Below are positions 1 through 64,000 of a DNA stretch of 64,000 nucleotides, one piece after another (the stretch's first letter is position 1; every line of letters begins with the position of its first letter). The position numbers were made by a program, and so were the translations under genes. The stretch is from an uncultured archaeon (GTDB lineage Archaea; Asgardarchaeota; Lokiarchaeia; Sigyniarchaeales; SOKP01). The stretch lies in the NCBI GenBank assembly GCA_964653985.1, contig CAZZIC010000001.1, positions 15,489 through 79,488 of the forward strand, read 5' to 3'. A model generated the notes under the pieces. It saw nothing but the letters and a program-made list of their open reading frames with translations. It had not been told where the DNA came from and did no database searches.

Positions 1-640
1 GGACGATCGGAGTTGGTATTACTCTTGTCCCATCCACGAATGTTTGGAGAGTGAATTCTTCGCCATCTAACTTTTCTTCTAAAATGAAAGAACTTTTTTT
101 GCTTATTAACTCTTTACAATAGTCAAGTATCTCTTGTTTAGAAAATAGATGATCTCCATATACTTTGACTCCCTTACCTCCTGTTAGTCCATCTGGTTTA
201 ACTACCACATTTTCTTCCCCGATGTTGTCAATATATTCCTCAACTCCTTCCAAAGAATCAAAAGATTTTCCTTCGACATTCGATGGAATATCATATTTTT
301 CTAATAAATTTCGGGCAAAAATTTTTGATCCTTCAATTTGTGCTGCCTCAATTTTAGGACCCACACAAGGAATCCCACTTTTTTCAAGAGCATCCACAAT
401 TCCAATGCATAAAGGGGATTCTGGCCCTATTACGGCAAAATCGATATTATTTTCTTTAGAAAAATCAATTATATTTTTAAAATCTGATTCTGAACCAATT
501 TTAATCCTTCCTTCGCTTAAATCCTCTAAACCCGCATTTTTAAAACTCATATACGCATATAATTTAGCTCCTCCATTTACTAACGCTTCTCCAATAACAT
601 GCTCTCGAGCACCATGTCCTACAACTAAAGTATTTACCAT
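1..640 (-). CDS. purD: phosphoribosylamine--glycine ligase (PurD), N-terminal ~213 aa; the gene continues beyond the left edge
   Basis: Reverse-strand translation from the ATG (complement of 638-640) reads MVNTLVVGHGAREHVIGEALVNGGAKLYAY...IDFAVIGPESPLCIGIVDALEKSGIPCVGPKIEAAQIEGSKIFARNLL...VVVKPDGLTGGKGVKVYGD...LEEKLDGEEFTLQTFVDG. This is the GARS N-domain plus ATP-grasp pattern. The frame is open to nt 1, so it is missing from a complete-ORF track. Confidence 0.85.
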   Translation of the reverse strand, partial: MVNTLVVGHGAREHVIGEALVNGGAKLYAYMSFKNAGLEDLSEGRIKIGSESDFKNIIDFSKENNIDFAVIGPESPLCIGIVDALEKSGIPCVGPKIEAAQIEGSKIFARNLLEKYDIPSNVEGKSFDSLEGVEEYIDNIGEENVVVKPDGLTGGKGVKVYGDHLFSKQEILDYCKELISKKSSFILEEKLDGEEFTLQTFVDGTRVIPTPIV

Positions 641-765
641 AATTTAACCACGTACATTTAAATATTTTTTTTTATAATTTCTACTATGTTATTTAAAATA
701 GTTTAGCAATTAATTTTAACATTAATTATTAAAATTATTAAATTCCTATTATAAGAGATGCATAA

Positions 766-2139
766 ATGAATCTTAAAAATTTAATAGAAAATTATAGAGT
801 TCCCGTATCATTTGAAGAGGATTATAAAATAGACAATAACATAATGATAAAGATTTTAGAAGCAGCAAGATGGGCTCCCTCAGCAGAAAATCAGCAAGCA
901 TGGCGATTTTTAGTAGTAGATAAGATTAAGAAAAAAGAAGACATACTCTATGCAATTAAGGAACAAGATAGTAGGTTGAGTTCGACTTTACATGAAATTA
1001 AGAAACCAAAATTAAGTCCTAGTTTTCAATATACAATTGATAATTACAACGCAAAAAATGCCAAATACTTAGAAAAAATCAAGATCAAGAATTCAGAAGA
1101 ACTTAAATGTGTTCAATCCGCTTCTTTGTTTATATTATGTGTTCACAGCGAGAAATTTTACGGGAAAATGTTTGGAGATACGGATATTGGTGCCGCAATT
1201 ATGAATATAATCCTTATAACAGAAGAATTAGGATTATCCACGAGATGGATACGTAATTTTAGCAGAAATATTATTATGGATAAGTTTGGTATTCCTTCCC
1301 ATTTTAAGATAGATGCTATATTGGCAATTGGTAAAAAAAGGGGTTCTTCGGAGAAAACAGAATTAGCAAAGAAAGATTTTAAAGCTTATTTTTATCAGAA
1401 TAAATGGCAAAAACCGCTGGAGGCTTCATTATTGAAAGTTGAAAATGATCTCCCTAGTTATGATGTAGAGGTTATTGATACAATATTAGATAGGAGGTCA
1501 ATTCGAGATTATAAAGAAGCTGAACTAATTGGACACAATCTTATAAGAGAATTAATTAAAGCAGCAATGATGGTACCTCTAATGATTAATAAACCATACA
1601 TAAAATTATTGATTATTGATGATCCAGAAAAATTGGATGAAATAGCTAAGAATTCTAAGATTATTGTAAAACAAAGCCACGTTCAAGAGGTTCCTTTGAT
1701 TATTTCTGCAACTTTTGATTGTTCTAATAATGCTCCTGCATTTTATGCTGAGACTGATACTGGGGCTATTTTGCAAAACATCCTCTTACGAGCTTTTTCA
1801 TTGGGAATAGGTTCTTGTTGGATTGGTGCTTTTAGTAGAAAAACCACGAGTAATGTCCTCAACATCCCTCCTAATTGGCATCTTCCTTCACTTGCAATTT
1901 TTGGGTATCCTGACCATTATCCATCCCCTACCCCTCGTAAGGATTTAGGAAAAATTGCCTATAAGAATAGTTGGAAAAATAGGATAGAAAAGAGAAAACG
2001 CTCTCTCTTTCCCAATTACCATATATTTAGTGTTTTCACCAGAAAAATAAAAAATACTAATGTGAAAACACCTTTAAGACAAAGAAATGTTGGAGAGTTA
2101 GAAGGCATCCCCGAATTTAAGCGGTTAGAAGATGAATAA
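766..2139 (+). CDS. tandem (duplicated) nitroreductase-family flavoprotein
   Basis: The N half carries AARWAPSAENQQAWRFLVV and a C-terminal-type RWIRNF...ILAIG. The second half restarts with a nitroreductase N-terminus (ILDRRSIRDYKE...AAMMVP) and ends GIGSCWIGAF...LAIFGYP. Two ~200-aa nitroreductase folds therefore sit in one chain. Confidence 0.75.
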   Translation: MNLKNLIENYRVPVSFEEDYKIDNNIMIKILEAARWAPSAENQQAWRFLVVDKIKKKEDILYAIKEQDSRLSSTLHEIKKPKLSPSFQYTIDNYNAKNAKYLEKIKIKNSEELKCVQSASLFILCVHSEKFYGKMFGDTDIGAAIMNIILITEELGLSTRWIRNFSRNIIMDKFGIPSHFKIDAILAIGKKRGSSEKTELAKKDFKAYFYQNKWQKPLEASLLKVENDLPSYDVEVIDTILDRRSIRDYKEAELIGHNLIRELIKAAMMVPLMINKPYIKLLIIDDPEKLDEIAKNSKIIVKQSHVQEVPLIISATFDCSNNAPAFYAETDTGAILQNILLRAFSLGIGSCWIGAFSRKTTSNVLNIPPNWHLPSLAIFGYPDHYPSPTPRKDLGKIAYKNSWKNRIEKRKRSLFPNYHIFSVFTRKIKNTNVKTPLRQRNVGELEGIPEFKRLEDE

Positions 2140-2337
2140 ATTATGATTTGAGTGTGCTTTTAATTCTTAAAACTATGTAGTCTATCTTTTTTTTAAATTC
2201 AAGTACTAGGATAACTTTCCTATTAATCTCCTCTTTCAATAAGGTTAATATTCATAAAATAAAGATTTAAGTAAATAATCCTCTTTAATTTATTAGTCTT
2301 TAAGAAATTAAAATATAATAGAATAGAGGATATTAAA

Positions 2338-2967
2338 GTGTCGGAATTTATTAATGAAATTGTAGAACTAAATGAAGATAAGGTGAAGGAATTACTGGAT
2401 AAAAAGATTGAGAGCGAAGATCCTCAAAAAATCATGAAGGAGGTCAGAGAAGCGATGAGTAAGATCGGAGATAAATACGAGAATAAGGAATATTTCTTAC
2501 CAGATCTAATGATGTCAGGAGAGATCCTAAAAGATATAATGAATAAACTGGGGCCCAAATTAAAACAGACACAAGAGTCAGAACTTGAAGGAAAAGTTTT
2601 ATTGGGTACAGTGAAAGGAGATATTCATGACATCGGGAAAGATGTTGTAAAATTCATGCTGGAAGCGAATGGAATAGATGTAAAAGATTTGGGCGTTGAT
2701 GTACCCGCTGATAAATTTATAGAAGCAATTAAAGATTACGAACCTGATGTTGTAGCTTTAAGTGGATTTTTAACTTTAGCTTTTGATTCCATGAAAGAAG
2801 CGGTTGAAAAGATAGAAAGTGCGGGACTCAGGAGAAAAGTTAAAATTATGATTGGCGGAGGTACAATTGATGAGTCTTTAGTAGAATACACTGGAGCAGA
2901 TGCTTTTGGTGAATCAGCTGTAGATGCTGTTAACATCGCTAAAAAATGGATTAGAGGTGAAGCTTAA
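2338..2967 (+). CDS. cobalamin-binding corrinoid protein (MtaC/MtbC/MttC-like)
   Basis: The DxHxxG lower-ligand motif GDIHDIGKD lies at nt 2620-2637. It is followed by ALSGFLT and IMIGGG B12-binding Rossmann elements, with an N-terminal helical cap. The GTG start lies a few nt after a GAGGA. Confidence 0.85.
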   Translation: MSEFINEIVELNEDKVKELLDKKIESEDPQKIMKEVREAMSKIGDKYENKEYFLPDLMMSGEILKDIMNKLGPKLKQTQESELEGKVLLGTVKGDIHDIGKDVVKFMLEANGIDVKDLGVDVPADKFIEAIKDYEPDVVALSGFLTLAFDSMKEAVEKIESAGLRRKVKIMIGGGTIDESLVEYTGADAFGESAVDAVNIAKKWIRGEA

Positions 2968-2969
2968 AA

Positions 2970-4256
2970 ATGGAAAAATCACCCGAAGAATTATATAATG
3001 AAAGAATGGAACGTGTATTAACCACAGTAAGTCTAAAAGAACCAGATAGGGTACCAATCACCCCTATGGGCATATTTTATGCAACTGAACAAATGGGGTT
3101 CACCAAGAAAGAAGCAATGTATGAACCTTTTAAACTGGCAGAAGCATTTTATAAGGTATATAGCCCCATGGGTTGGGATATGGTCCCTCCATTATTAGGT
3201 ATTTTTCCAGCTGGAGTATTTGATCCGTTAGGTGTTCAATTCTTTAAATGGCCAGGTGCTGAGGATAAAGAACAGAGATTAGATGATGAAGTTCATTTCC
3301 AATATGTTGAAGGAGAATATATGGATGCTAATGAATATGAAGATCTCTTCCGTGATCCCACCGGATTTGCTTTAAGAAAGATGTTTCCTCGCCATTTTAA
3401 AAATCTTAAGCCATTTCAGATGTTTCCGGGTCTTGTTAATTTGTTTAGTGGATATGGAGCCTTTATGAATATACCAATGTTTTTCGGATTACCCCAGAGT
3501 CGTGAAATGATGGAAAAAATCGGGAAAGCAAGTAAATCTCTTTTTGAATATACTCAAGCAAATGAAAAATATACGAAAGATATGAAAGAAGCAGGATATC
3601 CCACATGTTTTTCATTATTTGTCCAAGCTCCGTATGATGTTGTGAGTGAGTTCCTTAGAGGAATGCGTGGTGCAATGCTTGATATGTTTAGACATCCAGA
3701 AGAATTGAAAAGGTTACTAAATATGTTAGTTCCATCTTCAATTCAGAGTACAGTTATGCTGGCCCAAATGAATCCTGAGAATAATATTGTCTTTATTCCT
3801 CTTCATAGGGGAGCAGACGGCTTCATGAGTAGAGAGCAATTTGAAGAATTCTACTGGCCAACATTAACAGCAATTATGGAGGGATTAATTGGAAATGACC
3901 TTATCCCTTGTCCATTTTTTGAAGGTGGATATAATGAAAGACTTGATTATTTAGGCGAATTTGCGAAGAAACATCCTGGTAAAATGATCTATTGGTTTGA
4001 TAGAACTGATATAATCCATGCAAAAGAAGTTTTCGGTGATTATGTTACTATACGTGGCAATGTTCCGGGATCTATGTTAGCAACGGCTACTCCACAAAAA
4101 GTCAAAGATTATGTGAAGAAAATTATCGATGGATGTAAGGAAGGAGGAGGATTTATCGTAGACGGAGGAGTTTCGGGAATCCCAGATGAAGCAAAACCCG
4201 AGAATGTAAGAGCTATGACAGACGCTGTATTTGAATACGGAGAATATCGAAAATAA
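2970..4256 (+). CDS. uroporphyrinogen-decarboxylase (URO-D) family methyltransferase, MtaA/CmuA-like
   Basis: The ATG lies 2 nt after the corrinoid gene stop. Length (428 aa) and segments such as FIPLHRGADGFMSREQFEEFYWP, PFFEGGYNERLDYL, WFDRTDIIHAKE, IRGNVPGSML and GGGFIVDGG fit URO-D-fold corrinoid methyltransferases. The family call is by eye. Confidence 0.65.
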   Translation: MEKSPEELYNERMERVLTTVSLKEPDRVPITPMGIFYATEQMGFTKKEAMYEPFKLAEAFYKVYSPMGWDMVPPLLGIFPAGVFDPLGVQFFKWPGAEDKEQRLDDEVHFQYVEGEYMDANEYEDLFRDPTGFALRKMFPRHFKNLKPFQMFPGLVNLFSGYGAFMNIPMFFGLPQSREMMEKIGKASKSLFEYTQANEKYTKDMKEAGYPTCFSLFVQAPYDVVSEFLRGMRGAMLDMFRHPEELKRLLNMLVPSSIQSTVMLAQMNPENNIVFIPLHRGADGFMSREQFEEFYWPTLTAIMEGLIGNDLIPCPFFEGGYNERLDYLGEFAKKHPGKMIYWFDRTDIIHAKEVFGDYVTIRGNVPGSMLATATPQKVKDYVKKIIDGCKEGGGFIVDGGVSGIPDEAKPENVRAMTDAVFEYGEYRK

Positions 4257-4664
4257 TAATCATTAGTCTTTTATTATTATCTTTTATCTTTTAACTAAAA
4301 TTTAAACCATTTTTTTTTTATTATTGAAATCTTATCATAAAATCTTTTTTTGAAATCAGTTCTTTTTTATCTAACCGTTTAGGAGTCATATTTATGTTTA
4401 TAAACCTCTATTGTTAGTTTCATATTTGAAATTATATTCTCACAAGAGATGTTTATCGATATATTTATTAATTAATCTGGTGAAAAATTGAAATGATTCC
4501 CTCAAAAAATTTAGTTAAATCTAATTGATCGGTTATGTAAAGAATTACTAAAAGAGAAGTAGGTTAATAAATCTAGAAATTTTGGTGTTAAAAGAAACGT
4601 TTATTAAATCAAGAAACAATTATGTTATTATCTATAAAGTTAACCAACAGAAGTCATAATTATC

Positions 4665-5807
4665 ATGTCAGAAAGAAAAATTAAAAAAGCTGCTCAAATC
4701 ATTATAAAGGCAGGAATGTTACCTTTTCCTGTTACAGAAACGTTAAAAAAATTAGTTGAAATTTTATATAAAGAAGAAGAGCTTGATTTTATTATTAAAG
4801 CATTCAAACGTCGCGCTTCTCAAACATTGGAACAATTAAAAGAAACTACTAAGATGCCAGAAAAGGATATTCTTCGAATCACGGAATCTCTAGCGGGAAA
4901 AGGAGCGTTGTTTAATCAACCCAATTCAAAAGGGGTGATGGTTTATAGGTTATTACCATTGATATTTGTAGGAATTTTTGAATATTATCTTATGAAAAAA
5001 ATTGAATATACGGAAGAAGAAAAAAAAGTTGCAAGACTTTTTAGTGACCTATTCGATGAATTGAGAGATATTGTTCAAGATAAATATGAAGTATTTCTGC
5101 CTGCATTTAGGAACGTCCCTCCCTTGGATCGAACAGTTCCATTCCATGAAGATTCAGAGGGGGATGAAATCACAATAAAAGTCAATAAAGAAGTTGAAAC
5201 CCCAAAAGAAAAAGTTATAACGACCGATCATATTGAAGAAATAATACATAAATTTGATGATATTACAGTCGGACATTGCTTTTGTAGACAGCATCAGGAT
5301 TTATTGGGAAATCCTTGCGAAATCACAGATTTAAGAGAAAATTGCTTTACATTTGGGAAATCGGCAAGATTTGTAGCAGAACAAGGATTTGGCAGAAAAA
5401 TCACAAAGGAGGAAGCTATTGACATTATTAAGCAATCCGAAGAGGAAGGATTGGTGCATAAAGCGTATCACCCCTTTGGAAAAGTTGAAAAATTGGAAAC
5501 TAGTGTATGTAATTGTTGCAAAGATTGTTGTGGTACATTCAATCTATGGAAAGAAGGAGTTCTACCAATGATTAACTATACTAACTTCCTATCGGAAATT
5601 AATGAGGAGACATGCATCGGATGTGGAACATGCATAGAAAAATGTCCGGTTGATGCCATAACTCTGAATGAAAATGATAAAGCTGAAAGAAACCCCGAAT
5701 GGTGTATTGGATGCGGGATTTGTGCTCATTTCTGTCCAGAATCAGCGATATCTTTATTAGAAGGTAAGAGAAAGGTATTTGTACCCCCACCTAAATTAAG
5801 AGAATAA
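4665..5807 (+). CDS. Fe-S protein: C-terminal 2x[4Fe-4S] ferredoxin domain plus an extra Cys cluster and an N-terminal helical (possible wHTH) region
   Basis: Two CxxCxxCxxxCP motifs are present (CIGCGTCIEKCP, CIGCGICAHFCP). Additional cysteines are HCFCRQH...C...C and CNCCKDCCG. Confidence 0.65.
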   Translation: MSERKIKKAAQIIIKAGMLPFPVTETLKKLVEILYKEEELDFIIKAFKRRASQTLEQLKETTKMPEKDILRITESLAGKGALFNQPNSKGVMVYRLLPLIFVGIFEYYLMKKIEYTEEEKKVARLFSDLFDELRDIVQDKYEVFLPAFRNVPPLDRTVPFHEDSEGDEITIKVNKEVETPKEKVITTDHIEEIIHKFDDITVGHCFCRQHQDLLGNPCEITDLRENCFTFGKSARFVAEQGFGRKITKEEAIDIIKQSEEEGLVHKAYHPFGKVEKLETSVCNCCKDCCGTFNLWKEGVLPMINYTNFLSEINEETCIGCGTCIEKCPVDAITLNENDKAERNPEWCIGCGICAHFCPESAISLLEGKRKVFVPPPKLRE

Positions 5808-5861
5808 TTTATCTGTATTCTCTTGTTTTATTTAAAATAATTTAGAACAAGCTTTTAGCTA

Positions 5862-6584
5862 TTAGTATTCTAATTCTTGTTTAAAAGTATCAATTACACT
5901 ACAAATCTCATTAATTTGTATTTTAAACTCTTTTGGGTTCATCTTTTTTAACTCTTCAAAATTTGTAATGATTTCTTTTAGTTCATTTATCCAGAGGTTC
6001 ATCAAGATTTCTTTTTCTTTATTTTTAACCGCTTCATTCATTTCTTTATGGATCTCAGATTTCATTTTTTGAAGAAGCTTTTTTTCGTTAATGGAGTACG
6101 ATATCTTCAAAATGTCCTGTTCACTCCTTAAATCGTCTAAATCAGAAATGAATTTATTTTTATAGTTCAAAAGTTCATCGTTGAATTTTTTGATCATATC
6201 CATAATGATTTCTTCTTGATTCTTAATGTGTTCTTTTATATCTTCTTGACTACGAGCTAATTTATTATCAATAGCATCAACTTTAGTATTTAAGGTTTTA
6301 AATTTTTCTTTTAAATCTGAAATCTCTTGTTTAAGATTCTCTTTTAAGTCATGTTCTCTCTCTAATGACTTTTTTTGATTATCTTGAATTTTTTGCGAAA
6401 GTTTTTCTTCCAGATTTTTAATTAATTCTTTTGCCTCATTTTTAGTTTTTAAAAGTCCTTTTCTTACTTCGGCTTCAATTCGTCTATTATCTTTTTTAAT
6501 TTCATTTTTAAAACTATTCAAATCTGTTTGTACTTCTAGTATATCCTCCTGTGTTGCGTTTTCAACTTCTTTCTTCTTAAACAT
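5862..6584 (-). CDS. coiled-coil protein (K/E/N-rich), unknown function
   Basis: This is a 240-aa ORF with a heptad-like K/E/L/I composition throughout. Its ATG lies 2 nt after the stop of the upstream GTPase gene (TAAttATG), which suggests co-translation. Confidence 0.6.
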   Translation of the reverse strand: MFKKKEVENATQEDILEVQTDLNSFKNEIKKDNRRIEAEVRKGLLKTKNEAKELIKNLEEKLSQKIQDNQKKSLEREHDLKENLKQEISDLKEKFKTLNTKVDAIDNKLARSQEDIKEHIKNQEEIIMDMIKKFNDELLNYKNKFISDLDDLRSEQDILKISYSINEKKLLQKMKSEIHKEMNEAVKNKEKEILMNLWINELKEIITNFEELKKMNPKEFKIQINEICSVIDTFKQELEY

Positions 6585-6586
6585 AA

Positions 6587-7588
6587 TTATTTACTCACAA
6601 CCTCTTCTTTAACATGTTCCTCTGATATAGGTTCTGGTTCAGATTCCAACCTTTCAAAATTAAGTAAAGTATTAAGTTTTACTTCGAAATCTTCCATAAA
6701 AATATCTAGTTCTCTATTGGTTCTATTAACCCGTTCAATTAAAGAGCTAATTGGGGTATTTTTCAGACCAACAATTAGATCTCGAAGTGATCGCATATTC
6801 TCATTAAAATGATTAATTATCTGTCCTTTTATTATCTCAAGATTTTCAAATCGTTCTCTTAACATTAAATAGGTCTCATCTTCTTCCGTTTCTTCTTCCA
6901 GTACTGTTTGAGTAATATCGATTTCGGGTTCTTTTTTAATCGTAAATGATTCGATATTTTCCGTATTCATAAACAGATTATTCAATTCATTGCCAGTTTT
7001 ATCAACTTTATAAAGAAATTTTTGGCTAAGATCAGGGATATCCTTATCTGGAAAAATGTTTTTGAGCTCCTTTAGGTACGTATAGATAATTAATTCAAAA
7101 GCTTTTTGAACATTCTCACCTGTTTTTGCCGAAATTACAACAAATGGTAATTCTAATTCTTCAATTTTAAGTTTATCAATTATTTCCTTTAATTCTTCCT
7201 TCCCTGATATTAAATCAAGTTTATTTCCTACAATGAAAGGTAGACATTCCTCAGAATGCTTCTTTAAGTTCTTTAAATAGACATTTTTTAGTTCTTTAAA
7301 TGATTCTTTCGGTCTAGATAAATCAAATACGAGAAAAGCGGCATCAATATTGCTGAAAAATACAGGGTTGAAAAGATTGAAAGAACGTTGTCCGCCAATG
7401 TCCCAAATATTAACCTTAATATTGTAATTGTCCTCTTCAAGTTTGTAGTTCTTTTTGTTGATTGAACTTCCAATAGTAGGTATATATCGTTCTGGATACT
7501 CACTATTCGTAATTCTATTTACAATAGAAGTCTTTCCCGCACCTCCTTGACCAAGAAGGGTTAATTTTATGTTCAGTTCATCTACCAT
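6587..7588 (-). CDS. Rab/Ras-like small GTPase with ~150-aa acidic/coiled-coil C-terminal extension
   Basis: All G motifs are present: G1 GQGGAGKTS, G2 region YIPTIG, G3 WDIGGQ, G4 GNKLD, G5 SAKTG. The longest ORF begins at a TTG (7591), and the adjacent ATG at 7588 is the more likely start. Confidence 0.85.
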   Translation of the reverse strand: MVDELNIKLTLLGQGGAGKTSIVNRITNSEYPERYIPTIGSSINKKNYKLEEDNYNIKVNIWDIGGQRSFNLFNPVFFSNIDAAFLVFDLSRPKESFKELKNVYLKNLKKHSEECLPFIVGNKLDLISGKEELKEIIDKLKIEELELPFVVISAKTGENVQKAFELIIYTYLKELKNIFPDKDIPDLSQKFLYKVDKTGNELNNLFMNTENIESFTIKKEPEIDITQTVLEEETEEDETYLMLRERFENLEIIKGQIINHFNENMRSLRDLIVGLKNTPISSLIERVNRTNRELDIFMEDFEVKLNTLLNFERLESEPEPISEEHVKEEVVSK

Positions 7589-8125
7589 CAAATCAAATCA
7601 ATACCTATCGTTCCCCAAGTATTATATAATAAATATAAAATTAGAGATATTTAAATTTGATATAAAAGTAAAAAAACAAGAATATAATTCAGAGAGATTT
7701 TATATATAAAACTAATCTTCTGGTTCGAGTTCTGGAGGTTCTGGTTCAGTTGGCTTTGGCTCTGGTGGTTTAAGTTGATTTCTAAACCTTTTTCATACTT
7801 TAAATTACTCTTTTTGAAATATTATTTCATTTACTTACAGTTAAAGTTAAAGAAATTTTTTACCAATGAGCAGTTGTTTATTTATTGATAAAACTCCTAA
7901 GAGCGATAGTAAATATTCAATGTTGATTATTTAGAATTATATACTTTAAACTTTGGTAATGAATACTTAGTTTAAAAGCAATTTACTCTAATTATTCACG
8001 GAGTAAATCTAATAAAACCTTATCTTAAATAAGAATCTATATGAATTACATCTGTTAGGTACAAAATTTAAATTCTCATAATACTAATATGATTATAGAT
8101 AAAAAATTCCATAAAGTAAATCAAA

Positions 8126-8998
8126 ATGTCGGAGGAAAAACAAGATCCCCCAAAAATTTTATTACCTAAACAGGGAGAAATAAGGGCACTGGAGGAACCT
8201 GAAAAATCTTTCTCGATTCAGGAAATATTTGAAAACATTACACCACATACACCTAAAATCAAACTAGTGAGTAATTTAGGCTCAAAAAAAATTTCCACAT
8301 TATTTAACATCTCAGCTTTGACAAAAAAAAAGAAATATGGCAGTAAAGAATCAATTAAACTGGGAGAAAATGACGAAGAATTAATTGATGCCACTTTATC
8401 ATTAACAGAAAATATAATCTTCTATCCTAAAATTGAATTCAGAGGAGAAGGGAAGTTAACAAAAGCTCAGAAGCAAAAAGGAATTGAGAAAAAAATTATT
8501 ATCAAATCAGTACATGGGGGGATTAGGAAATCGGTACCGGTCGATGGTGAAGGAAATTATGTTAAAAAGAAAAATATTGAATATTATAAAAGAGAAGATG
8601 AAGAGAGTAAACTTCCGGTTTACCCTTCAAACTTATATAGTGATAAAAATCCGAGGAAAATAACTATAAATGAAGTAGCGGAAATTGAGAGAATTTTAGA
8701 CACTAATATTCAATCTAGGTACATCTTGTTTCCTGTTGAAAGTCAGGATGATTCCGAATTTAAAAATCTGGTAAATAATATGGAAGCGGTAGGACCGCAT
8801 TTCTTAACATTCAAATTCAATTATCGAAAAGGGACAAACCAAAAGGATGCATTTCTTGTCTTAATTGAGGAAGACGGTAATGAATATATCTTGATGTGCG
8901 TTGGGTTACAAATGGATATTAAATGGGTTGGTTTGGAAGAGTTGCCCGAAGAGAATCTTTTTTTCTTCGAGAAGTTGGACCTAGATTTAAAAATCTAG
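8126..8998 (+). CDS. hypothetical protein (candidate Ku-like beta-barrel core, unverified)
   Basis: This 290-aa ORF is the first gene of the plus arm that ends in the DNA ligase. The segment KITINEVAEIERILDTNIQSRYILFPVES..EFKNLVNNMEAVGPHFLTFKFNYRKG...AFLVLIEEDGNEYILMCVGL loosely follows the bacterial Ku core pattern by eye only. The protein has an acidic-aromatic C-terminus. Confidence 0.55.
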   Translation: MSEEKQDPPKILLPKQGEIRALEEPEKSFSIQEIFENITPHTPKIKLVSNLGSKKISTLFNISALTKKKKYGSKESIKLGENDEELIDATLSLTENIIFYPKIEFRGEGKLTKAQKQKGIEKKIIIKSVHGGIRKSVPVDGEGNYVKKKNIEYYKREDEESKLPVYPSNLYSDKNPRKITINEVAEIERILDTNIQSRYILFPVESQDDSEFKNLVNNMEAVGPHFLTFKFNYRKGTNQKDAFLVLIEEDGNEYILMCVGLQMDIKWVGLEELPEENLFFFEKLDLDLKI

Positions 8999-9054
8999 TT
9001 ATTCTAAAAAGTTACGAGTTTATCTTAATATTGAATTAAAGAGAGTCGAAAAAG

Positions 9055-9804
9055 ATGAGTTTACAATTCGGCAATTATAACTTCGAGATTTTTATAACAG
9101 ACGAAGATCCCAGATTAAATACAAGAGTTAGAGCAATTCCCAGATTTAAACTTATAAAAAAAATAAAAAAAACTCTTGATGGAAAAGAAGTCCATAATAC
9201 AAAGAGAGCTATTGTACCGTATGATAATGAATTTATGGAAAGATTAAGATACGATGAAAATTTACTTCAAGAATTTTTAGAAAATGATAATGAAATTGAT
9301 TTAGAACTAACAGGAAAAAGAATTTCAAGAACATTTCGAATCTTATTAAACCAAGACAACGAATTATGCTATAACTTTACAGAATATCAAATTCAAAAAG
9401 ATCGACAAGGGAGAATTATTCCATGTGTAGAATGTGGGGAACTTTTTTGCAAACACCAAGTAAAGAAAAGAACAAAATCCAATATAAACGAGGATCAAAA
9501 ACCGGTTATATTCATCAAACCGATGATGCTAGATAAATTGGAAGCAATAAAAAGATGGTCATTTGGGCGAAGTTATCAACTCAGGCATGTTGATGGATTA
9601 ACATTTAAATTTTGCTATGAATTATCCCAAAAACTTCATAAATCAGGTAAAATGGTATTAATGGCACCCATAGAAGAGAATACGCCCCAGAAAATCGTTC
9701 TTAGAAACAATACAGCTCCATTTTATGCTTGGTTAGAGGGTCGAATAAATGGGGACAAATATGCTTTGATATTACATCGTGCTACTCTAAAAATTGTGGA
9801 TTGA
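9055..9804 (+). CDS. hypothetical protein (second candidate Ku-like protein, unverified)
   Basis: This 249-aa ORF starts 56 nt after the previous gene. The segment IFIKPMMLDKLEAIKRWSFGRSYQLRHVDGLTFKFCYELSQKLHKSGKMVLMAPIEENTPQKIVLR resembles the Ku stretch (..IDPIYF.+SYYL.P...G.+AY.LL..AL...GK.aia......+..LaaLR) by eye. An internal CxxC...C..H is also present. Confidence 0.55.
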   Translation: MSLQFGNYNFEIFITDEDPRLNTRVRAIPRFKLIKKIKKTLDGKEVHNTKRAIVPYDNEFMERLRYDENLLQEFLENDNEIDLELTGKRISRTFRILLNQDNELCYNFTEYQIQKDRQGRIIPCVECGELFCKHQVKKRTKSNINEDQKPVIFIKPMMLDKLEAIKRWSFGRSYQLRHVDGLTFKFCYELSQKLHKSGKMVLMAPIEENTPQKIVLRNNTAPFYAWLEGRINGDKYALILHRATLKIVD

Positions 9805-9855
9805 AATAGATTATAATCTTTAATGGAAAATTAAGCAAAAAAGATTAAAGAAAAA

Positions 9856-11784
9856 ATGAAAAAAATCATAACTTTAGCAGAAAGAAAATTTGGAAAGGAA
9901 TTTGGAAACTACTGGCTGGGTCCTACATTCAGTGCTAATAAAAGAATTCAACAAATTACGGATGATTACAAGCTTGCTTTCCTTAAAAAATTCTATTCTC
10001 TTCCTCCCTCTTTTATAAACCCTATTAACAAAGATAAAACGTATCGAAAACTACCCGATGATCTTATAGTATCAGTTAAACGAGATGGAAGTTATTTCAC
10101 CTATGTTTATGATATACATTCCGAACCAGTTTCAGTTTTTTGTAACTCGCCAAATGCCAGGATTTTATATAATCTCCCCGTGAATCGAGAACTGGAGCAA
10201 AGAATTCCAAAAATAAACGAAAATAAATTAGGTTCGTTGAAGGAGCTTTTAAATGAGATCATCGGTGAAAACATATTCAAGAACTTTAAGACTATTCACA
10301 AAATTGTTTTAGCAGGAGAGCTTTTTTCTAATGTTGAAAAAGAGAACGATAGACCACGAGTTTATGATTTAGTTAAGGTAATGTTTAATCCTGAAAGTTT
10401 AAAAGAATTAGAAGCGATTCATTTTGACATTTTTGATATTATTTCTATTAATGGTAATAGTCTGATAACACTTCCCTACAAAAAACGCCTCGATATTTGT
10501 AAACTTTTGTTTTCCATCAATGATGAAAATAAAGCTAATATAATTGAACATAAAACTAAGGTTAAATCTAAAGACACTTACAAATTATATGAGCGATGGG
10601 TTCAGAAAAAGCATCACGAAGGAATAGTGATTCATACTAAATATAATATGTCCTATAAAATAAAGCCAATATTCAATATTGATGCGGTGATTATTGGGTT
10701 TGTTGAATTACTGAAAGAAAGTCTTCTTGAAGGTGATGAGGGTGCTATTAGTTCGTTATTGTTAGCATTAATGCATGAAGATGGAAGTTTTCAAGAGTTA
10801 TGCCGTATGGGAGGAGGTCTTTCTTATGAACAAAGAGTTGAGTTATTTAACCTTCTAAAGCAAGATGTTGTAAAATCTAGTTTTAGAGCCTCAAAACAAG
10901 ATGGAAGGGCATTTAGATTTGTAATTCCGAAATATATTGTCCAAGTTGATTATATGGACTACATTATAGAAGATAGTAAGGGTAAATCCATTCAGAGAAT
11001 GAATTTGAAATTTGAGGATAACAAATGGATTCCCATAAAAAGCATACCTTTTGTTTCTCTTATATCTCCCCGCTATGGTGTAATGCGAAGTGAGATAGAT
11101 AAAGAAAAATATCCTTCTCTTGCATATGTAAATCCAAAAGAGGTTAGATATGAGGATGTTAAATGTAAGCAGATACTCGATTTAGTTCCGATTGACCTTA
11201 TTGGATCCCAAGAGGTTTTAGAAAATCTACCTAAATCTAAAATATTATTTAAAGTTGTATTTGAAGGTGAATGGACAGGTTATAAATCGGGAAGAAAAAT
11301 AATTCTCTGGCAAACAAATAAAAAGGATTTAAATCCTTCTTTTCCAAATTATATTGTTTACTATGGAAATTATAGTTATACTCGACGGAGTCCTTTAGAA
11401 CAAAGAATTTATCCATTCAACAGTTTAGATAAGGCAATTGATCATATAAACTGGGTTTTTAAAAGACCTGATAGTAATCAAAAAGGTTTAATCAACAAAA
11501 GTGGTAATGGTTTAAAGAGATCAATAAATACACCTCCATTTGAGCTATTAATCGATAAAGGACATAAAGAAAAAATTATTAGTGGATTAGATTTTCTTAT
11601 AAAAAAAATTTTATTCAATGAAGAGTTTAAAGTAGATTTGGATTTGGATGATTTGGATTTTGATTTTGAAGAATTAGAAATGGAGGAACAAGAGAATCAA
11701 GAAATAGATAATGAAGTAGAAAAAGATTTATTAGATAAAATGTTAGAAACTGATCTAGATGATATTGACTTCGAAGATCTTTAA
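9856..11784 (+). CDS. ATP-dependent DNA ligase (minimal nucleotidyltransferase + OB core) with ~220-aa C-terminal extension and acidic tail
   Basis: Motif I is SVKRDGSY (KxDG at nt 10078-10089), motif III VLAGELFS, motif IIIa FDIFDIISING followed by LPYKKRLDICKLLF, motif IV HHEGIVIHT and motif V SYKIKP...DAVIIGF. The OB domain starts at SSLLLALMHEDGSFQELCRMGGGLS, and a motif VI-like LISPRYGVMRSEIDKEK follows. Confidence 0.75.
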   Translation: MKKIITLAERKFGKEFGNYWLGPTFSANKRIQQITDDYKLAFLKKFYSLPPSFINPINKDKTYRKLPDDLIVSVKRDGSYFTYVYDIHSEPVSVFCNSPNARILYNLPVNRELEQRIPKINENKLGSLKELLNEIIGENIFKNFKTIHKIVLAGELFSNVEKENDRPRVYDLVKVMFNPESLKELEAIHFDIFDIISINGNSLITLPYKKRLDICKLLFSINDENKANIIEHKTKVKSKDTYKLYERWVQKKHHEGIVIHTKYNMSYKIKPIFNIDAVIIGFVELLKESLLEGDEGAISSLLLALMHEDGSFQELCRMGGGLSYEQRVELFNLLKQDVVKSSFRASKQDGRAFRFVIPKYIVQVDYMDYIIEDSKGKSIQRMNLKFEDNKWIPIKSIPFVSLISPRYGVMRSEIDKEKYPSLAYVNPKEVRYEDVKCKQILDLVPIDLIGSQEVLENLPKSKILFKVVFEGEWTGYKSGRKIILWQTNKKDLNPSFPNYIVYYGNYSYTRRSPLEQRIYPFNSLDKAIDHINWVFKRPDSNQKGLINKSGNGLKRSINTPPFELLIDKGHKEKIISGLDFLIKKILFNEEFKVDLDLDDLDFDFEELEMEEQENQEIDNEVEKDLLDKMLETDLDDIDFEDL

Positions 11785-14337
11785 TTAACTGATTCTTTCA
11801 AGGACTTCCATCAATAAAGAGGGAATTTCCATAATCTTCGTGATATATACAATCTCCCCTTTTGTTTTTTCTAAAATCCATTGGGCATATCTTTTCGAAT
11901 AAGATCTTGTATTAACACCTAATAGAAATTGAACACGTTGGTTAATATATTCTTCTAACTGACTTTTTATTTGACTTTCACTCTCGCTGAAGGCACAATC
12001 TGTTAAAAGAAAGCAGAGTTTCCTTTCTGTACGGGTTTTTTGAAGTTCTTTTGCTCCCCATTCTAAAGCTGCTTTAACTTGAGTCCCTCCCCGAGCCCTC
12101 AAATCAAGTAACTCATCTGCCACATCCTCAAGATCTCGTTGATCTCCGAATTCTTTGACTATGTGAGTATTAGACTCAAAAAAACAGATTGCTACTTCAT
12201 CAGCTTTTAAGGTACCTATTAAAACCATAACTGCTATGGAACATGCGGCAAGTTTCATCCCACTCATTGAACCCGAGATATCAAGTAAAAAACAAATTGA
12301 AACCCTTCCTTTTTCAGTTCTTTGTACTAATAAATCCTCAGATGTAATCATTTCAATTGATTTTCCTTGCATTAAAATATTCTCAATGGTGGCATCAATA
12401 TTTATTAAGTCCATATCATCTCCAAGAATAAATGGTCTCAATTGAGTAGTTGGAATTAAACCCTTTTCTCCACTACCTCTTTGATTAGAAATAATATTCA
12501 TAGCAATTTTGATTAGAGCATCCCTACATAAACCTTTAACAAAACCTTTTAGATGGCTGGGGACTTGGGTTCGGTGATAAAACCACTGGATGAGTAAATT
12601 TTCTCCTGGTCCTGCATTTAAGGATTCCGCTACCCTTTTCTGAGCCCTTTTCCCTTGCTTTCCAGCAGCCTGGAAGGTTTTTCCCATATCATGATGAGAA
12701 AGTGCTCCAAGTCCAGGATAATTATTTTTTTCAAGAGCAATATCTATTAATTCATTTATTTGAGGTCCAGTTAATTTAATCTTTTTCATAATTTTCGCAT
12801 ATCTTTCAAAATTACCAATGTTTTGCTGGTACATTGATTTTAAAAGTTTATAATTACCACCAAATATTTCAATGATAATATCCTCTTTGACACCAAGTTT
12901 TTTACCAATTTTTATAACTTCTCCTTGGTTTAGGGGGACCAAATTAGAAACTAAAGATCTGAGGGAATTTTTAAACTGATCCTTATCATGTGCTGATTCT
13001 AAACCTTTTATCCCCGATTTCAAGGCGTTTCCAACAAAGGTTCCTTGGCAAGATTCGAATTCACTTTGATCTGATAAATTCATTAATTCATTCGCTAAGT
13101 CTGTGAGATTATAACTTGCTTGTCCGTTATTATTAAGATAATCCATTATTTTTCTTTCAATAAGTTCATTAAGCATTTTTCGCCATTGTGGATGTTCCGC
13201 CTGGGCTTGAAAAAGCTCCGATAAAGAAGGAGATGGATTTTGTCTTGTCCATTCTTCAAATAGTTTATTCGTTAAATTGGAGTTAAACTTTTTATCCAAG
13301 GCTCTGGAAATGTCAAATGAAGAATCAGCATCTTTCTGAACGCTATTTGAAAATACTTTATTTTGATCAAATTGAGGGATATGATTTAAAACGTTAGAAA
13401 CCTCATTTAAATCAATAATGTTATCAATTCTATCAATTAAACCGTTCGCAAGAGTGTTGATTTGAGATTTTTCCATACCTACTTGATCGAGATAATTTAA
13501 TGAGCGTGCTGAGGCTCCAACCTCTTCTGAATTCATTACATTATTAAGAGAATTCTTGAAATCCATATCACCCATCAAATATTGAGCTGTAAGATTAATC
13601 CATGGCGTTTTTGCTTGATCTAATATATCTTCCCCCCAATTTAAGTTTGTTGCTGATTGAATATCTGAAGGAGATAAATTATTTATCTCCCGTAGGATTG
13701 TTTGATGACAGTCTTTTTTTAGATCGTTGATATCTTTTATCCCTTGTTCTAAAACATATTTATAATTATCTCTTTGCTCTATAATATCAACTAAACTTCG
13801 AAATGGTTCTTTATCTTGATTTGCTTGGTCATATAGATTATTAACAAAATCCATTAAACCGGAAAATTCTTCCATAGCTTTATCAATTAATTCTTCCGTA
13901 TCCAAATTACTGATATCTAGTTTAGAATCCATTAAATCTAAAAACTCTTCCATAAAATCAGTTTTTTTATCGCTTGTTGCTTCAATATCTTCTTTTTTTT
14001 GTCTCTTTCCAGCTTTATTTTTATCTTTCTTTTCAAAAATAATGTTGAATGCAATTTCTTGGGCAATTGATTGATCCTCTATAGGTGTAGTCAGTACAGC
14101 AGCATTAATAAAGTCGTCAGGAATGAGATTATGCTTACGGTAGTACATTGCAGTTATTAATTTAGGTATCGCTATTGCTTGGCGAGTACTAGGGATGTTT
14201 TTAAGTCTGCCTTTATTCCTTCGCATTTGATAAATAAATTCAATCGTAAATGAGATAGGATTCCACTCTAAGATTTTGTTATTTGCAAAATCTCCGATAT
14301 TACCTTTATCTATTCTTCTCATCCTGTTTTTACTCAT
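11785..14337 (-). CDS. large vWA-domain protein (CbbO/NorD/ViaA-like partner of the adjacent MoxR ATPase)
   Basis: The C-terminal vWA domain has a MIDAS motif DISGS (nt 12268-12282) inside VSICFLLDISGSMSG, followed by GGTQVKAAL and LLTDCAF. The ~650-aa helical N-region is of unknown family. The gene starts 23 nt after the MoxR gene. Confidence 0.75.
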   Translation of the reverse strand: MSKNRMRRIDKGNIGDFANNKILEWNPISFTIEFIYQMRRNKGRLKNIPSTRQAIAIPKLITAMYYRKHNLIPDDFINAAVLTTPIEDQSIAQEIAFNIIFEKKDKNKAGKRQKKEDIEATSDKKTDFMEEFLDLMDSKLDISNLDTEELIDKAMEEFSGLMDFVNNLYDQANQDKEPFRSLVDIIEQRDNYKYVLEQGIKDINDLKKDCHQTILREINNLSPSDIQSATNLNWGEDILDQAKTPWINLTAQYLMGDMDFKNSLNNVMNSEEVGASARSLNYLDQVGMEKSQINTLANGLIDRIDNIIDLNEVSNVLNHIPQFDQNKVFSNSVQKDADSSFDISRALDKKFNSNLTNKLFEEWTRQNPSPSLSELFQAQAEHPQWRKMLNELIERKIMDYLNNNGQASYNLTDLANELMNLSDQSEFESCQGTFVGNALKSGIKGLESAHDKDQFKNSLRSLVSNLVPLNQGEVIKIGKKLGVKEDIIIEIFGGNYKLLKSMYQQNIGNFERYAKIMKKIKLTGPQINELIDIALEKNNYPGLGALSHHDMGKTFQAAGKQGKRAQKRVAESLNAGPGENLLIQWFYHRTQVPSHLKGFVKGLCRDALIKIAMNIISNQRGSGEKGLIPTTQLRPFILGDDMDLINIDATIENILMQGKSIEMITSEDLLVQRTEKGRVSICFLLDISGSMSGMKLAACSIAVMVLIGTLKADEVAICFFESNTHIVKEFGDQRDLEDVADELLDLRARGGTQVKAALEWGAKELQKTRTERKLCFLLTDCAFSESESQIKSQLEEYINQRVQFLLGVNTRSYSKRYAQWILEKTKGEIVYITKIMEIPSLLMEVLERIS

Positions 14338-14360
14338 TCATCAATATTTAAGTATTCTAT

Positions 14361-15272
14361 TTAAGAAACTCCAACAACCTTTGTCAAAATGTGCTTAATA
14401 AACTTCTTAACATCTTTTCCGGGTCTAAGTTCTATTGAATCTTGCAAAATTAGTTTTGCAGATTCAGCGATTAATTTATTATCCACACTAGTATTGAGTC
14501 GATTTGCTCTTTCTGAAACAAATCTAGCAAGTCCTATACTTGTCCTCAAACTGGGTGGCCGTTCAACTTCAGGAGCGTCCCGGCATTGGATCATTAATTC
14601 GATGATCTTTTCTTGCGTTAATGCTGAAAGATTATATTCTGGACAATTTGAAACCATTATCTTCTGTTCTAATGACTTCGGGGGATAACTTAGATGGATC
14701 CAAACTTTTATTCTATCTTTTATAGCAGAGGGTAATCGTCTGGTTCCTTTCAATTCGGTAGGATTCATCGCCGCAATTACATAAAATTCATCTTTTGTCT
14801 TCAACCATGTCTTCAATTGAGGAATATACAAGCGACGCTCCTCCATAGCATCTAACATACTATTTAGAACATACTCATCTCCTCTATTCAATTCATTTGC
14901 TAAGAAGATACCTCCTTTGAGAGCAGCCAAAGAAAAAGGACCCGGGATATATGAGTCTGGTGAAAATCCGTATTTAAAGACCAATGTAGGATCGAATGAA
15001 CCGATCAGTGTGGAAGGCCGTATTAAATCAGAAAAAGTAACCCAATGAAACTCCCTTTCAAGATCGTATGCAAATTTACGACACAATGCTGTTTTACCAC
15101 ATCCCACGGGTCCAACTAAGCCAACAAATAAACCCGCATTATAAGCATCTAGCATTGCTTCATAAGCGTACTTATATTGACCTTCTAGAACTAAATTAAT
15201 ATCCTCGCGGATATCTTCTATTTTACTTTCTTGAATCAATTTTGAAAATTCTTTAACTTGTTGCTTGGACAT
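14361..15272 (-). CDS. MoxR/CbbQ/NorQ-family AAA+ ATPase
   Basis: Walker A is GPVGCGKT. The Walker B region IFLANELNRGDEYVLNSMLDAMEERR has Asn where MoxR proteins have Asp. Sensor 1 and the Arg finger read VIAAMNPTELKGTRRLPSAIKDRI. The 303-aa length is typical of this family. Confidence 0.8.
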   Translation of the reverse strand: MSKQQVKEFSKLIQESKIEDIREDINLVLEGQYKYAYEAMLDAYNAGLFVGLVGPVGCGKTALCRKFAYDLEREFHWVTFSDLIRPSTLIGSFDPTLVFKYGFSPDSYIPGPFSLAALKGGIFLANELNRGDEYVLNSMLDAMEERRLYIPQLKTWLKTKDEFYVIAAMNPTELKGTRRLPSAIKDRIKVWIHLSYPPKSLEQKIMVSNCPEYNLSALTQEKIIELMIQCRDAPEVERPPSLRTSIGLARFVSERANRLNTSVDNKLIAESAKLILQDSIELRPGKDVKKFIKHILTKVVGVS

Positions 15273-15323
15273 TTATTATACACTTTTTTAAATTATTTTT
15301 ATTAGGAATTTATTTATAAGGTT

Positions 15324-15851
15324 TCAATTTTCGAAAAATAATTCCGTTTCTGTAGGTTGAACAACTATTGGAACCTCATAATTTAATTTTTCAATCGCTT
15401 TTACAACTCTGTTGTATTCTTCTTCTTCTAAAACTGTTCTTCGGCCGAATTTTAACCTCTTCATAATGTAATCTCCAAAATATGTTTCCTTAAGATCTTT
15501 CACATAATACTTTTTGCCTTTCTTCTTTACTTGTGAATTTTTTAATTCTTTAATTCTCTTTAATAGAATTATTTTAGCGAGAGGTTTCCAAGATTTCTCT
15601 TGTTTTAAAGCTTCTAAATCAAAATCTCTATGATTTAATTTATCATCTTTTACCATTAAACTAATATTCTTTAAAAACGCAGTAAAATATTTTCTTTTAA
15701 AATTTTCAATGGAACTGGTATCTGTTATTTGATTTGTAAGCTTTGAAAATAGATCCTCAATGATTTTTTCATTCGTGTTTTCATAATATTTTTGAATCTG
15801 TTTTTTTAAGTTAACAGTAAATATATCACACTCATTGTTCTTATTTTCCAA
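15324..15851 (-). CDS. hypothetical protein (175 aa)
   Basis: The TTG start lies 6 nt after an AGGTGA (complement of 15858-15863). It sits 18 nt downstream of the Rad50-like gene and 51 nt upstream of the MoxR gene. I recognise no motif. The C-terminus is ...TETELFFEN. Confidence 0.5.
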   Translation of the reverse strand: MENKNNECDIFTVNLKKQIQKYYENTNEKIIEDLFSKLTNQITDTSSIENFKRKYFTAFLKNISLMVKDDKLNHRDFDLEALKQEKSWKPLAKIILLKRIKELKNSQVKKKGKKYYVKDLKETYFGDYIMKRLKFGRRTVLEEEEYNRVVKAIEKLNYEVPIVVQPTETELFFEN

Positions 15852-15869
15852 TCCTATTCACCTTTTTTT

Positions 15870-18389
15870 TTATTTTTTTAGTTCAATTTTATTATTACAG
15901 ACAATCTTGTCTACATCTTGATGAGTTATGAGTATTACTTGAGTATTTTCCGCCATTGATGAAATATTGGATAAGAGATTTTTTCTATTATTTATATCAA
16001 TGAATTCGGTTGGTTCATCAATTAAAAGAAAAGATGATACATTGATGAGTTCACTAAGTGAAAATTTATAAGAAAGTCCTAATAAAAGTTTATGACCTCC
16101 ACCCTCATATACCCATGCTGGATAATATGTATTAAGACTCATTCCTTTCGGAGTAACAGACAACGAATAATCATCGCTATCAATAAAAATTTTCTCAAAT
16201 TCTTCTTCCGAGGATAAAACCTTATGATAATCTAAAATTCTTTCTTCCAAAGCATTCGAAATATTGTCTCGAATTATTCCTTGGGTCTTTTTAAAAACGT
16301 TCTGAAAATATCTATATTTTTCTGCTAGCTTTTCTTTAAGGAGAAGTATTTGTATTTTTTTTTCATTAACTGCTATTTGCTTGTCTAATCTTTTTATTTT
16401 GTCTTTAATATCTTCCAAATCTTTTTTCAATTGAACTTTTTGCTCTTCCAAATGCTTTAAACTAGATGAAATTTCAGACATTTTCGAAATTATTAATTCA
16501 TTAAAATCCTCTTTCAATTTAGTTGCCGCCTTAAGAGATAAATCGCTTTTAAAGTTATCAATTTGATTTAAAACTACCTTTAAGGGCTTTATAACGCCGT
16601 CATCCTCTCCTAAAAGCTTAATGTATTTATCTAATTCCGTTTTAACAGTATTTAGTAAGATAATGAGATTCCTTTTACCTTCTGTAAGATTTTCTTCAGC
16701 ATCTTTTTTATCTTTTTGAATCTCTTTCATTTTTGAGTTTTGTTTCTCTACTTGCTTGACTGATGAGTTTAAATCATTTAATTCTTTCTCTTTTTTTCGA
16801 TGTTCTTCCCTTAAATCGTTTAAAGCTGTTTTTTTTTCTTGAAGAAGCTTTTCATATTTTTCAATTTTGGTAGTTACATGCTGAATTTGTTCATTTAAAT
16901 CTTTCTCAGAAAGATTATTGATTTTTTCCTCTAAGTCGTTTATTTGTTCAAATAGATTTTTCTTCTTTAAATATTCTTGATAACTCTGTTTTTCTTTTTC
17001 TCTCTGTTTTAATAACTTCTTAGATATATCATTAAGATTTTTTTCATTAGAATCTATATTAGAATCAAAATCCTTTAACTTTTTTTTACATTCCTTGATT
17101 TCTTCTGTTATCTTGGATGCATCGATCGGTGCTCCACAATATTCACATTCTTGATTATCTTTATTTGATTTTCTCCTCTCTAAAATACCGGAGATATTTC
17201 CCTTTTCCCGTTCAATAGTTCTAAAGAAGGTTTGTAATTCCTTCTGTGCTTTTTCTAGCTCATTTAAGTTTTCATTAGTTTTTAAATATTCATCTTTAAA
17301 GTGTTCTATTTTTTTCGCAAGATTCTCTTTCGTTTCAAAAGGTTCAAGAAGTGATTCCTTTTCTTTTAAAATATTCTTTTCTTGTTTCTTTAGAGCATCT
17401 AATTCAACTTTTTTATTTTTGTTTTCTTGAATTTTTTGTTGTAATTTTGAGATTTCTTTCTCTTCATTTTTGATTTTATCATTAGAATCTTCAATAATTT
17501 TATTCAAAGAATTAAAATTTTTCTTTAAATCGTCAACTGATCCGAATTTATTCTTTATTTCTTCGAGTTCTTTTTTTATCATCTCAGTTTTAATATTAGC
17601 TTCTTCAACTGTTTTTTGAATTTCTTCTAAAGAATTAACAGCATCACCGATTTGTTCTGAATATTTCTTGAATTCTTTTAATTGTTCTAATCGATCAGAT
17701 TCTTTTTTAATCTCATCTTTTATGGTGTTTTCTTTATCCTCTTTTTCTTTTAGCTTCTCTGTTTGCTCTTGTTTTTCTTTCTTTGCCTGCTTTATTATCG
17801 CTTCAAATGTATCAAGAACCTTCACCTCTTTTTCGAAATCTAATGCTCGACTCCCAAACATCTTTGCTAAGGCAGTAGCAGATGTTATCCCAAATACTAT
17901 GTCTAATTTTTTATCTCCCGTTAATATATTGGAGATTTCACCTTGGGAAAAATGGACTCCAGTTTCAAAAAATCTCTTTGACATTCCTAATATCTCTAAT
18001 AACTTTAAAGCTAAATCCTCTTCATGGTTCCCAAAATCAGAAGCTAAAATATATTTTTCTTCACTTTCTGAAACCAATTTTTTCAAAGTAAAGAATCCAG
18101 TTGCTGATCTCGTTTTTCCCTTTAATTTATGCATTCTTTGGAGTTTGTATTTAGATCCATCCTTTCCTTTAAAGATGAGCTCTACTCCAACAGAATTTTG
18201 TTTGAATTTGGCTAATTGAGCGATTTTCTTAAATCCTCCAACGCCCCCAAAAAGACAGTATTCAATGGCATAAAAAATTGTTGTTTTCCCCGCATTATTT
18301 CTTCCATAGATCAAATTAAACGTTGGGTCAAATTGTAAAAGAATATCTTCATGTCTCCTAAAATTTTTCAACCTAATTGATTCAATCAC
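15870..18389 (-). CDS. Rad50/SbcC-like SMC-family ATPase, paralogue 2 (CxxC zinc hook, degenerate signature motif)
   Basis: Walker A is GRNNAGKTT and the Q-loop is HFSQGE. A long coiled coil carries the central hook CEYC (nt 17136-17147). EGGGHK replaces the LSGGE signature. Walker B is FLLIDEPTEFID and the H-loop is ILITHQD. The longest ORF extends to a TTG at 18461. The GTG at 18389, 9 nt after GAGGAGG (complement of 18399-18405), gives the typical Rad50 N-terminus (V/M)IESIRLKNFRRH. Confidence 0.8.
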   Translation of the reverse strand: MIESIRLKNFRRHEDILLQFDPTFNLIYGRNNAGKTTIFYAIEYCLFGGVGGFKKIAQLAKFKQNSVGVELIFKGKDGSKYKLQRMHKLKGKTRSATGFFTLKKLVSESEEKYILASDFGNHEEDLALKLLEILGMSKRFFETGVHFSQGEISNILTGDKKLDIVFGITSATALAKMFGSRALDFEKEVKVLDTFEAIIKQAKKEKQEQTEKLKEKEDKENTIKDEIKKESDRLEQLKEFKKYSEQIGDAVNSLEEIQKTVEEANIKTEMIKKELEEIKNKFGSVDDLKKNFNSLNKIIEDSNDKIKNEEKEISKLQQKIQENKNKKVELDALKKQEKNILKEKESLLEPFETKENLAKKIEHFKDEYLKTNENLNELEKAQKELQTFFRTIEREKGNISGILERRKSNKDNQECEYCGAPIDASKITEEIKECKKKLKDFDSNIDSNEKNLNDISKKLLKQREKEKQSYQEYLKKKNLFEQINDLEEKINNLSEKDLNEQIQHVTTKIEKYEKLLQEKKTALNDLREEHRKKEKELNDLNSSVKQVEKQNSKMKEIQKDKKDAEENLTEGKRNLIILLNTVKTELDKYIKLLGEDDGVIKPLKVVLNQIDNFKSDLSLKAATKLKEDFNELIISKMSEISSSLKHLEEQKVQLKKDLEDIKDKIKRLDKQIAVNEKKIQILLLKEKLAEKYRYFQNVFKKTQGIIRDNISNALEERILDYHKVLSSEEEFEKIFIDSDDYSLSVTPKGMSLNTYYPAWVYEGGGHKLLLGLSYKFSLSELINVSSFLLIDEPTEFIDINNRKNLLSNISSMAENTQVILITHQDVDKIVCNNKIELKK

Positions 18390-18636
18390 TTTGTTTTTCC
18401 TCCTCTTTAGCTGGGAAATCACCCTCAATTTCTTTAATATCAGATTCAAACATTTCTTCAATTCTAGAAGCTAATTTTTCCCTCGCTTTTTTAGCCAATT
18501 TAAAAGTTTTGGTCAAATTTTCTTCATCATCAAATAAATAGTTTGTAAATTCAAAAAGGGAAACCAGGTTTTCTTTTTCATTTTCTTCTAATTCAAACTT
18601 CTCTAGAATATCTGAAATGCTAAATTTAAATTCCAT
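18382..18636 (-). CDS. small acidic protein (84 aa), unknown function
   Basis: This ATG-started ORF lies between the two Rad50-like genes. Its last 8 nt overlap the proposed GTG start of the downstream gene (GTGATTGA). Its composition is helical and acidic. Confidence 0.5.
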   Translation of the reverse strand: MEFKFSISDILEKFELEENEKENLVSLFEFTNYLFDDEENLTKTFKLAKKAREKLASRIEEMFESDIKEIEGDFPAKEEEKQSD

Positions 18637-18720
18637 CTTTTTTACCCTATCTCTTTATTTTTGTCTTAATTTGATTAATTTAATTATTATATCATTTTAA
18701 AGATTTTTTAATATTTAATT

Positions 18721-21432
18721 TCATACATTAGTAAGATAACTTACCTGTGTGGATTCGTTATTATCTTTTGAAAGTTTAATAACATACTCGCTGTGACGCT
18801 TAAAGGAATCATCATGGGAAATGACAAAAAGTTGGTTGAATCCCTCTATATTATTTATATATTTGCTAAGATTATTTCTTGATGTCTCATCTAGGTTTGT
18901 TGTCGGTTCATCAAAAATTGCAAACTTTGCCGAAGTGAGTGTCTTTAAAATGGCTAATCTTACTGCTAATGCAGCTGCCATTTTTTCTCCTCCTGATAAT
19001 CTGATAAACTTCTTTTTGCTTTTTGCTTTTAAAATCTCAATTTCATAGTTTTGATCCCACTGTAATGAGGTATTTTGATCTCCTCTAATGTTACGATATA
19101 TTTTTGAAGCTTGTCTATTTACTTTCTGAATTAATTGTTGTCTCATTTTTGGTTTAAAATCTTTTAACCAATTCCGTATTTTACTTACAAATTTTTTTTC
19201 GGCTTCTAATTTTAGCTCAATTTCTTTAAATTCATCTAGTTTTTTCTCTTTTGATTCTAAATTCTCGAGTTCTTCATTAATTTCGTCTAATCTCTGCTGC
19301 AAATTACGCAAATTTTCTTCTAACTTAATTATATTCCGGTTTTTTTCATCGAATTCTTCTTGTAATTTTTTATGGGTGACTTCATTATATTTAGCAGATA
19401 ATTCTTTTAACTCCTCTAAGCTCTCAGAATACTGTTTTACCAAATTCTCTAATCTTTGCTTGGCTCTATTAACTTTTTCTTTTCTTTGTTTTAATTTTTC
19501 TGCTTCGTTTATATTTTTCTGATATTGGTTATATGCTTTTTCTAAATTATTTAATTTCTTTCTTATCGCCGATAATTTATCTGGAATATTTCCTAACTTA
19601 GCTATTTTGCTTTTTAGATTTTCCTTCTTAGATTCTACTTCTTCTACTTCTACCTTTAGTTCTTCTAACTGATTTTCTATATCCTTGAGATCTTCTACTT
19701 TTCTTTTATGAATAAGATAATCATCATGAAAAGGTTGTAATGCTTCTCGCTTTTCCATAAGCTTTTTTTTAGAGTTAATCAATTGAGATTTTTCTGTAAT
19801 TTTACTATTAATTTCATTTATTTCTTCTTTCATAGACTTATATTGTTTTTCAAACTCTTCTAATTTTATAGCATTCCGTTTTAGATGTTCTATTTCATCC
19901 TGAAAGTCCTCCTTTTTTTTTAATTTCTCACTGATTTCATTCAAATCCCTTCTCTTAGATTTTAACTCTTCATTCTTTAAGATAATATCTTGATTAAAAT
20001 AATCTATATCAAACTCGCCATCTAGCATATTTTTACATTGTTGATCCGTAAATGGACATAGTTTTTGTTCTACTTTATTTTGATGATTTTGAAAGAATGA
20101 TATATCATTTTTTATACTTGAAATTTCTAATGCTAATGTGTTTTTCTTTTGTTCAAGTGTTTTGATATTTTCCAGCTTCTCTTTTAATTTTGGTAAGTTT
20201 TCTACTTCTTTTTTTATAGTATTTATATTTTTTTTAAGGGATGATACTCGTTCTTTTTTTTTATTAAGTCTCGACTCTGCGGCTTTAATAACTGCGATTT
20301 GTTCATCCAATTTTTTGATCTTAGATTCTAATTTTAAAAATCCTTCATATTTTGGTTCAATTTCTTTTATAATTTTTGAGGAATTCTTTGCTTCATTTAA
20401 CTTTTCCTTCTTATTGGAATATTTATTTTTTATATTCTGATATTTTTGATTCATCTCATTAAGTTTTTCCTTTAATCTACTTAGTTCTTCGCTTTCTTTA
20501 ATTAATTCCTCTTTCATTTCAGAATTCTTGAGGTATTGTTGGTAGTCATCTTTTGTATCGTTCACAACTTCTTTAGCGTGGCTAGACTCTTTTAATTGCT
20601 GCTGAAACATCACTAGATTTTGTTCTTCATTCTTCTTTTTTACTTCTAATTGCCTATACGTAGATGTTATCTCATCTAACTTTCCTTTTGTTGATTTGAA
20701 GTCATCCAATTCATTTTTGATTTTCTGCTTTTCCCTTCTGAATTCGTTTAATTTTTTTGATTTATTATCAATCTCTTTGGAAACTTCCTTTTTGTACCTT
20801 ACCTTAGATTCTTTTTCTTTAGTTTCCCCAGTTAATTCACTGATTTGATTTTGGATAGTTACTAATTCATCTCTAAAACTCCTTTCAATTACACCTAAAT
20901 TATCCCAATATTCTTCATATGTGTCTAGCTGAAAGATCTCATCAAAATATTCCTTCCTCTCCTTAGGACTCCTTAAAAAGATGTTAATTATCATTCCTTG
21001 AGGAATCCCAATAGCAGTATTAAACAAGGTCTGGAGATCTATATTATTTTTTACTCCAAGTTGATGTTTTATCCAAGATCTAAATTTTGAAATAGTCTCA
21101 ATCTGGGGAGAAACTTCCTTTCCTTTCTCATCTTTTACCTCAATATCAGTTTTTCCGATTTTTCGCTTAATTGTGTAGATTTTATTATTTAATCCATTTA
21201 TCCATATTTTAATAGATCCATATTCGGGCTTATCATTTTCAACTGATCGAACATAATCTGAATGTTGAGTTTTTGATTTTAAGAAATCGAACAAAACATA
21301 CCCGATCATTTCCAAAACGGTTGATTTACCAGTTCCGTTGTTGCCATAAAGGACATTTAGCCCTTCATTAAACGTTATTGTAGTATCTTTATGTGTTTTA
21401 ACATTTTCGATTTGAATTTTTCTAATTAGCAT
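18721..21432 (-). CDS. Rad50/SbcC-family ATPase, paralogue 1 (canonical signature, atypical hook)
   Basis: Walker A is GNNGTGKST and the Q-loop is GIPQG. A ~600-aa coiled coil carries the central CPFTDQQC (nt 20035-20058). The signature is LSGGEK, Walker B is FAIFDEPTTNLD and the H-loop is VISHD. The longest ORF reaches 21477 through an ATG run that is the out-of-frame reading of the Mre11 Asp-codon run. The ATG at 21432 lies 8 nt after GAGGTGA and gives MLIRKIQIENVKTH. Confidence 0.85.
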   Translation of the reverse strand: MLIRKIQIENVKTHKDTTITFNEGLNVLYGNNGTGKSTVLEMIGYVLFDFLKSKTQHSDYVRSVENDKPEYGSIKIWINGLNNKIYTIKRKIGKTDIEVKDEKGKEVSPQIETISKFRSWIKHQLGVKNNIDLQTLFNTAIGIPQGMIINIFLRSPKERKEYFDEIFQLDTYEEYWDNLGVIERSFRDELVTIQNQISELTGETKEKESKVRYKKEVSKEIDNKSKKLNEFRREKQKIKNELDDFKSTKGKLDEITSTYRQLEVKKKNEEQNLVMFQQQLKESSHAKEVVNDTKDDYQQYLKNSEMKEELIKESEELSRLKEKLNEMNQKYQNIKNKYSNKKEKLNEAKNSSKIIKEIEPKYEGFLKLESKIKKLDEQIAVIKAAESRLNKKKERVSSLKKNINTIKKEVENLPKLKEKLENIKTLEQKKNTLALEISSIKNDISFFQNHQNKVEQKLCPFTDQQCKNMLDGEFDIDYFNQDIILKNEELKSKRRDLNEISEKLKKKEDFQDEIEHLKRNAIKLEEFEKQYKSMKEEINEINSKITEKSQLINSKKKLMEKREALQPFHDDYLIHKRKVEDLKDIENQLEELKVEVEEVESKKENLKSKIAKLGNIPDKLSAIRKKLNNLEKAYNQYQKNINEAEKLKQRKEKVNRAKQRLENLVKQYSESLEELKELSAKYNEVTHKKLQEEFDEKNRNIIKLEENLRNLQQRLDEINEELENLESKEKKLDEFKEIELKLEAEKKFVSKIRNWLKDFKPKMRQQLIQKVNRQASKIYRNIRGDQNTSLQWDQNYEIEILKAKSKKKFIRLSGGEKMAAALAVRLAILKTLTSAKFAIFDEPTTNLDETSRNNLSKYINNIEGFNQLFVISHDDSFKRHSEYVIKLSKDNNESTQVSYLTNV

Positions 21433-21440
21433 TTTATTTT

Positions 21441-21447
21441 TCACCTC
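21441..21447 (-). promoter_or_regulatory. Shine-Dalgarno-like site (GAGGTGA) that contains the Mre11 stop codon, 8 nt upstream of the Rad50 ATG
   Basis: The minus strand reads GAGGTGAaaaataaaATG. The TGA (21446-21448) is the Mre11 stop. Confidence 0.6.
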
Positions 21448-23041
21448 AGATATTTGTATCTTCATCATCATCATCAATTATACTATCAATATCAAAATCT
21501 TCACCTTCTGCATCTAAAAGTTCTTTAAATTCGCCGAATTCTTGTGAGAAATCCTCTTCTTTCCAAGCTTCTTCTATAGAGATTTGTTTCGTTTGTTTTT
21601 TCTTCTTTTTCTTTTTCTTCGTTTTTTTAACTTTTGGTTTTTTCGAAGCTTTTTGATGTTTAACTATTTTGAGCATTTCATTTAAAATATCTTGGTTTAA
21701 ATTAAACCAATCCTCTAATTCAGTTTTAATTACATTATAATCAGCATTTTTGGTTAGTTTTCCCTTTAATTCATTTAAGATTAAATTAGTGATTTCTTTT
21801 TTGTAAGGTTTAAACTTTGCCTCGTTATCGATTGTAGATAAAAGAGCTTCTTTCTCGATTTTTTCAAAATTCCAATCATCCTCAATATCAAGCGAGTAAT
21901 TTTTTTCGGAATAAATTTGATTATTAAGTCGAAGACCTAGGATTTCAAAATTGTCGAAAATCCTATTTTTCAGTTCAGTCAAATCAATTTCCAATTCCGA
22001 ATACTCAATCCAACCTTTGATAAATATATATAAAACAGGAATATCCAAATTAGATAGATTAGTCTCATCTCCCGTTTTTTCGGGGACTCCTAATTTTCTT
22101 AGTCTAGAAATTACCATCTCTTGAGCTTCTTCGAAGGATTGTGATTCTGTGATATTAATAGAGGAGTAGGTTAGAAATCTTCTATTTGGAATAGAAAAAC
22201 GATTATCTGTACTTCCATTTTCACAAAGTATTGGTTGAGCAGTAAAGTTAAAGTTATCCTCTGGAAAAATGTTTACCAAATAAATACCTCGGTCATCCCC
22301 CAATTCAGTAATTTCATTAACTTCTAGGCTGCCAGGATTAAATATCCACGGATTATTCTCTGGTTTTTCATATTGTATATGAAAATGTCCTAGGGCTAGG
22401 TAATCTACTTTATCATGGAGTTCTTGTAGACTCTTTGTTAAAGGATATCCTTTTTTTCTTTTATCTTCCCCTTGGATTCCGAAGTGCATCATTAGAATGA
22501 CAAATTTTTCCTCCTCGTCAATTTCCTTCTCTATTAAAGGATATAAGTTAGGTGTCGAACTTCCAAAATAACTAATCCCATAAATTGTTGTATTACCGAT
22601 CTGTATTTTTCCCCCTCTATGCTCTCTATATGAATAGTCTTCAAAAATAATTCTATTCGCTGCTTTATCATATTTTCCTGAAAGTAAAATAATTAGCTCT
22701 AAATCTGCAAGTAATTTTAGCCATGTACGATCTGAAAAAAATGGGGTTTCATGATTTCCTTCAATACAAATTATCGGAATTTTTCTTTTTAAGCTTTCTT
22801 CACATTTTGATTGAAAATCTTTAATAGTTGTTATAATATTTCCTAACGTCGACGGATTCACTTTTCTCTCACTATCTATTAAATCCCCGCTAATTAAGAC
22901 GAAATTCACCTCTTCGTAAATTGCCTTGTTAAGCAACCATTCAAAAGCTTTAAAAAAATCATTATATCGTTGTTTTATTCCATATAAGGTTTTTCCTAAG
23001 TGAAGATCAGCAGCATGTATAAATTTAATATTTCCACTCAT
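21446..23041 (-). CDS. Mre11/SbcD-family calcineurin-like phosphoesterase (nuclease) with K-rich then acidic C-terminal tail
   Basis: The five phosphoesterase motifs are I IHAADLHLG, II LISGDLID, III IEGNHE, IV LMMHFG and V LALGHFH. The tail reads KKPKVKKTKKKKKKKKQTK ... DAEGEDFDIDSIIDDDDEDTNI. Confidence 0.85.
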   Translation of the reverse strand: MSGNIKFIHAADLHLGKTLYGIKQRYNDFFKAFEWLLNKAIYEEVNFVLISGDLIDSERKVNPSTLGNIITTIKDFQSKCEESLKRKIPIICIEGNHETPFFSDRTWLKLLADLELIILLSGKYDKAANRIIFEDYSYREHRGGKIQIGNTTIYGISYFGSSTPNLYPLIEKEIDEEEKFVILMMHFGIQGEDKRKKGYPLTKSLQELHDKVDYLALGHFHIQYEKPENNPWIFNPGSLEVNEITELGDDRGIYLVNIFPEDNFNFTAQPILCENGSTDNRFSIPNRRFLTYSSINITESQSFEEAQEMVISRLRKLGVPEKTGDETNLSNLDIPVLYIFIKGWIEYSELEIDLTELKNRIFDNFEILGLRLNNQIYSEKNYSLDIEDDWNFEKIEKEALLSTIDNEAKFKPYKKEITNLILNELKGKLTKNADYNVIKTELEDWFNLNQDILNEMLKIVKHQKASKKPKVKKTKKKKKKKKQTKQISIEEAWKEEDFSQEFGEFKELLDAEGEDFDIDSIIDDDDEDTNI

Positions 23042-23097
23042 TTTTACGTTTAAACACTCTTATTATTATTATTATAATTTTTAATTGGATTTGTCAA

Positions 23098-26000
23098 CTA
23101 TTTTTTGTATCTTAATTTCACTTTTTGTAATAAATTTGTAGATTTATTTTTAATCTGAAGTGGGATCTCCCTATTACAATATTCTTTAACATACATATAG
23201 ATTTTTGATGAATATTTAAGGATTTCCCTCTCATCGGGTATATAATTTATGAATTTATTACTAGAAATAAAAATAAGCTTACTTTTGGCTCTAGAGGTTA
23301 ATACATTAAACCTGTTTAAATTATAAATAAATTCATCCTCCATTTGGAGTTTATCCTCATCAGATAACCCAATCGAGCAGATAATTAAATCCCTATCAGA
23401 GCCTTGAAACTTTTCAACCGAATATACAGTTTCCTTTAAAGCTTGCATTAATTTAGATTTTGATAATTTAGTAAAGGGCTCAAATAATTGAAAAATGTTT
23501 CGAATTATAGTCCTTCCTTGTGCATTATGTGGAGCTACCACACCAATCTGTTGCTGCCAAAAGGTATTCTCTTCTTGTACAGTTAATGGGCTAATCATTT
23601 CATAGAATCCCTTGACAATCTCTGCTACAATTTGAGCCTCAAAAAGACTGATTCCAATCTCAAATTTTTCAGAATGAATGATGGAGCATGCTACTCTACT
23701 AGGTTTCAAAACTTCCTTTATCCAAGATTGTTTAATATCATCTACGCTCCCTTTAAGAACTCTATTCGCATTTTCTTTATACGCCTTTAAATTATCATAA
23801 AGTCCCAATTTGGATGTAAATTCAACTATATCTTTATGGGAACGATAATTAACTTTTAACTGCTTACGCGATATCTCATGCCCCTCGACATAGTATCTAA
23901 AAATATTATCTAAAATAATTTCAAGATTTTTAGGTGGTTTTTTAACCCTTACAGGGGGAAGTTGATTATGATCTCCAACGACCACGACTTTAGTCAGGGA
24001 ATCGTCAATAATTTTGTTATCAACAAGGGTTATTTCTTTAATTGAATCCTTATTAGTAATCCGCTTTCTCGGATTCAAATTTTCAAGTTTTTCGATATTT
24101 ATTTTGGGTTTTTTAATGAATTGAAGACTAGCCATAAAATAATCTGCGGGAAGTTGACTTGCCTCATCAACACAAATTAGATCAAATGTAAAATCTTCGG
24201 AAACACGTTTAGGTAAATGATATAATTGATGAGCATTAGCAAAAATTATAAAATCATTTTTCAAGGATTCTTCTAATGGTTTAGTTTTCGTAATCGTATA
24301 AGATTCACCATTTAGCTTCCATGTGTCTCCGTCTCTTAATATATTATCCACATCTCTTAGGGTAGGATCCCTCCCTATCGGTTCCTTAGAGATAGAATGA
24401 ATAAAAACCATTTGGAGTCTAGAAGAAGGAGTAGGCTTATTCAATATGTTTTTACTCCTTCGAACCTTGTCGATTACCACTCGTAAAGCAGCGTAAGAAA
24501 ATGACGTAATTAGAATTCTTACATTTTTATTCTGTTTTTTTCGCCTTATAACAAATTCGTCTATCAAAGAAGCAATGGTCTGAGATTTACCGGTACCAGG
24601 AGGTCCTAGAATCGCTGAAATTATATTTTCAAGGGAATTTAGTATTGCTTCTTTTTGAGAGGTGTCTGGAATAGGTTTTATTTTCGAAATTAATTTTTCA
24701 TTGTTTATAGTTTTATTGACTTTCTTTAAAACAGAAGGAGCATATAGATATATTGAAGGCGTTGTAAAATTCCACTTTTCTGGCCATTTTAATTTAGGTT
24801 TACTCCTTAAATCCCATAAAAATGCCAACCGAGCTCCTAGCCATGATCTCCCGAAATGCTCTCTTTGAAGCAAGCCTCTACTCTTATTGTTATATAATTT
24901 ACTTGACCAAGCATCAGAGCTAATAGGATAAATATACCATTTTTGGGTATCTGGATTAAGACCTTCGCCTTTACATATTTCAATTACATTTGTAGTAGTG
25001 GGTTTTGTAGAGATTTTATTTCCTTTAATTGATTGTTCCCATTTTATCCTCTCAATATAGACAATCCACTTGTAAATTCTTTTATCAAGTTTTATTCCTC
25101 GTTTAGAATTGGGAATCAGTAAAACTCGATCACCCTCTTTTAATTTCATGTTACTTGAAAGTCCAATAAGATTAAAGGTATATTTTAAAGATTTTCCTTG
25201 TAATTTATGAATCTTCAAATCTCTTACTCGCGCTGAAATTAACTTTCCAATGCTAAAATCAGGAAACATGGTTCTGAAATATTCATCATCTTGCTGTTGA
25301 AGAGCACTATTTAATTTTGAAAACAAATACCATACATGAGCAATGTCATGATAATCAGAAGGTAAAATTGCACTTTTATAATCATGACGGCTGATAGTTC
25401 TTGCATTTTGGGATAAAGCAATATTTCCTTGTTTTTGAAAGCGAATACGCAAGCTGTCTATAACGTGTAATTTTAGGATTATTTGATTTTTGATAACATC
25501 TCTTTTCTTCTTTTTTTTGTTAGAATCTTCTTCTCTTAGATACAACAACCAAGAAGCTAAATCTAAATAGTTAAAATGAGGTACCCAATACATTCTTGTT
25601 TTGATCTCTAACTTATCAAAAAGCTTATTGGCGATACTATGCCAAGTATAGTTAATTACATCTGGAAAACCAATACAAGATTCCGCAAAACTCTGGATAT
25701 CAAACAGCTTTTTGTATTGATAAGGATTACTCACTTCTGTATCGGATGGCGTAAAATACATTAGAATTGCCTCATAAGCAGCTCTTGCTTCTATGTTATC
25801 GATTACTAAATCTAAATTTCTCTGAATCATATCTTGAAGATGATCTAATTGATTTCGAGACCAATAAAAAATACTTGTATCTGGTCCTATCTGGTACCTT
25901 CCGTATTTTCCATCGATATCAATAATTATATGATCTTCAATTATACTGCACATTTGAAGTATTAGATTCAACTTTTTAATCATCTTGATAGTGAGTTCTG

Positions 26001-27573
26001 CTTCACTCTTTTTCGTGATATCCTTGTTAACACTGGAAAATCTATACATTACACTCGTTCCAGCAGAAGTTTTTTCTCCTCTTAATGTAATTTCGATTGT
26101 CTTTAATTTTTTCAAGCAATCAAGAAAATAATCAACATTTTCAATTGCAATTCCTTTTACTAAATAATCATTGAGCTTTTCTTGAATTTTTTTTGTAGAT
26201 TTATCTTCTTTTAACGCGTTCTTCCAAATCCTCCACCAATTGTCAAAAATACCATGATATTTTAACTTTGAAGGAATGAACATTTTTAAAAGAATTCCAA
26301 CCGCAAAAATCCGATCTGTGTTACGATCATATTCAACATCAAAATAAATTGCTAAGGGTGAATATCTGGGAATCGAATACGAATAGGTTTGTTTATTTTT
26401 TGGGAATATCAGTCTATTATTTTTTAATGCTCTTGTCTTAAGTTTTAAGGTTGGTAATTCAGAATAAAGAGGTTTAGGTATGTTCCCTACCTTAATTCTA
26501 TCGAAATTATTTGATAGTTCGCCAATAGTCTGTATGTTAAATTCATTTTTCAACTGTTGAGCGATGGATTTCGAGGTGAATGGAAGAAGTTCGATAGCCC
26601 AATCCTCTGGATTATCCCTATCCTTCATTCCTAAAGTATTTTTACAATCCTCAATAAACTGACAATAACCACATCCATCATGGATATTTGTTTTTACTTG
26701 AGAAATTGGACATGGAGCTTTTCTCCATAATTTTTCAACAACTTTAACCACTCTGTTGTAAATTCGATTTGATTCTTTCCAACTTATTGGAGTAATCAAC
26801 TCCTTGGCAAAGATATCTGCTATAAATGTAAGATCTTTAAATTCCTCTTCATCGTGCAATGGAAAGATTCCGTTATAATTTGCTCTAACGTAAAAAAGAT
26901 TATCCAAACCAATCTCTTTAAGATATAAAGCTAAGGTCTTTAAATAGTAAAAAATCTCAAAAAAATGTTTTTTACCAATATTCTCCTCATTAGTGTACTT
27001 TATATCAAAAATGGAAATGCCCAACCGGTCATTTTCCTTTTCTTTCGGTATTTTTTTTATACTTCCATCAGATAAGATTTCATATACAGAATCCAAATAA
27101 TGGTTTATCTTGTTTCCAATAAAAATTAAATCAGGTCTTTGGGAGGAATAATCTACTGGAATATTTTTTATTTTAGCTTTAGGATCAAAAAGTTTATAGA
27201 AAAAAATTTTAGGAATTTCAAATTCATATTCTAATAATAAAATGAGTGAGTTTGGAAATTTTCCTTTGAGTCTTTTATTTATATCAGTTAATATTTTGGG
27301 AGTAAGATAAGAATCTTGGATTATTCCATTGTGTTCATTATAGATGCTATTCTTAAGATTTTTAATATAAGAATAAATTAACTTTTCATATTCTTTTCCT
27401 TTCTCTTTGAGAAATTTTGTCTGAAAGATGAGTCTTTCAGGAGGAGTAGATGGTATTGGTCTCACGGGATTAAACCACAAATTTGGCTTATCTCGCCCTA
27501 ATTCCAAAAACAATCTCCTTTTACAATTAGTGAGAATATAGCTCTGAAGTAATGTCTTATTAAATTTAGCCAT
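23098..27573 (-). CDS. Cas4/Dna2-type Fe-S PD-(D/E)xK nuclease + RNase H-like domain + SF1B (Upf1/Dna2-like) helicase fusion, 1491 aa
   Basis: The N-terminal nuclease has C17, then RPDLIF, SIFDIKYT and FYYLKTLALY, then C301-x2-C304-x5-C310 (CGYCQFIEDC, nt 26644-26673), which is the Cas4/AddB/Dna2 iron-staple pattern. The middle region contains AIYFDVEYD...IFYWSRNQLDHL...LFDIQ, which looks DnaQ/RNase H-like. The helicase motifs are I GPPGTGKSQT (nt 24583-24606), II LICVDEASQL, III VVVVGDHNQLPPV, IV YRSHKDIVEF, V VEKFQGSDRDLIICS and VI FNVLTSRAKSKLIFI. Confidence 0.85.
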   Translation of the reverse strand: MAKFNKTLLQSYILTNCKRRLFLELGRDKPNLWFNPVRPIPSTPPERLIFQTKFLKEKGKEYEKLIYSYIKNLKNSIYNEHNGIIQDSYLTPKILTDINKRLKGKFPNSLILLLEYEFEIPKIFFYKLFDPKAKIKNIPVDYSSQRPDLIFIGNKINHYLDSVYEILSDGSIKKIPKEKENDRLGISIFDIKYTNEENIGKKHFFEIFYYLKTLALYLKEIGLDNLFYVRANYNGIFPLHDEEEFKDLTFIADIFAKELITPISWKESNRIYNRVVKVVEKLWRKAPCPISQVKTNIHDGCGYCQFIEDCKNTLGMKDRDNPEDWAIELLPFTSKSIAQQLKNEFNIQTIGELSNNFDRIKVGNIPKPLYSELPTLKLKTRALKNNRLIFPKNKQTYSYSIPRYSPLAIYFDVEYDRNTDRIFAVGILLKMFIPSKLKYHGIFDNWWRIWKNALKEDKSTKKIQEKLNDYLVKGIAIENVDYFLDCLKKLKTIEITLRGEKTSAGTSVMYRFSSVNKDITKKSEAELTIKMIKKLNLILQMCSIIEDHIIIDIDGKYGRYQIGPDTSIFYWSRNQLDHLQDMIQRNLDLVIDNIEARAAYEAILMYFTPSDTEVSNPYQYKKLFDIQSFAESCIGFPDVINYTWHSIANKLFDKLEIKTRMYWVPHFNYLDLASWLLYLREEDSNKKKKKRDVIKNQIILKLHVIDSLRIRFQKQGNIALSQNARTISRHDYKSAILPSDYHDIAHVWYLFSKLNSALQQQDDEYFRTMFPDFSIGKLISARVRDLKIHKLQGKSLKYTFNLIGLSSNMKLKEGDRVLLIPNSKRGIKLDKRIYKWIVYIERIKWEQSIKGNKISTKPTTTNVIEICKGEGLNPDTQKWYIYPISSDAWSSKLYNNKSRGLLQREHFGRSWLGARLAFLWDLRSKPKLKWPEKWNFTTPSIYLYAPSVLKKVNKTINNEKLISKIKPIPDTSQKEAILNSLENIISAILGPPGTGKSQTIASLIDEFVIRRKKQNKNVRILITSFSYAALRVVIDKVRRSKNILNKPTPSSRLQMVFIHSISKEPIGRDPTLRDVDNILRDGDTWKLNGESYTITKTKPLEESLKNDFIIFANAHQLYHLPKRVSEDFTFDLICVDEASQLPADYFMASLQFIKKPKINIEKLENLNPRKRITNKDSIKEITLVDNKIIDDSLTKVVVVGDHNQLPPVRVKKPPKNLEIILDNIFRYYVEGHEISRKQLKVNYRSHKDIVEFTSKLGLYDNLKAYKENANRVLKGSVDDIKQSWIKEVLKPSRVACSIIHSEKFEIGISLFEAQIVAEIVKGFYEMISPLTVQEENTFWQQQIGVVAPHNAQGRTIIRNIFQLFEPFTKLSKSKLMQALKETVYSVEKFQGSDRDLIICSIGLSDEDKLQMEDEFIYNLNRFNVLTSRAKSKLIFISSNKFINYIPDEREILKYSSKIYMYVKEYCNREIPLQIKNKSTNLLQKVKLRYKK

Positions 27574-27600
27574 GAATTAATCCATCTTCTTTCTAGTAAT

Positions 27601-27609
27601 TATATAAAA
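27601..27609 (-). promoter_or_regulatory. candidate archaeal TATA box for the nuclease-helicase/Mre11/Rad50 operon
   Basis: The minus strand reads TTTTATATA with 27 nt between the box and the ATG at 27573. This predicts a leaderless or very short-leader transcript. The background is AT-rich, so specificity is limited. Confidence 0.4.
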
Positions 27610-27843
27610 CTTTTGATTCTTTTTAAACAATAGACTAAGGAAATTTTTTATAAAAGAGGTCCTCTCTTTTAATTTTATAAATATTCAGAAATGTTTAACG
27701 TAATTAGGTTTAAATTAATTGTTATCAAACAAAAAATAACGGTATATATACTTGTTTAATAATGGGAAATGACTACAGTAAATTAAATTAATTTTAATTC
27801 CCTAATTAATCAGTTAAAAGTTATACTTATTTTACGTTAAGAT

Positions 27844-27942
27844 ATGAGTGTCTGTTGTAATATTTGCGGATATGAAATCGAAAAGGAAGAAGAGGGCTTT
27901 TATTATTGTCCAATATGTGATGGAGAAACTTATTTTTCTTAA
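27844..27942 (+). CDS. 32-aa zinc-ribbon mini-protein
   Basis: The sequence MSVCCNICGYEIEKEEEGFYYCPICDGETYFS has a CxxC-x14-CxxC pattern. It falls below the ORF-track length cut-off and lies 35 nt upstream of the next gene. Confidence 0.45.
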   Translation: MSVCCNICGYEIEKEEEGFYYCPICDGETYFS

Positions 27943-27977
27943 AAATCTTTTAGTCGTACATTCCGGTTGAATAAAAA

Positions 27978-28304
27978 ATGTCCAATAAAAAAAAATATGA
28001 AGATACGTGGAAAACTAATCGACAATGGCTTATTGATCTTCTTAAAGACAAAAAATATGAATTAAATTTAGAAGATGTGATGAGAGATTTTGAATATCGA
28101 AGCAAGAAAGCGTTAATTAGAGATGTGATGAGCGTAGCCAACACTCTTAAAAACCAAGAAATCACTATTTTGGTCAATCCTGCGAGATGTAAGGATTGTG
28201 GATATAGGTTCCGACAAAGAAAAAGAAAGTTAAAAATCCCCTCTAAATGTCCAAAATGTAAAGGAGAACGTATATCTTGGCCTTCGATTAAAATAGAAGA
28301 GTAG
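27978..28304 (+). CDS. small HTH + Zn-ribbon putative transcriptional regulator
   Basis: This 108-aa protein has a helical N-half and a C-terminal ribbon CKDCGYRF...KCPKCKG, an architecture like archaeal HTH-Zn-ribbon regulators. Confidence 0.6.
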   Translation: MSNKKKYEDTWKTNRQWLIDLLKDKKYELNLEDVMRDFEYRSKKALIRDVMSVANTLKNQEITILVNPARCKDCGYRFRQRKRKLKIPSKCPKCKGERISWPSIKIEE

Positions 28305-28461
28305 ATTATGTTCATTTTTATTTGTAATTGACTTTTCGTTCCTCATTTAAAATATATATTCATTTAGTGATTCGTTCTCTTACAATCTTAACAAGACTTT
28401 TTGATAATGATTTTTTATTATACCTATTAGATTCTAATAAGAAAAAAGTGAAGAAAAGACT

Positions 28462-29655
28462 ATGGAAAATAAAGATATAGTTATATGTTATGCAAAAAGG
28501 ACACCGATTGGAGATTTTGGAGGTTCTCTTTTACCATATAATGCAAGTAAACTGTTATCTCTCTGTATAAAGGATTGTATTGAAACTACAAGTATAGATC
28601 CAAATATAATCGCTGATATAAAATCGGGCTGTTGTATGGAACCACAAGAAGAAATGAATGTTGCGAGGGTTGCATCTCTAATGGCTGACATTCCAAATAA
28701 GGTTCCGGCAGTCACAATAAATCGTGTTTGTACATCTGCAATGGAAGCGGTGAGAGCAAGTATGGTAGATATTCAATTGGGATATGGAGATGTTGTACTT
28801 GCGGGAGGGACTGAAAGCATGAGTAATGTATCCTATTATGTTCCTTCAGCCCGTTTCGGGGCTCGGCTTTTTAACAAGGAGCTAAAAGACGGGATAATGG
28901 AAGGATTACATGCGGGTTCTAAGGTATTTGGGGAAGGTTATATTATGGGCATGACGGCTGAATTTATCGCTGATAAGTATAGCGTAACTCGAGAAATGCA
29001 AGATAAAGCTGCATTAGATTCTCATAATAACGCCGAAAAGGCAACAAATTCAGGAAGATTCGAAGAGGAAATTATTCCTGTAGAAGTTAAAACGAAAAGG
29101 AAATCATATGTCTTCGATAAGGATGAGCATTTCCGTAAGGGTTTAACTATGGAAGATCTAAGTAAATTACGAACGGCTTTTAAAGGAGACGGAACTGTAA
29201 CTGCTGGAAATAGTTCAGGTATAAACGATGGGGCTTGTATGACTTTAATTACTACCAAAGAAAAAGCCGAGGAATTAGGCTTAACTCCATTAGCAAGAAT
29301 CGTGACCATTAGTAAAGTCGGAAATGACCCGAAATACATGGGTATGGGTCCGAAATACTCAATTCCAAAAGCTCTAGAGCAAGCAAATATGACAAAGAAA
29401 GATATTGGATTGATAGAAATAAATGAAGCATTCGCTGCTCAATATGTTGCTTGTATGGAAGATCTTGGGCTTGATTATGAGATCACAAATGTAAATGGAA
29501 GTGGAATTGGATTAGGACATCCAGTTGGATGTACTGGAGCAAGAATTATAGTAACACTTATTCATGAAATGTATAAGAGAGATGTTTCATACGGTTTAGC
29601 TTCCTTGTGTGGTGGTGGCGGAGTTTCAGAAGCCACAATCATTGAAAAACTTTAA
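28462..29655 (+). CDS. acetyl-CoA C-acetyltransferase (thiolase II type)
   Basis: The motifs are NRVCTSAMEAV (acyl-Cys), GNSSGINDGA, NEAFAAQ, GHPVGCTGARI and LCGGGG. Confidence 0.9.
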   Translation: MENKDIVICYAKRTPIGDFGGSLLPYNASKLLSLCIKDCIETTSIDPNIIADIKSGCCMEPQEEMNVARVASLMADIPNKVPAVTINRVCTSAMEAVRASMVDIQLGYGDVVLAGGTESMSNVSYYVPSARFGARLFNKELKDGIMEGLHAGSKVFGEGYIMGMTAEFIADKYSVTREMQDKAALDSHNNAEKATNSGRFEEEIIPVEVKTKRKSYVFDKDEHFRKGLTMEDLSKLRTAFKGDGTVTAGNSSGINDGACMTLITTKEKAEELGLTPLARIVTISKVGNDPKYMGMGPKYSIPKALEQANMTKKDIGLIEINEAFAAQYVACMEDLGLDYEITNVNGSGIGLGHPVGCTGARIIVTLIHEMYKRDVSYGLASLCGGGGVSEATIIEKL

Positions 29656-29773
29656 ACCTTTTAAATCCTCTTTTATTTTTTCTTAAAATAGTATATTTGA
29701 ATATTATTTGATGTTTTCTAATAATGTTTTACAGAAAATAAAAAAATGATTCCGAAAAAAAAAAAATTAGGAA

Positions 29774-30901
29774 TTAGTTATTTTTTTTATTACAAGAAGA
29801 TTTTCTATTACGTATTAATAGTATAACAATTGATATACTAAATATTGCTATTATCGTGCTTAGTTTAAATCCGGGAATTTTATTTGACTTTATAGTGATT
29901 TTAATTGTTTTTGAAACATAATTTCCCGAGGGATCATATGCTCTAATTTCTAACCAGTAATTTCCGACTGAAAGCTGATTTGTATTGGTAAGAATCCCAT
30001 CCGAATCAATTTCGAAATTCTCCGTCTCATTTATCCAATATTGTTCTATCTCATTGTTGTCTGACGCATTCAGATCATATGAGAATGATTCTCCAATATT
30101 AAGAGTTTGATTAGTTGGAGGTTCATCCCACGTTGGTTTCTCTTGATCTTGAATCAAGAGTTTATAAATAACAGCATTTGAATGATCTGACTCCCATATA
30201 TATTGTCCGTCCCATGCTAATCCATGGTTATTTTCCGCTGTACCCTTGAAATCAGCAACAATCATACCATTTGAATGATCTATTCTATATATCTTTTTTT
30301 CTGAGGTTATTGAGACTAGTAAATCTTGTCCATCCCATGTCAATCCTTTGGGATCTATCCTTGGAGAATCAAATGAATCGATTAGTTCCCCACTAGATGG
30401 ATCTATCTTAAAGATTTTTCCTAGGGCATTGTCAGCATTCCACAAATATCGTCCATCCCATGCTAAGCCCGTTGGTTGATCTTCAGGAGCTTCGAACGAT
30501 TCAATAATACTTCCAGATGAAGGATCCAGCTTATAAATCATTGCCTCCTCCCATTCAGCACACCAAAGACTCTCTCCGTCCCATGTTAATCCAGAAGGCT
30601 CATTTCCTGGAGCATCGAATGATTGAAGAAGATCACCGTTTGATGGATTCATTTTATATATTTTATCTTGGTCATTTTCAGCAAGCCATAAGTGATCACC
30701 ATCCCATGCCAACTCAGTCAAATATTTTGGAGCAGATAGGGAATCTACTTTATTTAATGTGCCTTGTGGTTTAAGTGGATGATCTGAATAATTATTATAT
30801 CCATTATTCGCTGTAATTCCCAAAAATATTGGATTAAATGAAATCAATAAAATCAAGAACAAAAAAATTACAATTGGATTTTTTTTAAAAAAGTTTGCCA
30901 T
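29774..30901 (-). CDS. secreted/surface protein: signal/TM, five-blade beta-propeller-like repeats, Ig-like domain, PGF-CTERM-like anchor
   Basis: The N-terminus is hydrophobic (IVIFLFLILLISF). A WDG motif recurs at residues 66, 107, 148, 189 and 230, giving an exact 41-aa period (nt 30155-30721). The C-terminal IPGFKLSTIIAIFSISIVILLIRNRK lies at nt 29777-29875. Confidence 0.75.
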   Translation of the reverse strand: MANFFKKNPIVIFLFLILLISFNPIFLGITANNGYNNYSDHPLKPQGTLNKVDSLSAPKYLTELAWDGDHLWLAENDQDKIYKMNPSNGDLLQSFDAPGNEPSGLTWDGESLWCAEWEEAMIYKLDPSSGSIIESFEAPEDQPTGLAWDGRYLWNADNALGKIFKIDPSSGELIDSFDSPRIDPKGLTWDGQDLLVSITSEKKIYRIDHSNGMIVADFKGTAENNHGLAWDGQYIWESDHSNAVIYKLLIQDQEKPTWDEPPTNQTLNIGESFSYDLNASDNNEIEQYWINETENFEIDSDGILTNTNQLSVGNYWLEIRAYDPSGNYVSKTIKITIKSNKIPGFKLSTIIAIFSISIVILLIRNRKSSCNKKNN

Positions 30902-31147
30902 ATTTAACCAATATATATAATAAGGAAAGGTCTTTATAAGTATAATTTTTCAATAATCTTTTAAATGGGATATTTCGAGTCTTTTGAAAAATAGGTTATT
31001 TTAGATCTACTATTAAAAAAGATTTTTCTTGATTTTAGCGATGGAATTTTAAAATTGAAGTTTCCTCAAGAAGGGGAAATAAAAATAATTATTATTCTAA
31101 AATTTCAAAATTTTTTTAAAAGGTTTTAGGCTAATTATTTATTATAA

Positions 31148-32272
31148 ATGAATGATAAAAATGAAATTATCTCTGAAGTAGAATTATATAAGTATACTTT
31201 ACCCTACAAAGTTCCATCCAAGATCGCGCTTGGTACCTCCTATGAAGCAAATAATCTATTGGTTCGAATAAATACTAAATCGGGACTCTATGGCTTAGGT
31301 GAATGCTCCTCCAGTTATAAAATTACAGGGGACACCCAAGGATCAAACTTTGAAGTGGGAAAATATTTAGCAAAGATAATTAAGGGAAAAAATTTCCTTC
31401 CAATAGATTATTTAAGAGAAGAAATTAATAATGCTATTGTAGGTCAAACTCAAATAAAGAGTGCCTTCGATTTAGCACTTTATGATTTACTGGCCAAATA
31501 TTATGACGTTCCTCTTTATTCATTATTAGGGGGAGAAAAAAGAGAAATTTACACCGACTGTACTTTATTCATCCATGATGATTTGGAAGATTCTATCAGA
31601 GATGCTAAACTAATTGCTAAAAATGGATTTCCGGCAATTAAAGTTAAAGTTGGAATTAATGATACACAAGATTTAGAACTCGTAAGTTCAATAAGAGAAG
31701 AATTGGGAGAGGATATCGAAATAAGAATTGATGCTAACCAAGGATGGAATCTTCCTCAAGCTATTAGAATGTTAAATAAATTAAGAGAATTTAATCTTCA
31801 ATTTGCCGAACAACCATTAAAAAGATGGGATTATCAAAATCTAGTTCGTCTCAAAGAAAAAAGTAGCATTCCTATTTGTTTAGATGAATCTTTATTTAAT
31901 GAACACAACGCCTTCCATCTTGCTTCAATTGGAGCTTGTGATATTTTTAATATTAAATTAGGTAAATCAGGAGGGATTCATAGTGCCCTTAAAATTAATG
32001 AAATTGCAAAATCTACGGGGATGAATTGCATGTTAGGTTGTATGTCCGAATCTAGGTTAGGTCTAAGTGCGGCAGCACATCTTGCTTCTGCTAGACCTAA
32101 TATTAAGTATTTGGATTTAGATTCCGCTCTATTTTTTAAATCAGATCCCATTGAAGGAGGAATTAAATATGATAATCAGATTAAAGGAAAAATAACACTT
32201 CCAGATACTCCTGGACACGGCGCAAAGATTAGAGATGATTTTCTCAGAGAGCAAGAAAAATTAATAATTTAG
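31148..32272 (+). CDS. enolase-superfamily dipeptide epimerase (L-Ala-D/L-Glu epimerase-like)
   Basis: The motifs are AIKVKVG (KxK), IRIDANQGW, FAEQP, LDES, FNIKLGKSGG and MLGCMSES. Confidence 0.8.
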   Translation: MNDKNEIISEVELYKYTLPYKVPSKIALGTSYEANNLLVRINTKSGLYGLGECSSSYKITGDTQGSNFEVGKYLAKIIKGKNFLPIDYLREEINNAIVGQTQIKSAFDLALYDLLAKYYDVPLYSLLGGEKREIYTDCTLFIHDDLEDSIRDAKLIAKNGFPAIKVKVGINDTQDLELVSSIREELGEDIEIRIDANQGWNLPQAIRMLNKLREFNLQFAEQPLKRWDYQNLVRLKEKSSIPICLDESLFNEHNAFHLASIGACDIFNIKLGKSGGIHSALKINEIAKSTGMNCMLGCMSESRLGLSAAAHLASARPNIKYLDLDSALFFKSDPIEGGIKYDNQIKGKITLPDTPGHGAKIRDDFLREQEKLII

Positions 32273-32593
32273 ATAAGAAAAAGAGAAAAGGAAAATGAAA
32301 AATTAAAATCCTTTAAGATCCCTTTTTTCATTCTCTTTGTGAATAGTTTTCAAATACTCTTTTTCTTTCTCCTTATGGAGTTGGTAAATGTTTTGCAAAG
32401 ACAAAACCGTTTAAAATACCATTTGCTAAAAGACCTAAACTATAATTAATTTTAATTTTACCATGGATATATTCTTCTTCCAAAATTTTTTCATTATCCA
32501 TAACCTTATCTCTCCTATAGGCTTTATATACCTTTCTATAAATAGAATTGAGATTTCAAATTGTAGAAATGTAATTTAGAACATCTTCCTTGT

Positions 32594-33226
32594 TCAGTTA
32601 GACCTCGATTCTGGTTCTAAATCCTCGTGAGGATCTGTTTCTTTAAGCTCATTAGTTTCATGAGATAAGTGTTTTGATGCAAATATAATTCTTTGTAGTG
32701 CCGTTAAATTAGTACCGATGGCCATGAAGATCATAGTCCAGAATAATGCTATATTAAACCATATTTGTAAAATCGCCCCAATCAAAAGAATTGGGACTCT
32801 ATCCGTTCTCTCCAGCAAACCGACTCCATATAAATCTTTTATTCCCGCAACTTCAATCCTTGCTCTTGTATAAGAAGTCATCAATGCTCCAATTAAAGTG
32901 ATAAGAGCAATGGGTATTGTCGTATATCCACTGAATAAAATTCCTATAAGAATTGCAAAATCTCCATACCTGTCTAATGTTGAATCTAAAAAACCCCCAA
33001 ATTTTGTTGGTCCTTGAGCCCGAGCAACTATCCCATCAAGTTGGTCAAAAAATTCGGTTAAAAACAAAAATATAATGATGATGGGCAAAAATTGAAGGTA
33101 AAATCCAAAAAAACTCACAATAGCACATATTAAACCTCCAATCGTGAAATAATTTGCTGGAATGGTGGATAGTTTCTCACCAAGAGGCTTTAATTTTTTA
33201 GAGATCTTTTTTATCTGTAAGAGCAT
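32594..33226 (-). CDS. CDP-alcohol phosphatidyltransferase (archaeal polar-lipid head-group synthase type)
   Basis: The motif DGIVARAQGPTKFGGFLDSTLDRYGD matches D-G-x2-A-R-x8-G-x3-D-x3-D. The protein has multiple TM helices. Confidence 0.85.
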   Translation of the reverse strand: MLLQIKKISKKLKPLGEKLSTIPANYFTIGGLICAIVSFFGFYLQFLPIIIIFLFLTEFFDQLDGIVARAQGPTKFGGFLDSTLDRYGDFAILIGILFSGYTTIPIALITLIGALMTSYTRARIEVAGIKDLYGVGLLERTDRVPILLIGAILQIWFNIALFWTMIFMAIGTNLTALQRIIFASKHLSHETNELKETDPHEDLEPESRSN

Positions 33227-33405
33227 CCTTTCTTCTCCTTAACTTGATCTTACTTTCATTTACTCTTAATATAAACTCTTTAAATAGTGTCTTAATAAGT
33301 CTAGTAATACATTTAAAACTTTTATTTCTGAACTATTATTCCTTGAGATTCCGTTATTTTTCAAGACCTACAAGAAAAAAAAGAAAAAAGATTTGAAGAT
33401 AATTC

Positions 33406-34902
33406 TTACAACTTGTATACTGGATAGAATTTATCCTTCACATAATCAATGAAATATTGTGGATTTAACTTTTCTCCAGTTACTTTTTTGATTAAATCAC
33501 GGGGTTCGTATGTTTTTCCAAAACGATGCACATTTTCTCTCATAAACCCTAATAGATTGGAGAAGTCTCCGTTTTCATAGTCTTTTGGCAGATCTGGATT
33601 TACTTCTAAGGCTTTTTTATAGATTTGAGCCCCATAAAGATTTCCTAGAGCATACGTTGGAAAGTACCCAAAAGCACTCATACTCCAATGGATATCTTGG
33701 AGGACACCTTTAGCTTGATCCGGAGGGGTAATACCCAAATATTCATCCATCATAGTATCCCATATTTGAGGTAATTCTTCAATTTTAATACTCTCTTCAT
33801 TAATCAGCTTCTTTTCTAATTCAAACCTAAGAATAATATGCATCGAATATGTTACCTCGTCTGCTTCCACTCTAATAAGTGAAGGTTGCACTGAATTAAT
33901 CGAACGGTAGAATTCTTCTTTGGGATAATTTTTCAGAACGCTTGGGAAATAATCTTGAAGAATTGGATACCAATATGTCCAAAATTCTTTACTTCTTCCA
34001 ACAATGTTTTCATAAGTTCTGGACATGGCTTCGTGAATCCCTAATGAGCTGCCATCAGCTAGGATAGTATCATGAAGTTCTTCCATATATCCCATTTCAT
34101 ATAAGGCATGACCACATTCATGAATTGTTCCAAAAAGACATTCATTCAAGAAATTTTCGTTAATTCTGGTTGTGATTCTCACATCTTGTGAGGATAGAGA
34201 TGAAGTAAAAGGATGTGTGGATTTATCTTGGCGTCCTATGTTGAGATCAAAATTTAACTTTTTGATCACTTCCATACTAAGATCCCATTGTTTTTGTTTA
34301 TCATATGATTTTTTTAAGATCTCTTGGTTAGGTTTATCACTTGATGTGTTTAATTTATCCAGAATTTTACTTAATTGTGTTTTTAAATCACCAAATACTT
34401 TAGAGATCCATTCAGATGTTGCTCCTGGTTCATAATCATCTAATAATGCATCATATCTGGTTTTACCAATATCTAATTTATCAGCGTATTCTTTCCTAAG
34501 ACCTATAAGCTTTTTTAAGTGTGGTTGGAAAATTGAGAAATCATCTTTAGCTCTTGATTTTTTCCACGCTTCTTGTCCTAATGAGGCTGCTTTAGAAATC
34601 TCCACTGATAATTCGACGGGAATCTTAACTGCCTTATCATATTTTCTCCTTGCTTCTCTTACATATGCGGATTCAATTAGGTTTAAGTCGTCTTGCTTCT
34701 CTGCTGCCTTAATTAATTTGCCCGTTTTCTCTGAAATTAATTTTTTATGGTAAATTTCACTTATTAAGGCAATTTGCTCGGATCTTCCTTTAGCTGAGCC
34801 TTCTGGCATGTTAACCTCTTGGTCCCAACCAAGTAGAGAAGAGATATAACTTAATCGTCTTAATTTCTTAAAATAAGCATCTAAATCTTCAATCGCAGTC
34901 AT
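33406..34902 (-). CDS. M32 carboxypeptidase (Taq-type metallocarboxypeptidase)
   Basis: The motifs are HECGHALY (HExxH), GIHEAMSR, DIHWS and GYFPTYALGN. Confidence 0.9.
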   Translation of the reverse strand: MTAIEDLDAYFKKLRRLSYISSLLGWDQEVNMPEGSAKGRSEQIALISEIYHKKLISEKTGKLIKAAEKQDDLNLIESAYVREARRKYDKAVKIPVELSVEISKAASLGQEAWKKSRAKDDFSIFQPHLKKLIGLRKEYADKLDIGKTRYDALLDDYEPGATSEWISKVFGDLKTQLSKILDKLNTSSDKPNQEILKKSYDKQKQWDLSMEVIKKLNFDLNIGRQDKSTHPFTSSLSSQDVRITTRINENFLNECLFGTIHECGHALYEMGYMEELHDTILADGSSLGIHEAMSRTYENIVGRSKEFWTYWYPILQDYFPSVLKNYPKEEFYRSINSVQPSLIRVEADEVTYSMHIILRFELEKKLINEESIKIEELPQIWDTMMDEYLGITPPDQAKGVLQDIHWSMSAFGYFPTYALGNLYGAQIYKKALEVNPDLPKDYENGDFSNLLGFMRENVHRFGKTYEPRDLIKKVTGEKLNPQYFIDYVKDKFYPVYKL

Positions 34903-34962
34903 TTTATCATCTTTTTTTTAATAATTATATTGTAAAATACGTTTTATTGTATAAGTAAATTT

Positions 34963-35787
34963 CTATAGGTAGATTTTACTTTCTTTCTTGTTTACAGATT
35001 CTTCGGTTAGATCTTCAATCTTTTTCAAAATTGACAATAAGTTACTTATATTTTGAACTTCCAAAGCATTTTCCGGACATATTTGAACACATTTTAAACA
35101 GCGCATACAATTTTCGATATCAATAGATTGATCTTTAAGATCTATCGCATTAGTAGGGCAATTTTGCTCACAAATTCCACAAGATGTACAGTTCTCCAAA
35201 AAATTTGGCGGTTTGAGGGCATCAAATGCTCTTTTTCTGATCCTTTTTAGAGTCTTCTCGTTGAGAGCTGGAGACTGAATTTCAATAAAACATTTTTTGG
35301 ATTCCGCTTTAAATCTCTTAAAGATTATTTTTGCATAGTCTTTCGCTACTTTAAAATCCCTTTTATTCGGTCTTTCTTCAAGTAGGTCCCAACCAGCTAA
35401 ATTAAAAGTATGTTTTCCTAAAAATTCTGCTGTTGAAATTACATTAAAATTTCGCTCCTGAAACATCCTTATAGTATCATTATGTACAGCCCCTGGTGAA
35501 ACTCCTCCATAAGTAAAAAATAATGCGGTTTTAATTTTTTTGCCATTTAACTTTTTAATCCATTCTCGAATAAATTTAGGAGTACGATAAGCATATACTG
35601 GAGATCCGAATATGAAACCATCAAATTTACTCAAATCAAGGCTTTCCGCTAAAGCTACTCTTTTTTCATTCTCACAAATATTGTAATATTCAACGGAAAC
35701 TCCAAATTTATTAAAAGAATTCATAAGTACTTTTGCGATTTTAGCCGTATTTCCTGTAGCAGAATAATAAATCAAAAGTGTGTTCAT
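34963..35787 (-). CDS. flavodoxin-domain protein fused to a 2x[4Fe-4S] ferredoxin domain
   Basis: The N-terminus is LIYYSATGNTAKIA (flavodoxin FMN loop). The C-terminus has CTSCGICEQNCP and CMRCLKCVQICP. Confidence 0.8.
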   Translation of the reverse strand: MNTLLIYYSATGNTAKIAKVLMNSFNKFGVSVEYYNICENEKRVALAESLDLSKFDGFIFGSPVYAYRTPKFIREWIKKLNGKKIKTALFFTYGGVSPGAVHNDTIRMFQERNFNVISTAEFLGKHTFNLAGWDLLEERPNKRDFKVAKDYAKIIFKRFKAESKKCFIEIQSPALNEKTLKRIRKRAFDALKPPNFLENCTSCGICEQNCPTNAIDLKDQSIDIENCMRCLKCVQICPENALEVQNISNLLSILKKIEDLTEESVNKKESKIYL

Positions 35788-36059
35788 TATTTTTTAAATA
35801 GTTTTTAAGATTGATATTTCGTACATTTAGTTAATAATGCATATTCCATGAAATGACTTATGATATTAAATACTCCATCTTAATTAGGTAAGCAACATAA
35901 ATTTAATTATATAAATTTGTTTGTTCTTATTGTGTTATTATAAAAAATATCATTTGTTTTGTAATAATAATTTATCTTTTCAAAAGCTTAAATATTATAA
36001 AAATTTTAATAATGTAGACAGAAATAAAAAAGGGGTTTTTTGATATTTCGGCAATAAAC

Positions 36060-37838
36060 TTGGAAGAAATAAAACATAAAATTGACGCTGGAGAATTCTT
36101 AAGTGCGCTTAATGAATTAATGTCTTTAGTAAATGATGATAATTATGATGACTTACCTGAAATCTTAGAAGGAATTTTTGAGATTCAAGGGGAGGGTTTT
36201 TTACTAAACCAGGAGCAATTACAGAAGATCAAGCCCTATATTGATGACTTCGATGAGGACATACAGAATTACGCTACGAATATATTTTTAAAAAATATAA
36301 ATAAAGGAATCACCTCCACTAAGGAAGATCTTTCATTTTTAATCTTGAAATTAAGTTCTCTTGATGCTAGCGTGAGAGAAAACATTATAGATTTTTTGAT
36401 TAAAATACATTATAACTTAGAAGAGGATGAAACTAAAAGAATTGTAATTGATGGATTAATAGAGAATTTAGATGATGAATTATGGAATATTCGTATTAAG
36501 ATTATTCGTTTTTTAGATGAAATTCTTACAGATCGCTCAGATCTTATTAAAAAATTCGAAGGTCAATTAGAAATATTATATAATGAGAAAGATATTGATG
36601 TTAAAAAAGAAGCGTTAGATTTTTTATTAAGAGTATTTATAGAAACCTATACAAAAGATGATATAAAAGAAATAATAAATTCAATACCTTATGATGATTG
36701 GGATATACAAGAAAAGAAAATCTTTATAATCGGAAAGCTTGGAATCAATAGAGAAAATTTAATTAGACCAGTGGTTAAAGATTTTATTTATCTATTAGAT
36801 AATAAAAATTATTTGGTTACTAAGGCGATAAAGGATGCAATAACGGAAATGATGGATTACCATGTCCAATTATTTGATGATTCTTTTTTAGAAATTATAA
36901 AAAATAATGAAATCGATCATATAGAATCCATAGAAGAATTAATTAAACTCTCTATTGTAAGAAATGGATTTGAACGTTTTTACCAAATCTTCAAGAAGAT
37001 TCCCCATAACTCTCTACGTCTTGTTAAACCATTAAACACTATTATCAAAAAATTGAATTCTTCAGAGCCTGACTTCTTAGATTCCTTAATGTATCAATTA
37101 ACTATAGAAGTTTTAAAAGATCTAACTAAAGAAAATTATTCTAAACTAAAACTAATTTTACAAGCAAACATGCATTATCATCTCTACTCAAATTGTTATA
37201 AAGCTTTAAATGAAATCGATATTTCCCACGGTAAAGAGGCTGAGATGAAAAGAAGAGAATTATCCCGCTTTTTGGTGGAGAGAATGCCCGATCTTAATTT
37301 TCTTAATGTACAAAAATCGATTGAGTTTAAATTAATGGAAGGTCCCGTACATCTAGGAGAAATAGCAGAAGAATTTGAAGTTAATAAATCAAAACTTAAG
37401 AATTTTATTAATGATTTAATTGAAAAGGAGGAACTTGATGCCTTATTATCTAACGATACCTTAGCATTAAAAGCCTCTACAACTACGGAAGAAGAGGACT
37501 TTCTATTTTTCAAAAAATGGAATATCAATAAAAAACCAAGAGATCCGAAGAACTATGAGGTTAGACTTTTTATTCTAATTAGAAACGTATCGGAAGTGGA
37601 TGTTAATAATTTAAGTGTAAACTTAGAATACCCAGTAAAATTATATGATATTAAATTGGATAGCCAAATACCTAACTCTTTGGAACCGAATCAAGAGCTC
37701 ATACTAACATATGTTTTTCAAAAGAATAAAAAAAGAGAACAATTTCCTAAGACAAGTAATATTAAAGTCATCTTCAACTATAAGAAAAATGGAAAATCTT
37801 GTACAATTGAGAAGAAGTTAGATGTATTATTTTTATAA
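36060..37838 (+). CDS. HEAT/ARM-like alpha-solenoid protein with a possible winged-helix segment and C-terminal beta-rich domain
   Basis: The protein is 592 aa with repetitive ~40-aa helical units (DASVRENIIDFL, LWNIRIKIIRFL, DVKKEALDFL). It also has GPVHLGEIAEEFEVNKSKLKNFINDLIEKEELD and a beta-like tail VRLFILIRNVSEVDVNNLSVNLEYP. The TTG start is uncertain. Confidence 0.5.
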   Translation: MEEIKHKIDAGEFLSALNELMSLVNDDNYDDLPEILEGIFEIQGEGFLLNQEQLQKIKPYIDDFDEDIQNYATNIFLKNINKGITSTKEDLSFLILKLSSLDASVRENIIDFLIKIHYNLEEDETKRIVIDGLIENLDDELWNIRIKIIRFLDEILTDRSDLIKKFEGQLEILYNEKDIDVKKEALDFLLRVFIETYTKDDIKEIINSIPYDDWDIQEKKIFIIGKLGINRENLIRPVVKDFIYLLDNKNYLVTKAIKDAITEMMDYHVQLFDDSFLEIIKNNEIDHIESIEELIKLSIVRNGFERFYQIFKKIPHNSLRLVKPLNTIIKKLNSSEPDFLDSLMYQLTIEVLKDLTKENYSKLKLILQANMHYHLYSNCYKALNEIDISHGKEAEMKRRELSRFLVERMPDLNFLNVQKSIEFKLMEGPVHLGEIAEEFEVNKSKLKNFINDLIEKEELDALLSNDTLALKASTTTEEEDFLFFKKWNINKKPRDPKNYEVRLFILIRNVSEVDVNNLSVNLEYPVKLYDIKLDSQIPNSLEPNQELILTYVFQKNKKREQFPKTSNIKVIFNYKKNGKSCTIEKKLDVLFL

Positions 37839-37873
37839 ATATGAAATAATTGAAAAAGATAATTTGAAAGTTA

Positions 37874-39616
37874 TCAGAATCTTTCCTTTTTAGCCTTTTC
37901 AAAGAACGACTCATCTTTAAAGAGACTGATCCTGTCCCCTTCATTTCCGTTAGAATAATCTTGAAATCCGATATAAACCCACTTTATTAAGTCATTAAGA
38001 ACATAATGTCCATCCCAAGGGAGTCCAATCGGATGAATATTGTGCTCTCCTACTCTCGGGAATCGATATGCACCTAATAATGAGAATTCTTCTGCGACTT
38101 CCTCAATAAACTCGTCAGATCCATAAACTGATATAGTCTGAAGGTATTGTTGTAATTCTTCTTTTCGAATAGAATAAATTAGATTATTAATGTCAGATAC
38201 TCTGGTTACTATTACAAATCGATTTTGACACATATCTATTTCACCCTTTTTCGGTAAATCTCTTAAATAGACAACAGTCCAATCTAATTTCTCGTTAGGA
38301 GGAGTTATAATAGTTGCTCGATTTTTTGTAGCATAATTCATAAAGAAATATTCACGTTTTCTAGTCATTTCCAACCCATCCGTATGTGTAAGATTTGCAC
38401 GAGGTAAAATTTTATCTGTTCTTTTTAAACTCTCTGCAAGTAATCGAGCGAAGCCAATAGGTGATAACTCCGATAGTTCATTTCTGACCCTTTTTACTGA
38501 TCGCTCCATTAAAGCTTTCATATTGCGATTAAATGAACTCTCTGCTTCTGAACTCTTATTATAAGTCTTAATTAGGGAATCTACGATAGATTTATTCGCT
38601 AAAGTTCCATTAGTTTTAGATCTTATTTTATTATTATTATTATTATTAGTTTGAGACCCTACTGCTGATTTATGAGGATCATCAACAATATAGATAACTC
38701 TCGGACTTAAACATGCCTTCTGATTCCAACAAGCAACATCTATAGCCAATTTTTGAATTAACTCACTCATTTTTTCCTCATTTTGAAAAAAAGATTCAGA
38801 GATGACGCTAAAGGACAGCTTAGGTCCATGATCTATTACTTTAATTCCAAAGCGATATGCTCTTCTCCTTATTTCCTCGATAGAATAAATCCCTCCCCAT
38901 GCAATTACTGCATCTATATATCCAGAATTGAAAAGGTCATCGTAAATATCTCCTCGACTCCCTCTCCAATAAAGAGCCGCAATTTCCTTTGCGATATTCT
39001 TATCCACATCCATTATGGATTCGCATAATTTAATTATAATATACGGTTCTCCGTGTGATAATTTTACTAAATTTACATTTTTAGAAACGAGCCCATAAAA
39101 TAAAGTTAGGAAACCTAAGTTAAAGGCATTCCCGGCCATATTATGCATTACTAAACCTCTGGGTTGTGCATGAATTTTAGAATTTCCTTTAGGGATCCAA
39201 TCCTCTAAAAATCGCTTTCCTCCAATTTCCCGTGATAATTGGAGTTCAGCATTATCTTTATTCCACAATTCAGTGGTTCCACTTAATTCTATTTCACAAA
39301 GTTCTTTTGATTCTCCGGTCATTAAGGGCAGTACTTCCATTATTTCTTTACGTATGTCATAATTACGATCTGCCCAAAGACTCCCGACTTGATCGATGAT
39401 TTCGAGCACTTCTTCAATATCTCTATTATGTGCTCTTCTTTTTTTATAGGAAAGATTTTCAGCAATTTTAAGTACTTTCTCTTTATCATAAATTGGAAAT
39501 TCAATTTCTAAAACATCATCTTGTCGTTTGATCACTATCTTTTCTTTGGTTTCACCAAATTTTGGTTCAAATATAAAGGCAGGTATATTTCTTTCTATTT
39601 TTGTCATTTTAACCAC
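37874..39616 (-). CDS. LuxC-like acyl-CoA reductase (aldehyde-forming) family protein with a poly-Asn insertion
   Basis: The candidate catalytic-Cys segment is WNQKACLSPRVIYIV. The overall length is ALDH-fold-like and the gene is adjacent to a LuxE-like gene. A low-complexity insertion reads GSQTNNNNNNKIRSKTNG. Confidence 0.65.
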   Translation of the reverse strand: MVKMTKIERNIPAFIFEPKFGETKEKIVIKRQDDVLEIEFPIYDKEKVLKIAENLSYKKRRAHNRDIEEVLEIIDQVGSLWADRNYDIRKEIMEVLPLMTGESKELCEIELSGTTELWNKDNAELQLSREIGGKRFLEDWIPKGNSKIHAQPRGLVMHNMAGNAFNLGFLTLFYGLVSKNVNLVKLSHGEPYIIIKLCESIMDVDKNIAKEIAALYWRGSRGDIYDDLFNSGYIDAVIAWGGIYSIEEIRRRAYRFGIKVIDHGPKLSFSVISESFFQNEEKMSELIQKLAIDVACWNQKACLSPRVIYIVDDPHKSAVGSQTNNNNNNKIRSKTNGTLANKSIVDSLIKTYNKSSEAESSFNRNMKALMERSVKRVRNELSELSPIGFARLLAESLKRTDKILPRANLTHTDGLEMTRKREYFFMNYATKNRATIITPPNEKLDWTVVYLRDLPKKGEIDMCQNRFVIVTRVSDINNLIYSIRKEELQQYLQTISVYGSDEFIEEVAEEFSLLGAYRFPRVGEHNIHPIGLPWDGHYVLNDLIKWVYIGFQDYSNGNEGDRISLFKDESFFEKAKKERF

Positions 39617-39706
39617 CTTAATTTTAATTTAGTAGTAATATGAATAAAATTAATGTAAAAAATATAAATTTTAAACGGAAAAAAAATAAAATAGTTTAAT
39701 AATCTT

Positions 39707-40891
39707 TTAATTAGAACTATCCTCAACTATTTGCGCTCCGCAACCTCTAGCCTCTGTTCCTTCTGCTCTCCCGTGAATCTCGATAACTTTTCCTTTTCTT
39801 CCACAAGGACATTCATCTTCCATAACTATACTTATGATATCGTCTTGAAGCACTGAGACCCCACAATAGCTATATGCGATCGGATTAATTACATTCGCCA
39901 ATCCTTTCTCTCCTATCCCTACTGGCTCCATGGTTTCAACATCTCTTACGATTATCTTTTGCCAAGGTAATAAATGTTTATTATGGTGTTCACATTCCAC
40001 GTGGACATTATCAGTTTCTGTAAAGCTATAAACATCAAAAATATGATCTTCTCTTAATCCCAATATTTTAACCATATCTTCCCTAAATTTTTTTGGTTCA
40101 ACTGCCTCACCTGAATAAGTTTTCCAGCCTCCGCCAACACAGATTACGGAATCTTCACCGACAGTGAATGTATTTCCGGTTTTATTATGATATTCAGATA
40201 GAGTCTTATACATCAAAGGAACGGAACCTCCGATCCAACCTCTCCCTTTTTCGGAAGGATTTGAACTGAGAAATCCAAAAGTTCTTTCTGGATCGAAATC
40301 GAACAATTTTCCTTTTTTTCTCTCTTCTTCACTAGCTAACTTTAGCGCATATACACGATCTTCCATAGGAAGTTTGTTTGCCACGTTAAAGATATATCCC
40401 ATATGATTCATTGGAGTCTTAACCTCGTCATCCACAGTAAGTCGTCTCTGTGGTTGTGGTTGAAAAAATAAACTCCATTGATATTCTGGTAAATTACACA
40501 TTTCAGTCATAACAAACTCAAACATCTTAAAATATCTATCAATAGTCACTTTATCTCTTCCAATAATAGAAGGATCACCGGATGTCCCGCTTGATCGGGT
40601 CCACACTTGGATTTGTTCTTCTGGAACACATAGCAATTCTTTGGGTGTGCCCGAATGTTGCTTAAAATTAGCTGTTGTAAGATAAGGAATATTTTTTATA
40701 TCCTCTGGTTCTTTTAAGTCTCTCTTCGGATTGAAGTTTTTTTGTTTACAAAATTGGCGATACTTACTACAGTTCTTAATTTGGTGCATCGCTGTTTCCT
40801 TAATCGCCTTAAACCGTTCTAATTTTACTTCTTCTTGATTTTCTTTTCTAAGGTTTTTTTTACCCTTATTAAATAACGTATCGATTATCAT
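39707..40891 (-). CDS. LuxE/PaaK-like acyl-adenylate-forming enzyme (acyl-protein synthetase family)
   Basis: The adenylation P-loop is TRSSGTSGDPS. The size is ~390 aa, the gene is paired with a LuxC-like gene, and the C-terminus has CPCGRKG. Confidence 0.65.
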   Translation of the reverse strand: MIIDTLFNKGKKNLRKENQEEVKLERFKAIKETAMHQIKNCSKYRQFCKQKNFNPKRDLKEPEDIKNIPYLTTANFKQHSGTPKELLCVPEEQIQVWTRSSGTSGDPSIIGRDKVTIDRYFKMFEFVMTEMCNLPEYQWSLFFQPQPQRRLTVDDEVKTPMNHMGYIFNVANKLPMEDRVYALKLASEEERKKGKLFDFDPERTFGFLSSNPSEKGRGWIGGSVPLMYKTLSEYHNKTGNTFTVGEDSVICVGGGWKTYSGEAVEPKKFREDMVKILGLREDHIFDVYSFTETDNVHVECEHHNKHLLPWQKIIVRDVETMEPVGIGEKGLANVINPIAYSYCGVSVLQDDIISIVMEDECPCGRKGKVIEIHGRAEGTEARGCGAQIVEDSSN

Positions 40892-41011
40892 TTTTGACCT
40901 TTAAAATTTATTCTTATGATAAAACTATCATAAAATTATTCATTTATTAATTTGAGTTTTTAAAAAACGTCAAAACAAAAAAGAAAAAAAAGAGTTAATA
41001 AGATATTGTGC

Positions 41012-42328
41012 TTAATCTCCACCAACTATTGATACAAAGGCCATGTTGTTGAAGTAATAATCCAAATCTTTGTTTCCGTATATTTCTCCTCCAGAACCTA
41101 AAATCATCTTTGGAATATCCTTACCTATTGTTTTATTAATCTTTTTAACTATGGTAGGAATGTTATCTCCATAAGCAAATAAGCGTATGGCACAATCGAA
41201 GCCTAAAAAGAATTTAGGATTTGGTATTCCTTCTATTGCTTGAGTGACGGTATCCACAGCGGTTTTAATTAAGATATCCATGTTACTTCTAAAAATTTCA
41301 ATTTCGTCGGGGACTCTCTCAAAAGGAAACCCGGTATTTAAAAGGCTTTCAAACTCTGGATTCGTAATTGTCGCAGTTAAATGGATATAATCACTGTTTC
41401 CGATCTTTTCTTGTGTACCCAAAATTGTGTGATAATTAAGATAATCAGCTGTTTTTAGCTCATGTAATGACTCCATTTTGATATTTGCTGCATTGCATAA
41501 TCCTATTAAGGCAGGTTCATCATCGATCCTTAAAAGAAAGCTGCCGATATTTTTAGTTGGGACACATTTATTTCCCGTCGGTTCTGCCCCAGCAGCAAAT
41601 CCGAACCCAAATTTGGTTTTATTCTGGGGGGTAAGAAATACTCCGATAACATTATCATCCCCGACTTCATTATTATAGAATTCAACAGAATCATAATTAC
41701 GTACATTTGTAGCAACATTTCCTACGACACGGTTTTCCCAACCTTGTGAATACAATTCTTCCAATAGTTCTTGGACTGATGGCATACCTTGTCCTTCTTC
41801 TTTGAAGTCCTCAAGTTGTTTTTTAAAAAAACGATTAACAAGCCCAGAAAAAAGTGAAACTACACGGCTATTAAGAGTTTCTTGTTTTTTCAATACCTCT
41901 GGAGGGAATTTCATTCCATCTTGAAACATCAACAAGAAACGATCGTCGTTATCTTCTAAATTCTTCGCTATTTCATGAATTTGTCGGGCTATTTTTTCAT
42001 ATTCTAACCTTGATTTTCCAAAGTTAAACGATGCGTCAACGAAAAAATCTCCACCTAACACCATCAAGCCAACACTGTGTAAAGCAAATCTGTCATTTAC
42101 AAGTACTCCATTAGTTGTACTTCCGATTAGGATAACATCTTGTCCTATTACATCTCTGACTCCTTTTAACACATCTTTATAGTTATATTTTACACGGGTT
42201 AGAGAATCGACCCCTAATATTGCGAGTTTAGGATCTGTGCTAATCATTTCCAAAGCTTTATCAGCAACTGTCTTTCCAGCCTCATAACTATTATCTTTTG
42301 TTGATATTCCGGTTCCTGCTTCAATCAT
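41012..42328 (-). CDS. FIST-domain (FIST_N + FIST_C) sensory protein
   Basis: The N-terminus GTGISTKDNSYEAGKTVADKAL...PKLAILGVDS and the later GGDFF...FGF..G pattern are typical of FIST proteins. This is a by-eye call. Confidence 0.55.
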   Translation of the reverse strand: MIEAGTGISTKDNSYEAGKTVADKALEMISTDPKLAILGVDSLTRVKYNYKDVLKGVRDVIGQDVILIGSTTNGVLVNDRFALHSVGLMVLGGDFFVDASFNFGKSRLEYEKIARQIHEIAKNLEDNDDRFLLMFQDGMKFPPEVLKKQETLNSRVVSLFSGLVNRFFKKQLEDFKEEGQGMPSVQELLEELYSQGWENRVVGNVATNVRNYDSVEFYNNEVGDDNVIGVFLTPQNKTKFGFGFAAGAEPTGNKCVPTKNIGSFLLRIDDEPALIGLCNAANIKMESLHELKTADYLNYHTILGTQEKIGNSDYIHLTATITNPEFESLLNTGFPFERVPDEIEIFRSNMDILIKTAVDTVTQAIEGIPNPKFFLGFDCAIRLFAYGDNIPTIVKKINKTIGKDIPKMILGSGGEIYGNKDLDYYFNNMAFVSIVGGD

Positions 42329-42386
42329 AATTTATAATTTTAATTTTTGATTTTATTATTCGATTTTAGTCTTTTTTTTTAATATT

Positions 42387-42974
42387 TTAGATACCTTCTA
42401 AGAATGTACTGATTTTTTTTTGGATCTCTCCCATATCATTTGATAGATCTTTCAAGAACGATTTTAATTTTGAAATTATTTCTTCTTCATTTACTTCCGC
42501 TCCTATAGGTTCAGTGAATTCTGGTTTGGGTTCTTTTGTTTTAAGGGGTTTAATTTCGGCTTCTAATTCTGATTCCTCCTCAGTAAGAAGGATTTCCTCA
42601 AATTCTTCATCTCGTTCAATAATTCCTTCGAGTTTAGCAAGCTTAGGGAATTGCTCTGGTTCGCTTCCACTTTCCACAACCTCTATACTAGCCCCATAGA
42701 GCTTTTTCTTAGCCTTAATCTTCGTTGCTGAGACGCCTGCGAAGTATCTATCCATCATGTTTGATTTAGCTCCGCTCCAAATCCAAATTTTCGTTCTTTT
42801 CGCATGAGTATCAATGATTATGTAGATTTTCCCTTCATTAAGTTTTGTCGTATCAATAGGTTCGATTTTCCTTCCTTCTAATTGATATATTTTTAAACTC
42901 AAAATACTCACCATTTTATTTTTATTATCTGACCATTTATCATAATTTATGTTTTTATAATTCTTTGTTTCCAA
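42387..42974 (-). CDS. gelsolin-domain protein (single gelsolin/villin-type domain + acidic helical tail)
   Basis: The segment LKIYQLEGRKIEPIDTTKLNEGKIYIIIDTHAKRTKIWIWSGAKSNMMDRYFAGVSATKIKAKKKLYGASIEVVESGSEPEQFPKL follows the gelsolin repeat pattern (sL.sgd.yiLd.g..iyvW.G..s...e+..A...A..i......a.i..v.eg.EP..F). The start is ambiguous: a TTG at 42974 overlaps the upstream gene by 28 nt, and the ATG at 42914 is the alternative. Confidence 0.7.
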   Translation of the reverse strand: METKNYKNINYDKWSDNKNKMVSILSLKIYQLEGRKIEPIDTTKLNEGKIYIIIDTHAKRTKIWIWSGAKSNMMDRYFAGVSATKIKAKKKLYGASIEVVESGSEPEQFPKLAKLEGIIERDEEFEEILLTEEESELEAEIKPLKTKEPKPEFTEPIGAEVNEEEIISKLKSFLKDLSNDMGEIQKKISTFLEGI

Positions 42975-43963
42975 TTTTCGATACTTTTACCTATCCTGAT
43001 ACTTTCATCGGAGTTGAGGGCTCTCTGGATTTTTTTTAATCCTTTTGCCGTCTTTGAAATATCGTAAAGAGCAAGGGACGTTCCAATGTTAAGTAAAATG
43101 ACATCTTTCAATTCTTCAAGTACTTTAAACAACTCATTTCCAGAAAGATATTGGAGGTTTTGCTTTATATTGTCAAATATTTTTCTGAGAGTTTCATACT
43201 TTTCTGTACCCGCTGTATCTTTCAATGATTCTATCATATCTTTTAATTTCATGACCGTATCTTCTTGCGGAATAACGGTTTCTTGAGATGGTGCTTCTTC
43301 GATAGGTTCAAGTTTGACTGCTCTCTTTTCAACATGTTCCATAGGAATACTTTCTTTTTTTGCTTCGCTCCCTTCTGTTTTTATCACTTCTGGTCTACTT
43401 GCTTCCACTTCAAGAGATTCTATGGGTACTTTTTCTGGCTTTACTTCTTTTTTGGCTGAAATTTTCTCGGCAGCCTTAGCAACTGGAGCTTGAACTTCAT
43501 CTGTTTCTCTAAGAGAGACTTGGGTCGGTATTTTTTCTGCCTTTTCTCCTAAAGCGCCAAATTTCTTTCCCGGTATTTTTAAGATCTCATCACCCATATC
43601 AGCGATTTTGCTCCTTATCCTCTCTAAAATATCAATCATAGCTAGCTTCACATAGGATAAATTCACTTCGTCTGAGCCCATAGCTAATAAGAGCAAATGA
43701 GGAGGAATATCATATAATAAAATATACCCTTTGTCTCCTTCTATCATTAACTCATTAAGGGCACCATGATTAATTCCATGAGAAAATTGTCTAAATGTGT
43801 CTCTAAGAACACCAATTTCCCATAAGATTTTCTCTGGAACTTTAAATGGAATAGTTGATTCAATAACTTCGTCATTTTTCACATTTATGAAAAAACACCC
43901 ATTTAAGTCAGTAATCTTTTCTATTTCGTTTAAATAACTAGTTAAATTGTAATTGTCGCTCAA
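42947..43963 (-). CDS. Roadblock/LC7 (MglB-like) domain protein with long A/E/K/P-rich linker and helical C-domain
   Basis: The N-terminal ~120 aa, LNGCFFINVKNDEVIEST...ALNELMIEGDKGYILLYDIPPHLLLLAMGSDEVNLSYVKLAMIDILERI, matches Robl/LC7. The TTG start overlaps the upstream stop (TTGA), with GGAGGTG 8 nt upstream (complement of 43972-43978). Confidence 0.7.
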   Translation of the reverse strand: MSDNYNLTSYLNEIEKITDLNGCFFINVKNDEVIESTIPFKVPEKILWEIGVLRDTFRQFSHGINHGALNELMIEGDKGYILLYDIPPHLLLLAMGSDEVNLSYVKLAMIDILERIRSKIADMGDEILKIPGKKFGALGEKAEKIPTQVSLRETDEVQAPVAKAAEKISAKKEVKPEKVPIESLEVEASRPEVIKTEGSEAKKESIPMEHVEKRAVKLEPIEEAPSQETVIPQEDTVMKLKDMIESLKDTAGTEKYETLRKIFDNIKQNLQYLSGNELFKVLEELKDVILLNIGTSLALYDISKTAKGLKKIQRALNSDESIRIGKSIENWKQRIIKT

Positions 43964-44367
43964 ATATCAGACACCTCCAACTTAAATCCTTTCAATAATT
44001 TTTCAAGTTCAATGGAAATATTGCTCATACCGAAAGCAATTCTAAAAAGATCAGCATTTTTATCAATAATGGTAGTTAGTATTGCATTTTTTCCAGCATT
44101 TTGAATGATCACTCTCCCATAGTCAGAGTTCATATAAAGTCTTTTAAGTTCCCCTTTCCGCAATTTATTGCATAAATATCTAAAGGTTAACTTTACTGCG
44201 GCGGAAAGAGCTCCAACTAATATTGGATCTATTTTTCCTTTCCATGTATTTACGATTGGTACACCATCAGGATAAGCTATAACTATCTGACCTTTAACAT
44301 CGCTCTGAGACTCAGTAAATTCTCTAATTATTCCTTTTAATTTATTTAATGTTTGATCATTCGACAA
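43960..44367 (-). CDS. Roadblock/LC7 (MglB-like) protein
   Basis: The 135-aa sequence VKGQIVIAYPDGVPIVNTWKG...ILVGALSAAVKLTFRYL...LKRLYMNSDYGRVIIQNAGKNAILTTIIDKNADLFRIAFGM shows the typical Robl fold pattern. Confidence 0.75.
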   Translation of the reverse strand: MSNDQTLNKLKGIIREFTESQSDVKGQIVIAYPDGVPIVNTWKGKIDPILVGALSAAVKLTFRYLCNKLRKGELKRLYMNSDYGRVIIQNAGKNAILTTIIDKNADLFRIAFGMSNISIELEKLLKGFKLEVSDI

Positions 44368-44583
44368 AATAATCAGTCTTTTTTACATTTTAATGTAGAT
44401 ATATAATCTTAATTTGAGCATAAAAACATTTAGATTTTTGATGTTTACAATATTGGGAAAAAGAACTTTGTAAGAAATAGGGAAAATTGTAGATTTATTC
44501 TAATCTAATAGAATCTAACAGATGATAAAACTATTAAAGTTGCAAAAAATAATATTCGCTCTAAGTCTTTTGGAATTAAAGGA

Positions 44584-46128
44584 TTAAAATCCTTTTTCTT
44601 CTTGTGAGACAAAGAATTCACTCGCTAACTTTACATCTTTAAAAGTTAGTTCTCTCTTTAAAGAGTCCTTTAAATCCTTAATATATTGTTTACAAAGATC
44701 TAATTTTAACGAACTTCCTCTCATTTCAATCATATTTTGTAATGCCTTGGCGAAATCCTCAATGCTTTCTAAATCTTCATAATCCTCTTTTTTTATTTCA
44801 ATATGATTTTCTTTTTCCTTTTGTTTTTTATCGAAGACATTTAATTCAATGTTTATATCTTCAGGTGCCAATCTCAATTTTCTTTTTTTAGCTTTTTCTT
44901 TATTCTCTTCTTTTAATTTATTTATAGATTTCTCATCCTTGGTCGAGATTGGTTTAACGGTTGGCTTTCTGCCTTTTGATTGAGGAAGGGGTTTCACAGA
45001 AACCTTTTTTGTAAATCTTATCTTTTCAGGGGGAGCAAATTTTTTCTTTCGCTCCAGCTTTTTTCTAATCTCCTTTTCTTCTTCCAATTCTTTATTTAGT
45101 TTTTCAACTTTCTTCTTAAATGAATCAATATATGTAAAGTTCTGATATTCATTACAGATATTAATCAATTGCTTATATTTTGATATCGCAGCAGCTAATT
45201 GATGTTGCTCCTCGAAAGTTTTAGCCTCTTGCTGCAATTTATCAAAAGATTCTGGTAATCCTTTTTTTAATTTGAGAGTTTCTCCAATCAATTGGTTAAT
45301 TTTTATTTTCGCGTCTGGTGATTTTAGGGAAATCTCCTCGAAATTTTTAATCCCTAACTCATTTTTAATCTTTGGGATGGCAGATTTATCTATTAAATCT
45401 TTTTTATTTCCTAACTTAAGAAATTTAGATAGATTAGCTTCTCTTTTCTTGAGATCTAAAAAATGGTGAATAATTTTAAGGTTATATTTTGATAAATCAA
45501 AAAGAAAAATAACAAGATCTGACCCTTTGATAAACTTTGACCACAATAAGGAAAAATTGTCTTTTAATTGAAAATCCCATAAATCAAAACTTACATCATT
45601 AATAATATATTTTGATGCTTTTGCGAAATTCATAATTGATCGTTCATTTTCAACCCTTAGCAAATCATAGAGAGTGGTTTTCCCCGCATTCATGGGTCCG
45701 ATAATCGCAATTTTTGAATGCAATTCTTTTTGCATTTCGCTTAAAAACTTTAGGAAGTCTTCATATTCGGAAGAGTTTTCATCTATATTTTTTGGGGTTG
45801 AAAAAAGGTCGGAAAATGTTTTTATTATTTTAGAGAGTATTTTGTCAACATAATTAATTGAATCAATGGGATCGGTAATAACGATAAAATATAACTTTCC
45901 CTTACCTTGATGGAACAGTTGATATTCTGAAAGAGGACGCTGAAAAGCTTTTCCAGGCATAGGCATATCAATATATGACTTTATTAATTCAAGTGATTTA
46001 TCAAGATCTTCTCTTCCCAGTGCTTGGGCATAAGAATGAGTAAACACGACCTTTCCATCATATAAAACATGAATTTGTCTTAACATTTTTCTCGGGTAAT
46101 TTATTGTAGCCGCAAAATTTTTTTTCAA
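44584..46128 (-). CDS. multidomain small GTPase: N-terminal longin/roadblock-like domain, P-loop GTPase core with atypical G3, K/E-rich coiled-coil tail
   Basis: G1 is GPMNAGKTT. At the G3 position the sequence is LWDFQLKDNFSLLW where DxxGQ is expected. G4 is GNKKDL. The N-terminus MLRQIHVLYDGKVVFTHSY...KLYFIVITDPIDSINYVDKILSKIIKTF is longin-like. The longest ORF starts at a TTG (46128), and the ATG at 46086 is an alternative start. Confidence 0.7.
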   Translation of the reverse strand: MKKNFAATINYPRKMLRQIHVLYDGKVVFTHSYAQALGREDLDKSLELIKSYIDMPMPGKAFQRPLSEYQLFHQGKGKLYFIVITDPIDSINYVDKILSKIIKTFSDLFSTPKNIDENSSEYEDFLKFLSEMQKELHSKIAIIGPMNAGKTTLYDLLRVENERSIMNFAKASKYIINDVSFDLWDFQLKDNFSLLWSKFIKGSDLVIFLFDLSKYNLKIIHHFLDLKKREANLSKFLKLGNKKDLIDKSAIPKIKNELGIKNFEEISLKSPDAKIKINQLIGETLKLKKGLPESFDKLQQEAKTFEEQHQLAAAISKYKQLINICNEYQNFTYIDSFKKKVEKLNKELEEEKEIRKKLERKKKFAPPEKIRFTKKVSVKPLPQSKGRKPTVKPISTKDEKSINKLKEENKEKAKKRKLRLAPEDINIELNVFDKKQKEKENHIEIKKEDYEDLESIEDFAKALQNMIEMRGSSLKLDLCKQYIKDLKDSLKRELTFKDVKLASEFFVSQEEKGF

Positions 46129-46299
46129 TAAAGATTTTTAATTAACATAAGTTTTCCTAATAAGATTATAAAAAAACTCTATTATAATATTTTATACTTT
46201 CTTAGGATTAATTACACTTAATAGAAATTAAAAAAATTTGTATTTTAATAATTATTTATTTAAAAAAGCAATCACGTCATAACTTGGTAGACTTAAAAA

Positions 46300-47253
46300 A
46301 TGCCCTTAGAAGGAGACCACATATTAAAATTTTTAGGAAATCCGGTAAATGAGAGATATAATGATGAGTTATTAGATTTATTTATAGAGAGGATCGATGA
46401 ATTATGCTTCAAGGAATGCGAAATTGACCGAATAGCGTGTACATTAACCCCCATGTGCTCAAGACGCTACCTGTTAAAGCTCCGCATAATAAATGGATTG
46501 GGCATAGATGATTTGCCAAAGTTTTGTTATAGTGTTCATAAAGGAGTAGTAGAACGGGAATTTCGCGGAAAAACAGTTATATATAGACCCTTTGATTCAT
46601 ATCTTTATTTAATTGATTTTTTAGACATTTATTTCCATGGAGATTACAGAAAATTAAATAAATATATTTCATTTAAAAATTGGGAAGAAGCGTTTGAAAT
46701 CCTTGATAAGAGAATATCAAAGGGAGAGAAGTTTAATTATCATAAAACAGATAACTACATTATTTTTAAATTTGAGGAAAGAATGCATATAATTTTTATT
46801 GAACAAAAGTATGTTATTTGCAATGTGAATAGGGAAAATCTTCCTTCTCTTGAATTAATTAAGGGAATACTTGAATTGAATTCACAAGTAAATTTTCCCG
46901 AAGTTAAAATTAAGTTAAGTCCATCCCATTTTGTAGAATTAAGAATCAAATTACCAAATGATGTAATTTCAAAAGTTAAACATAATTATTTAGAAAGTGA
47001 GGAAAAATCTACAAGAGACACTTACTTTTGGGAAAAATTCCCTGAAGATATATCCTCATTAACAGAATTTTGTCAAGAAATAAGTATGGAAATGAATTGG
47101 AGTAAAGATTTAGAAATTAAATTATTTATAAGCACAAACAAAAACTATTCCAATCATATAAATAAAAAAGCTCCTTTACGATATAGAGATTTAAGATCGA
47201 TTATTGAATTTATTAATAAAATCTACAACCAGTTCTATGTGATTTGGGTTTAG
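46300..47253 (+). CDS. hypothetical protein (317 aa)
   Basis: This is a long ORF with an ATG start and coding-like composition. I recognise no motifs. Confidence 0.5.
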   Translation: MPLEGDHILKFLGNPVNERYNDELLDLFIERIDELCFKECEIDRIACTLTPMCSRRYLLKLRIINGLGIDDLPKFCYSVHKGVVEREFRGKTVIYRPFDSYLYLIDFLDIYFHGDYRKLNKYISFKNWEEAFEILDKRISKGEKFNYHKTDNYIIFKFEERMHIIFIEQKYVICNVNRENLPSLELIKGILELNSQVNFPEVKIKLSPSHFVELRIKLPNDVISKVKHNYLESEEKSTRDTYFWEKFPEDISSLTEFCQEISMEMNWSKDLEIKLFISTNKNYSNHINKKAPLRYRDLRSIIEFINKIYNQFYVIWV

Positions 47254-47301
47254 AAAATTAAGTTAAGATATTTAAATTAAAATTTAAAAAAGGTATTGAA
47301 T

Positions 47302-48429
47302 ATGCCAGAAAACCAAAAAGTACCCGAGGAAATTGAAAGGGTCAAAGAATTAGTAAATGAAGGAAGAATAGATGATTCTGTAGAGGTCATAGCTGAGTAT
47401 TTAGAACGCTCTGAGGAAGATAATTACATTGATAGATTAGAAAACATTATAGAAATTTTACTTTCATTACATGGTGGAAAAACAGTTCTTAGATTTCTTA
47501 TTGAGCATCAAATCATAGATATTCCATCATTATTAAAGAATCTCTCGAAACGTGATAGTTTATTGAGATACTCTTTTCTATTACTCCTGAAATCTATGTG
47601 TGAAAACGAAAGTGATTTATTTTTACCTTATGCTGAGGATCTATTGGAAAATGAAGATCCTAATGTAAAAGAAGCCGCTCTTCAATTAATGGTTTTTATG
47701 GCGGGTGGTGAAAAAGATATTGCTGACGATTCATTAATTCAATTACTTGGATCAAAATTAACAGATGAAAAAGAATTTGTTATTGAAAAGGCAACTCAAG
47801 CTCTAGTTGCGCTAGGTAAGAAATCTCCTTCAATAATAACCAAAACCTTAAGTAATTGCGCTCGAGAATATTCTGAAAACGAGGAACTTAAAGATAATAT
47901 TGACGATGTTTTAAAATCAATTGTTTCCATAGAAAAATTTGAAGAAATTGTTGAGGAAGAAAAAGAGGAACCCAAAGAAAAGCCCACTACTGAAGAAGAA
48001 TCCATGGAAATCTCCGAAAAGGCGGAAACTAAAAAGGAAGTTAAGCCTGAAAAAGAAGAGGAAAAAAAGGAAAAAAAGAAAGGAGAAATTAAAAAGGCAG
48101 AAAAAGAAATAAAAGAGGAAGAAGGAAAGATCTTGGATAAAGAGCTAGCATTAAAAAAGAAGAAATTAGCGTTAAAAAAGAAAAGATTGGAACTTCAAGC
48201 CAAAGAAAAGGAGTTAGAAGAAAAAGAAATTGCTGAGAAAGAAAAAGCGCTTAAAAAGAAACAAGAATTGATAGAAAAAGAAAAAGAACTTTCTCAAGTA
48301 GAATTAGAATTAAAAGAAAAATCAATTGAAGAGAAGGAACAACAAATTAAGAAACAAGAAGCTAAGCGCCTCAGAGAACAAATCAAAAGTATGGAAGAGG
48401 AAAATAAAGAGAATAATGAAAATTCTTAG
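47302..48429 (+). CDS. HEAT-repeat N-domain protein with a K/E-rich coiled-coil C-half
   Basis: The helical repeats include DPNVKEAALQLMVFMAG and EFVIEKATQALVALG. The ~170-aa tail has E/K heptads (KEKELEEKEIAEKEKALKKKQ...). The track ORF begins at a TTG (47296), and the ATG at 47302 is preferred. Confidence 0.55.
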   Translation: MPENQKVPEEIERVKELVNEGRIDDSVEVIAEYLERSEEDNYIDRLENIIEILLSLHGGKTVLRFLIEHQIIDIPSLLKNLSKRDSLLRYSFLLLLKSMCENESDLFLPYAEDLLENEDPNVKEAALQLMVFMAGGEKDIADDSLIQLLGSKLTDEKEFVIEKATQALVALGKKSPSIITKTLSNCAREYSENEELKDNIDDVLKSIVSIEKFEEIVEEEKEEPKEKPTTEEESMEISEKAETKKEVKPEKEEEKKEKKKGEIKKAEKEIKEEEGKILDKELALKKKKLALKKKRLELQAKEKELEEKEIAEKEKALKKKQELIEKEKELSQVELELKEKSIEEKEQQIKKQEAKRLREQIKSMEEENKENNENS

Positions 48430-48437
48430 GACATTTT

Positions 48438-49412
48438 CTATATAGGTGTTTCTTTAAGGCGTTTTTTCATTTTCCTTACTTCATTTATTCTATGATCTTC
48501 TGAAGGTAATTCTTTTGATAAATTATCAGTAAGATGATATGCTTCCTCAATAAACCTTAAATTTTCTAAGAATTCAATCAATTGAATCTTGTTGTCAACA
48601 TTACTTATTTTTTTTTCAAATTCAATGAGTTTTTCTTTAATGATATTATGAATGTTCCCTTTTTTCTCAAGATCCTTCACAGTTCGTATCAATTGTGTCA
48701 AGGTATTCATAATATTATATTTTTCTCCTTCAGAATATTGATCTAAGTGAGTTAAGATATCGCTTACATAGGTTTCAGCCTGCTTATATTCTTCATGTTT
48801 CACTGATAATTCAATTAATTCCATTAAGGATAATTCATAAAGAAACTTGCTTTCCACATTGGGAACGACCTTTTCATATATCCAATTAATAAGCTTTGGA
48901 TAATCGAATTTCTTAATAACATCAGCTAAGAATTTTATTACCGAAAAATAGAGTTTCGCATTCTCTGTTTTTACAGAGGTTAGAAAGGAAACCAAGGCAT
49001 ATTTTACTCGACCTATTGCATCATCAAACTGTTCCGGATCCTCAGCAAATTTATAATAAGCAGATTCGAGAATTGATTTAATCTTTTCTTGATTTTTAAA
49101 ATCATATATGAAGTATTCCGTCCATATTGGCTCGGGAACTCCCTTCTTTTGGGTTTTCTTGCTCTTTGAAGAAGAACTTTTTTCCGATGATTTTTTTTCC
49201 TCATGTTCTTCTATTTCTTTCTCGGAAATAACGTTTAATATTATTTTTTCTTTATTTTTAGGAACAATTAGATTAAAGTATACATCTTCCTCCTCTTCAA
49301 ATAAATCATCTCGAAGTTCCTTAGGAAAAGTAATTCCAGTTTTAGTTTTCTTGATTATTTTTTGGTAATACGGTTCTTCCTCCAATTCATTGGAACCCTT
49401 TTTATCTTCCAT
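48438..49412 (-). CDS. hypothetical protein; possible AbrB/SpoVT-like N-terminus, helical C-domain
   Basis: The N-terminal TGITFPKELRDDLFEEEEDVYFNLIVPKNKEKIILNVI resembles a swapped-hairpin DNA-binding motif. The similarity is weak and by eye. Confidence 0.45.
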   Translation of the reverse strand: MEDKKGSNELEEEPYYQKIIKKTKTGITFPKELRDDLFEEEEDVYFNLIVPKNKEKIILNVISEKEIEEHEEKKSSEKSSSSKSKKTQKKGVPEPIWTEYFIYDFKNQEKIKSILESAYYKFAEDPEQFDDAIGRVKYALVSFLTSVKTENAKLYFSVIKFLADVIKKFDYPKLINWIYEKVVPNVESKFLYELSLMELIELSVKHEEYKQAETYVSDILTHLDQYSEGEKYNIMNTLTQLIRTVKDLEKKGNIHNIIKEKLIEFEKKISNVDNKIQLIEFLENLRFIEEAYHLTDNLSKELPSEDHRINEVRKMKKRLKETPI

Positions 49413-49514
49413 AGTATTCTAAACCTAAATTTAAAATTAAATGTTCTTGTTCAAAATGACTCTGACTGAAGCTTTAGATTGTATTATAAAGATTTCTTTT
49501 AAATAGTAATTTTA

Positions 49515-50111
49515 TTATCCTGTAATATTTACTAATTCAACCCCACGTACATCAAAATTTTTATCTATAAAACAAAGAATCGCATGTCCTTTATGACTAT
49601 ACACTAAGGGCACCGGATAGGAATCAGCAGATTCCACAAAACTCTTTTTAACAAAAATGGGGAGAACTGTTTTGCATACTCTGCAATGTACATTAATTTT
49701 TTTCACAAGGTTCAAATCTTTAAAATTTTTAACTGATTCTTCTGCTACTTTCTCGAAGTTTTTAAAGATGCTTGCTGTGATATTTTCGAATTCCAAGATT
49801 ACAGGTATATCAAACATCTCATTAAATTTTATATCAATATGTTCAAGAAGAGCTTCTAATAGCTGAAATTGAACTTCATTGACAGCGCCAACCGTATATA
49901 TCAAATTGTTCTTCCTAATATGGACCATTTTACTGTTTCCTTTATATATATGAAAGAAGATACCTTCTGTTGCATGTTCTTTGACGATATTTAAATCTAA
50001 AATATAGCTTTTAAAAGAACGAGGAGGCTTCCATTCAAATAAAGTCATATGATCCGTTGAGATATTGATAAAATTAAGCTTGTCTTGAATATTATTATAA
50101 TTAGAATTCAT
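49515..50111 (-). CDS. hypothetical protein; possible longin/roadblock-like N-domain, C-terminal CxxC...HxGH segment
   Basis: GIFFHIYKGNSKMVHIRKNNLIYTVGAVNEVQFQLLEALLEHIDIKFNEMF is longin-like. The C-terminal segment is VHCRVCKTVLPIF...VYSHKGHAILCFID. This is a by-eye call. Confidence 0.45.
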   Translation of the reverse strand: MNSNYNNIQDKLNFINISTDHMTLFEWKPPRSFKSYILDLNIVKEHATEGIFFHIYKGNSKMVHIRKNNLIYTVGAVNEVQFQLLEALLEHIDIKFNEMFDIPVILEFENITASIFKNFEKVAEESVKNFKDLNLVKKINVHCRVCKTVLPIFVKKSFVESADSYPVPLVYSHKGHAILCFIDKNFDVRGVELVNITG

Positions 50112-50335
50112 GAGGGAATGATATGATTATTATAATTGAAGATTTGTTATTAGATTGATATCTTTACTATCAATTTATTGGAAAAATTACTGATTTTTAT
50201 ATATTAACCACCCTATTTATATTTTAATTTAATTTTTTGAAAATTGATTTGAAATATTTTTCATATAAACCGCAAAAGATTTTTCTTTTTTCTACTACTT
50301 ATATAACGTATTAAAAATTCTGGAGGAGTAAACTC

Positions 50336-51193
50336 TTGGATAAAAAAGAAATTTTTAGAGATCTTGAATCTTTCGATGGAACACAACGAAAAGAAAGATA
50401 TAGGGATGTTTCAATTACGGTGATTCTTTCTCAACCCGAAAGTGCAGGGAATGTTGGATCAATAGCTCGTGTGATGAAAAACTTTGATTTTGATAATCTT
50501 GTCATTTTCAATCCCATTGAGAAAAAAAAAGCGATTTTTTCCAAAAAGACTCAAGGTTTTGCCATGCATGGAAAAGATGTTCTTTTTAACGCTAAAGTAG
50601 TTGAAAGTAGAACTCAAGAGGAACATATAGGAGATTTTGAAAACTATTTAAAGAATTTTGATCTTATTATTGGAACTACGTCAAAAGGATCAAGATATAC
50701 GAACATTAAGCGATTAGCAATCTTTCCAGAAGACTTAGAGATTCCAAAAATAGAAGAAAATATGGAAATCGCGGTATTATTTGGTAAGGAATCTAGGGGA
50801 TTAACTAATGAGGAGATGCAACTGGTCGATATTCCCTTAAGAATCCCAACGAGCAATGATTACCCAACAATGAATCTTTCTCATGCGTGTGCCATAATTT
50901 TATATGAGTTTTTTAAAAAACTTAACTTTATTGAGGTTGGAAGGGGAAAACACCCAGTTTTAGTGGCAAACAAGAAAAATCGCCAAATTTTATATGATAA
51001 AATTGAAAGTGTGATATCCAAGATTAAAATCAGAAATTACAAACAGAATAGAACTATAAATGCCTTTAAAAACGTATTTGAAAGGGCGTTTATGTCAAAA
51101 AAAGAACTGAGTCTCATTTTAGGTGTGTTTTCGAAATTAGAGCACATATTAGAAAAAAATAAACCATTTAATGATTCTGATCAGAGTAAATAA
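50336..51193 (+). CDS. SpoU/TrmH-family (TrmJ-like) RNA 2'-O-methyltransferase
   Basis: The motifs are SQPESAGNVGSIARVMKNFDF, LFGKESRGLTNEE and IPTSNDYPTMNLSHACAIILYE. The TTG start lies 7 nt after GGAGGAG (50322-50328). Confidence 0.8.
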   Translation: MDKKEIFRDLESFDGTQRKERYRDVSITVILSQPESAGNVGSIARVMKNFDFDNLVIFNPIEKKKAIFSKKTQGFAMHGKDVLFNAKVVESRTQEEHIGDFENYLKNFDLIIGTTSKGSRYTNIKRLAIFPEDLEIPKIEENMEIAVLFGKESRGLTNEEMQLVDIPLRIPTSNDYPTMNLSHACAIILYEFFKKLNFIEVGRGKHPVLVANKKNRQILYDKIESVISKIKIRNYKQNRTINAFKNVFERAFMSKKELSLILGVFSKLEHILEKNKPFNDSDQSK

Positions 51194-51901
51194 CATTCCT
51201 AAATTTTGGATAATTCACAAAGAATAGTTAAAACTAACTATAATAAAAAGTAAAGTAAAAAATTGTTCGAGATGTGAATATCTTATTTTTCTTGATTTAT
51301 TTGAATGTCTCCTTGTCCATTATTCTTTATCTGGTTTTGAATCTGTTTGCGGTTCTTTTAGTTGATCTTCGGAGCCTAAATTTAAATCATCTTGTGAGGT
51401 TAGTAATTTCTTTTTAACCTAACCAATTATACTCGGAGAACTTGATAAAATGCCGAATGTTACTTACCATCATCGAGAATTACAAAATCTGTGGGGGATA
51501 AATAAGGACTATGAAGAGGTAATCATTTGTGTGATTTCTGAAACAATATTGATGGTAAAAGACAAAAGAAATTGCAGGGATCAGAAACATTATTCAAGAA
51601 AATATAAAAGTTTTTGTTCCAATTCTTGAAGATGCTTGGCTTGGTAGCCGAAAGGATTTTTAACATATTTTATTTCCCCCTTCTACTTTTTTCCTATAAA
51701 AATTAAATCTCTCAAGTTTAAAAAGAAAACTGTGAAATTTTGAATTTTAAAAAATTTAAGGCTTAGATTTTTATTTGTTTAATTCTTTGTTCTTTTACAG
51801 TAAGGTAAGATTATTTTCGAAAGATTCATTGGATATCTAACATTTAATAGAATAACCTCTGATAATTTAAAATAAATCAGAATTAATAAAAGGCTAAATA
51901 C

Positions 51902-52534
51902 ATGAACAATTTTTCAAAAATAAAGAAAGGGTTGGTTAATTTTGCCAATTTTTCATTTGTTACTCTTGTTGGCATGTTAACTGGTGTTATATTAATTTTA
52001 CTCTCTCTCTATAATTTTCCCGATTATAATATTTATAATCATTTTGTTTCAGCTTTGGGTGCGAGTGCTGGGGTTTCAGCGCCTTTATTTAATATTGGTG
52101 TGATTATAATAGGATTTAGTGCATCTTATTTTTTTTATAATTTAGGAAAGCAACTTAAGGAAGAGAATATTCATAATCAAATTCGAATTACCACTATTCG
52201 ACTTGCAGTTTTTTCCTCAATCAGTCTTGTTTTTGTAGGGATTTTTCCCTCAGCAGGTACTGTAATTAAGATTCTACATGGTATTTCTGCTTTTTCATTC
52301 TTTTTCTCAAGTATGATTTATTTCACACTCCTCGGATATCTCATGTTAAAACATTCGAAATTTACACGATTTCAATCTTATACTGCTTTTGGAGTTGCTT
52401 TCATCGCAGGTACCTTATTTTTTGACTGGGCACCCCTTTTAGAATGGTCGTTTTTTTGGGCGAGTATTTCTTGGATGTTCTATAATTCTATTTTACTTTT
52501 TATCAGACGTCTAAAACAAGTAGTTCCTCTTTAA
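51902..52534 (+). CDS. integral membrane protein (about 6 TM), unknown function
   Basis: Hydrophobic segments are regularly spaced through the 210 aa. Confidence 0.6.
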   Translation: MNNFSKIKKGLVNFANFSFVTLVGMLTGVILILLSLYNFPDYNIYNHFVSALGASAGVSAPLFNIGVIIIGFSASYFFYNLGKQLKEENIHNQIRITTIRLAVFSSISLVFVGIFPSAGTVIKILHGISAFSFFFSSMIYFTLLGYLMLKHSKFTRFQSYTAFGVAFIAGTLFFDWAPLLEWSFFWASISWMFYNSILLFIRRLKQVVPL

Positions 52535-52666
52535 GGAACCCTTTTCTTATATAATCATTCAAATTATTTTCTTTACTATCTCTACTTTAATTTATTTTAA
52601 GCACGTAATTCTCTTAAAATTCTAAAGAAGGAAAAACGATTAAAAAAGAAGAAAGAAGGGTAGAAA

Positions 52667-53308
52667 TTAAATAAAATATTTCTTTTGTAAATGAGCATAT
52701 TCATAATATTGCTCAAGTTCTTTTTCAACATATTCATAGATCAAATCATAAAATTGACGGAATAGTTCATCAGGAAAAACATTGCTATCTAATATTATTT
52801 CATTGACTAGTTCCTCGGTAACCATCTGAGAATTAATGGGTTGATGGTAAAACAAAAAATTCATCATTGCCTTGTCGATTTTATCCTTTACAATACTTTT
52901 TATCATTTTTAATCCAATATCCGATTTAGGATTTATGTAATAGGGGTAATTCTTATCATCTAATATTTTTATAATTCCTAACGACTCCACCAGCTTATCT
53001 ACACAATAATTCAAAGCACTTGGTTTAATGCCAAAGCTTTGACAAAACTCTTTTTTAGGTCCATGTAAAGGAAATGCCATTGGGTGTCGTTTAATTATAT
53101 AAAAAGCAGCGATAAAAAATTTATAGATATTATGCGGAATATTATCAGTCTTTCTTAAATATCTATAAACGAGATGTACACATTTCAAGATAATTTCCCG
53201 AGAAATTTTAAATTGTTCTAAAAATTCCTGACCACTTTTTAGCAAGTCAAGGGTTATTTGATCTCTTGTGTTATATTCTTGGTTTGAAATTTGGGATAAC
53301 TCTAACAT
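52667..53308 (-). CDS. hypothetical protein with a possible HTH/cyclin-fold-like segment
   Basis: EFCQSFGIKPSALNYCVDKLVESLGIIKILDD resembles an HTH recognition unit. The call is weak. Confidence 0.45.
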   Translation of the reverse strand: MLELSQISNQEYNTRDQITLDLLKSGQEFLEQFKISREIILKCVHLVYRYLRKTDNIPHNIYKFFIAAFYIIKRHPMAFPLHGPKKEFCQSFGIKPSALNYCVDKLVESLGIIKILDDKNYPYYINPKSDIGLKMIKSIVKDKIDKAMMNFLFYHQPINSQMVTEELVNEIILDSNVFPDELFRQFYDLIYEYVEKELEQYYEYAHLQKKYFI

Positions 53309-53331
53309 ATAAACTATACCTAATGTTTTAA

Positions 53332-53574
53332 TTATATTTGCTTAAAATCCTTTAATTCTTGTTTTAAGATCTTCCGAATTTCAGGTTTCAGAGTATCCGA
53401 GCAAACTTCTCCAGATCCTTTTTTGATGGTATGCCCATTATTTTGGCATATTGAATCAAACGGAACGGCTACTCCCTTAAAAAAATCTATATATTCCCTT
53501 TCTATTTCTTTAATGCTATTACTTCTTCTTAATACCTCTAGATCCAAATCTAATTTTAACATATAAACTATCAC
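53332..53574 (-). CDS. hypothetical small protein (80 aa)
   Basis: The ORF lies 23 nt upstream of the 213-aa gene on the same strand and is divergent from the RHH gene. Confidence 0.4.
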   Translation of the reverse strand: MIVYMLKLDLDLEVLRRSNSIKEIEREYIDFFKGVAVPFDSICQNNGHTIKKGSGEVCSDTLKPEIRKILKQELKDFKQI

Positions 53575-53662
53575 CTTGTTTGGCTGTATCTCCTCTGAAT
53601 CCGACTATATTATTCGGATATTCTATAGATAATATGTGATCATTTTCGTATATAAATATTGT

Positions 53663-53678
53663 GATGCAGATCTGCATC
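53663..53678. promoter_or_regulatory. perfect 16-bp palindrome GATGCAGATCTGCATC in a divergent promoter region (candidate operator)
   Basis: The sequence is its own reverse complement. It lies just downstream of TATAAATATT (53651-53660). Related TGCAT half-sites recur at 53746-53750 and 53757-53761, next to a TTTAAATA box (53765-53772). Confidence 0.45.
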
Positions 53679-53825
53679 AAATTATTAACAAGAGAATACT
53701 TATTTATAAATAAAAATTTATTTCTCGCAGAATCAACATCGAATATGCATCAAAAGTGCATACCTTTAAATAGTAAAAAATCTATTTATTAATAAAGAAA
53801 TTTAATTTTGTCGAAATTCTAAATT

Positions 53826-54284
53826 ATGTCTCCTGCAAGTAATTCAAGTGATGCTGATGAAATACCTCCTAAATCAGTGAGAATTACGACTACTTTAGAT
53901 TATATAGACGCAAAAATAATAGAAAACTTGCAAGGAGCTCTCGGAAATTCCCAATCCTCAGTAATAAACTATATTATTAAAGATTGGATCAAAACAAATT
54001 CAGAAAAAATTAGGCTAACATATGGAATAGATATCGCAGGAATTAGAAGAGAAATTCAATCGGTGATTAAAGGTATAGAAATTGAAGAAGAAATTCAGAA
54101 GAATGTAATGACCGAATTACAAAAAAGATTTAAGAGGATTAAAAAGATGAAAATCTCTTCCCTTGCTGAAATGATGAGTGTTCACGAACAGACATTAATC
54201 AATATTATAACTCTTAAGGGAGATGAGCTAGAAGAGCAAGGTTTGGATTTAGAAATTGATGGAGATTATATTGTAAAGAAATAA
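53826..54284 (+). CDS. ribbon-helix-helix (CopG/Arc-like) N-domain protein
   Basis: VRITTTLDYIDAKIIENLQGALGNSQSSVINYIIKDWI fits the beta-strand/helix/helix RHH pattern. The C-terminus is helical. Confidence 0.55.
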   Translation: MSPASNSSDADEIPPKSVRITTTLDYIDAKIIENLQGALGNSQSSVINYIIKDWIKTNSEKIRLTYGIDIAGIRREIQSVIKGIEIEEEIQKNVMTELQKRFKRIKKMKISSLAEMMSVHEQTLINIITLKGDELEEQGLDLEIDGDYIVKK

Positions 54285-54342
54285 AACGTGAAAAGAATTC
54301 CTGACCTATCGTACTTAATTTTTTTAGCTAAAACTCAATTTT

Positions 54343-54384
54343 TATACTCTTATACTCTTATACTCTTATACTCTTAGATACTCT
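54343..54384. repeat. 8-bp tandem repeat (TATACTCT x4 plus a variant TAGATACTCT)
   Basis: I read this directly from the sequence. The stop codon and last codons of the 54366..55343 gene lie inside the repeat. Confidence 0.9.
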
Positions 54385-55343
54385 TCTGGTTTTATACTTG
54401 TTGCCAACATAACTTGATTGATATCTTTATTTTCGCTCCAATCTTTATGCTCTTTCCAATAATTAATTATTTCAGTTTTCATATCCCAATCAGATTCGAA
54501 GACATCCATCTTCTTAGCCCCTTCTAGTCCGATCGCCAATCCTAACTCTCGAAATGCTAATCCATGGGTTCTAATATTAAATGATTGAAGTCCAAAATCT
54601 GCGGCATCCAATATATCAGGTATTAATTCATGATCTTCATCGATCTGATATAAGCGATAACAATCTACCAGTAATTCGCCAACTCCCAGAGGATCGGTAG
54701 TTGGTAGGCGGATTCTTTTTGTGATATTATACATTTCTTCAATAGGTTCTTTTAATTTCCTTTTCGAATTAATATCAACTATTTTAAATGTAACATACCC
54801 ATTGAGGGGATCATGTTGTCCCATTGAAGGGATAAGAGGTCTAGAAAGATCAATACTCATTTTCCAATACATTTTACCATCATCAACAAATTTTTCCGAA
54901 GCATTTACTAGATCTACCGCATACGTCATATATTTTTCTTCTTCTAGAAGATTATTCATTTTGACGAGTGCGATTATCCATTTTGTAAGATAGTGGAAAT
55001 ATTGTCCATCTCGTTCCCATTCGAGACGTTGGTTTATAGGATTTCCAGGTTCTCTCTCAGGAAGGGACTTTCCTATTCGAAGTCCATTTTTGGTTGGATG
55101 ATCCTTGCTTCCAAGCCATCCTTCTCTTTTATCATCTTCCCGATGTTTCCCCAGTGTTTGATGTACTTGCTCTACTAAATCCACTGCTAGTTGTTTATAT
55201 GTTTCATCATTAGTATCCTTGAACAATTGAATAAAATTGCAAACGGCAAATGCATCTGTCCAAAGATATCTTCTCGGCGGTTTATCGGAATTAAGACCAG
55301 TATTTTCTGCAAATTGCAACATTAAAGATTTGGCAAGATTCAT
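54366..55343 (-). CDS. conserved-looking hypothetical protein (possibly alpha/alpha-toroid fold)
   Basis: This is a 325-aa ORF with W/Y/D-rich helical segments (PRRYLWTDAFAVCNF, DGQYFHYLTKW). The family was not recognised. Confidence 0.5.
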   Translation of the reverse strand: MNLAKSLMLQFAENTGLNSDKPPRRYLWTDAFAVCNFIQLFKDTNDETYKQLAVDLVEQVHQTLGKHREDDKREGWLGSKDHPTKNGLRIGKSLPEREPGNPINQRLEWERDGQYFHYLTKWIIALVKMNNLLEEEKYMTYAVDLVNASEKFVDDGKMYWKMSIDLSRPLIPSMGQHDPLNGYVTFKIVDINSKRKLKEPIEEMYNITKRIRLPTTDPLGVGELLVDCYRLYQIDEDHELIPDILDAADFGLQSFNIRTHGLAFRELGLAIGLEGAKKMDVFESDWDMKTEIINYWKEHKDWSENKDINQVMLATSIKPEEYLRV

Positions 55344-55582
55344 ATAATAAGACCATAGAAGATGATATATATTTATAATGATTAAGAATTTTAAATTCTT
55401 GTTTGGTTTCTAAAAATAAGAATGATGGTAAAAAATTGTAAATCAAATAAATTTTTTAATCAGAATAATAATCCATTAAGGAAAATCGATTCATTTTACA
55501 TAGCTAACTTTCCTCCCCCTTAATTTAAGATTACTTCAAAAAATAATAATTAAAATGAATATAGCACTATACAAAATTATCA

Positions 55583-56569
55583 ATGATAGATGAGAAAAGA
55601 AATAGAATATTTGCATATATCTTACTTATTCTGACAGCCCTTATTTGGGGTGGAACGTGGCCCTTAGGAAGATGGCTTGTATCCGAGGATGTGGGAGGAG
55701 AAACCATTCCACCAATGATGATCGCAGTGATTCGATACTTTCTTGCGGTTGTTTGTTTTTTTATAATTCTGAAGTATAAAGAAGGCACCCTCCATTTCCA
55801 ATTTGCCAGGAATCATTGGAAAATATTAACATTTATGGGTTTGACATCTGTGTTGATTTACCAGATCGGATATCTTTTTGGGGAAATGTTTACCGCAGCA
55901 AGTGATGCAAGTATTTTAGTCGCTACAAATGCAATTTGGGTTATAATTATTGCGAGTGTTTTCTTGGATAAGAAATTCGAAAAGAAGAGATTTATAGGTA
56001 CTGTTTTAGCTTTTATTTCTGTTTTTTTAGTCGTAGGATTTTCACCCAATGTTGACGTTCCAAATAGAATTCTAGGAGATATCTTAATTCTTATGGCTGC
56101 TTTTGGGTATGCATCATATACGGTAGCCTCAAAGCATTTTATGAATACTGCTCAAGCGGATAAAGAATCCTATCAACCAACTTCTCTATGGATTATTACA
56201 TGGGTCTCTTTTTTTGGATTACTATTAATTACTCCGATCTCTTTGATAATTAGTCCTGAGTACATAAATCCTGTAACCTATCTTTCTGTCCCTACGCGAA
56301 TTTGGTTAGGGATTAGCTATTTGGCGTTTATTTCTACTATAGGGGGATATACATTTTATTTAGAAGGAGTTAAGCGGTTAGATGCGAGTAAGGCAGCAAT
56401 ATTTCAAACATTGGTTCCTCTTTTTGGCGTTATTCTTTCGGCTTTATTCTTAAAAGAACAGTTCGATGTTTTTGTATATCCTATTTCATTGTTACTTGTA
56501 ATATCAGGAATCACACTAGTTAACTACGAAGGAGCGATAAAAAATAAGAAAAATGATAATAAAGAATAA
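55583..56569 (+). CDS. EamA/DMT-superfamily transporter
   Basis: About 10 TM segments form two EamA-like halves (LTALIWGGTWPLGRW..., ISTIGGYTFYLEGVKRLDASKAAIFQTLVPLFG). Confidence 0.8.
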   Translation: MIDEKRNRIFAYILLILTALIWGGTWPLGRWLVSEDVGGETIPPMMIAVIRYFLAVVCFFIILKYKEGTLHFQFARNHWKILTFMGLTSVLIYQIGYLFGEMFTAASDASILVATNAIWVIIIASVFLDKKFEKKRFIGTVLAFISVFLVVGFSPNVDVPNRILGDILILMAAFGYASYTVASKHFMNTAQADKESYQPTSLWIITWVSFFGLLLITPISLIISPEYINPVTYLSVPTRIWLGISYLAFISTIGGYTFYLEGVKRLDASKAAIFQTLVPLFGVILSALFLKEQFDVFVYPISLLLVISGITLVNYEGAIKNKKNDNKE

Positions 56570-56801
56570 ACCAATTTGGATTTATCCAAACAGTGAAAAT
56601 ATTACAATTCAATCAATTAGTCTGCTTTTACTCAGCATAGGGTTCATATTAAGAGTTTTTGTTTATTTAATTTTTCCAAAAATTAATTTCTCGTTAATTC
56701 TAATTCTCTTTTTCGTAGTCCTTTTACTAAGGATATTCTATTCTTCTATTATTCAGACCAGATTCGAATCAAAAAGGATTGAGAAAAATCCCAAAATCTA
56801 A
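56553..56801 (+). CDS. small membrane protein (82 aa, 2 TM)
   Basis: It overlaps the end of the EamA gene by 17 nt and has two hydrophobic helices. Confidence 0.4.
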   Translation: MIIKNKPIWIYPNSENITIQSISLLLLSIGFILRVFVYLIFPKINFSLILILFFVVLLLRIFYSSIIQTRFESKRIEKNPKI

Positions 56802-56827
56802 AATATTGATTCGCATATATAATCATA

Positions 56828-57655
56828 ATGAATCATGTTTCTATTCAATCTTTTCAAAATGAGGATTATTATGAATTAGCAGAAGTCTTCTTAATATCAT
56901 TTAAAGGCTCAGCGTCAGATCCAAGAACAATGAAAAGGACGACTCAAAAATTCGAAATTTTTGGAGATAACAATATCACACATTTTTTTGTGGCTAAGAA
57001 ATCAGATCAAGTTATTGGAATGGGAGGGATTACTTTTTATAAGGGTTCTTCTTTTATTGGATACTTAGGTGTCCTTCCCAAATATAGAAATCAAGGAATT
57101 GGTACAAAATTGTTTAAAAAGATGTTTCATTTTGCTAAAAAGAAAAATCCAATAATTGAATTATTTGCAAATTTGGAAGCTGTTAGCATTTATCGCAGAT
57201 TTGGTTTCAAGGAAGAATTTTTTTGTAATAGATATGAATTACATCCTATTAAGAAATCATATGGGCAGAGAGTTAATCAATTAGCAGAAATTCCAAGCTG
57301 GATATTTGATTTAGATAAAAAAATAATGGGATATGATCGCTCAATGTTATTAAATTGTTTATTCTCTAAAATGAACTTTTCCTTAATCAGCTATAGAACT
57401 GAAGGATATATTTTTTATGATGATGCTAATATTGGTCCTTTAATTGCCAAAAATTCAGAAATAGCATTAGAGCTAATAAATTATATTCTAAGAGGGACCG
57501 AGTATCATGCTTTAATTCCTTCCCATTTAATCTCAGATCTTTCAATTTTTACCCCAGAAAAGGTCCATGAAACTAAAAAAATGAGATATGGCAATCAAAT
57601 AGGTCACAATTGGAAACCTGAAGTTATGGGATATTATTCATACGCAACCGGTTAA
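56828..57655 (+). CDS. GNAT-family N-acetyltransferase with a C-terminal extra domain
   Basis: The acetyl-CoA motif is VLPKYRNQGIGTKLFKKM, preceded by QVIGMGGI. Confidence 0.75.
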   Translation: MNHVSIQSFQNEDYYELAEVFLISFKGSASDPRTMKRTTQKFEIFGDNNITHFFVAKKSDQVIGMGGITFYKGSSFIGYLGVLPKYRNQGIGTKLFKKMFHFAKKKNPIIELFANLEAVSIYRRFGFKEEFFCNRYELHPIKKSYGQRVNQLAEIPSWIFDLDKKIMGYDRSMLLNCLFSKMNFSLISYRTEGYIFYDDANIGPLIAKNSEIALELINYILRGTEYHALIPSHLISDLSIFTPEKVHETKKMRYGNQIGHNWKPEVMGYYSYATG

Positions 57656-57754
57656 ATTCTACCAAATTTGAGTATTAAAGTTTTCAAATTAGGTTTTTTT
57701 AAAAATAATTTTTCTTTAGAAAAGAAATAAAAAGAGGTTCTATATATATTTTAT

Positions 57755-58864
57755 ATGAGTCTCGATGATAAAATTGCCCAAATTAAAGTTGAGATAGAGA
57801 ATAAGGAAGGAAAAGAATGGTTAGGTCTTAAAAACACAACAGAACAGCGTCTTGAGTCTCTTTTATGGTATTTAGAACATCCTAAGATAAAAGATTTCCC
57901 TCGATTATTGGAAGAAGCGGTGAATCTATATTTTAAAGCAAAGGAAAGTGGATTTTTAAAGATGGAGGGTATTATACGGAAACTTGATCAGTTGAACATA
58001 AAATTAGGAAAGTATGATTACACCAAGGAAAAGGAAGATAAGGAAGGAGGAAAGGAAAAAAGATTTCTGAATTATACTAAGGCTATTCAAGAGTTAAGAA
58101 AAAAAATTGAAATCTTGTTACAATCTCCGTTAGGAACGAGTTTACCTGAAAAAACTCAAAAATCCCTTATAACTTTACGTAATTATCTTAACCATCCTGA
58201 TTTAAAGTCTCGACCAAATCTCGTAGATGAACTATATAACGTTTATGAAACCGCAGAAGAAAATGATTTTATGCAAATGGAATCCTTTAACCAGTTCCTA
58301 AACAAACTCGAGATAAAACTTGGATCTTTAACGAAAGAAATGAAGAGTTTTAAAACAATTGAAGAAAAAATGGAAGAATTGGAAGAAGAAAAATTAGAAC
58401 TTCAACAAAAAATCGAAAATCTTGAGAAAGAAAAGCAAAACTTAAAAGAAAAAGAACGAGAATTTGAAATGGAGAAACAAGATTTAATCGAACAGCAAGA
58501 GAGATTACAAGTTGAGAAAGAGGAGTTCCAAACTGAGAGAAATGAGTTAAAGGATAAAATAGAAACACTTACACAAAAAGTTAATGCACTTCAGGAAGAA
58601 AATCAAGATTTAAAAGAGAGAAACCAACGATTGGAAGAAAAAAGAGGAGATCTGCTCAAAGAATTAGAAGAACTCCAAAAATTAAAAGCAGAAAATAAAG
58701 AACTAACTGCAAAATTACAAAAGTTGGATGATGTTGTGGGAAAAATTGAAACCTTAGAAGCTGAAAATCAAAAACTTAAACAAGAAAATAATCAATTAAA
58801 TACCGGATTAAAAAAATTAGAAGGACTCATTCAACAGTTTGAACAAAAACAACAAGAGCTTTAG
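57755..58864 (+). CDS. coiled-coil protein (E/K/L/Q-rich), unknown function
   Basis: The C-terminal ~170 aa form a continuous heptad-type coiled coil. The N-half contains an internal duplication (LESLLWYLEHPKIKDFPRLLEEAVNLYFKAKESGFLKME versus LITLRNYLNHPDLKSRPNLVDELYNVYETAEENDFMQME). Confidence 0.6.
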   Translation: MSLDDKIAQIKVEIENKEGKEWLGLKNTTEQRLESLLWYLEHPKIKDFPRLLEEAVNLYFKAKESGFLKMEGIIRKLDQLNIKLGKYDYTKEKEDKEGGKEKRFLNYTKAIQELRKKIEILLQSPLGTSLPEKTQKSLITLRNYLNHPDLKSRPNLVDELYNVYETAEENDFMQMESFNQFLNKLEIKLGSLTKEMKSFKTIEEKMEELEEEKLELQQKIENLEKEKQNLKEKEREFEMEKQDLIEQQERLQVEKEEFQTERNELKDKIETLTQKVNALQEENQDLKERNQRLEEKRGDLLKELEELQKLKAENKELTAKLQKLDDVVGKIETLEAENQKLKQENNQLNTGLKKLEGLIQQFEQKQQEL

Positions 58865-58945
58865 CTTAATTCAATTCTTTATTTTATCTAATAGTAAGAG
58901 ACTGATAATTCCTATTCAATTAAATAATAATTCTTAAAAAAAAGG

Positions 58946-59869
58946 TTATATAGAACAACTTCTAATCCCTTCAGAATAGGTTATTTGAACTGTACTTTCG
59001 ATTATATCATATTTTTCGAATAAGTAATTATTTATTTTATTGATAAACTCATCATGATTCGTGTTTTCATCAATCCGAATATGTGTTGTAAAAACTAAAA
59101 AGTTAAGTGTAATAGTCCAAAGATGAGTGTGCTCAATGTTAAGAATTTCATCAAAATTATCTCGCAAATCCTCCTCAATCATATGGATATTTAAACCGCT
59201 TGGAGCCATTTCAAGAAGTACTCTGGTGGAATCTCGCAGTATACCCACAGCCCATATAATAATGACAATCGAAATGACAAAACTTATAATAGGGTCTAAA
59301 AAATTCCAACCTGTAAAATAAATTGTAATAGAAACCACAACTATTCCAATCGAAGATGCGGCATCTCCGAGCATGTGAAAAAAGACTCCTTTTATATTGA
59401 TATCTTGCTCATGTGAGCTGTATAAGAGTGAGACACTAATAAGATTAACGCTTAATCCAAGAATCGCCACTAAAAGCATATATAAACTCTCAATCTCAAG
59501 CGGAGTTAATATTCGAAGGATTGCTTCATAGATTATGTATCCTACAATTCCCAATAGAAAAATCCCATTTATAAACGCGGCGAGAATCTCCGCTCTATAA
59601 TACCCAAAAGTCCGGTGATGACAAGTAGGTTTTTGACATAGGTAAATAGCGAATAGAGATATACTAATTGCGAATGCATGTGTAAACATATGCCCCGCAT
59701 CGCTGAGTAAGGCAATGCTATTAGTAAATAATCCGCCAATGATCTCAACAAACATTATTGATATGGTTATAGTTAAAGAAATAAGTAAACGGTTCTTTCC
59801 TACCTTTCGATATTCAAAAATACGATCTCGTCTCTCTTTTCCATTAAGTTCCTTTTCTCGATTTATCAA
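58946..59869 (-). CDS. cation diffusion facilitator (CzcD/ZitB-type) metal efflux transporter
   Basis: The motifs are LLSDAGHMFTH and HMLGDAASSIG. The protein has 6 TM segments plus a cytoplasmic C-domain. Confidence 0.85.
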   Translation of the reverse strand: MINREKELNGKERRDRIFEYRKVGKNRLLISLTITISIMFVEIIGGLFTNSIALLSDAGHMFTHAFAISISLFAIYLCQKPTCHHRTFGYYRAEILAAFINGIFLLGIVGYIIYEAILRILTPLEIESLYMLLVAILGLSVNLISVSLLYSSHEQDINIKGVFFHMLGDAASSIGIVVVSITIYFTGWNFLDPIISFVISIVIIIWAVGILRDSTRVLLEMAPSGLNIHMIEEDLRDNFDEILNIEHTHLWTITLNFLVFTTHIRIDENTNHDEFINKINNYLFEKYDIIESTVQITYSEGIRSCSI

Positions 59870-60051
59870 TATTATTCGTTTTCGTGGGTTATTTCATTGC
59901 TTGGCTTAATTTAGTCTAAAGTTTTTTCTTAATTAATCTTTTGACTTTGAATTATAAAATTGAATAGTTATATAAACCGTTAATAATTTTAGGAAGTTGA
60001 TAATATTGACAAAGTTATAAAATAAATATATTATTATTCCATTATCTTGGT

Positions 60052-61938
60052 ATGTCCGAATTCTTTGAATCGAATTTTAAAAACTTTTCTGAGCAAGAAA
60101 GGACAAATAGGTTAAAACAATTAGCCTATCTTTCGATAATTTTAGTTTTAATCTTTTTTACAAGATTTTTTAATTATCTTCTCTTTCATTCAATTTCTGA
60201 GCTTTTTAGTATAGTAATTGCTGGGGGAACCTTCTTAATCGGCTGGAACTCACGCCGTTATATGGAGAATTCTTTTTTTCTTGTACTTGGAGTTTCTTTT
60301 CTCTTTGTTGGGGTATTAGATTTAATACATACTATAGGATATAAAGGAATGGGGATCTTAATGAATGCAAGTTCTAATCTCCCTACTCAATTATGGATTT
60401 CTGCTAGATTCTTACAAGCATTCTCCTTTATTTCCTCATTTTTCTTTTTAAACAAGAAGATAAAACCAGAAATCTTAGTTATTTCCTATACCTTTATAAC
60501 TGCAGCTTTATTTCTAATGATTTTTACAGGTATCTTCCCCGATTGTTATTCTGAACCAACAGGTCTAACACTTTTTAAAATTGTGAGTGAATATGTTATA
60601 ATTAGTATATTTTTAAGTTCCATTATTCTTTTGTATCACTTTAGAAAAGAATTTGATAGAGAAATTTCATATCTATTATTCGGAGCATTTATCATCTTCT
60701 CATTATCTGAGTTTTCCTTTACATTATATTTAGATGTCTATGGAATTTTTAATCTTATCGGACATCTCTTAAAGATTACTGGATTCTTTTTTATATACCT
60801 GGCTATTATAGAAACAGGTTTTAGAAATCCTTTTGATTTATTATTCAGGAAATTAAAAACGCAAGAAGAAAGAATTAAGGCAGAAAGAGATATTCTTTTA
60901 AATATCTTTGATGGAATGACGGATAAAATCTATATTGTAAATCAGTATTATAAAATTACTTATGCAAACCCTTCATTCATAAAAGAATTCGGAGAAATAA
61001 AAACTAGAACTTGTTATAAATATCTACATAATAGGGATTCTCCTTGCTCTGATTGTAAATTTCCACAAATTATGAAAGGAAATGTAGCAAGATGGGAATG
61101 GCATGCAGAAAAAAGGGACAAATATTATGATCATATTGATACGCCAATTAGAGGAATTGAAGGACATATCTCTAAACTCGCTATTTTAAGAGATATTACT
61201 GACATGAAAAAGACCCAAGAGAACTTAAAGAGTTTTGTTTCAACGGTTTCACATGAATTAAAAAATCCAATTGCTGTTTTATCACAAACCATAGAAATGA
61301 TTGATCAATATGGAAATCAGCTCCAAGGAGATGGAAGAGAAAGATTAATGGATATTATGTCTAAGAATTCTAAATTAATGGCAGAATTGATAGAGGATCT
61401 CCTTGTACTTTCCAAGATAGATGATAAAAGATCAGAATTGGATATTGAAAGATATAACTTGAGGACAATCTTAGAAAATACACTCCAAAAATTAAATCCA
61501 CTACTAAAAAACAAGAAACTAAATGTAGATTTGAAAATTGGAGAAAACATCTTTTTATACGGTGATACTCAAAAATTAGAACAAATCTTTAGAATTCTTA
61601 TTGATAATGCTATTAAATACTCTTATGAGAATTCAGAAATCAAAATTGATGCAAGAGATAATTATGAAGGGGAATTTAATCCTGAAAAGATTGGAGGGGT
61701 TTTGGTAAGTTTTACAGACACGGGCAGAGGAATCTCTGAAAAAGATCTACCTCATATTTTTGAACGATTTTATCGGTCTGAGAAGGTAAAGGAAATAACA
61801 GGTACTGGTTTGGGATTAGCTATAGCCAAAGAATTGCTTGATTTGCATGAAGGAAAAATATATGTTGAGACAGAATATGGAAAGGGAACGACCTTTCATT
61901 TACTCTTACCTAAGAATTTAAAGAACTCAAAAAGATAA
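60052..61938 (+). CDS. sensor histidine kinase: 7-TM (MASE3-like) N-domain, PAS-like domain, HisKA + HATPase_c
   Basis: The H-box is VSHELKNPI, the N-box IDNAIKYS, G1 DTGRGI and G2 GTGLGLAIAKE. The PAS region has a Cys-rich insert (C..H...C.DC). Confidence 0.85.
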   Translation: MSEFFESNFKNFSEQERTNRLKQLAYLSIILVLIFFTRFFNYLLFHSISELFSIVIAGGTFLIGWNSRRYMENSFFLVLGVSFLFVGVLDLIHTIGYKGMGILMNASSNLPTQLWISARFLQAFSFISSFFFLNKKIKPEILVISYTFITAALFLMIFTGIFPDCYSEPTGLTLFKIVSEYVIISIFLSSIILLYHFRKEFDREISYLLFGAFIIFSLSEFSFTLYLDVYGIFNLIGHLLKITGFFFIYLAIIETGFRNPFDLLFRKLKTQEERIKAERDILLNIFDGMTDKIYIVNQYYKITYANPSFIKEFGEIKTRTCYKYLHNRDSPCSDCKFPQIMKGNVARWEWHAEKRDKYYDHIDTPIRGIEGHISKLAILRDITDMKKTQENLKSFVSTVSHELKNPIAVLSQTIEMIDQYGNQLQGDGRERLMDIMSKNSKLMAELIEDLLVLSKIDDKRSELDIERYNLRTILENTLQKLNPLLKNKKLNVDLKIGENIFLYGDTQKLEQIFRILIDNAIKYSYENSEIKIDARDNYEGEFNPEKIGGVLVSFTDTGRGISEKDLPHIFERFYRSEKVKEITGTGLGLAIAKELLDLHEGKIYVETEYGKGTTFHLLLPKNLKNSKR

Positions 61939-61950
61939 TGTAGTAAAAGC

Positions 61951-63174
61951 TTACTCTATCTTCTTAAATTTTATTTTGTTTTGTATTGTAAAATAAAAAA
62001 GAAGTCCGATTATTGCCACGAAGGAGAGGGTAAAGTAAGTAAAGTTGATCCCTACATCCGCGATAAAGCCTCCCAAAAATGTCCCCAAAAAGAAACTTAA
62101 ACTAATAAAACTCTCAAAATAAAAGCCATATTTAGAAGTATTTTCTATTATATTCCTTAAAATAATCATTTTAAATGAAAAACAATATAAGAATGCTAAA
62201 GAAGTTCCAAATGCTCCAAATAAAATTAAAAATAAATATACGTTAGAGTTCAATCCAGCGATAATTAAAACGATGGATAATATTGTAATAGATCCGATCG
62301 CTAACCTTTTTAGTGTTTTCAAAGAAAGACTCATACCTTTAAAGGTAAAGGTTGTTTGGAAAGCTATCAGAATAAATGAGGATAGATAATTAATAAAGAG
62401 CGGAAAGCCCAATATCTCATATTTTATTGGATATATTAAGCCGTTTGCGTGTTCTAAAAATCCGTACATACTAATTATGAAAAAGGGAAGGAAAACAGGA
62501 TAATTTACATTCTTAAACTTGCTTACTTCAATATTAGGCTGCTCAATAGAAGGGAGTTCCTTGTTTTTTTTATTCATTTTTTTGGGTTCCTGAAAAAGGA
62601 AGGTTAAAATCAAGCATATTAAAATATAGAGAAAGCTAATGTCAAACATTAAATTAATGTCTGCGATAAAAAACAAAAGAAAGCTTCCTAATAAGAAAGA
62701 GAATGCAGAACCTAAATTCCAAGAAAGGGAATACTTTCTAATGAGTTTACTTTCCATTAAATCTTCACTTTCATTCTCTCCACCTAATTCATTTTTCTCT
62801 ACGGAGGTTAACATGGATAATGAAGAATTTAAAACAGGCCAAAATAAACCCAACATCAACCCTTCTATTAGTCGAAGTCCTAGGAAGGTATAAGGATTCG
62901 CAGTAAATTGATAAAATAATTGAGCTCCCGTTATTACCAAAATACAGATTATGAGAGAATTTTTATTCCCTATCTTTTCCGGAATATTCTTGAAAATTAC
63001 TGGCGAAAAGATATAGACAAAATTCATTGAGGCACTTATAATTCCAATCAAACCTGGGGCATAACCTAATTGGAAGAAAAAGATTGGTATAGCCAAATTA
63101 ATAATAACAATATTCGCGACACGAAAGAACCCCAATAATAGGAGAGGATATATCTTATATTCCGATTGATTCAT
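61951..63174 (-). CDS. MFS-type transporter (about 12 TM)
   Basis: Two six-helix halves are separated by a charged loop (QEPKKMNKKNKELP). An MFS-like LRLIEGLMLG motif follows TM2-3. Confidence 0.7.
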   Translation of the reverse strand: MNQSEYKIYPLLLLGFFRVANIVIINLAIPIFFFQLGYAPGLIGIISASMNFVYIFSPVIFKNIPEKIGNKNSLIICILVITGAQLFYQFTANPYTFLGLRLIEGLMLGLFWPVLNSSLSMLTSVEKNELGGENESEDLMESKLIRKYSLSWNLGSAFSFLLGSFLLFFIADINLMFDISFLYILICLILTFLFQEPKKMNKKNKELPSIEQPNIEVSKFKNVNYPVFLPFFIISMYGFLEHANGLIYPIKYEILGFPLFINYLSSFILIAFQTTFTFKGMSLSLKTLKRLAIGSITILSIVLIIAGLNSNVYLFLILFGAFGTSLAFLYCFSFKMIILRNIIENTSKYGFYFESFISLSFFLGTFLGGFIADVGINFTYFTLSFVAIIGLLFYFTIQNKIKFKKIE

Positions 63175-63356
63175 AATGAAAACTTAATTATAATTTTATT
63201 CTTTAAAGAAATACTTCTTTAAAATATTAAATATTTAATCTGTATTATAAAATGAGTTAAAAATAACCTAAAATGAACTAATCAAAAATAAGTTATACAA
63301 CCTTAAATTATGATAAAAAAGTCCTATCCTCTTCTATCCTAAAAATAAGGGTTAAA

Positions 63357-63524
63357 TTAATGTAATTCAGTAATTTGAGTAAGAAGTTTTTCTTTTTCAT
63401 CTTCTGTAGGTTCAGTATGACTCTCAATGGCTCTACAATGATCTATATAATTTTTCATTAACTCTTCAACTGTTCTCCCGTGTATTCTAGCCTCACATTT
63501 AGGACATTCCAATACTTTAGTCAT
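63357..63524 (-). CDS. 55-aa small protein with an N-terminal CxxC and His/Cys-rich core
   Basis: The sequence is MTKVLECPKCEARIHGRTVEELMKNYIDHCRAIESHTEPTEDEKEKLLTQITELH. It falls below the ORF-track cut-off and has an ATG start. Confidence 0.4.
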   Translation of the reverse strand: MTKVLECPKCEARIHGRTVEELMKNYIDHCRAIESHTEPTEDEKEKLLTQITELH

Positions 63525-64000
63525 AATATTTTCCCCTTAGGTTTTTATTATTTTTATATTATTGAAATAGAATGTTCTATTCAAATATTAATATTAATAA
63601 ACAATTTTTAGGTTAATCTTTAATGACAATTCTTAAGTAGAAATACGCAAATATAAATTCAATATTTATAATTTATTACGTTTTTCCGAATATAAAATAA
63701 GGTTAGCTTTAAAGAATCTTTCTATGGAAGGCATTTGAATCTTATTCTAGACAGAATAGGAAAGAGAGAAAAATATTACAATTTCTAATTATTTTTCAAT
63801 TAACAAAATTTCTAACTCAAGAGACTCCCCTTAGCATGAAAAAATTCATGATTTTATGCTCCAAAATCGATTTGAAATTAAAACTTTAATATACAAATTT
63901 AAATAACCGACTGAAATAATGATTATTATGGTAAATACGCATAATAAAACCTTTTTCGGAATCGACTCAGCGCTTTTAATAAGAAGCGATTCCAAAAAAA

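What the first reader, a model, noticed from the sequence alone, without database searches (positions are those of the whole stretch)
23098..27573. 1491-aa Cas4/Dna2-type iron-staple nuclease + RNase H-like + SF1B helicase encoded directly upstream of Mre11
The N-terminal ~320 aa have a PD-(D/E)xK core (RPDLIF, SIFDIKYT, FYYLKTLALY) bracketed by C17 and C301-x2-C304-x5-C310. This is the Fe-S 'iron staple' arrangement shared by Cas4, AddB and eukaryotic Dna2. The C-terminal ~500 aa carry all Upf1/Dna2-like SF1B helicase motifs. Between them lie a putative DnaQ/RNase H-like module (FDVEYD ... YWSRNQLDHL ... LFDIQ) and ~250 aa of unknown fold. Nuclease-N/helicase-C is the Dna2 domain order. Coupling it in an operon to Mre11-Rad50 would be a prokaryotic counterpart of the eukaryotic MRN + DNA2 resection pathway. 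Equally, single-chain nuclease-helicases act as phage-defence effectors.
Basis: partly seen in the sequence, partly recalled or inferred. Interest (0 to 1): 0.75.

Follow-up and report, generated by a model that had tools for sequence, protein, structure and literature searches.

The report
Asgard nuclease-helicase partnered with Mre11-Rad50
A 1491-residue protein of a Lokiarchaeial (Asgard) archaeon joins an iron-sulfur-type DNA nuclease to a DNA helicase and almost always sits just before the break-repair genes mre11 and rad50, so it is probably the enzyme that chews back broken DNA ends in these close relatives of eukaryotes, though no experiment has tested this.

Summary
ORF 23098-27573 (-) encodes 1491 aa and lies 56 nt upstream of mre11, which overlaps rad50.

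- **N-terminus:** no Pfam or PDB sequence match. In 46 family members C17, C301-x2-C304-x5-C310, P147-D148, D190-x-K192, E206 and Y210 are invariant. Profile-profile comparison links aa 5-448 to TM0106-family RecB/Cas4-like nucleases (82%, E 1e-5).
- **Middle:** a TM0106-type exonuclease-like fold whose first ExoI Asp is mostly lost, then helices and a Upf1-like barrel.
- **C-terminus:** a complete Upf1-like SF1B helicase.
- **Synteny:** 23 of 25 loci found from the protein, and 29 of 29 found from Loki-type Mre11, show nuclease-helicase, Mre11, Rad50.
- **Closest relatives:** end-to-end collinear bacterial proteins (E 1e-119) in defence islands and plasmids, often beside SbcCD-, TrlF- or Wadjet-type ATPases.

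Orthology to Dna2 is not supported: DNA2 and Upf1 score equally, and no Dna2 nuclease match was found.

Best reading (0.55): a single-chain 5'-3' resection motor-nuclease working with Mre11-Rad50, taking the place of HerA-NurA. Main rival (0.25): an anti-mobile-element module. I rate it a new variant of a known kind; interest 0.62.

The parts
23098..27573 (-). Nuclease-helicase gene ('NucHel'), 1491 aa, first gene of the cluster
   Evidence: ORF list and translation. There are 59 homologue clusters of about 1490 aa in Lokiarchaeia/Promethearchaeota. The full-library profile search gave 268 representatives at E<=1e-3.
26614..27573 (-). aa 1-320: PD-(D/E)xK (RecB/Cas4/TM0106-like) nuclease domain. 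Putative catalytic residues are E115, D148, D190-x-K192 and E206-x3-Y210.
   Evidence: These residues are invariant, except E115 (44/46, Gln in 2). hhalign to TM0106-family proteins gives 82% and E 1e-5 and pairs D190/K192 with D132/K134 and E206..Y210 with Q146..Y150. The AF2 model has pLDDT 77.6. The top BFVD Foldseek hits are PD-(D/E)xK nucleases, best E 6.6e-3. There is no Pfam or PDB sequence hit.
26644..26673 (-). C301-x2-C304-x5-C310. Together with C17 (codon 27523-27525) these are the four putative [4Fe-4S] 'iron staple' ligands that bracket the nuclease core.
   Evidence: All four Cys are 46/46, and this is the only such site in the protein. They align with C21 and C211/C214/C220 of TM0106 proteins. 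Metal binding was not tested.
26389..26601 (-). aa 325-395: helix-hairpin-helix-like linker (LPFTSKSIAQQL...TIGEL)
   Evidence: P331, T333, S336, I337, L341 and T349 are invariant. The segment aligns with the VANITRGQVKKLEASGI segment of TM0106 proteins.
25534..26376 (-). aa 400-680: exonuclease-like (RNase H-fold, TM0106 C-terminal-type) domain with an Asgard-specific helical insertion (about aa 436-500). It is probably catalytically degenerate.
   Evidence: aa 407-590 are well modelled as alternating beta strands and helices. FDVEYD aligns with the YDIEGD ExoI motif of TM0106 proteins. E414, D416 and E524 are conserved but D412 is only 10/46. H666 (44/46) and D671 (43/46) form an H-x4-D. Bacterial relatives hit TIGR03491 across this region.
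24724..25533 (-). aa 681-950: helical segment plus beta-barrel, probably the stalk/1B-type accessory domains of Upf1-like helicases
   Evidence: Foldseek of model m345098d17022 puts Upf1 2xzp first (E 8.7e-3, prob 1.00), followed by Sen1 and Dna2 5eax/5eaw (E 0.06). The model is poor here (pLDDT 35-80).
23101..24723 (-). aa 951-1491: Upf1-like SF1B helicase core (GPPGTGKS 990-997, DEASQ 1136-1140, VGDHNQLPPV, NYRS, VEKFQGSDRD, NVLTSRAK)
   Evidence: Pfam AAA_11, AAA_12 and AAA_19 are above their cut-offs. The best PDB matches are DNA2, IGHMBP2, Upf1 and Sen1. The motifs are invariant.
21446..23041 (-). Mre11 (531 aa) with intact phosphoesterase motifs (DLH, GDL, GNHE, H186, GHFH)
   Evidence: Pfam Metallophos scores 61 bits. 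The best NCBIfam families are archaeal Mre11 (85 bits, below cut-off). The motif columns are invariant in 6 orthologues.
18721..21477 (-). Rad50 (918 aa), archaeal type, with a C-x6-C apex in place of the C-x-x-C zinc hook
   Evidence: NCBIfam PRK03918 Rad50 scores 247.6 bits over the full length, below the curated cut-off. The hook variant is conserved in 12/14 orthologues.
11785..18461 (-). Possible operon extension: a second Rad50-like ATPase (15870-18461, CEYC hook), a 175-aa ORF (15324-15851), a MoxR AAA+ ATPase (14361-15272) and a vWA protein (11785-14337)
   Evidence: Pfam hits. The module is co-directional and tightly spaced, and it recurs next to the core triad in L007, L008, L009, L012, L039, L040 and L064, and partly in L004. 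Its role was not established.

Best explanation
**What the gene encodes (shown).** One chain carries, in this order:
1. A PD-(D/E)xK nuclease of the RecB/Cas4/TM0106 lineage, whose core is clamped by four invariant cysteines in the C...C-x2-C-x5-C arrangement that binds a [4Fe-4S] cluster in AddB, Cas4 and Dna2.
2. A helix-hairpin-helix-like linker.
3. A TM0106-type exonuclease-like RNase H-fold domain that has lost part of its acidic motif set in most family members.
4. Helical and barrel accessory domains.
5. A complete Upf1-like SF1B helicase.

It is the first gene of a conserved Lokiarchaeial cluster: nuclease-helicase, Mre11, Rad50.

**Proposed mechanism (inferred).**
1. Mre11-Rad50 recognises a DNA double-strand break and opens it.
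2. The nuclease-helicase loads on the 5'-terminated strand.
3. The SF1B motor moves 5' to 3', the polarity of the characterised Upf1-like helicases.
4. The strand is fed to the Fe-S nuclease and degraded.
5. A 3' single-stranded tail is left for RadA.

In this picture the protein does in one chain what HerA-NurA does in other archaea, AddAB/RecBCD/AdnAB in bacteria and DNA2 (with Sgs1/BLM) in eukaryotes.

**Status of the steps.** Shown: the domain composition, the residue conservation and the gene linkage. Inferred: the Fe-S cluster, the polarity, the substrate and the partnership with Mre11-Rad50.
For: **Architecture.**
- Pfam AAA_11/AAA_12 match the C-terminal part.
- The nuclease and Cys residues are invariant in 46/46 members.
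- hhalign of the Asgard N-terminus against TM0106 proteins gives 82%, E 1e-5 over 321 columns.
- The bacterial sister clade against TM0106 gives 97%, E 1.2e-10.
- Asgard against the bacterial clade, full length, gives 100%, E 1e-119 over 1277 columns.
- Foldseek hit lists are enriched in PD-(D/E)xK folds and in Upf1/Sen1/Dna2 accessory domains.

**Linkage.**
- 23 of 25 informative loci found from the protein have Mre11-Rad50 adjacent.
- 29 of 29 Loki-type Mre11 loci with upstream sequence have the nuclease-helicase immediately upstream.

**Repair flavour of the neighbourhood.**
- The Mre11 and Rad50 are of the archaeal type.
- HerA lies inside the cluster in L004.
- The same Rad50 lineage (C-x6-C apex) occurs with DUF8166-HerA and without the nuclease-helicase in L070. 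This fits the idea that the two modules are interchangeable.
- An ATP-dependent DNA ligase lies close by in L003, L005, L050, L051, L054, L055 and L066, and a PNK3P-domain gene in L005.
- A Heimdallarchaeial homologue abuts MutS-MutL.

**Signs of a housekeeping gene.**
- Flanking genes are metabolic and differ between lineages.
- No methyltransferase turned up in the Asgard loci whose gene annotation was inspected.
- GC content is unremarkable.
- The protein is more conserved than Mre11 in the same genome pairs: 57/46/42/42/38% against 49/41/36/39/34%.
Against: - No activity, metal content or interaction has been measured.
- The closest full-length relatives are bacterial proteins in defence islands and conjugative plasmids. 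They sit next to methyltransferases, BREX, McrC, an anti-phage dGTPase, Wadjet-like genes and WYL regulators.
- One Asgard subclade (L001, L002, L013) lacks Mre11-Rad50 neighbours and sits among uncharacterised large genes.
- Downstream in the window lie a second Rad50-like ATPase, MoxR and vWA genes. To my knowledge such proteins also occur in conflict systems.
- I could not check whole genomes, so a second, canonical Mre11-Rad50/HerA-NurA set elsewhere in these organisms is not excluded. The Mre11 scan used family-specific peptide patterns.
- Structure-search E-values never reached 1e-3.
Confidence: 0.55

Rival explanations
1. The cluster is an anti-virus or anti-plasmid module. A Rad50/SMC-type ATPase complex senses foreign DNA ends or topology, and the nuclease-helicase then processively destroys that DNA. 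This is what its bacterial relatives appear to do.
For: - Bacterial homologues are collinear end to end (E 1e-119).
- They lie next to DUF1156/PglX-like methyltransferases and SNF2 helicases.
- One lies in a DUF499-SbcD-SbcC-methyltransferase cluster.
- Others lie next to SbcCD-like pairs with WYL regulators on conjugative plasmids.
- Further neighbours are a TrlF ATPase beside BREX, Wadjet-like DUF3375/DUF4194, McrC and an anti-phage dGTPase.
- The L001/L013 subclade has no Mre11-Rad50 and sits near NOV_C and CoiA-like nuclease genes.
- The downstream module (Rad50-like, 175 aa, MoxR, vWA) gives a faint ABC-3C CTD1 hit at E 0.019.
Against: - No methyltransferase or other self-marking gene was seen in the annotated Asgard loci.
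- Synteny is nearly invariant across lineages down to about 40% identity, which is unusual for defence islands.
- The flanks are housekeeping genes.
- The partner Mre11 and Rad50 are of the archaeal repair type and only marginally similar (E about 1e-4) to the plasmid SbcCD-like pair.
- DNA ligase, a PNK3P-domain gene, HerA and MutSL are neighbours.
- PADLOC finds only generic helicase and SMC similarity.
Confidence: 0.25
2. It is the archaeal orthologue, or direct ancestor, of eukaryotic Dna2. It acts mainly at replication forks, in Okazaki-flap or stalled-fork processing, and the mre11-rad50 linkage reflects a shared resection role inherited by eukaryotes.
For: - It has the same order of an Fe-S PD-(D/E)xK nuclease followed by an SF1B helicase.
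- It has the same C-x2-C-x5-C spacing (the Dna2 spacing is from my own knowledge).
- Mouse DNA2 is nominally the top PDB hit for the helicase.
- Dna2 structures appear among the fold matches of the middle region.
- The host is an Asgard archaeon.
Against: - DNA2 (56.3 bits) and Upf1/NAM7 (55.8 bits) are tied, and only the helicase aligns.
- No Pfam Dna2 nuclease-domain hit appears, even at E<10.
- The protein carries a TM0106-type exonuclease-like domain, which to my knowledge Dna2 lacks.
- Its demonstrable relatives are bacterial TM0106-type fusions.
- No phylogeny was made.
Confidence: 0.08
3. It is an RNA-directed Upf1-like helicase-nuclease for RNA surveillance or R-loop removal, and its position next to mre11 is incidental.
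For: Several close helicase relatives in the PDB act on RNA: Upf1, Sen1, IGHMBP2 and Aquarius. The middle domain has an RNase H-like fold.
Against: The linkage to Mre11-Rad50 (23/25 and 29/29 loci) is far beyond chance. The nuclease belongs to a DNA-end-processing lineage. Relatives pair with DNA methyltransferases and SbcCD.
Confidence: 0.03

Closest known systems
TM0106-family RecB-like nuclease (NCBIfam TIGR03491) fused to an SF1 helicase. PGAP labels these 'TM0106 family RecB-like putative nuclease' or 'bifunctional RecB family nuclease/DEAD/DEAH box helicase', e.g. Sphingobium sp. CAP-1 plasmid p1 WP_021316582.1.
   Same: - The modules are collinear: first Cys, D / D-x-K / Q(E)xxxY nuclease motifs, C-x2-C-x5-C, HhH, a D-x-E-x-D exonuclease-like domain, then an SF1 helicase.
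- The gene order is often the same: nuclease-helicase, Mre11/SbcD-like, Rad50/SbcC-like.
   Different: - The window protein does not reach the TIGR03491 cut-off; it gives no hit at E<=1.
- It is about 390 aa longer and has an Asgard-specific insertion.
- It has mostly lost the first ExoI Asp and carries Gln where these proteins have an ExoII-like Glu (motif reading by eye).
- Its partners are archaeal-type Mre11 and Rad50, not the plasmid SbcCD-like pair.
- No methyltransferase or WYL regulator is present.
- The bacterial family is itself uncharacterised, as far as I know.
Bacterial clade of ~1420-aa homologues (P0170, P0186, P0193, P0198, P0202; Methylorubrum extorquens AM1 megaplasmid, Bradyrhizobium and Rhizobium plasmids)
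   Same: Homologous end to end: hhalign 100%, E 1e-119, 1277 columns. The four Cys and the nuclease residues are the same.
   Different: - The third cluster Cys is displaced by a 15-18 residue insertion in most members.
- They lack the Asgard insertion.
- They are encoded next to DUF1156/PglX-like methyltransferases and SNF2 helicases, or within defence islands.
Eukaryotic DNA2 nuclease-helicase
   Same: It has an N-terminal Fe-S PD-(D/E)xK nuclease, then a barrel/stalk, then a 5'-3' SF1B helicase. It cooperates with MRN in long-range resection (established knowledge). It is the top PDB sequence hit for the helicase.
   Different: - There is no detectable sequence match of the nuclease domains.
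- The helicase is no closer to DNA2 than to Upf1.
- The window protein has extra HhH and exonuclease-like domains.
- Orthology was not shown.
Archaeal HerA-NurA
   Same: Both are encoded in operons with mre11-rad50, and both are proposed to carry out 5'-3' resection (PMC3326311, PMC4351679).
   Different: The folds are unrelated: HerA is a hexameric FtsK/HerA ATPase and NurA an RNase H-like nuclease, in two polypeptides. In Lokiarchaeial loci HerA is usually absent from the cluster. It is present together with the nuclease-helicase only in L004.
Bacterial AddAB / AdnAB / RecBCD
   Same: All are helicase-nuclease machines for DNA end resection.
   Different: Those enzymes have two or three subunits and SF1A (plus SF1B RecD) motors. 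Here a single chain carries one SF1B motor. No Chi-like control is known.
Nhi and other single-chain nuclease-helicase defence proteins (Hhe, ProA, MkoA, DpdJ)
   Same: Each combines a Upf1-like or SF1 helicase with a nuclease in one polypeptide. PADLOC and NCBIfam give helicase-level hits to MkoA, DpdJ, ProA and Hhe.
   Different: The hits cover only the helicase core and lie far below the family cut-offs. No match reaches the N-terminal 950 aa.

Membership tests
Upf1-like SF1B helicases (Pfam AAA_11 + AAA_12) | Profile match above the gathering score and a complete set of SF1 motifs (Q, I, Ia, II, III, IV, V, VI) | tested here: met
   AAA_11 scores 53.7 bits and AAA_12 72.7 bits against cut-offs of 27. 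GPPGTGKS, DEASQ, GDxxQLPP, NYRS, QGS(D/E)R and TSRAK are invariant in 22-46 sequences. The PDB hits are DNA2, Upf1, IGHMBP2 and Sen1.
Upf1-like SF1B helicases | 5'-3' translocation on single-stranded nucleic acid | not testable with these tools
   Needs a biochemical polarity assay.
PD-(D/E)xK nucleases of the RecB/Cas4 type | Catalytic motifs in order: acidic residue, D, (D/E)-x-K, Q/E-x3-Y | tested here: met
   E115 is 44/46. D148, D190, K192, E206 and Y210 are 46/46. They lie on the strand and helix elements expected for this fold in the AF2 model.
PD-(D/E)xK nucleases of the RecB/Cas4 type | Significant match to a curated Cas4, PDDEXK or Dna2 nuclease profile | tested here: not met
   The N-terminal 390 aa give no Pfam family at E<=10, nor do any of 14 homologues or 33 bacterial relatives.
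PD-(D/E)xK nucleases of the RecB/Cas4 type | PD-(D/E)xK fold by structure comparison | tested here: inconclusive
   No Foldseek hit reaches E<=1e-3. The weak lists are dominated by PD-(D/E)xK proteins: phage PD-(D/E)XK nucleases (E 6.6e-3 to 0.1), DUF2800, UL24, bunyaviral endonucleases, Cas4 SSO0001 and AddB.
Fe-S 'iron staple' nucleases (AddB, Cas4, Dna2) | One Cys N-terminal to the nuclease core and C-x2-C-x5-C C-terminal to it, all conserved | tested here: met
   C17, C301, C304 and C310 are 46/46, and this is the only such site among 13 Cys. They align with C21/C211/C214/C220 of TM0106 proteins.
Fe-S 'iron staple' nucleases | A bound [4Fe-4S] cluster | not testable with these tools
   Needs anaerobic purification with UV-visible and EPR spectroscopy. 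The AF2 model is disordered here (pLDDT <50 for aa 294-316).
TM0106 family RecB-like putative nuclease (TIGR03491) | Score above the curated cut-off (97.45 bits) | tested here: not met
   The window N-terminus gives no hit at E<=1. Of the bacterial relatives, 14 of 33 hit weakly, best 22.2 bits and E 5.9e-5.
TM0106 family RecB-like putative nuclease (TIGR03491) | Homology to PGAP-annotated members by profile-profile comparison, with collinear motifs | tested here: met
   Asgard N-terminus against 7 annotated members: 82.4%, E 1e-5, 321 columns. Through the bacterial clade: 97%, E 1.2e-10. Asgard against the bacterial clade: 99.9%, E 1.1e-35.
DEDD/DnaQ-like 3'-5' exonucleases | ExoI D-x-E, an ExoII acidic residue and ExoIII (Y/H)-x3-4-D, all conserved | tested here: not met
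   D412 is 10/46, although it is present in the window protein. E414 is 44/46. Q575 lies where TM0106 proteins have Glu (alignment read by eye). H666-x4-D671 is conserved (44/46 and 43/46). The set is incomplete in most members.
Eukaryotic Dna2 | Helicase and nuclease specifically closest to Dna2 | tested here: not met
   With the family profile, DNA2 scores 56.3 bits against 55.8 for NAM7/Upf1, and only helicase segments align. The whole protein is collinear with bacterial TM0106-type fusions. No phylogeny was made.
Archaeal Mre11-Rad50 (the partner genes) | Mre11 phosphoesterase motifs, Rad50 Walker A/B and signature motifs, and a CxxC zinc hook | tested here: inconclusive
   The Mre11 motifs are intact. 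The best families for both proteins are archaeal Mre11 and Rad50, but below the equivalog cut-offs. The hook is C-x6-C, not C-x-x-C.
Known anti-phage systems (PADLOC-DB 2.0) | System-specific protein models matched over their length, with a companion methyltransferase or other signature genes | tested here: not met
   Only partial helicase hits (MkoA, DpdJ, PDC-S37) and generic SMC hits (LmuB, mad3). Mre11, the 175-aa ORF and the vWA protein give none. No methyltransferase is annotated in the Asgard loci inspected.

The most novel reading that the evidence does not exclude
In Lokiarchaeia, among the closest archaeal relatives of eukaryotes, the ancestral archaeal HerA-NurA resection module has been replaced by a single-chain Fe-S nuclease / SF1B helicase that is hard-wired to Mre11-Rad50. 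This protein belongs to a much wider, uncharacterised superfamily whose members pair with Rad50/SMC-type ATPases (SbcCD, TrlF, Wadjet) in bacterial mobile elements. That would define a general 'SMC-type sensor plus TM0106-type nuclease-helicase' DNA-end-processing machine. The Asgard version would be the prokaryotic functional counterpart, and conceivably the evolutionary source, of the eukaryotic MRN-DNA2 pathway.
Probability: 0.3. Interest if true: 0.8.

Novelty: new variant of a known kind. Interest (0 to 1): 0.62.

Why it matters
**An open question in archaeal repair.** Archaeal double-strand-break resection has been worked out mainly for HerA-NurA in thermophilic archaea (PMC3326311, PMC4351679). 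How Asgard archaea resect DNA ends is, to my knowledge, unstudied. The literature searches I could complete found nothing on it.

**A concrete candidate.** A conserved operon that couples Mre11-Rad50 to a Dna2-like-in-layout Fe-S nuclease-helicase gives a protein that can be purified and tested. It speaks to how the eukaryotic MRN plus DNA2 arrangement could have arisen, by descent or by convergence.

**A wider pattern.** The work also shows that an uncharacterised bacterial family (TM0106-type nuclease-helicase fusions) recurrently partners with Rad50/SMC-type ATPases on plasmids and in defence islands. This suggests a modular machine used for both repair and defence.

Tried and rejected
**Searches that found nothing**
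- Pfam and NCBIfam scans of the N-terminal 950 aa at loose thresholds found nothing.
- Profile searches of the N-terminal and middle parts against PDB sequences found nothing.
- A TM0106 profile against the PDB found nothing either.

**Weak or marginal results**
- Foldseek against the PDB and BFVD gave no hit at E<=1e-3. I use only the enrichment of the hit lists.
- The first hhalign run, against three near-identical TM0106 proteins, was marginal (E 0.05). It became useful only after adding four more diverse members.
- The second word-indexed protein search, seeded with a bacterial relative, returned 24 unnamed and mostly truncated proteins.
- The cluster-member look-up gave no taxonomy for the unnamed proteins.

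**Neighbour genes left unexplained**
- Pfam on small neighbour ORFs gave nothing significant. These were the 84-aa and 175-aa window ORFs and the 198/231-aa and 247/287-aa ORFs next to DNA ligase.
- DUF8166 against the PDB gave only a faint HerA hit (E 0.21), so I could not decide whether it is NurA-like.

**Readings rejected**
- I rejected Dna2 orthology as the primary reading.
- I rejected the idea that the cluster is a recently acquired island. GC content is ordinary and the flanks are housekeeping genes.

**Literature**
- Seven of the ten literature searches timed out (include these failures).
- The three that ran found no description of this Asgard operon or of TM0106 proteins.

Full report
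**1. Observation**

- The window is AT-rich (about 30% GC).
- It carries a 1491-codon ATG ORF at 23098..27573 on the minus strand.
- Next on the same strand come:
  - after a 56-nt gap, a 531-aa Mre11 (21446..23041);
  - overlapping Mre11 by 32 nt, a 918-aa Rad50 (18721..21477);
  - a second Rad50-like ATPase (15870..18461);
  - a 175-aa ORF, a MoxR-type AAA+ ATPase and an 850-aa vWA protein.

**2. The family**

- A search with aa 1-952 found 59 clusters. Almost all are about 1490 aa long and 38-100% identical. Where named, they come from Lokiarchaeota, Promethearchaeota or Hermodarchaeota MAGs.
- A scan of species-representative genomes gave 26 loci. All were Promethearchaeota except one more distant Heimdallarchaeota homologue at 32% identity.
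- An exhaustive HMMER search of 1.84 billion representatives with a profile of aa 1-965 found 268 proteins at E<=1e-3 and 110 at E<=1e-30.
- Beyond the Asgard clade lies a bacterial clade of about 1420-aa proteins. It is collinear with the window protein from end to end (hhalign 100%, E 1e-119, 1277 columns).

**3. Helicase**

- Pfam AAA_11 (53.7 bits), AAA_12 (72.7) and AAA_19 are above their cut-offs.
- All SF1 motifs are invariant.
- The best solved relatives are DNA2, IGHMBP2, Upf1 and Sen1.
- With the family profile, DNA2 (56.3 bits) and yeast Upf1/NAM7 (55.8 bits) are tied, and only helicase segments align.
- The protein is therefore a Upf1-like SF1B helicase. Specific kinship with Dna2 is not shown.

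**4. Nuclease**

- The N-terminal 390 aa match no Pfam family, even at E<10. None of 14 homologues matches either, and no PDB sequence does.
- Conservation is nonetheless striking. In 46 distinct family members, C17, C301, C304, C310, P147, D148, D190, K192, E206 and Y210 are each 46/46, and E115 is 44/46.
- The protein has only 13 Cys and a single C-x2-C-x5-C site.
- In the AF2 model (pLDDT 77.6) these residues lie on consecutive strands and on the following helix, as in RecB/Cas4-type nucleases. The Cys loop is unmodelled, as expected without a cofactor.
- Foldseek gave no hit at E<=1e-3, but the weak lists are dominated by PD-(D/E)xK proteins:
  - PDB: bunyaviral cap-snatching endonucleases, Cas4 SSO0001, AddB and N.BspD6I;
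  - BFVD: phage 'PD-(D/E)XK nuclease superfamily' proteins, DUF2800, UL24 and Cas4 (best E 6.6e-3).

**5. The bridge to a curated family**

- 14 of 33 bacterial relatives hit NCBIfam TIGR03491, 'TM0106 family RecB-like putative nuclease'. The best hit has E 5.9e-5, and this is the only recurrent non-helicase family.
- A tblastn search of plasmids then found PGAP-annotated TM0106 proteins that themselves carry a C-terminal SF1 helicase.
- With seven such proteins, hhalign gave:

| Comparison | Probability | E-value | Columns |
|---|---|---|---|
| Asgard N-terminus vs TM0106 | 82.4% | 1e-5 | 321 (aa 5-448) |
| Bacterial clade vs TM0106 | 97% | 1.2e-10 | 268 |
| Asgard vs bacterial clade | 99.9% | 1.1e-35 | 616 |

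- The alignments pair these residues:
  - C17 with C21;
  - D190/K192 with D132/K134;
  - E206..Y210 with Q146..Y150;
  - C301/C304/C310 with C211/C214/C220;
  - the HhH-like segments with each other;
  - D412/E414/D416 with D315/E317/D319.

**6. Middle region**

- aa 407-590 fold confidently into an alpha/beta domain. This domain corresponds to the exonuclease-like half of TM0106 proteins.
- From memory, that half is annotated as a PolB-exonuclease/RNase H-like domain. I did not verify this here.
- Its acidic set is incomplete in the Asgard clade:
  - the first ExoI Asp (D412) is present in the window protein but in only 10/46 members;
  - E414, D416 and E524 are conserved;
  - a near-invariant Gln (Q575) sits where TM0106 proteins have Glu;
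  - an H666-x4-D671 motif is conserved.
- I regard catalytic activity of this domain as doubtful.
- aa 681-950 are poorly modelled. They contain helices and a beta-barrel whose best matches are Upf1 (E 8.7e-3, prob 1.00), Sen1 and Dna2. This fits the stalk/1B accessory domains of this helicase class.

**7. Gene linkage**

- Starting from the protein, 23 of 25 informative loci have Mre11 and Rad50 adjacent. In 22 they lie immediately downstream; in one (L026) they are divergent. The exceptions are the L001/L002 and L013 subclade.
- Starting from Loki-type Mre11 in metagenomes, all 29 loci with upstream sequence have the nuclease-helicase directly upstream.
- The partner proteins are of the archaeal type (Rad50 PRK03918 247.6 bits; Mre11_Pyroc 85 bits). 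They are only marginally similar to the plasmid SbcCD-like proteins.
- In L004 a DUF8166 gene and HerA lie between the nuclease-helicase and Mre11.
- In L070 the same Rad50 lineage occurs with DUF8166-HerA and without the nuclease-helicase.
- Other recurrent neighbours:
  - an ATP-dependent DNA ligase lies close by in at least seven loci;
  - a PNK3P-domain gene lies close by in one locus;
  - the Heimdallarchaeial homologue abuts MutS-MutL.
- Flanking genes are metabolic and vary between lineages.
- The nuclease-helicase is more conserved than Mre11 in the same genome pairs.

**8. Bacterial relatives**

These lie on plasmids or in defence islands:
- after DUF1156/PglX-like methyltransferases and SNF2 helicases;
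- in a DUF499-SbcD-SbcC-methyltransferase-nuclease-helicase cluster;
- as 'WYL | TM0106-helicase, DNA repair exonuclease, AAA ATPase (methyltransferase)' on Sphingobium and Mesorhizobium plasmids;
- before a TrlF ATPase next to BREX;
- before Wadjet-like DUF3375/DUF4194/ATPase genes;
- before an AAA ATPase and McrC;
- next to an anti-phage dGTPase.

The recurring partner is a Rad50/SMC-type ATPase.

**9. Interpretation**

- The architecture is settled to a good standard.
- For function, I favour a DNA-end-resection motor-nuclease that works with Mre11-Rad50 in Lokiarchaeia and occupies the niche of HerA-NurA (confidence 0.55).
- The defence reading (0.25) rests on the bacterial contexts. It is weakened by four points:
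  - no methyltransferase in the annotated Asgard loci;
  - the near-invariant synteny;
  - the housekeeping flanks;
  - the repair-type neighbours.
- Dna2 orthology (0.08) is not supported by the data I could generate.
- No experiment exists for any member of the superfamily that I know of. Most of my literature searches timed out, and those that ran found nothing relevant.

**10. Verdict**

- The nearest curated family is TM0106, not Cas4 or Dna2.
- I classify the finding as a new variant of a known kind (helicase-nuclease DNA-end processors) and score interest at 0.62.

Noticed in passing
window 18721-21477 (-), Rad50 residues C474/C481; also L003, L004, L006, L007, L014, L018, L039, L044, L051, L058, L070: The Rad50 encoded next to the nuclease-helicase has only two cysteines. 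They form CP[FI]xxxxC (C-x6-C) at the coiled-coil apex, in place of the canonical C-x-x-C zinc hook. The variant is conserved in 12 of 14 orthologues. A high-GC outgroup (L106) has CPVC.
   Followed up: partly
window 11785-18461 (-): A second Rad50-like ATPase (863 aa, canonical CEYC hook), a 175-aa ORF (faint Pfam hit to CTD1 of ABC-3C systems, E 0.019), a MoxR AAA+ ATPase and an 850-aa vWA protein form a tight co-directional module. It travels with the nuclease-helicase/Mre11/Rad50 triad in several lineages: downstream in L007, L008, L009, L012, L039 and L040, upstream in L064, and with vWA/MoxR convergent in L004. Its function is unknown.
   Followed up: partly
L072-L105, L108-L111 and L113-L118 (e.g. 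L083 9926-11110, L111 9938-11122): Low-GC (Lokiarchaeia-like) contigs carry a second, solitary Mre11-like phosphoesterase of about 390 aa (31-42% identical to the window Mre11). It has no Rad50 neighbour and sits in conserved synteny with genes that, judged by eye, resemble acetyl-CoA decarbonylase/synthase subunits and a nucleotidyltransferase, plus a membrane protein of about 535 aa.
   Followed up: partly
L003 18930-21774; L005 6124-9522; L050, L051, L054, L055, L066: An ATP-dependent DNA ligase, preceded by two small ORFs without any Pfam match (198/231 aa or 247/287 aa), lies close to the triad. It is downstream of Rad50 or divergent upstream of the nuclease-helicase. L005 also has a PNK3P-domain gene and a NERD/UvrD helicase.
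   Followed up: partly
L001 13230-19309; L002; L013: One Asgard subclade of the nuclease-helicase (about 50% identical to the window protein) is not next to Mre11-Rad50. In L001 and L002 it is followed by 917-aa, 732-aa, 195-aa and 131-aa ORFs with no significant Pfam or PADLOC match (only a faint HTH_40 hit for the 195-aa ORF; the 131-aa ORF was not scanned), and NOV_C, NT5C and CoiA-like nuclease genes lie nearby.
   Followed up: partly
L004 5125-7364; L070 4245-6412; L106/L107: A DUF8166 gene of about 198 aa always directly precedes HerA (DUF87) in Mre11-Rad50 clusters. No NurA was recognised in these clusters. DUF8166 might be the nuclease or adaptor partner of HerA there.
   Followed up: partly
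L119 3892-12962; L122; L124; L126; L127; L121; L125; L036: Bacterial TM0106-type nuclease-helicase fusions recurrently sit beside Rad50/SMC-type ATPases: SbcCD-like pairs, TrlF, and Wadjet-like DUF3375/DUF4194. Other neighbours are McrC and an E1/E2/multiubiquitin set, often with a divergent WYL regulator, on conjugative plasmids. I could not check whether this is an already named defence system.
   Followed up: partly
L032 1671-8032: A Heimdallarchaeota contig encodes a more distant homologue (32% identical over aa 1-449, with all four Cys and the D/DxK motifs kept). It is divergently adjacent to MutS-MutL. The gene runs off the contig end.
   Followed up: partly
window 27978-28304 (+): A 108-aa ORF is divergently upstream of the nuclease-helicase. 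Its precomputed Pfam hits are a PF0610-type zinc ribbon and a faint CdiI match. It could be a local regulator, but it is not conserved upstream in other lineages.
   Followed up: no

Follow-up and report, generated by a model that had tools for sequence, protein, structure and literature searches.

Roadblock proteins such as MglB and LAMTOR are platforms for GTPases; a Ras-like GTPase uses the MglB Roadblock dimer as its platform, and MreB is the actin-like cytoskeleton to which MglA is linked. In Asgard archaea, predicted operons join Roadblock-superfamily genes to genes for GTPases (Liu et al., 2021, preprint 10.1101/2020.10.19.343400). Both Thor and Loki genomes have been reported to encode mini-gelsolins of the 1DGelX class (Akil et al., 2020, PMC7444086; Akil et al., 2022, PMC9433394), and the Thor 1DGelX severs actin without Ca2+ dependence (PMC7444086). 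These two reports do not discuss gene neighbourhood and do not describe a partnership with two Roadblock proteins, and we found no description of a Roadblock–gelsolin link in the literature searched.

The window analysed here is a stretch of 64,000 nucleotides from an uncultured archaeon of the Lokiarchaeia. An earlier note on this DNA had proposed that four minus-strand genes, encoding a longin-GTPase, two Roadblock/LC7 proteins (Robl1 and Robl2) and a gelsolin-domain protein, form one operon. Our check of the window ORFs found all four at the positions given there, and comparison with orthologs corrected two of the starts. Because the GTPase orthologs all begin with MLRQ, the start of the window GTPase is the ATG at 46086, giving 500 aa instead of 514; because the N-termini of the gelsolin orthologs are MS(L/I), the gelsolin gene starts with the ATG at 42914 and encodes 175 aa instead of 195, so that it begins 32 nt past the end of Robl2, clear of that gene, which the note had it abut or overlap. 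The co-directional run, furthermore, goes on past the gelsolin gene with genes for FIST, LuxE and LuxC, which had been overlooked.

The proposed four-gene operon is in fact two independent synteny blocks, and therefore the locus gives evidence of a Roadblock–gelsolin module and not of GTPase control of actin. The explanation that we favour, and regard as fairly probable, is that there are two units. One would be an Arf-like GTPase, some 500 aa long and conserved in Lokiarchaeia, with its upstream genes; the other, referred to here as block B, would be a Lokiarchaeia-specific cluster containing a Roadblock–gelsolin operon that regulates actin, from which the GTPase is separate.

The link between the Roadblock and gelsolin genes is genuine and strongly conserved. 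In 23/23 independent Promethearchaeota loci, recovered with gelsolin or FIST queries that were based on exact peptide motifs and may therefore miss divergent relatives with other contexts, Robl2 lies directly upstream of the gelsolin gene. Every locus that reaches further has Robl1 upstream and FIST–LuxE–LuxC downstream, and the order of block B, Robl1–Robl2–gelsolin–FIST–LuxE–LuxC together with a HEAT-like gene in convergent orientation, holds to 37–40% gelsolin identity. The spacing is operon-like over the first three junctions and, from Robl1 to gelsolin, of the kind seen with translational coupling. The median gaps are 2 nt from Robl1 to Robl2, 16 nt from Robl2 to gelsolin, 52 nt from gelsolin to FIST, 137 nt from FIST to LuxE and 90 nt from LuxE to LuxC; the first two range from -11 to 20 nt and from 0 to 39 nt, except at one locus (L004) with a disrupted Robl2. 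Because the gaps between FIST and LuxE extend over 97–307 nt, LuxE and LuxC may be transcribed separately.

Shine-Dalgarno-like GGTG/GGAGG elements are found ahead of the internal genes, in most loci ahead of Robl2, and in the window the gelsolin and FIST genes have no clear element of this type. In the window, the Robl2 start overlaps the Robl1 stop in TTGA (43960-43963, minus strand), and a Shine-Dalgarno-like GGAGGTG (43972..43978) lies within the end of Robl1, 8 nt ahead of the Robl2 TTG, just as the earlier note had read them. Robl1 is the first gene in the conserved cluster. Its TTG start is kept in most orthologs with a TGAT motif 6–9 nt ahead of it in most loci, and in the window a TGAT-containing element stands just ahead of the start. 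The genes upstream of Robl1, identified in ten other loci, are all different, which points to an independent promoter ahead of Robl1 in those genomes.

Robl1 (43960..44367, minus strand, 135 aa) is a stand-alone Roadblock/LC7 protein with ortholog identities of 60–87%. Its window sequence scores 20.4 bits with Pfam Robl_LC7, under the cut-off of 23, and the profile of its family matches MK-D1 Roadblock3 (9jue, E = 1.7e-15) and 7f8m (E = 2.4e-5). For Robl2 (42947..43963, minus strand, 338 aa), the Pfam search of the window sequence gave no match, and 10/13 orthologs match Robl_LC7. The AF2 model of Robl2 consists of a Roadblock domain at residues 7–129 (alpha-beta-beta-alpha-beta-beta-beta-alpha, pLDDT about 90), a disordered, acidic and Pro-rich linker at 136–231 and a family-specific five-helix bundle at 233–335, and Foldseek aligned it with MK-D1 Roadblock and MglB at TM 0.75–0.85, LAMTOR also being matched. 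Both Roadblock assignments of the earlier note are thus upheld. The Robl2 family comprises 34 clusters, which with the exception of one partial sequence come from Promethearchaeota, and its C-terminal domain, with 39 matches among 1.84 billion representatives, is seen almost only in the Robl2 architecture.

The gelsolin assignment (42387..42914, minus strand) likewise stood in Pfam, profile and structure searches. The window protein scores 28.2 bits with Pfam Gelsolin (cut-off 21), the best PDB sequence match of the family profile is Thor 2DGel3 (E = 3.4e-11), and the domain has a pLDDT of about 90 in the AF2 model. The gelsolin domain (aa 7–100) is followed by a disordered, acidic linker (113–140) and a conserved C-terminal helix (143–174), and the architecture, as judged from the model, is 1DGelX-like. 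The subfamily amounts to 47 clusters named almost only from Promethearchaeota, and its genes and those of Robl2 carry adjacent NCBI locus tags.

FIST (41012..42328, minus strand, 438 aa) is a stand-alone FIST_N + FIST_C protein (Pfam FIST 8.2e-14, FIST_C 3.5e-7), predicted from these domains to be a small-ligand sensor, and its gene is invariably the next one past gelsolin in the loci reaching that far. The LuxE-family acyl-protein synthetase, an adenylating enzyme (39707..40891, minus strand; Pfam LuxE 4.6e-44), and the LuxC-family acyl-CoA reductase (37874..39616, minus strand; Pfam LuxC 5.9e-79) keep their places across the related loci. The convergent gene (36060..37838, plus strand), which 10 related loci share with the window, encodes a 592-aa protein that has no Pfam match and weakly matches PP2A-A (E = 0.05–0.3); its probable fold is a HEAT-like alpha-solenoid that ends in a beta-rich C-terminus.

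Considering these downstream genes, it is conceivable, with a rather low probability in our judgement, that the gelsolin-fold protein does something other than regulate actin and that the cluster is a metabolic or signalling module centred on FIST–LuxE–LuxC, for a compound of the fatty-acyl or aldehyde type. In that case, the Roadblock and gelsolin domains would be generic parts for protein interaction or GTPase regulation, as in Sec23, where a gelsolin-like domain joins Sar1 GAP function, the Asgard Sec23-like proteins being without it (PMC11914678). FIST, LuxE and LuxC are indeed the most conserved proteins (56–95% identity, FIST foremost), gelsolin identities being 37–62% in most loci, and Roadblock proteins are common in actin-free prokaryotes (PMC12962969). 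However, every one of the best 50 Foldseek matches for the gelsolin model is a gelsolin, villin, adseverin or Asgard gelsolin, with Sec23/24 absent from them, and the nearest matches of the domain, by both sequence and structure, are actin-binding gelsolins, among them Asgard 2DGel and ProGel crystallised on actin. The WxG signature, which is W-S-G in the window, is moreover invariant in the family alignment, and Asgard gelsolins with a single domain plus an extension sever actin (PMC7444086).

The GTPase (44584..46086, minus strand) is composed of an N-domain (aa 1–122), a G-domain (aa about 125–270), a helical region, a K/E-rich stretch and a conserved C-terminal domain. Its core scores 44.7 bits with Pfam Arf (1.3e-11; cut-off 22.3), its family profile matches Arf6 (E = 3e-7), and Pfam gave no Gtr1_RagA match. 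The N-domain is weakly longin-like, with an AP-2 sigma match over residues 1–101 (E = 0.21) and Clat_adaptor_s matched by 3/20 orthologs (best E = 0.0033), and from these sequence matches it is probably a longin-like domain. Of the earlier description, the GTPase core is therefore firm and the longin-like part weak.

That this GTPase forms one functional operon with Robl1, Robl2 and gelsolin, acting as a switch on which the Roadblock proteins serve as GAP or GEF and which controls gelsolin, appears improbable to us, and as a conserved unit this arrangement is largely refuted. In both the window and its closest relative (L018/L019, GTPase identity 72%), the four genes stand side by side and run in one direction, and Roadblock dimers regulate small GTPases in MglA/MglB and Ragulator/Rag. 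Nevertheless, the GTPase adjoins block B only in these two, and it was not found beside the cluster in the other recovered loci that reach upstream of Robl1. Orthologs of about 500 aa number 303. In three other genomes (L020–L022) the ortholog has a conserved neighbourhood of its own, from which Robl and gelsolin genes are absent: p198, p324, HEAT377 and up317 are kept upstream, and Peptidase_M32 comes next downstream, either immediately or after Fer4. The GTPase is outside the conserved Roadblock–gelsolin cluster and belongs with its stable upstream partners (46300-50111). Block B was relocated as one piece in the lineage of the window and now separates the GTPase from the Fer4/Peptidase_M32 genes (33406-35787), with the HEAT-like gene as its final member.

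The intergenic gap of 216 nt (44368..44583, minus strand) is the junction between the two blocks and probably contains the promoter and 5'UTR of the Robl1 operon. It is AT-rich, has T-runs after the GTPase stop, contains TTATATAT at 44399-44406, and is conserved over the approximately 45 nt ahead of Robl1 between the window and L018, both with the GTPase upstream. The G3 motif of the GTPase is WDFQLK in place of WDVGGQ; it has neither the glycine of DxxG nor the catalytic Gln, and a classical GAP-stimulated cycle is therefore doubtful. MK-D1 GTPase genes, too, are generally not operonic with Roadblock genes (Tran et al., 2024, PMC10933270). Of the four-gene proposal, the Roadblock–Roadblock–gelsolin part is thus retained in every related locus, and control of gelsolin by the adjacent GTPase, from which GTPase-controlled actin dynamics had been suggested, is not supported.

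We give very little credence to the view that the order is inherited synteny without functional coupling of the Roadblock, gelsolin and downstream genes, because, while the recovered loci are all from a single class, Lokiarchaeia, so that shared ancestry contributes, and the distance ahead of LuxE permits separate transcription, the Robl1-side flanks are fully reshuffled around an intact block that was relocated as a whole, the short Robl1/Robl2/gelsolin gaps persist at 37–45% protein identity (L004 excepted), and two small families, Robl2 and gelsolin, are co-distributed.

Of the two-unit explanation, the genes present, their folds, the conserved order and the gap lengths are shown directly, and the functional steps that follow are inferred. 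Robl1, Robl2, gelsolin and probably FIST would form one operon with coupled translation, and by analogy Robl1 and Robl2, produced in equal amounts, would form a Roadblock heterodimer resembling LAMTOR2/3, or serving as a platform as the MglB dimer does. The disordered linker and C-terminal helical bundle of Robl2 may tether or recruit partners. We infer a contact between the Roadblock proteins and the single-domain gelsolin, which as the output would act on lokiactin filaments by severing, capping or nucleating them and whose helical tail probably mediates binding. FIST may provide a small-molecule input, possibly tied to an acyl metabolite of LuxE/LuxC. Any GTPase docking on the platform would be encoded elsewhere in most genomes; because the cluster has no conserved cognate GTPase, GTPase control of it is an analogy only. 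Most likely, then, a Roadblock heterodimer would scaffold or regulate a 1DGelX-like actin regulator, with signals entering through FIST and through a GTPase from another locus.

Compared with the LuxC/LuxE fatty-acid reductase of luminous bacteria, block B has strong Pfam matches to both proteins, adjacent in LuxE–LuxC order, but lacks LuxD, luciferase (LuxAB) and other lux genes; we know of no lux system paired with FIST, gelsolin and Roadblock genes. The Streptomyces conservons (CvnA sensor kinase, CvnB Roadblock, CvnC, CvnD GTPase) are likewise operons of a sensor and a Roadblock protein, and CvnB5 (3leq) is among the Robl1 profile matches (E = 0.013), whereas block B has no histidine kinase, DUF742 protein or GTPase, its sensor is a FIST protein, and gelsolin is present. 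Ragulator has heterodimeric Roadblock pairs (LAMTOR2/3, 4/5), of which chains are among the Foldseek matches, and is a Roadblock scaffold integrating a metabolite signal, for which FIST could be the sensor in block B. Unlike Ragulator–Rag, the cluster has neither a LAMTOR1-like anchor nor a Rag-type GTPase (G-domain plus C-terminal Roadblock domain), the adjacent GTPase in the window being Arf-like with an N-terminal longin-like domain. That GTPase resembles the Asgard longin/Roadblock–GTPase fusions of Liu et al. (2021, 10.1101/2020.10.19.343400) in having a longin-like domain fused to a small GTPase, a theme known from Asgard archaea, but differs from their Rag-family fusions in its Arf-like core and degenerate G3 motif, and the LAMTOR1-like–Rab-like–DENN operon of the same report is without gelsolin, FIST and LuxCE genes. 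The Robl2 N-domain superposes on MglB of Myxococcus and Thermus (TM about 0.75–0.82), but in contrast to MglA/MglB, block B has no conserved adjacent cognate GTPase gene, pairs two different paralogs, one long-tailed, in place of a homodimer, and has gelsolin, not MreB, as the cytoskeletal element. With the Asgard mini-gelsolins (ProGel, 1DGelX, 2DGel; PMC7444086, PMC9433394), finally, the window protein has the gelsolin fold and the WxG motif in common; although much shorter, with an acidic disordered linker and a single terminal helix, it matches the 1DGelX class by its architecture of one domain plus a helical C-terminal extension.

The stretch is AT-rich (~30% G+C), and the matches of its proteins come from uncultured Promethearchaeota (Loki-type Asgard archaea). 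An earlier note had described, from the sequence alone, a minus-strand run of four genes as an apparent operon, and these four ORFs are indeed present as named there: an Arf-like GTPase (44584-46086, -), two Roadblock/LC7 proteins, Robl1 (43960-44367, -) and Robl2 (42947-43963, -), and a gelsolin-domain protein (42387-42914, -). The TTGA overlap of Robl1 and Robl2 at 43960-43963, the GGAGGTG site at 43972-43978 and the 216-nt gap at 44368-44583 are also as described. Two gene starts had to be revised: the GTPase, given as 514 aa, starts with the ATG at 46086 and has 500 aa, because all its orthologs begin with MLRQ, and the gelsolin protein, given as 195 aa, starts with the ATG at 42914 and has 175 aa, because its orthologs begin with MS(L/I). 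The gelsolin ORF, which was thought to abut or overlap the preceding gene, begins 32 nt after the Robl2 stop without overlap. The minus-strand run goes on past the gelsolin gene, where the earlier description had stopped, with genes for a FIST protein (41012-42328, -), a LuxE-family acyl-protein synthetase (39707-40891, -) and a LuxC-family acyl-CoA reductase (37874-39616, -). The middle of this LuxC homolog, at aa ~320-345, has a low-complexity insertion rich in asparagine (…SQTNNNNNNKIRSKTNG…).

The order of these genes was compared across genomes by scanning a genome collection with the gelsolin alignment, which gave 17 Promethearchaeota loci, a degraded duplicate (L016) among them. In every one except this duplicate, Robl2 lies directly upstream of gelsolin, and, where the contig reaches, Robl1 precedes Robl2 and FIST, LuxE and LuxC follow gelsolin in this order; a convergent gene of ~600 aa comes after LuxC in the loci that extend there. 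When metagenomes were scanned reciprocally with the FIST alignment, seven further loci came up, one of them (L023) a duplicate of L007, and all of those with upstream sequence have Robl2–gelsolin ahead of FIST, plus Robl1 where the contig reaches. Robl2–gelsolin adjacency is thereby found in 23 independent loci, 18 of which extend far enough and show Robl1 too. The most divergent gelsolin family members (39-41% identity) lie in the same cluster, LuxE–LuxC never leave it in the recovered loci, and no named cultured species is among the sources of these loci. Both the Robl2 family (34 clusters) and the gelsolin subfamily (47 clusters) are small, and the taxa named for them are almost all Promethearchaeota; where NCBI locus tags are given, those of their members are consecutive.

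Several features at the edges of the cluster were observed in passing. The convergent gene (36060-37838, + in the window) encodes a 592-aa protein with no Pfam match, a weak similarity to PP2A-A (HEAT repeat) and a beta-rich C-terminus, and it is always convergent to LuxC at the cluster end. The degraded copy L016 (contig CAYLZE010000014.1, reversed, 9974-13016) lies ~14 kb from the main copy L001 on the same contig. It has no Robl genes; its gelsolin gene is a paralog with 37% identity, only an N-terminal fragment of FIST and a fragment of LuxC are left, and its HEAT-like gene is full-length. In the main copy, the HEAT-like gene is reduced to a fragment. On the opposite strand upstream of Robl1, three genomes have some six paralogous genes of ~180 aa each, arrayed in tandem (L005 4012-8166, L015 291-4849 and the start of L017), one copy of which was scanned without a Pfam match.

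Spacing and start signals divide the cluster further. The median gap is 2 nt between Robl1 and Robl2 (range -11 to 20) and 16 nt between Robl2 and gelsolin (0 to 39, one disrupted locus excepted), and it is 52 nt between gelsolin and FIST (31 to 89), 137 nt between FIST and LuxE (97 to 307) and 90 nt between LuxE and LuxC (63 to 145). Shine-Dalgarno-like GGTG/GGAGG elements are present ahead of Robl2, gelsolin and FIST in most loci. Robl1 starts with TTG in most genomes, and 6-9 nt before it there is a conserved element containing TGAT (44365-44380 in the window and equivalent positions in the related loci L001-L018), which may be a GGTGAT-type part of the archaeal anti-SD complement. The window and its closest relative share a conserved stretch of ~45 nt ahead of Robl1, in which a TTATATA box lies; since the upstream gene differs in most other genomes, a promoter must lie before Robl1 there. 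From the gaps, the SD-like elements and these signals, we consider Robl1–Robl2–gelsolin the tight core, to which FIST probably belongs, while LuxE–LuxC may have their own promoter. A scan of 42300-46350 for sigma-70 promoters and intrinsic terminators gave 17 promoter-like sites versus 17.6 expected and no terminators, but these are bacterial signals and uninformative for an archaeon.

Both Roadblock calls have been borne out by profile searches, Pfam matches of orthologs and Foldseek. As a single sequence, Robl1 scores 20.4 bits against Robl_LC7 (PF03259), under the cut-off of 23; the profile of its orthologs matches MK-D1 Roadblock3 (9jue) at 1.7e-15 and a Thor Roadblock (7f8m) at 2.4e-5, which identifies Robl1 by homology as a canonical Roadblock protein. 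MK-D1 Roadblock3 was considered as its ortholog and rejected, because the identity is well under the 60-87% of true orthologs. The window sequence of Robl2 has no Pfam match, and 10 of 13 Robl2 orthologs have a Robl_LC7 match. Its AF2 model has an alpha-beta-beta-alpha-beta-beta-beta-alpha topology (H7-18, E22-27, E32-36, H44-63, E71-75, E80-86, E90-96, H102-129), followed by ~95 disordered linker residues and a five-helix C-terminal bundle, and Foldseek gives TM scores of 0.75-0.85 to MK-D1/Thor Roadblocks, MglB and LAMTOR chains, within which the MK-D1 Roadblocks score 0.80-0.85 and MglB ~0.8, in accordance with a Roadblock fold. Because the profile-profile comparison of Robl1 and Robl2 is weak (E = 0.0045, probability 7.7%), the assignment of Robl2 is based on its structure and on the Pfam matches of the orthologs. 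The C-terminal bundle alone was found by exhaustive search in 39 proteins among 1.84 billion representatives, the majority with the same architecture or short fragments. NCBIfam gave no useful match for any of the proteins.

The gelsolin call holds in the Pfam search, the profile search, the AF2 model and the Foldseek comparison. The protein scores 28.2 bits against PF00626 (cut-off 21), and the profile of its 32-sequence family matches Thor(archaeota) 2DGel3 at 3.4e-11 and CapG or gelsolin at ~1e-6. In the AF2 model, the domain at aa 10-100 (pLDDT ~90) has the gelsolin fold, which is defined by a central beta-sheet with a long helix, and is followed by an acidic disordered linker (113-140) and, with good confidence, by a C-terminal helix (143-174). 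Among the best 50 Foldseek matches in the PDB, there are only domains of gelsolin, villin, adseverin or fragmin and Asgard ProGel/2DGel domains, with rmsd of ~1.9 A across 83-89 columns. The WxG motif used to recognise gelsolin domains (Akil et al., 2022; PMC9433394) is W46-S47-G48 and is invariant among the 32 family members. With one gelsolin domain and a predicted helical extension, the protein resembles in architecture the 1DGelX class defined by Akil et al. (2020). The Thor member of this class severs actin and needs no calcium for it (PMC7444086), and two genes of the class are reported for MK-D1 and three for Lokiarchaeum GC14_75 (PMC9433394). By sequence and model, the window domain is predicted to be nearest to actin-binding domains.

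Since Robl1 and Robl2 are different paralogs whose translation appears to be coupled, they probably form a heterodimer, by analogy with LAMTOR2/3. Robl2 and gelsolin have a common layout of folded domain, acidic disordered linker and conserved terminal helices, which tethered partners would be expected to have. On the basis of this coupling, the common layout and the actin-binder-like gelsolin domain, we propose, as the most likely function, that the Roadblock pair is a scaffold or regulator of a 1DGelX-like filament-severing or capping protein, that the stand-alone FIST protein would provide a small-ligand input, possibly tied to an acyl compound handled by LuxE/LuxC, and that a small GTPase partner, if any, would be encoded elsewhere in the genome. 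We suggest tentatively, and with low confidence, that the gelsolin-type protein severs actin under the direct control of the Roadblock heterodimer, which would bind and gate it when FIST senses a metabolite, possibly the acyl/aldehyde product of LuxE/LuxC. If this is true, Lokiarchaeia would have a circuit coupling nutrient or lipid state to actin remodelling, and a prokaryotic forerunner of Ragulator-type Roadblock-scaffold signalling would be wired to the cytoskeleton, with or even without a small GTPase. The main alternative is a FIST/LuxCE metabolic circuit in which the gelsolin fold serves to regulate a GTPase or to mediate interactions, a use for which Sec23 offers a precedent (PMC11914678); beside this precedent stands the likeness of the domain to actin binders, and we think such a role unlikely.

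The other alternative is the four-gene GTPase switch of the earlier note, which the conservation of gene order makes very improbable: the order Robl1–Robl2–gelsolin stands in all 23 loci, while the GTPase adjoins it only in the window and its closest relative (L018/L019), so that of the physical link claimed between a switch and gelsolin, the Roadblock–gelsolin part is real and conserved and the GTPase part is a lineage-specific juxtaposition. A homolog of the 500-aa GTPase is absent within 8-10 kb upstream from all loci of the gelsolin scan, even at BLASTP E < 10. The genes upstream of Robl1, identified in ten loci, are all different and include a CoA-ligase-like gene, FGGY kinase, FrhB, a PIN-domain gene and acyl-CoA dehydrogenase, the rest being some without an informative Pfam match and one divergent Ras-LRR protein. 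This last, unrelated gene, in L007, is the one exception to the absence of a cognate GTPase upstream of Robl1 in the related loci extending there, and the only other GTPase observed adjoining the cluster; it lies divergently to Robl1 and encodes a 946-aa Ras/Roc–leucine-rich-repeat (Roco-like) protein (5391-8231, -). An enrichment of GTPases upstream of Robl1 was considered on this account, but one in ten related loci is not convincing, because GTPase genes are abundant in Loki genomes.

The GTPase has a conserved neighbourhood of its own. In the closest relative (contig SHMV01000001.1, GTPase 72% identity), the entire neighbourhood is collinear with the window, and in three more distant genomes (L020-L022) the GTPase has the same four upstream genes, 46-67% identical to their window orthologs. 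These four, whose order and orientation are kept in L018 and L020-L022, encode unknown proteins of 317 aa (46300-47253, +), 324 aa (48438-49412, -) and 198 aa (49515-50111, -) and a 377-aa HEAT-repeat protein with a K/E-rich tail (47296-48429, +); they are a real conserved neighbourhood of the GTPase and may form a functional module with it. The gene directly after the GTPase in the three more distant genomes is Peptidase_M32, or a Fer4 gene that M32 then follows. Just past the cluster, the window has a flavodoxin/Fer4 gene (34963-35787), Peptidase_M32 (33406-34902) and a CDP-alcohol phosphatidyltransferase (32594-33226). The simplest reading is that, in the lineage of the window, the block 36060-44367, comprising the HEAT-like gene, LuxC, LuxE, FIST, gelsolin, Robl2 and Robl1, moved as a unit to its place between the GTPase and Fer4/M32. 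A search of the borders (35700-44650) for repeats or mobile-element scars gave only short, imperfect, AT-rich matches.

The GTPase itself is Arf-like, though atypical, with 44.7 bits against Pfam Arf (threshold 22.3), further matches to Roc and Ras, no match to Gtr1_RagA, and Arf6 and Arf1 as the best PDB matches (3e-7). Its family has 303 full-length matches at 43-50% identity, with orthologs of ~500 aa. The G3 motif reads WDFQLK, versus WDVGGQ in human Arf1, so that the canonical WDxGGQ is missing; across 40 orthologs (G-domain aa 170-176), D171, F172, Q173 and L174 are nearly invariant, and neither the switch-II glycine nor the catalytic glutamine is retained. With its P-loop and NKxD motifs intact, the protein may bind nucleotide but hydrolyse it poorly, or may use a different mechanism. 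In place of the N-terminal amphipathic helix of the Arf family, there is a conserved globular domain of ~120 aa starting with MLRQ. This domain matches AP-2 sigma weakly (E = 0.21, residues 1-101 of both proteins), and among 20 orthologs it gives weak matches to Clat_adaptor_s in three (best 0.0033) and to SRP-alpha_N in one; it thus appears weakly longin-like. Its N-terminal position differs from that of the Roadblock domain of Rag-type GTPases, which is C-terminal.

How Asgard archaea control their actin cytoskeleton has yet to be settled in the study of eukaryogenesis, and to our knowledge their profilins and gelsolins have so far been studied as isolated proteins only. The cluster, with two Roadblocks, one gelsolin and a FIST sensor, provides a concrete set of four small proteins with which to ask whether Roadblock platforms feed actin dynamics. 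The GTPase adjacency, being lineage-specific, is no genomic evidence that a GTPase controls actin dynamics and should not be cited as such. The components of the cluster all come from known families, and their fixed association appears to be undescribed: the gelsolin papers (PMC7444086, PMC9433394) contain no analysis of gene context, and in the literature covered, which was incomplete and so gives no proof of novelty, no account of Roadblock, gelsolin, FIST and LuxCE genes in one cluster was found. For Asgard archaea, fusions of a GTPase with a longin or Roadblock domain have been described, as has a LAMTOR1-like–Rab-like–DENN operon (10.1101/2020.10.19.343400), and Tran et al. (2024; PMC10933270) have reported that MK-D1 GTPase genes lie generally outside operons with Roadblock genes and that Asgard archaea have many genes for Roadblocks and for GTPases, most of which cannot be paired from genome layout.

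Among known systems, the Streptomyces conservon (CvnA-D: sensor kinase, Roadblock, DUF742, GTPase) is different, since the cluster shares only the Roadblock component with it and has no kinase, DUF742 or GTPase. In MglA/MglB-type pairs, a conserved cognate small GTPase gene lies beside the Roadblock gene, unlike in the cluster, and because this GTPase is missing, the cluster cannot be counted as a member of MglA/MglB or of Ragulator–Rag. The functional analogies of the cluster are with Ragulator–Rag and with the MglA/MglB of Myxococcus, which connects to MreB.
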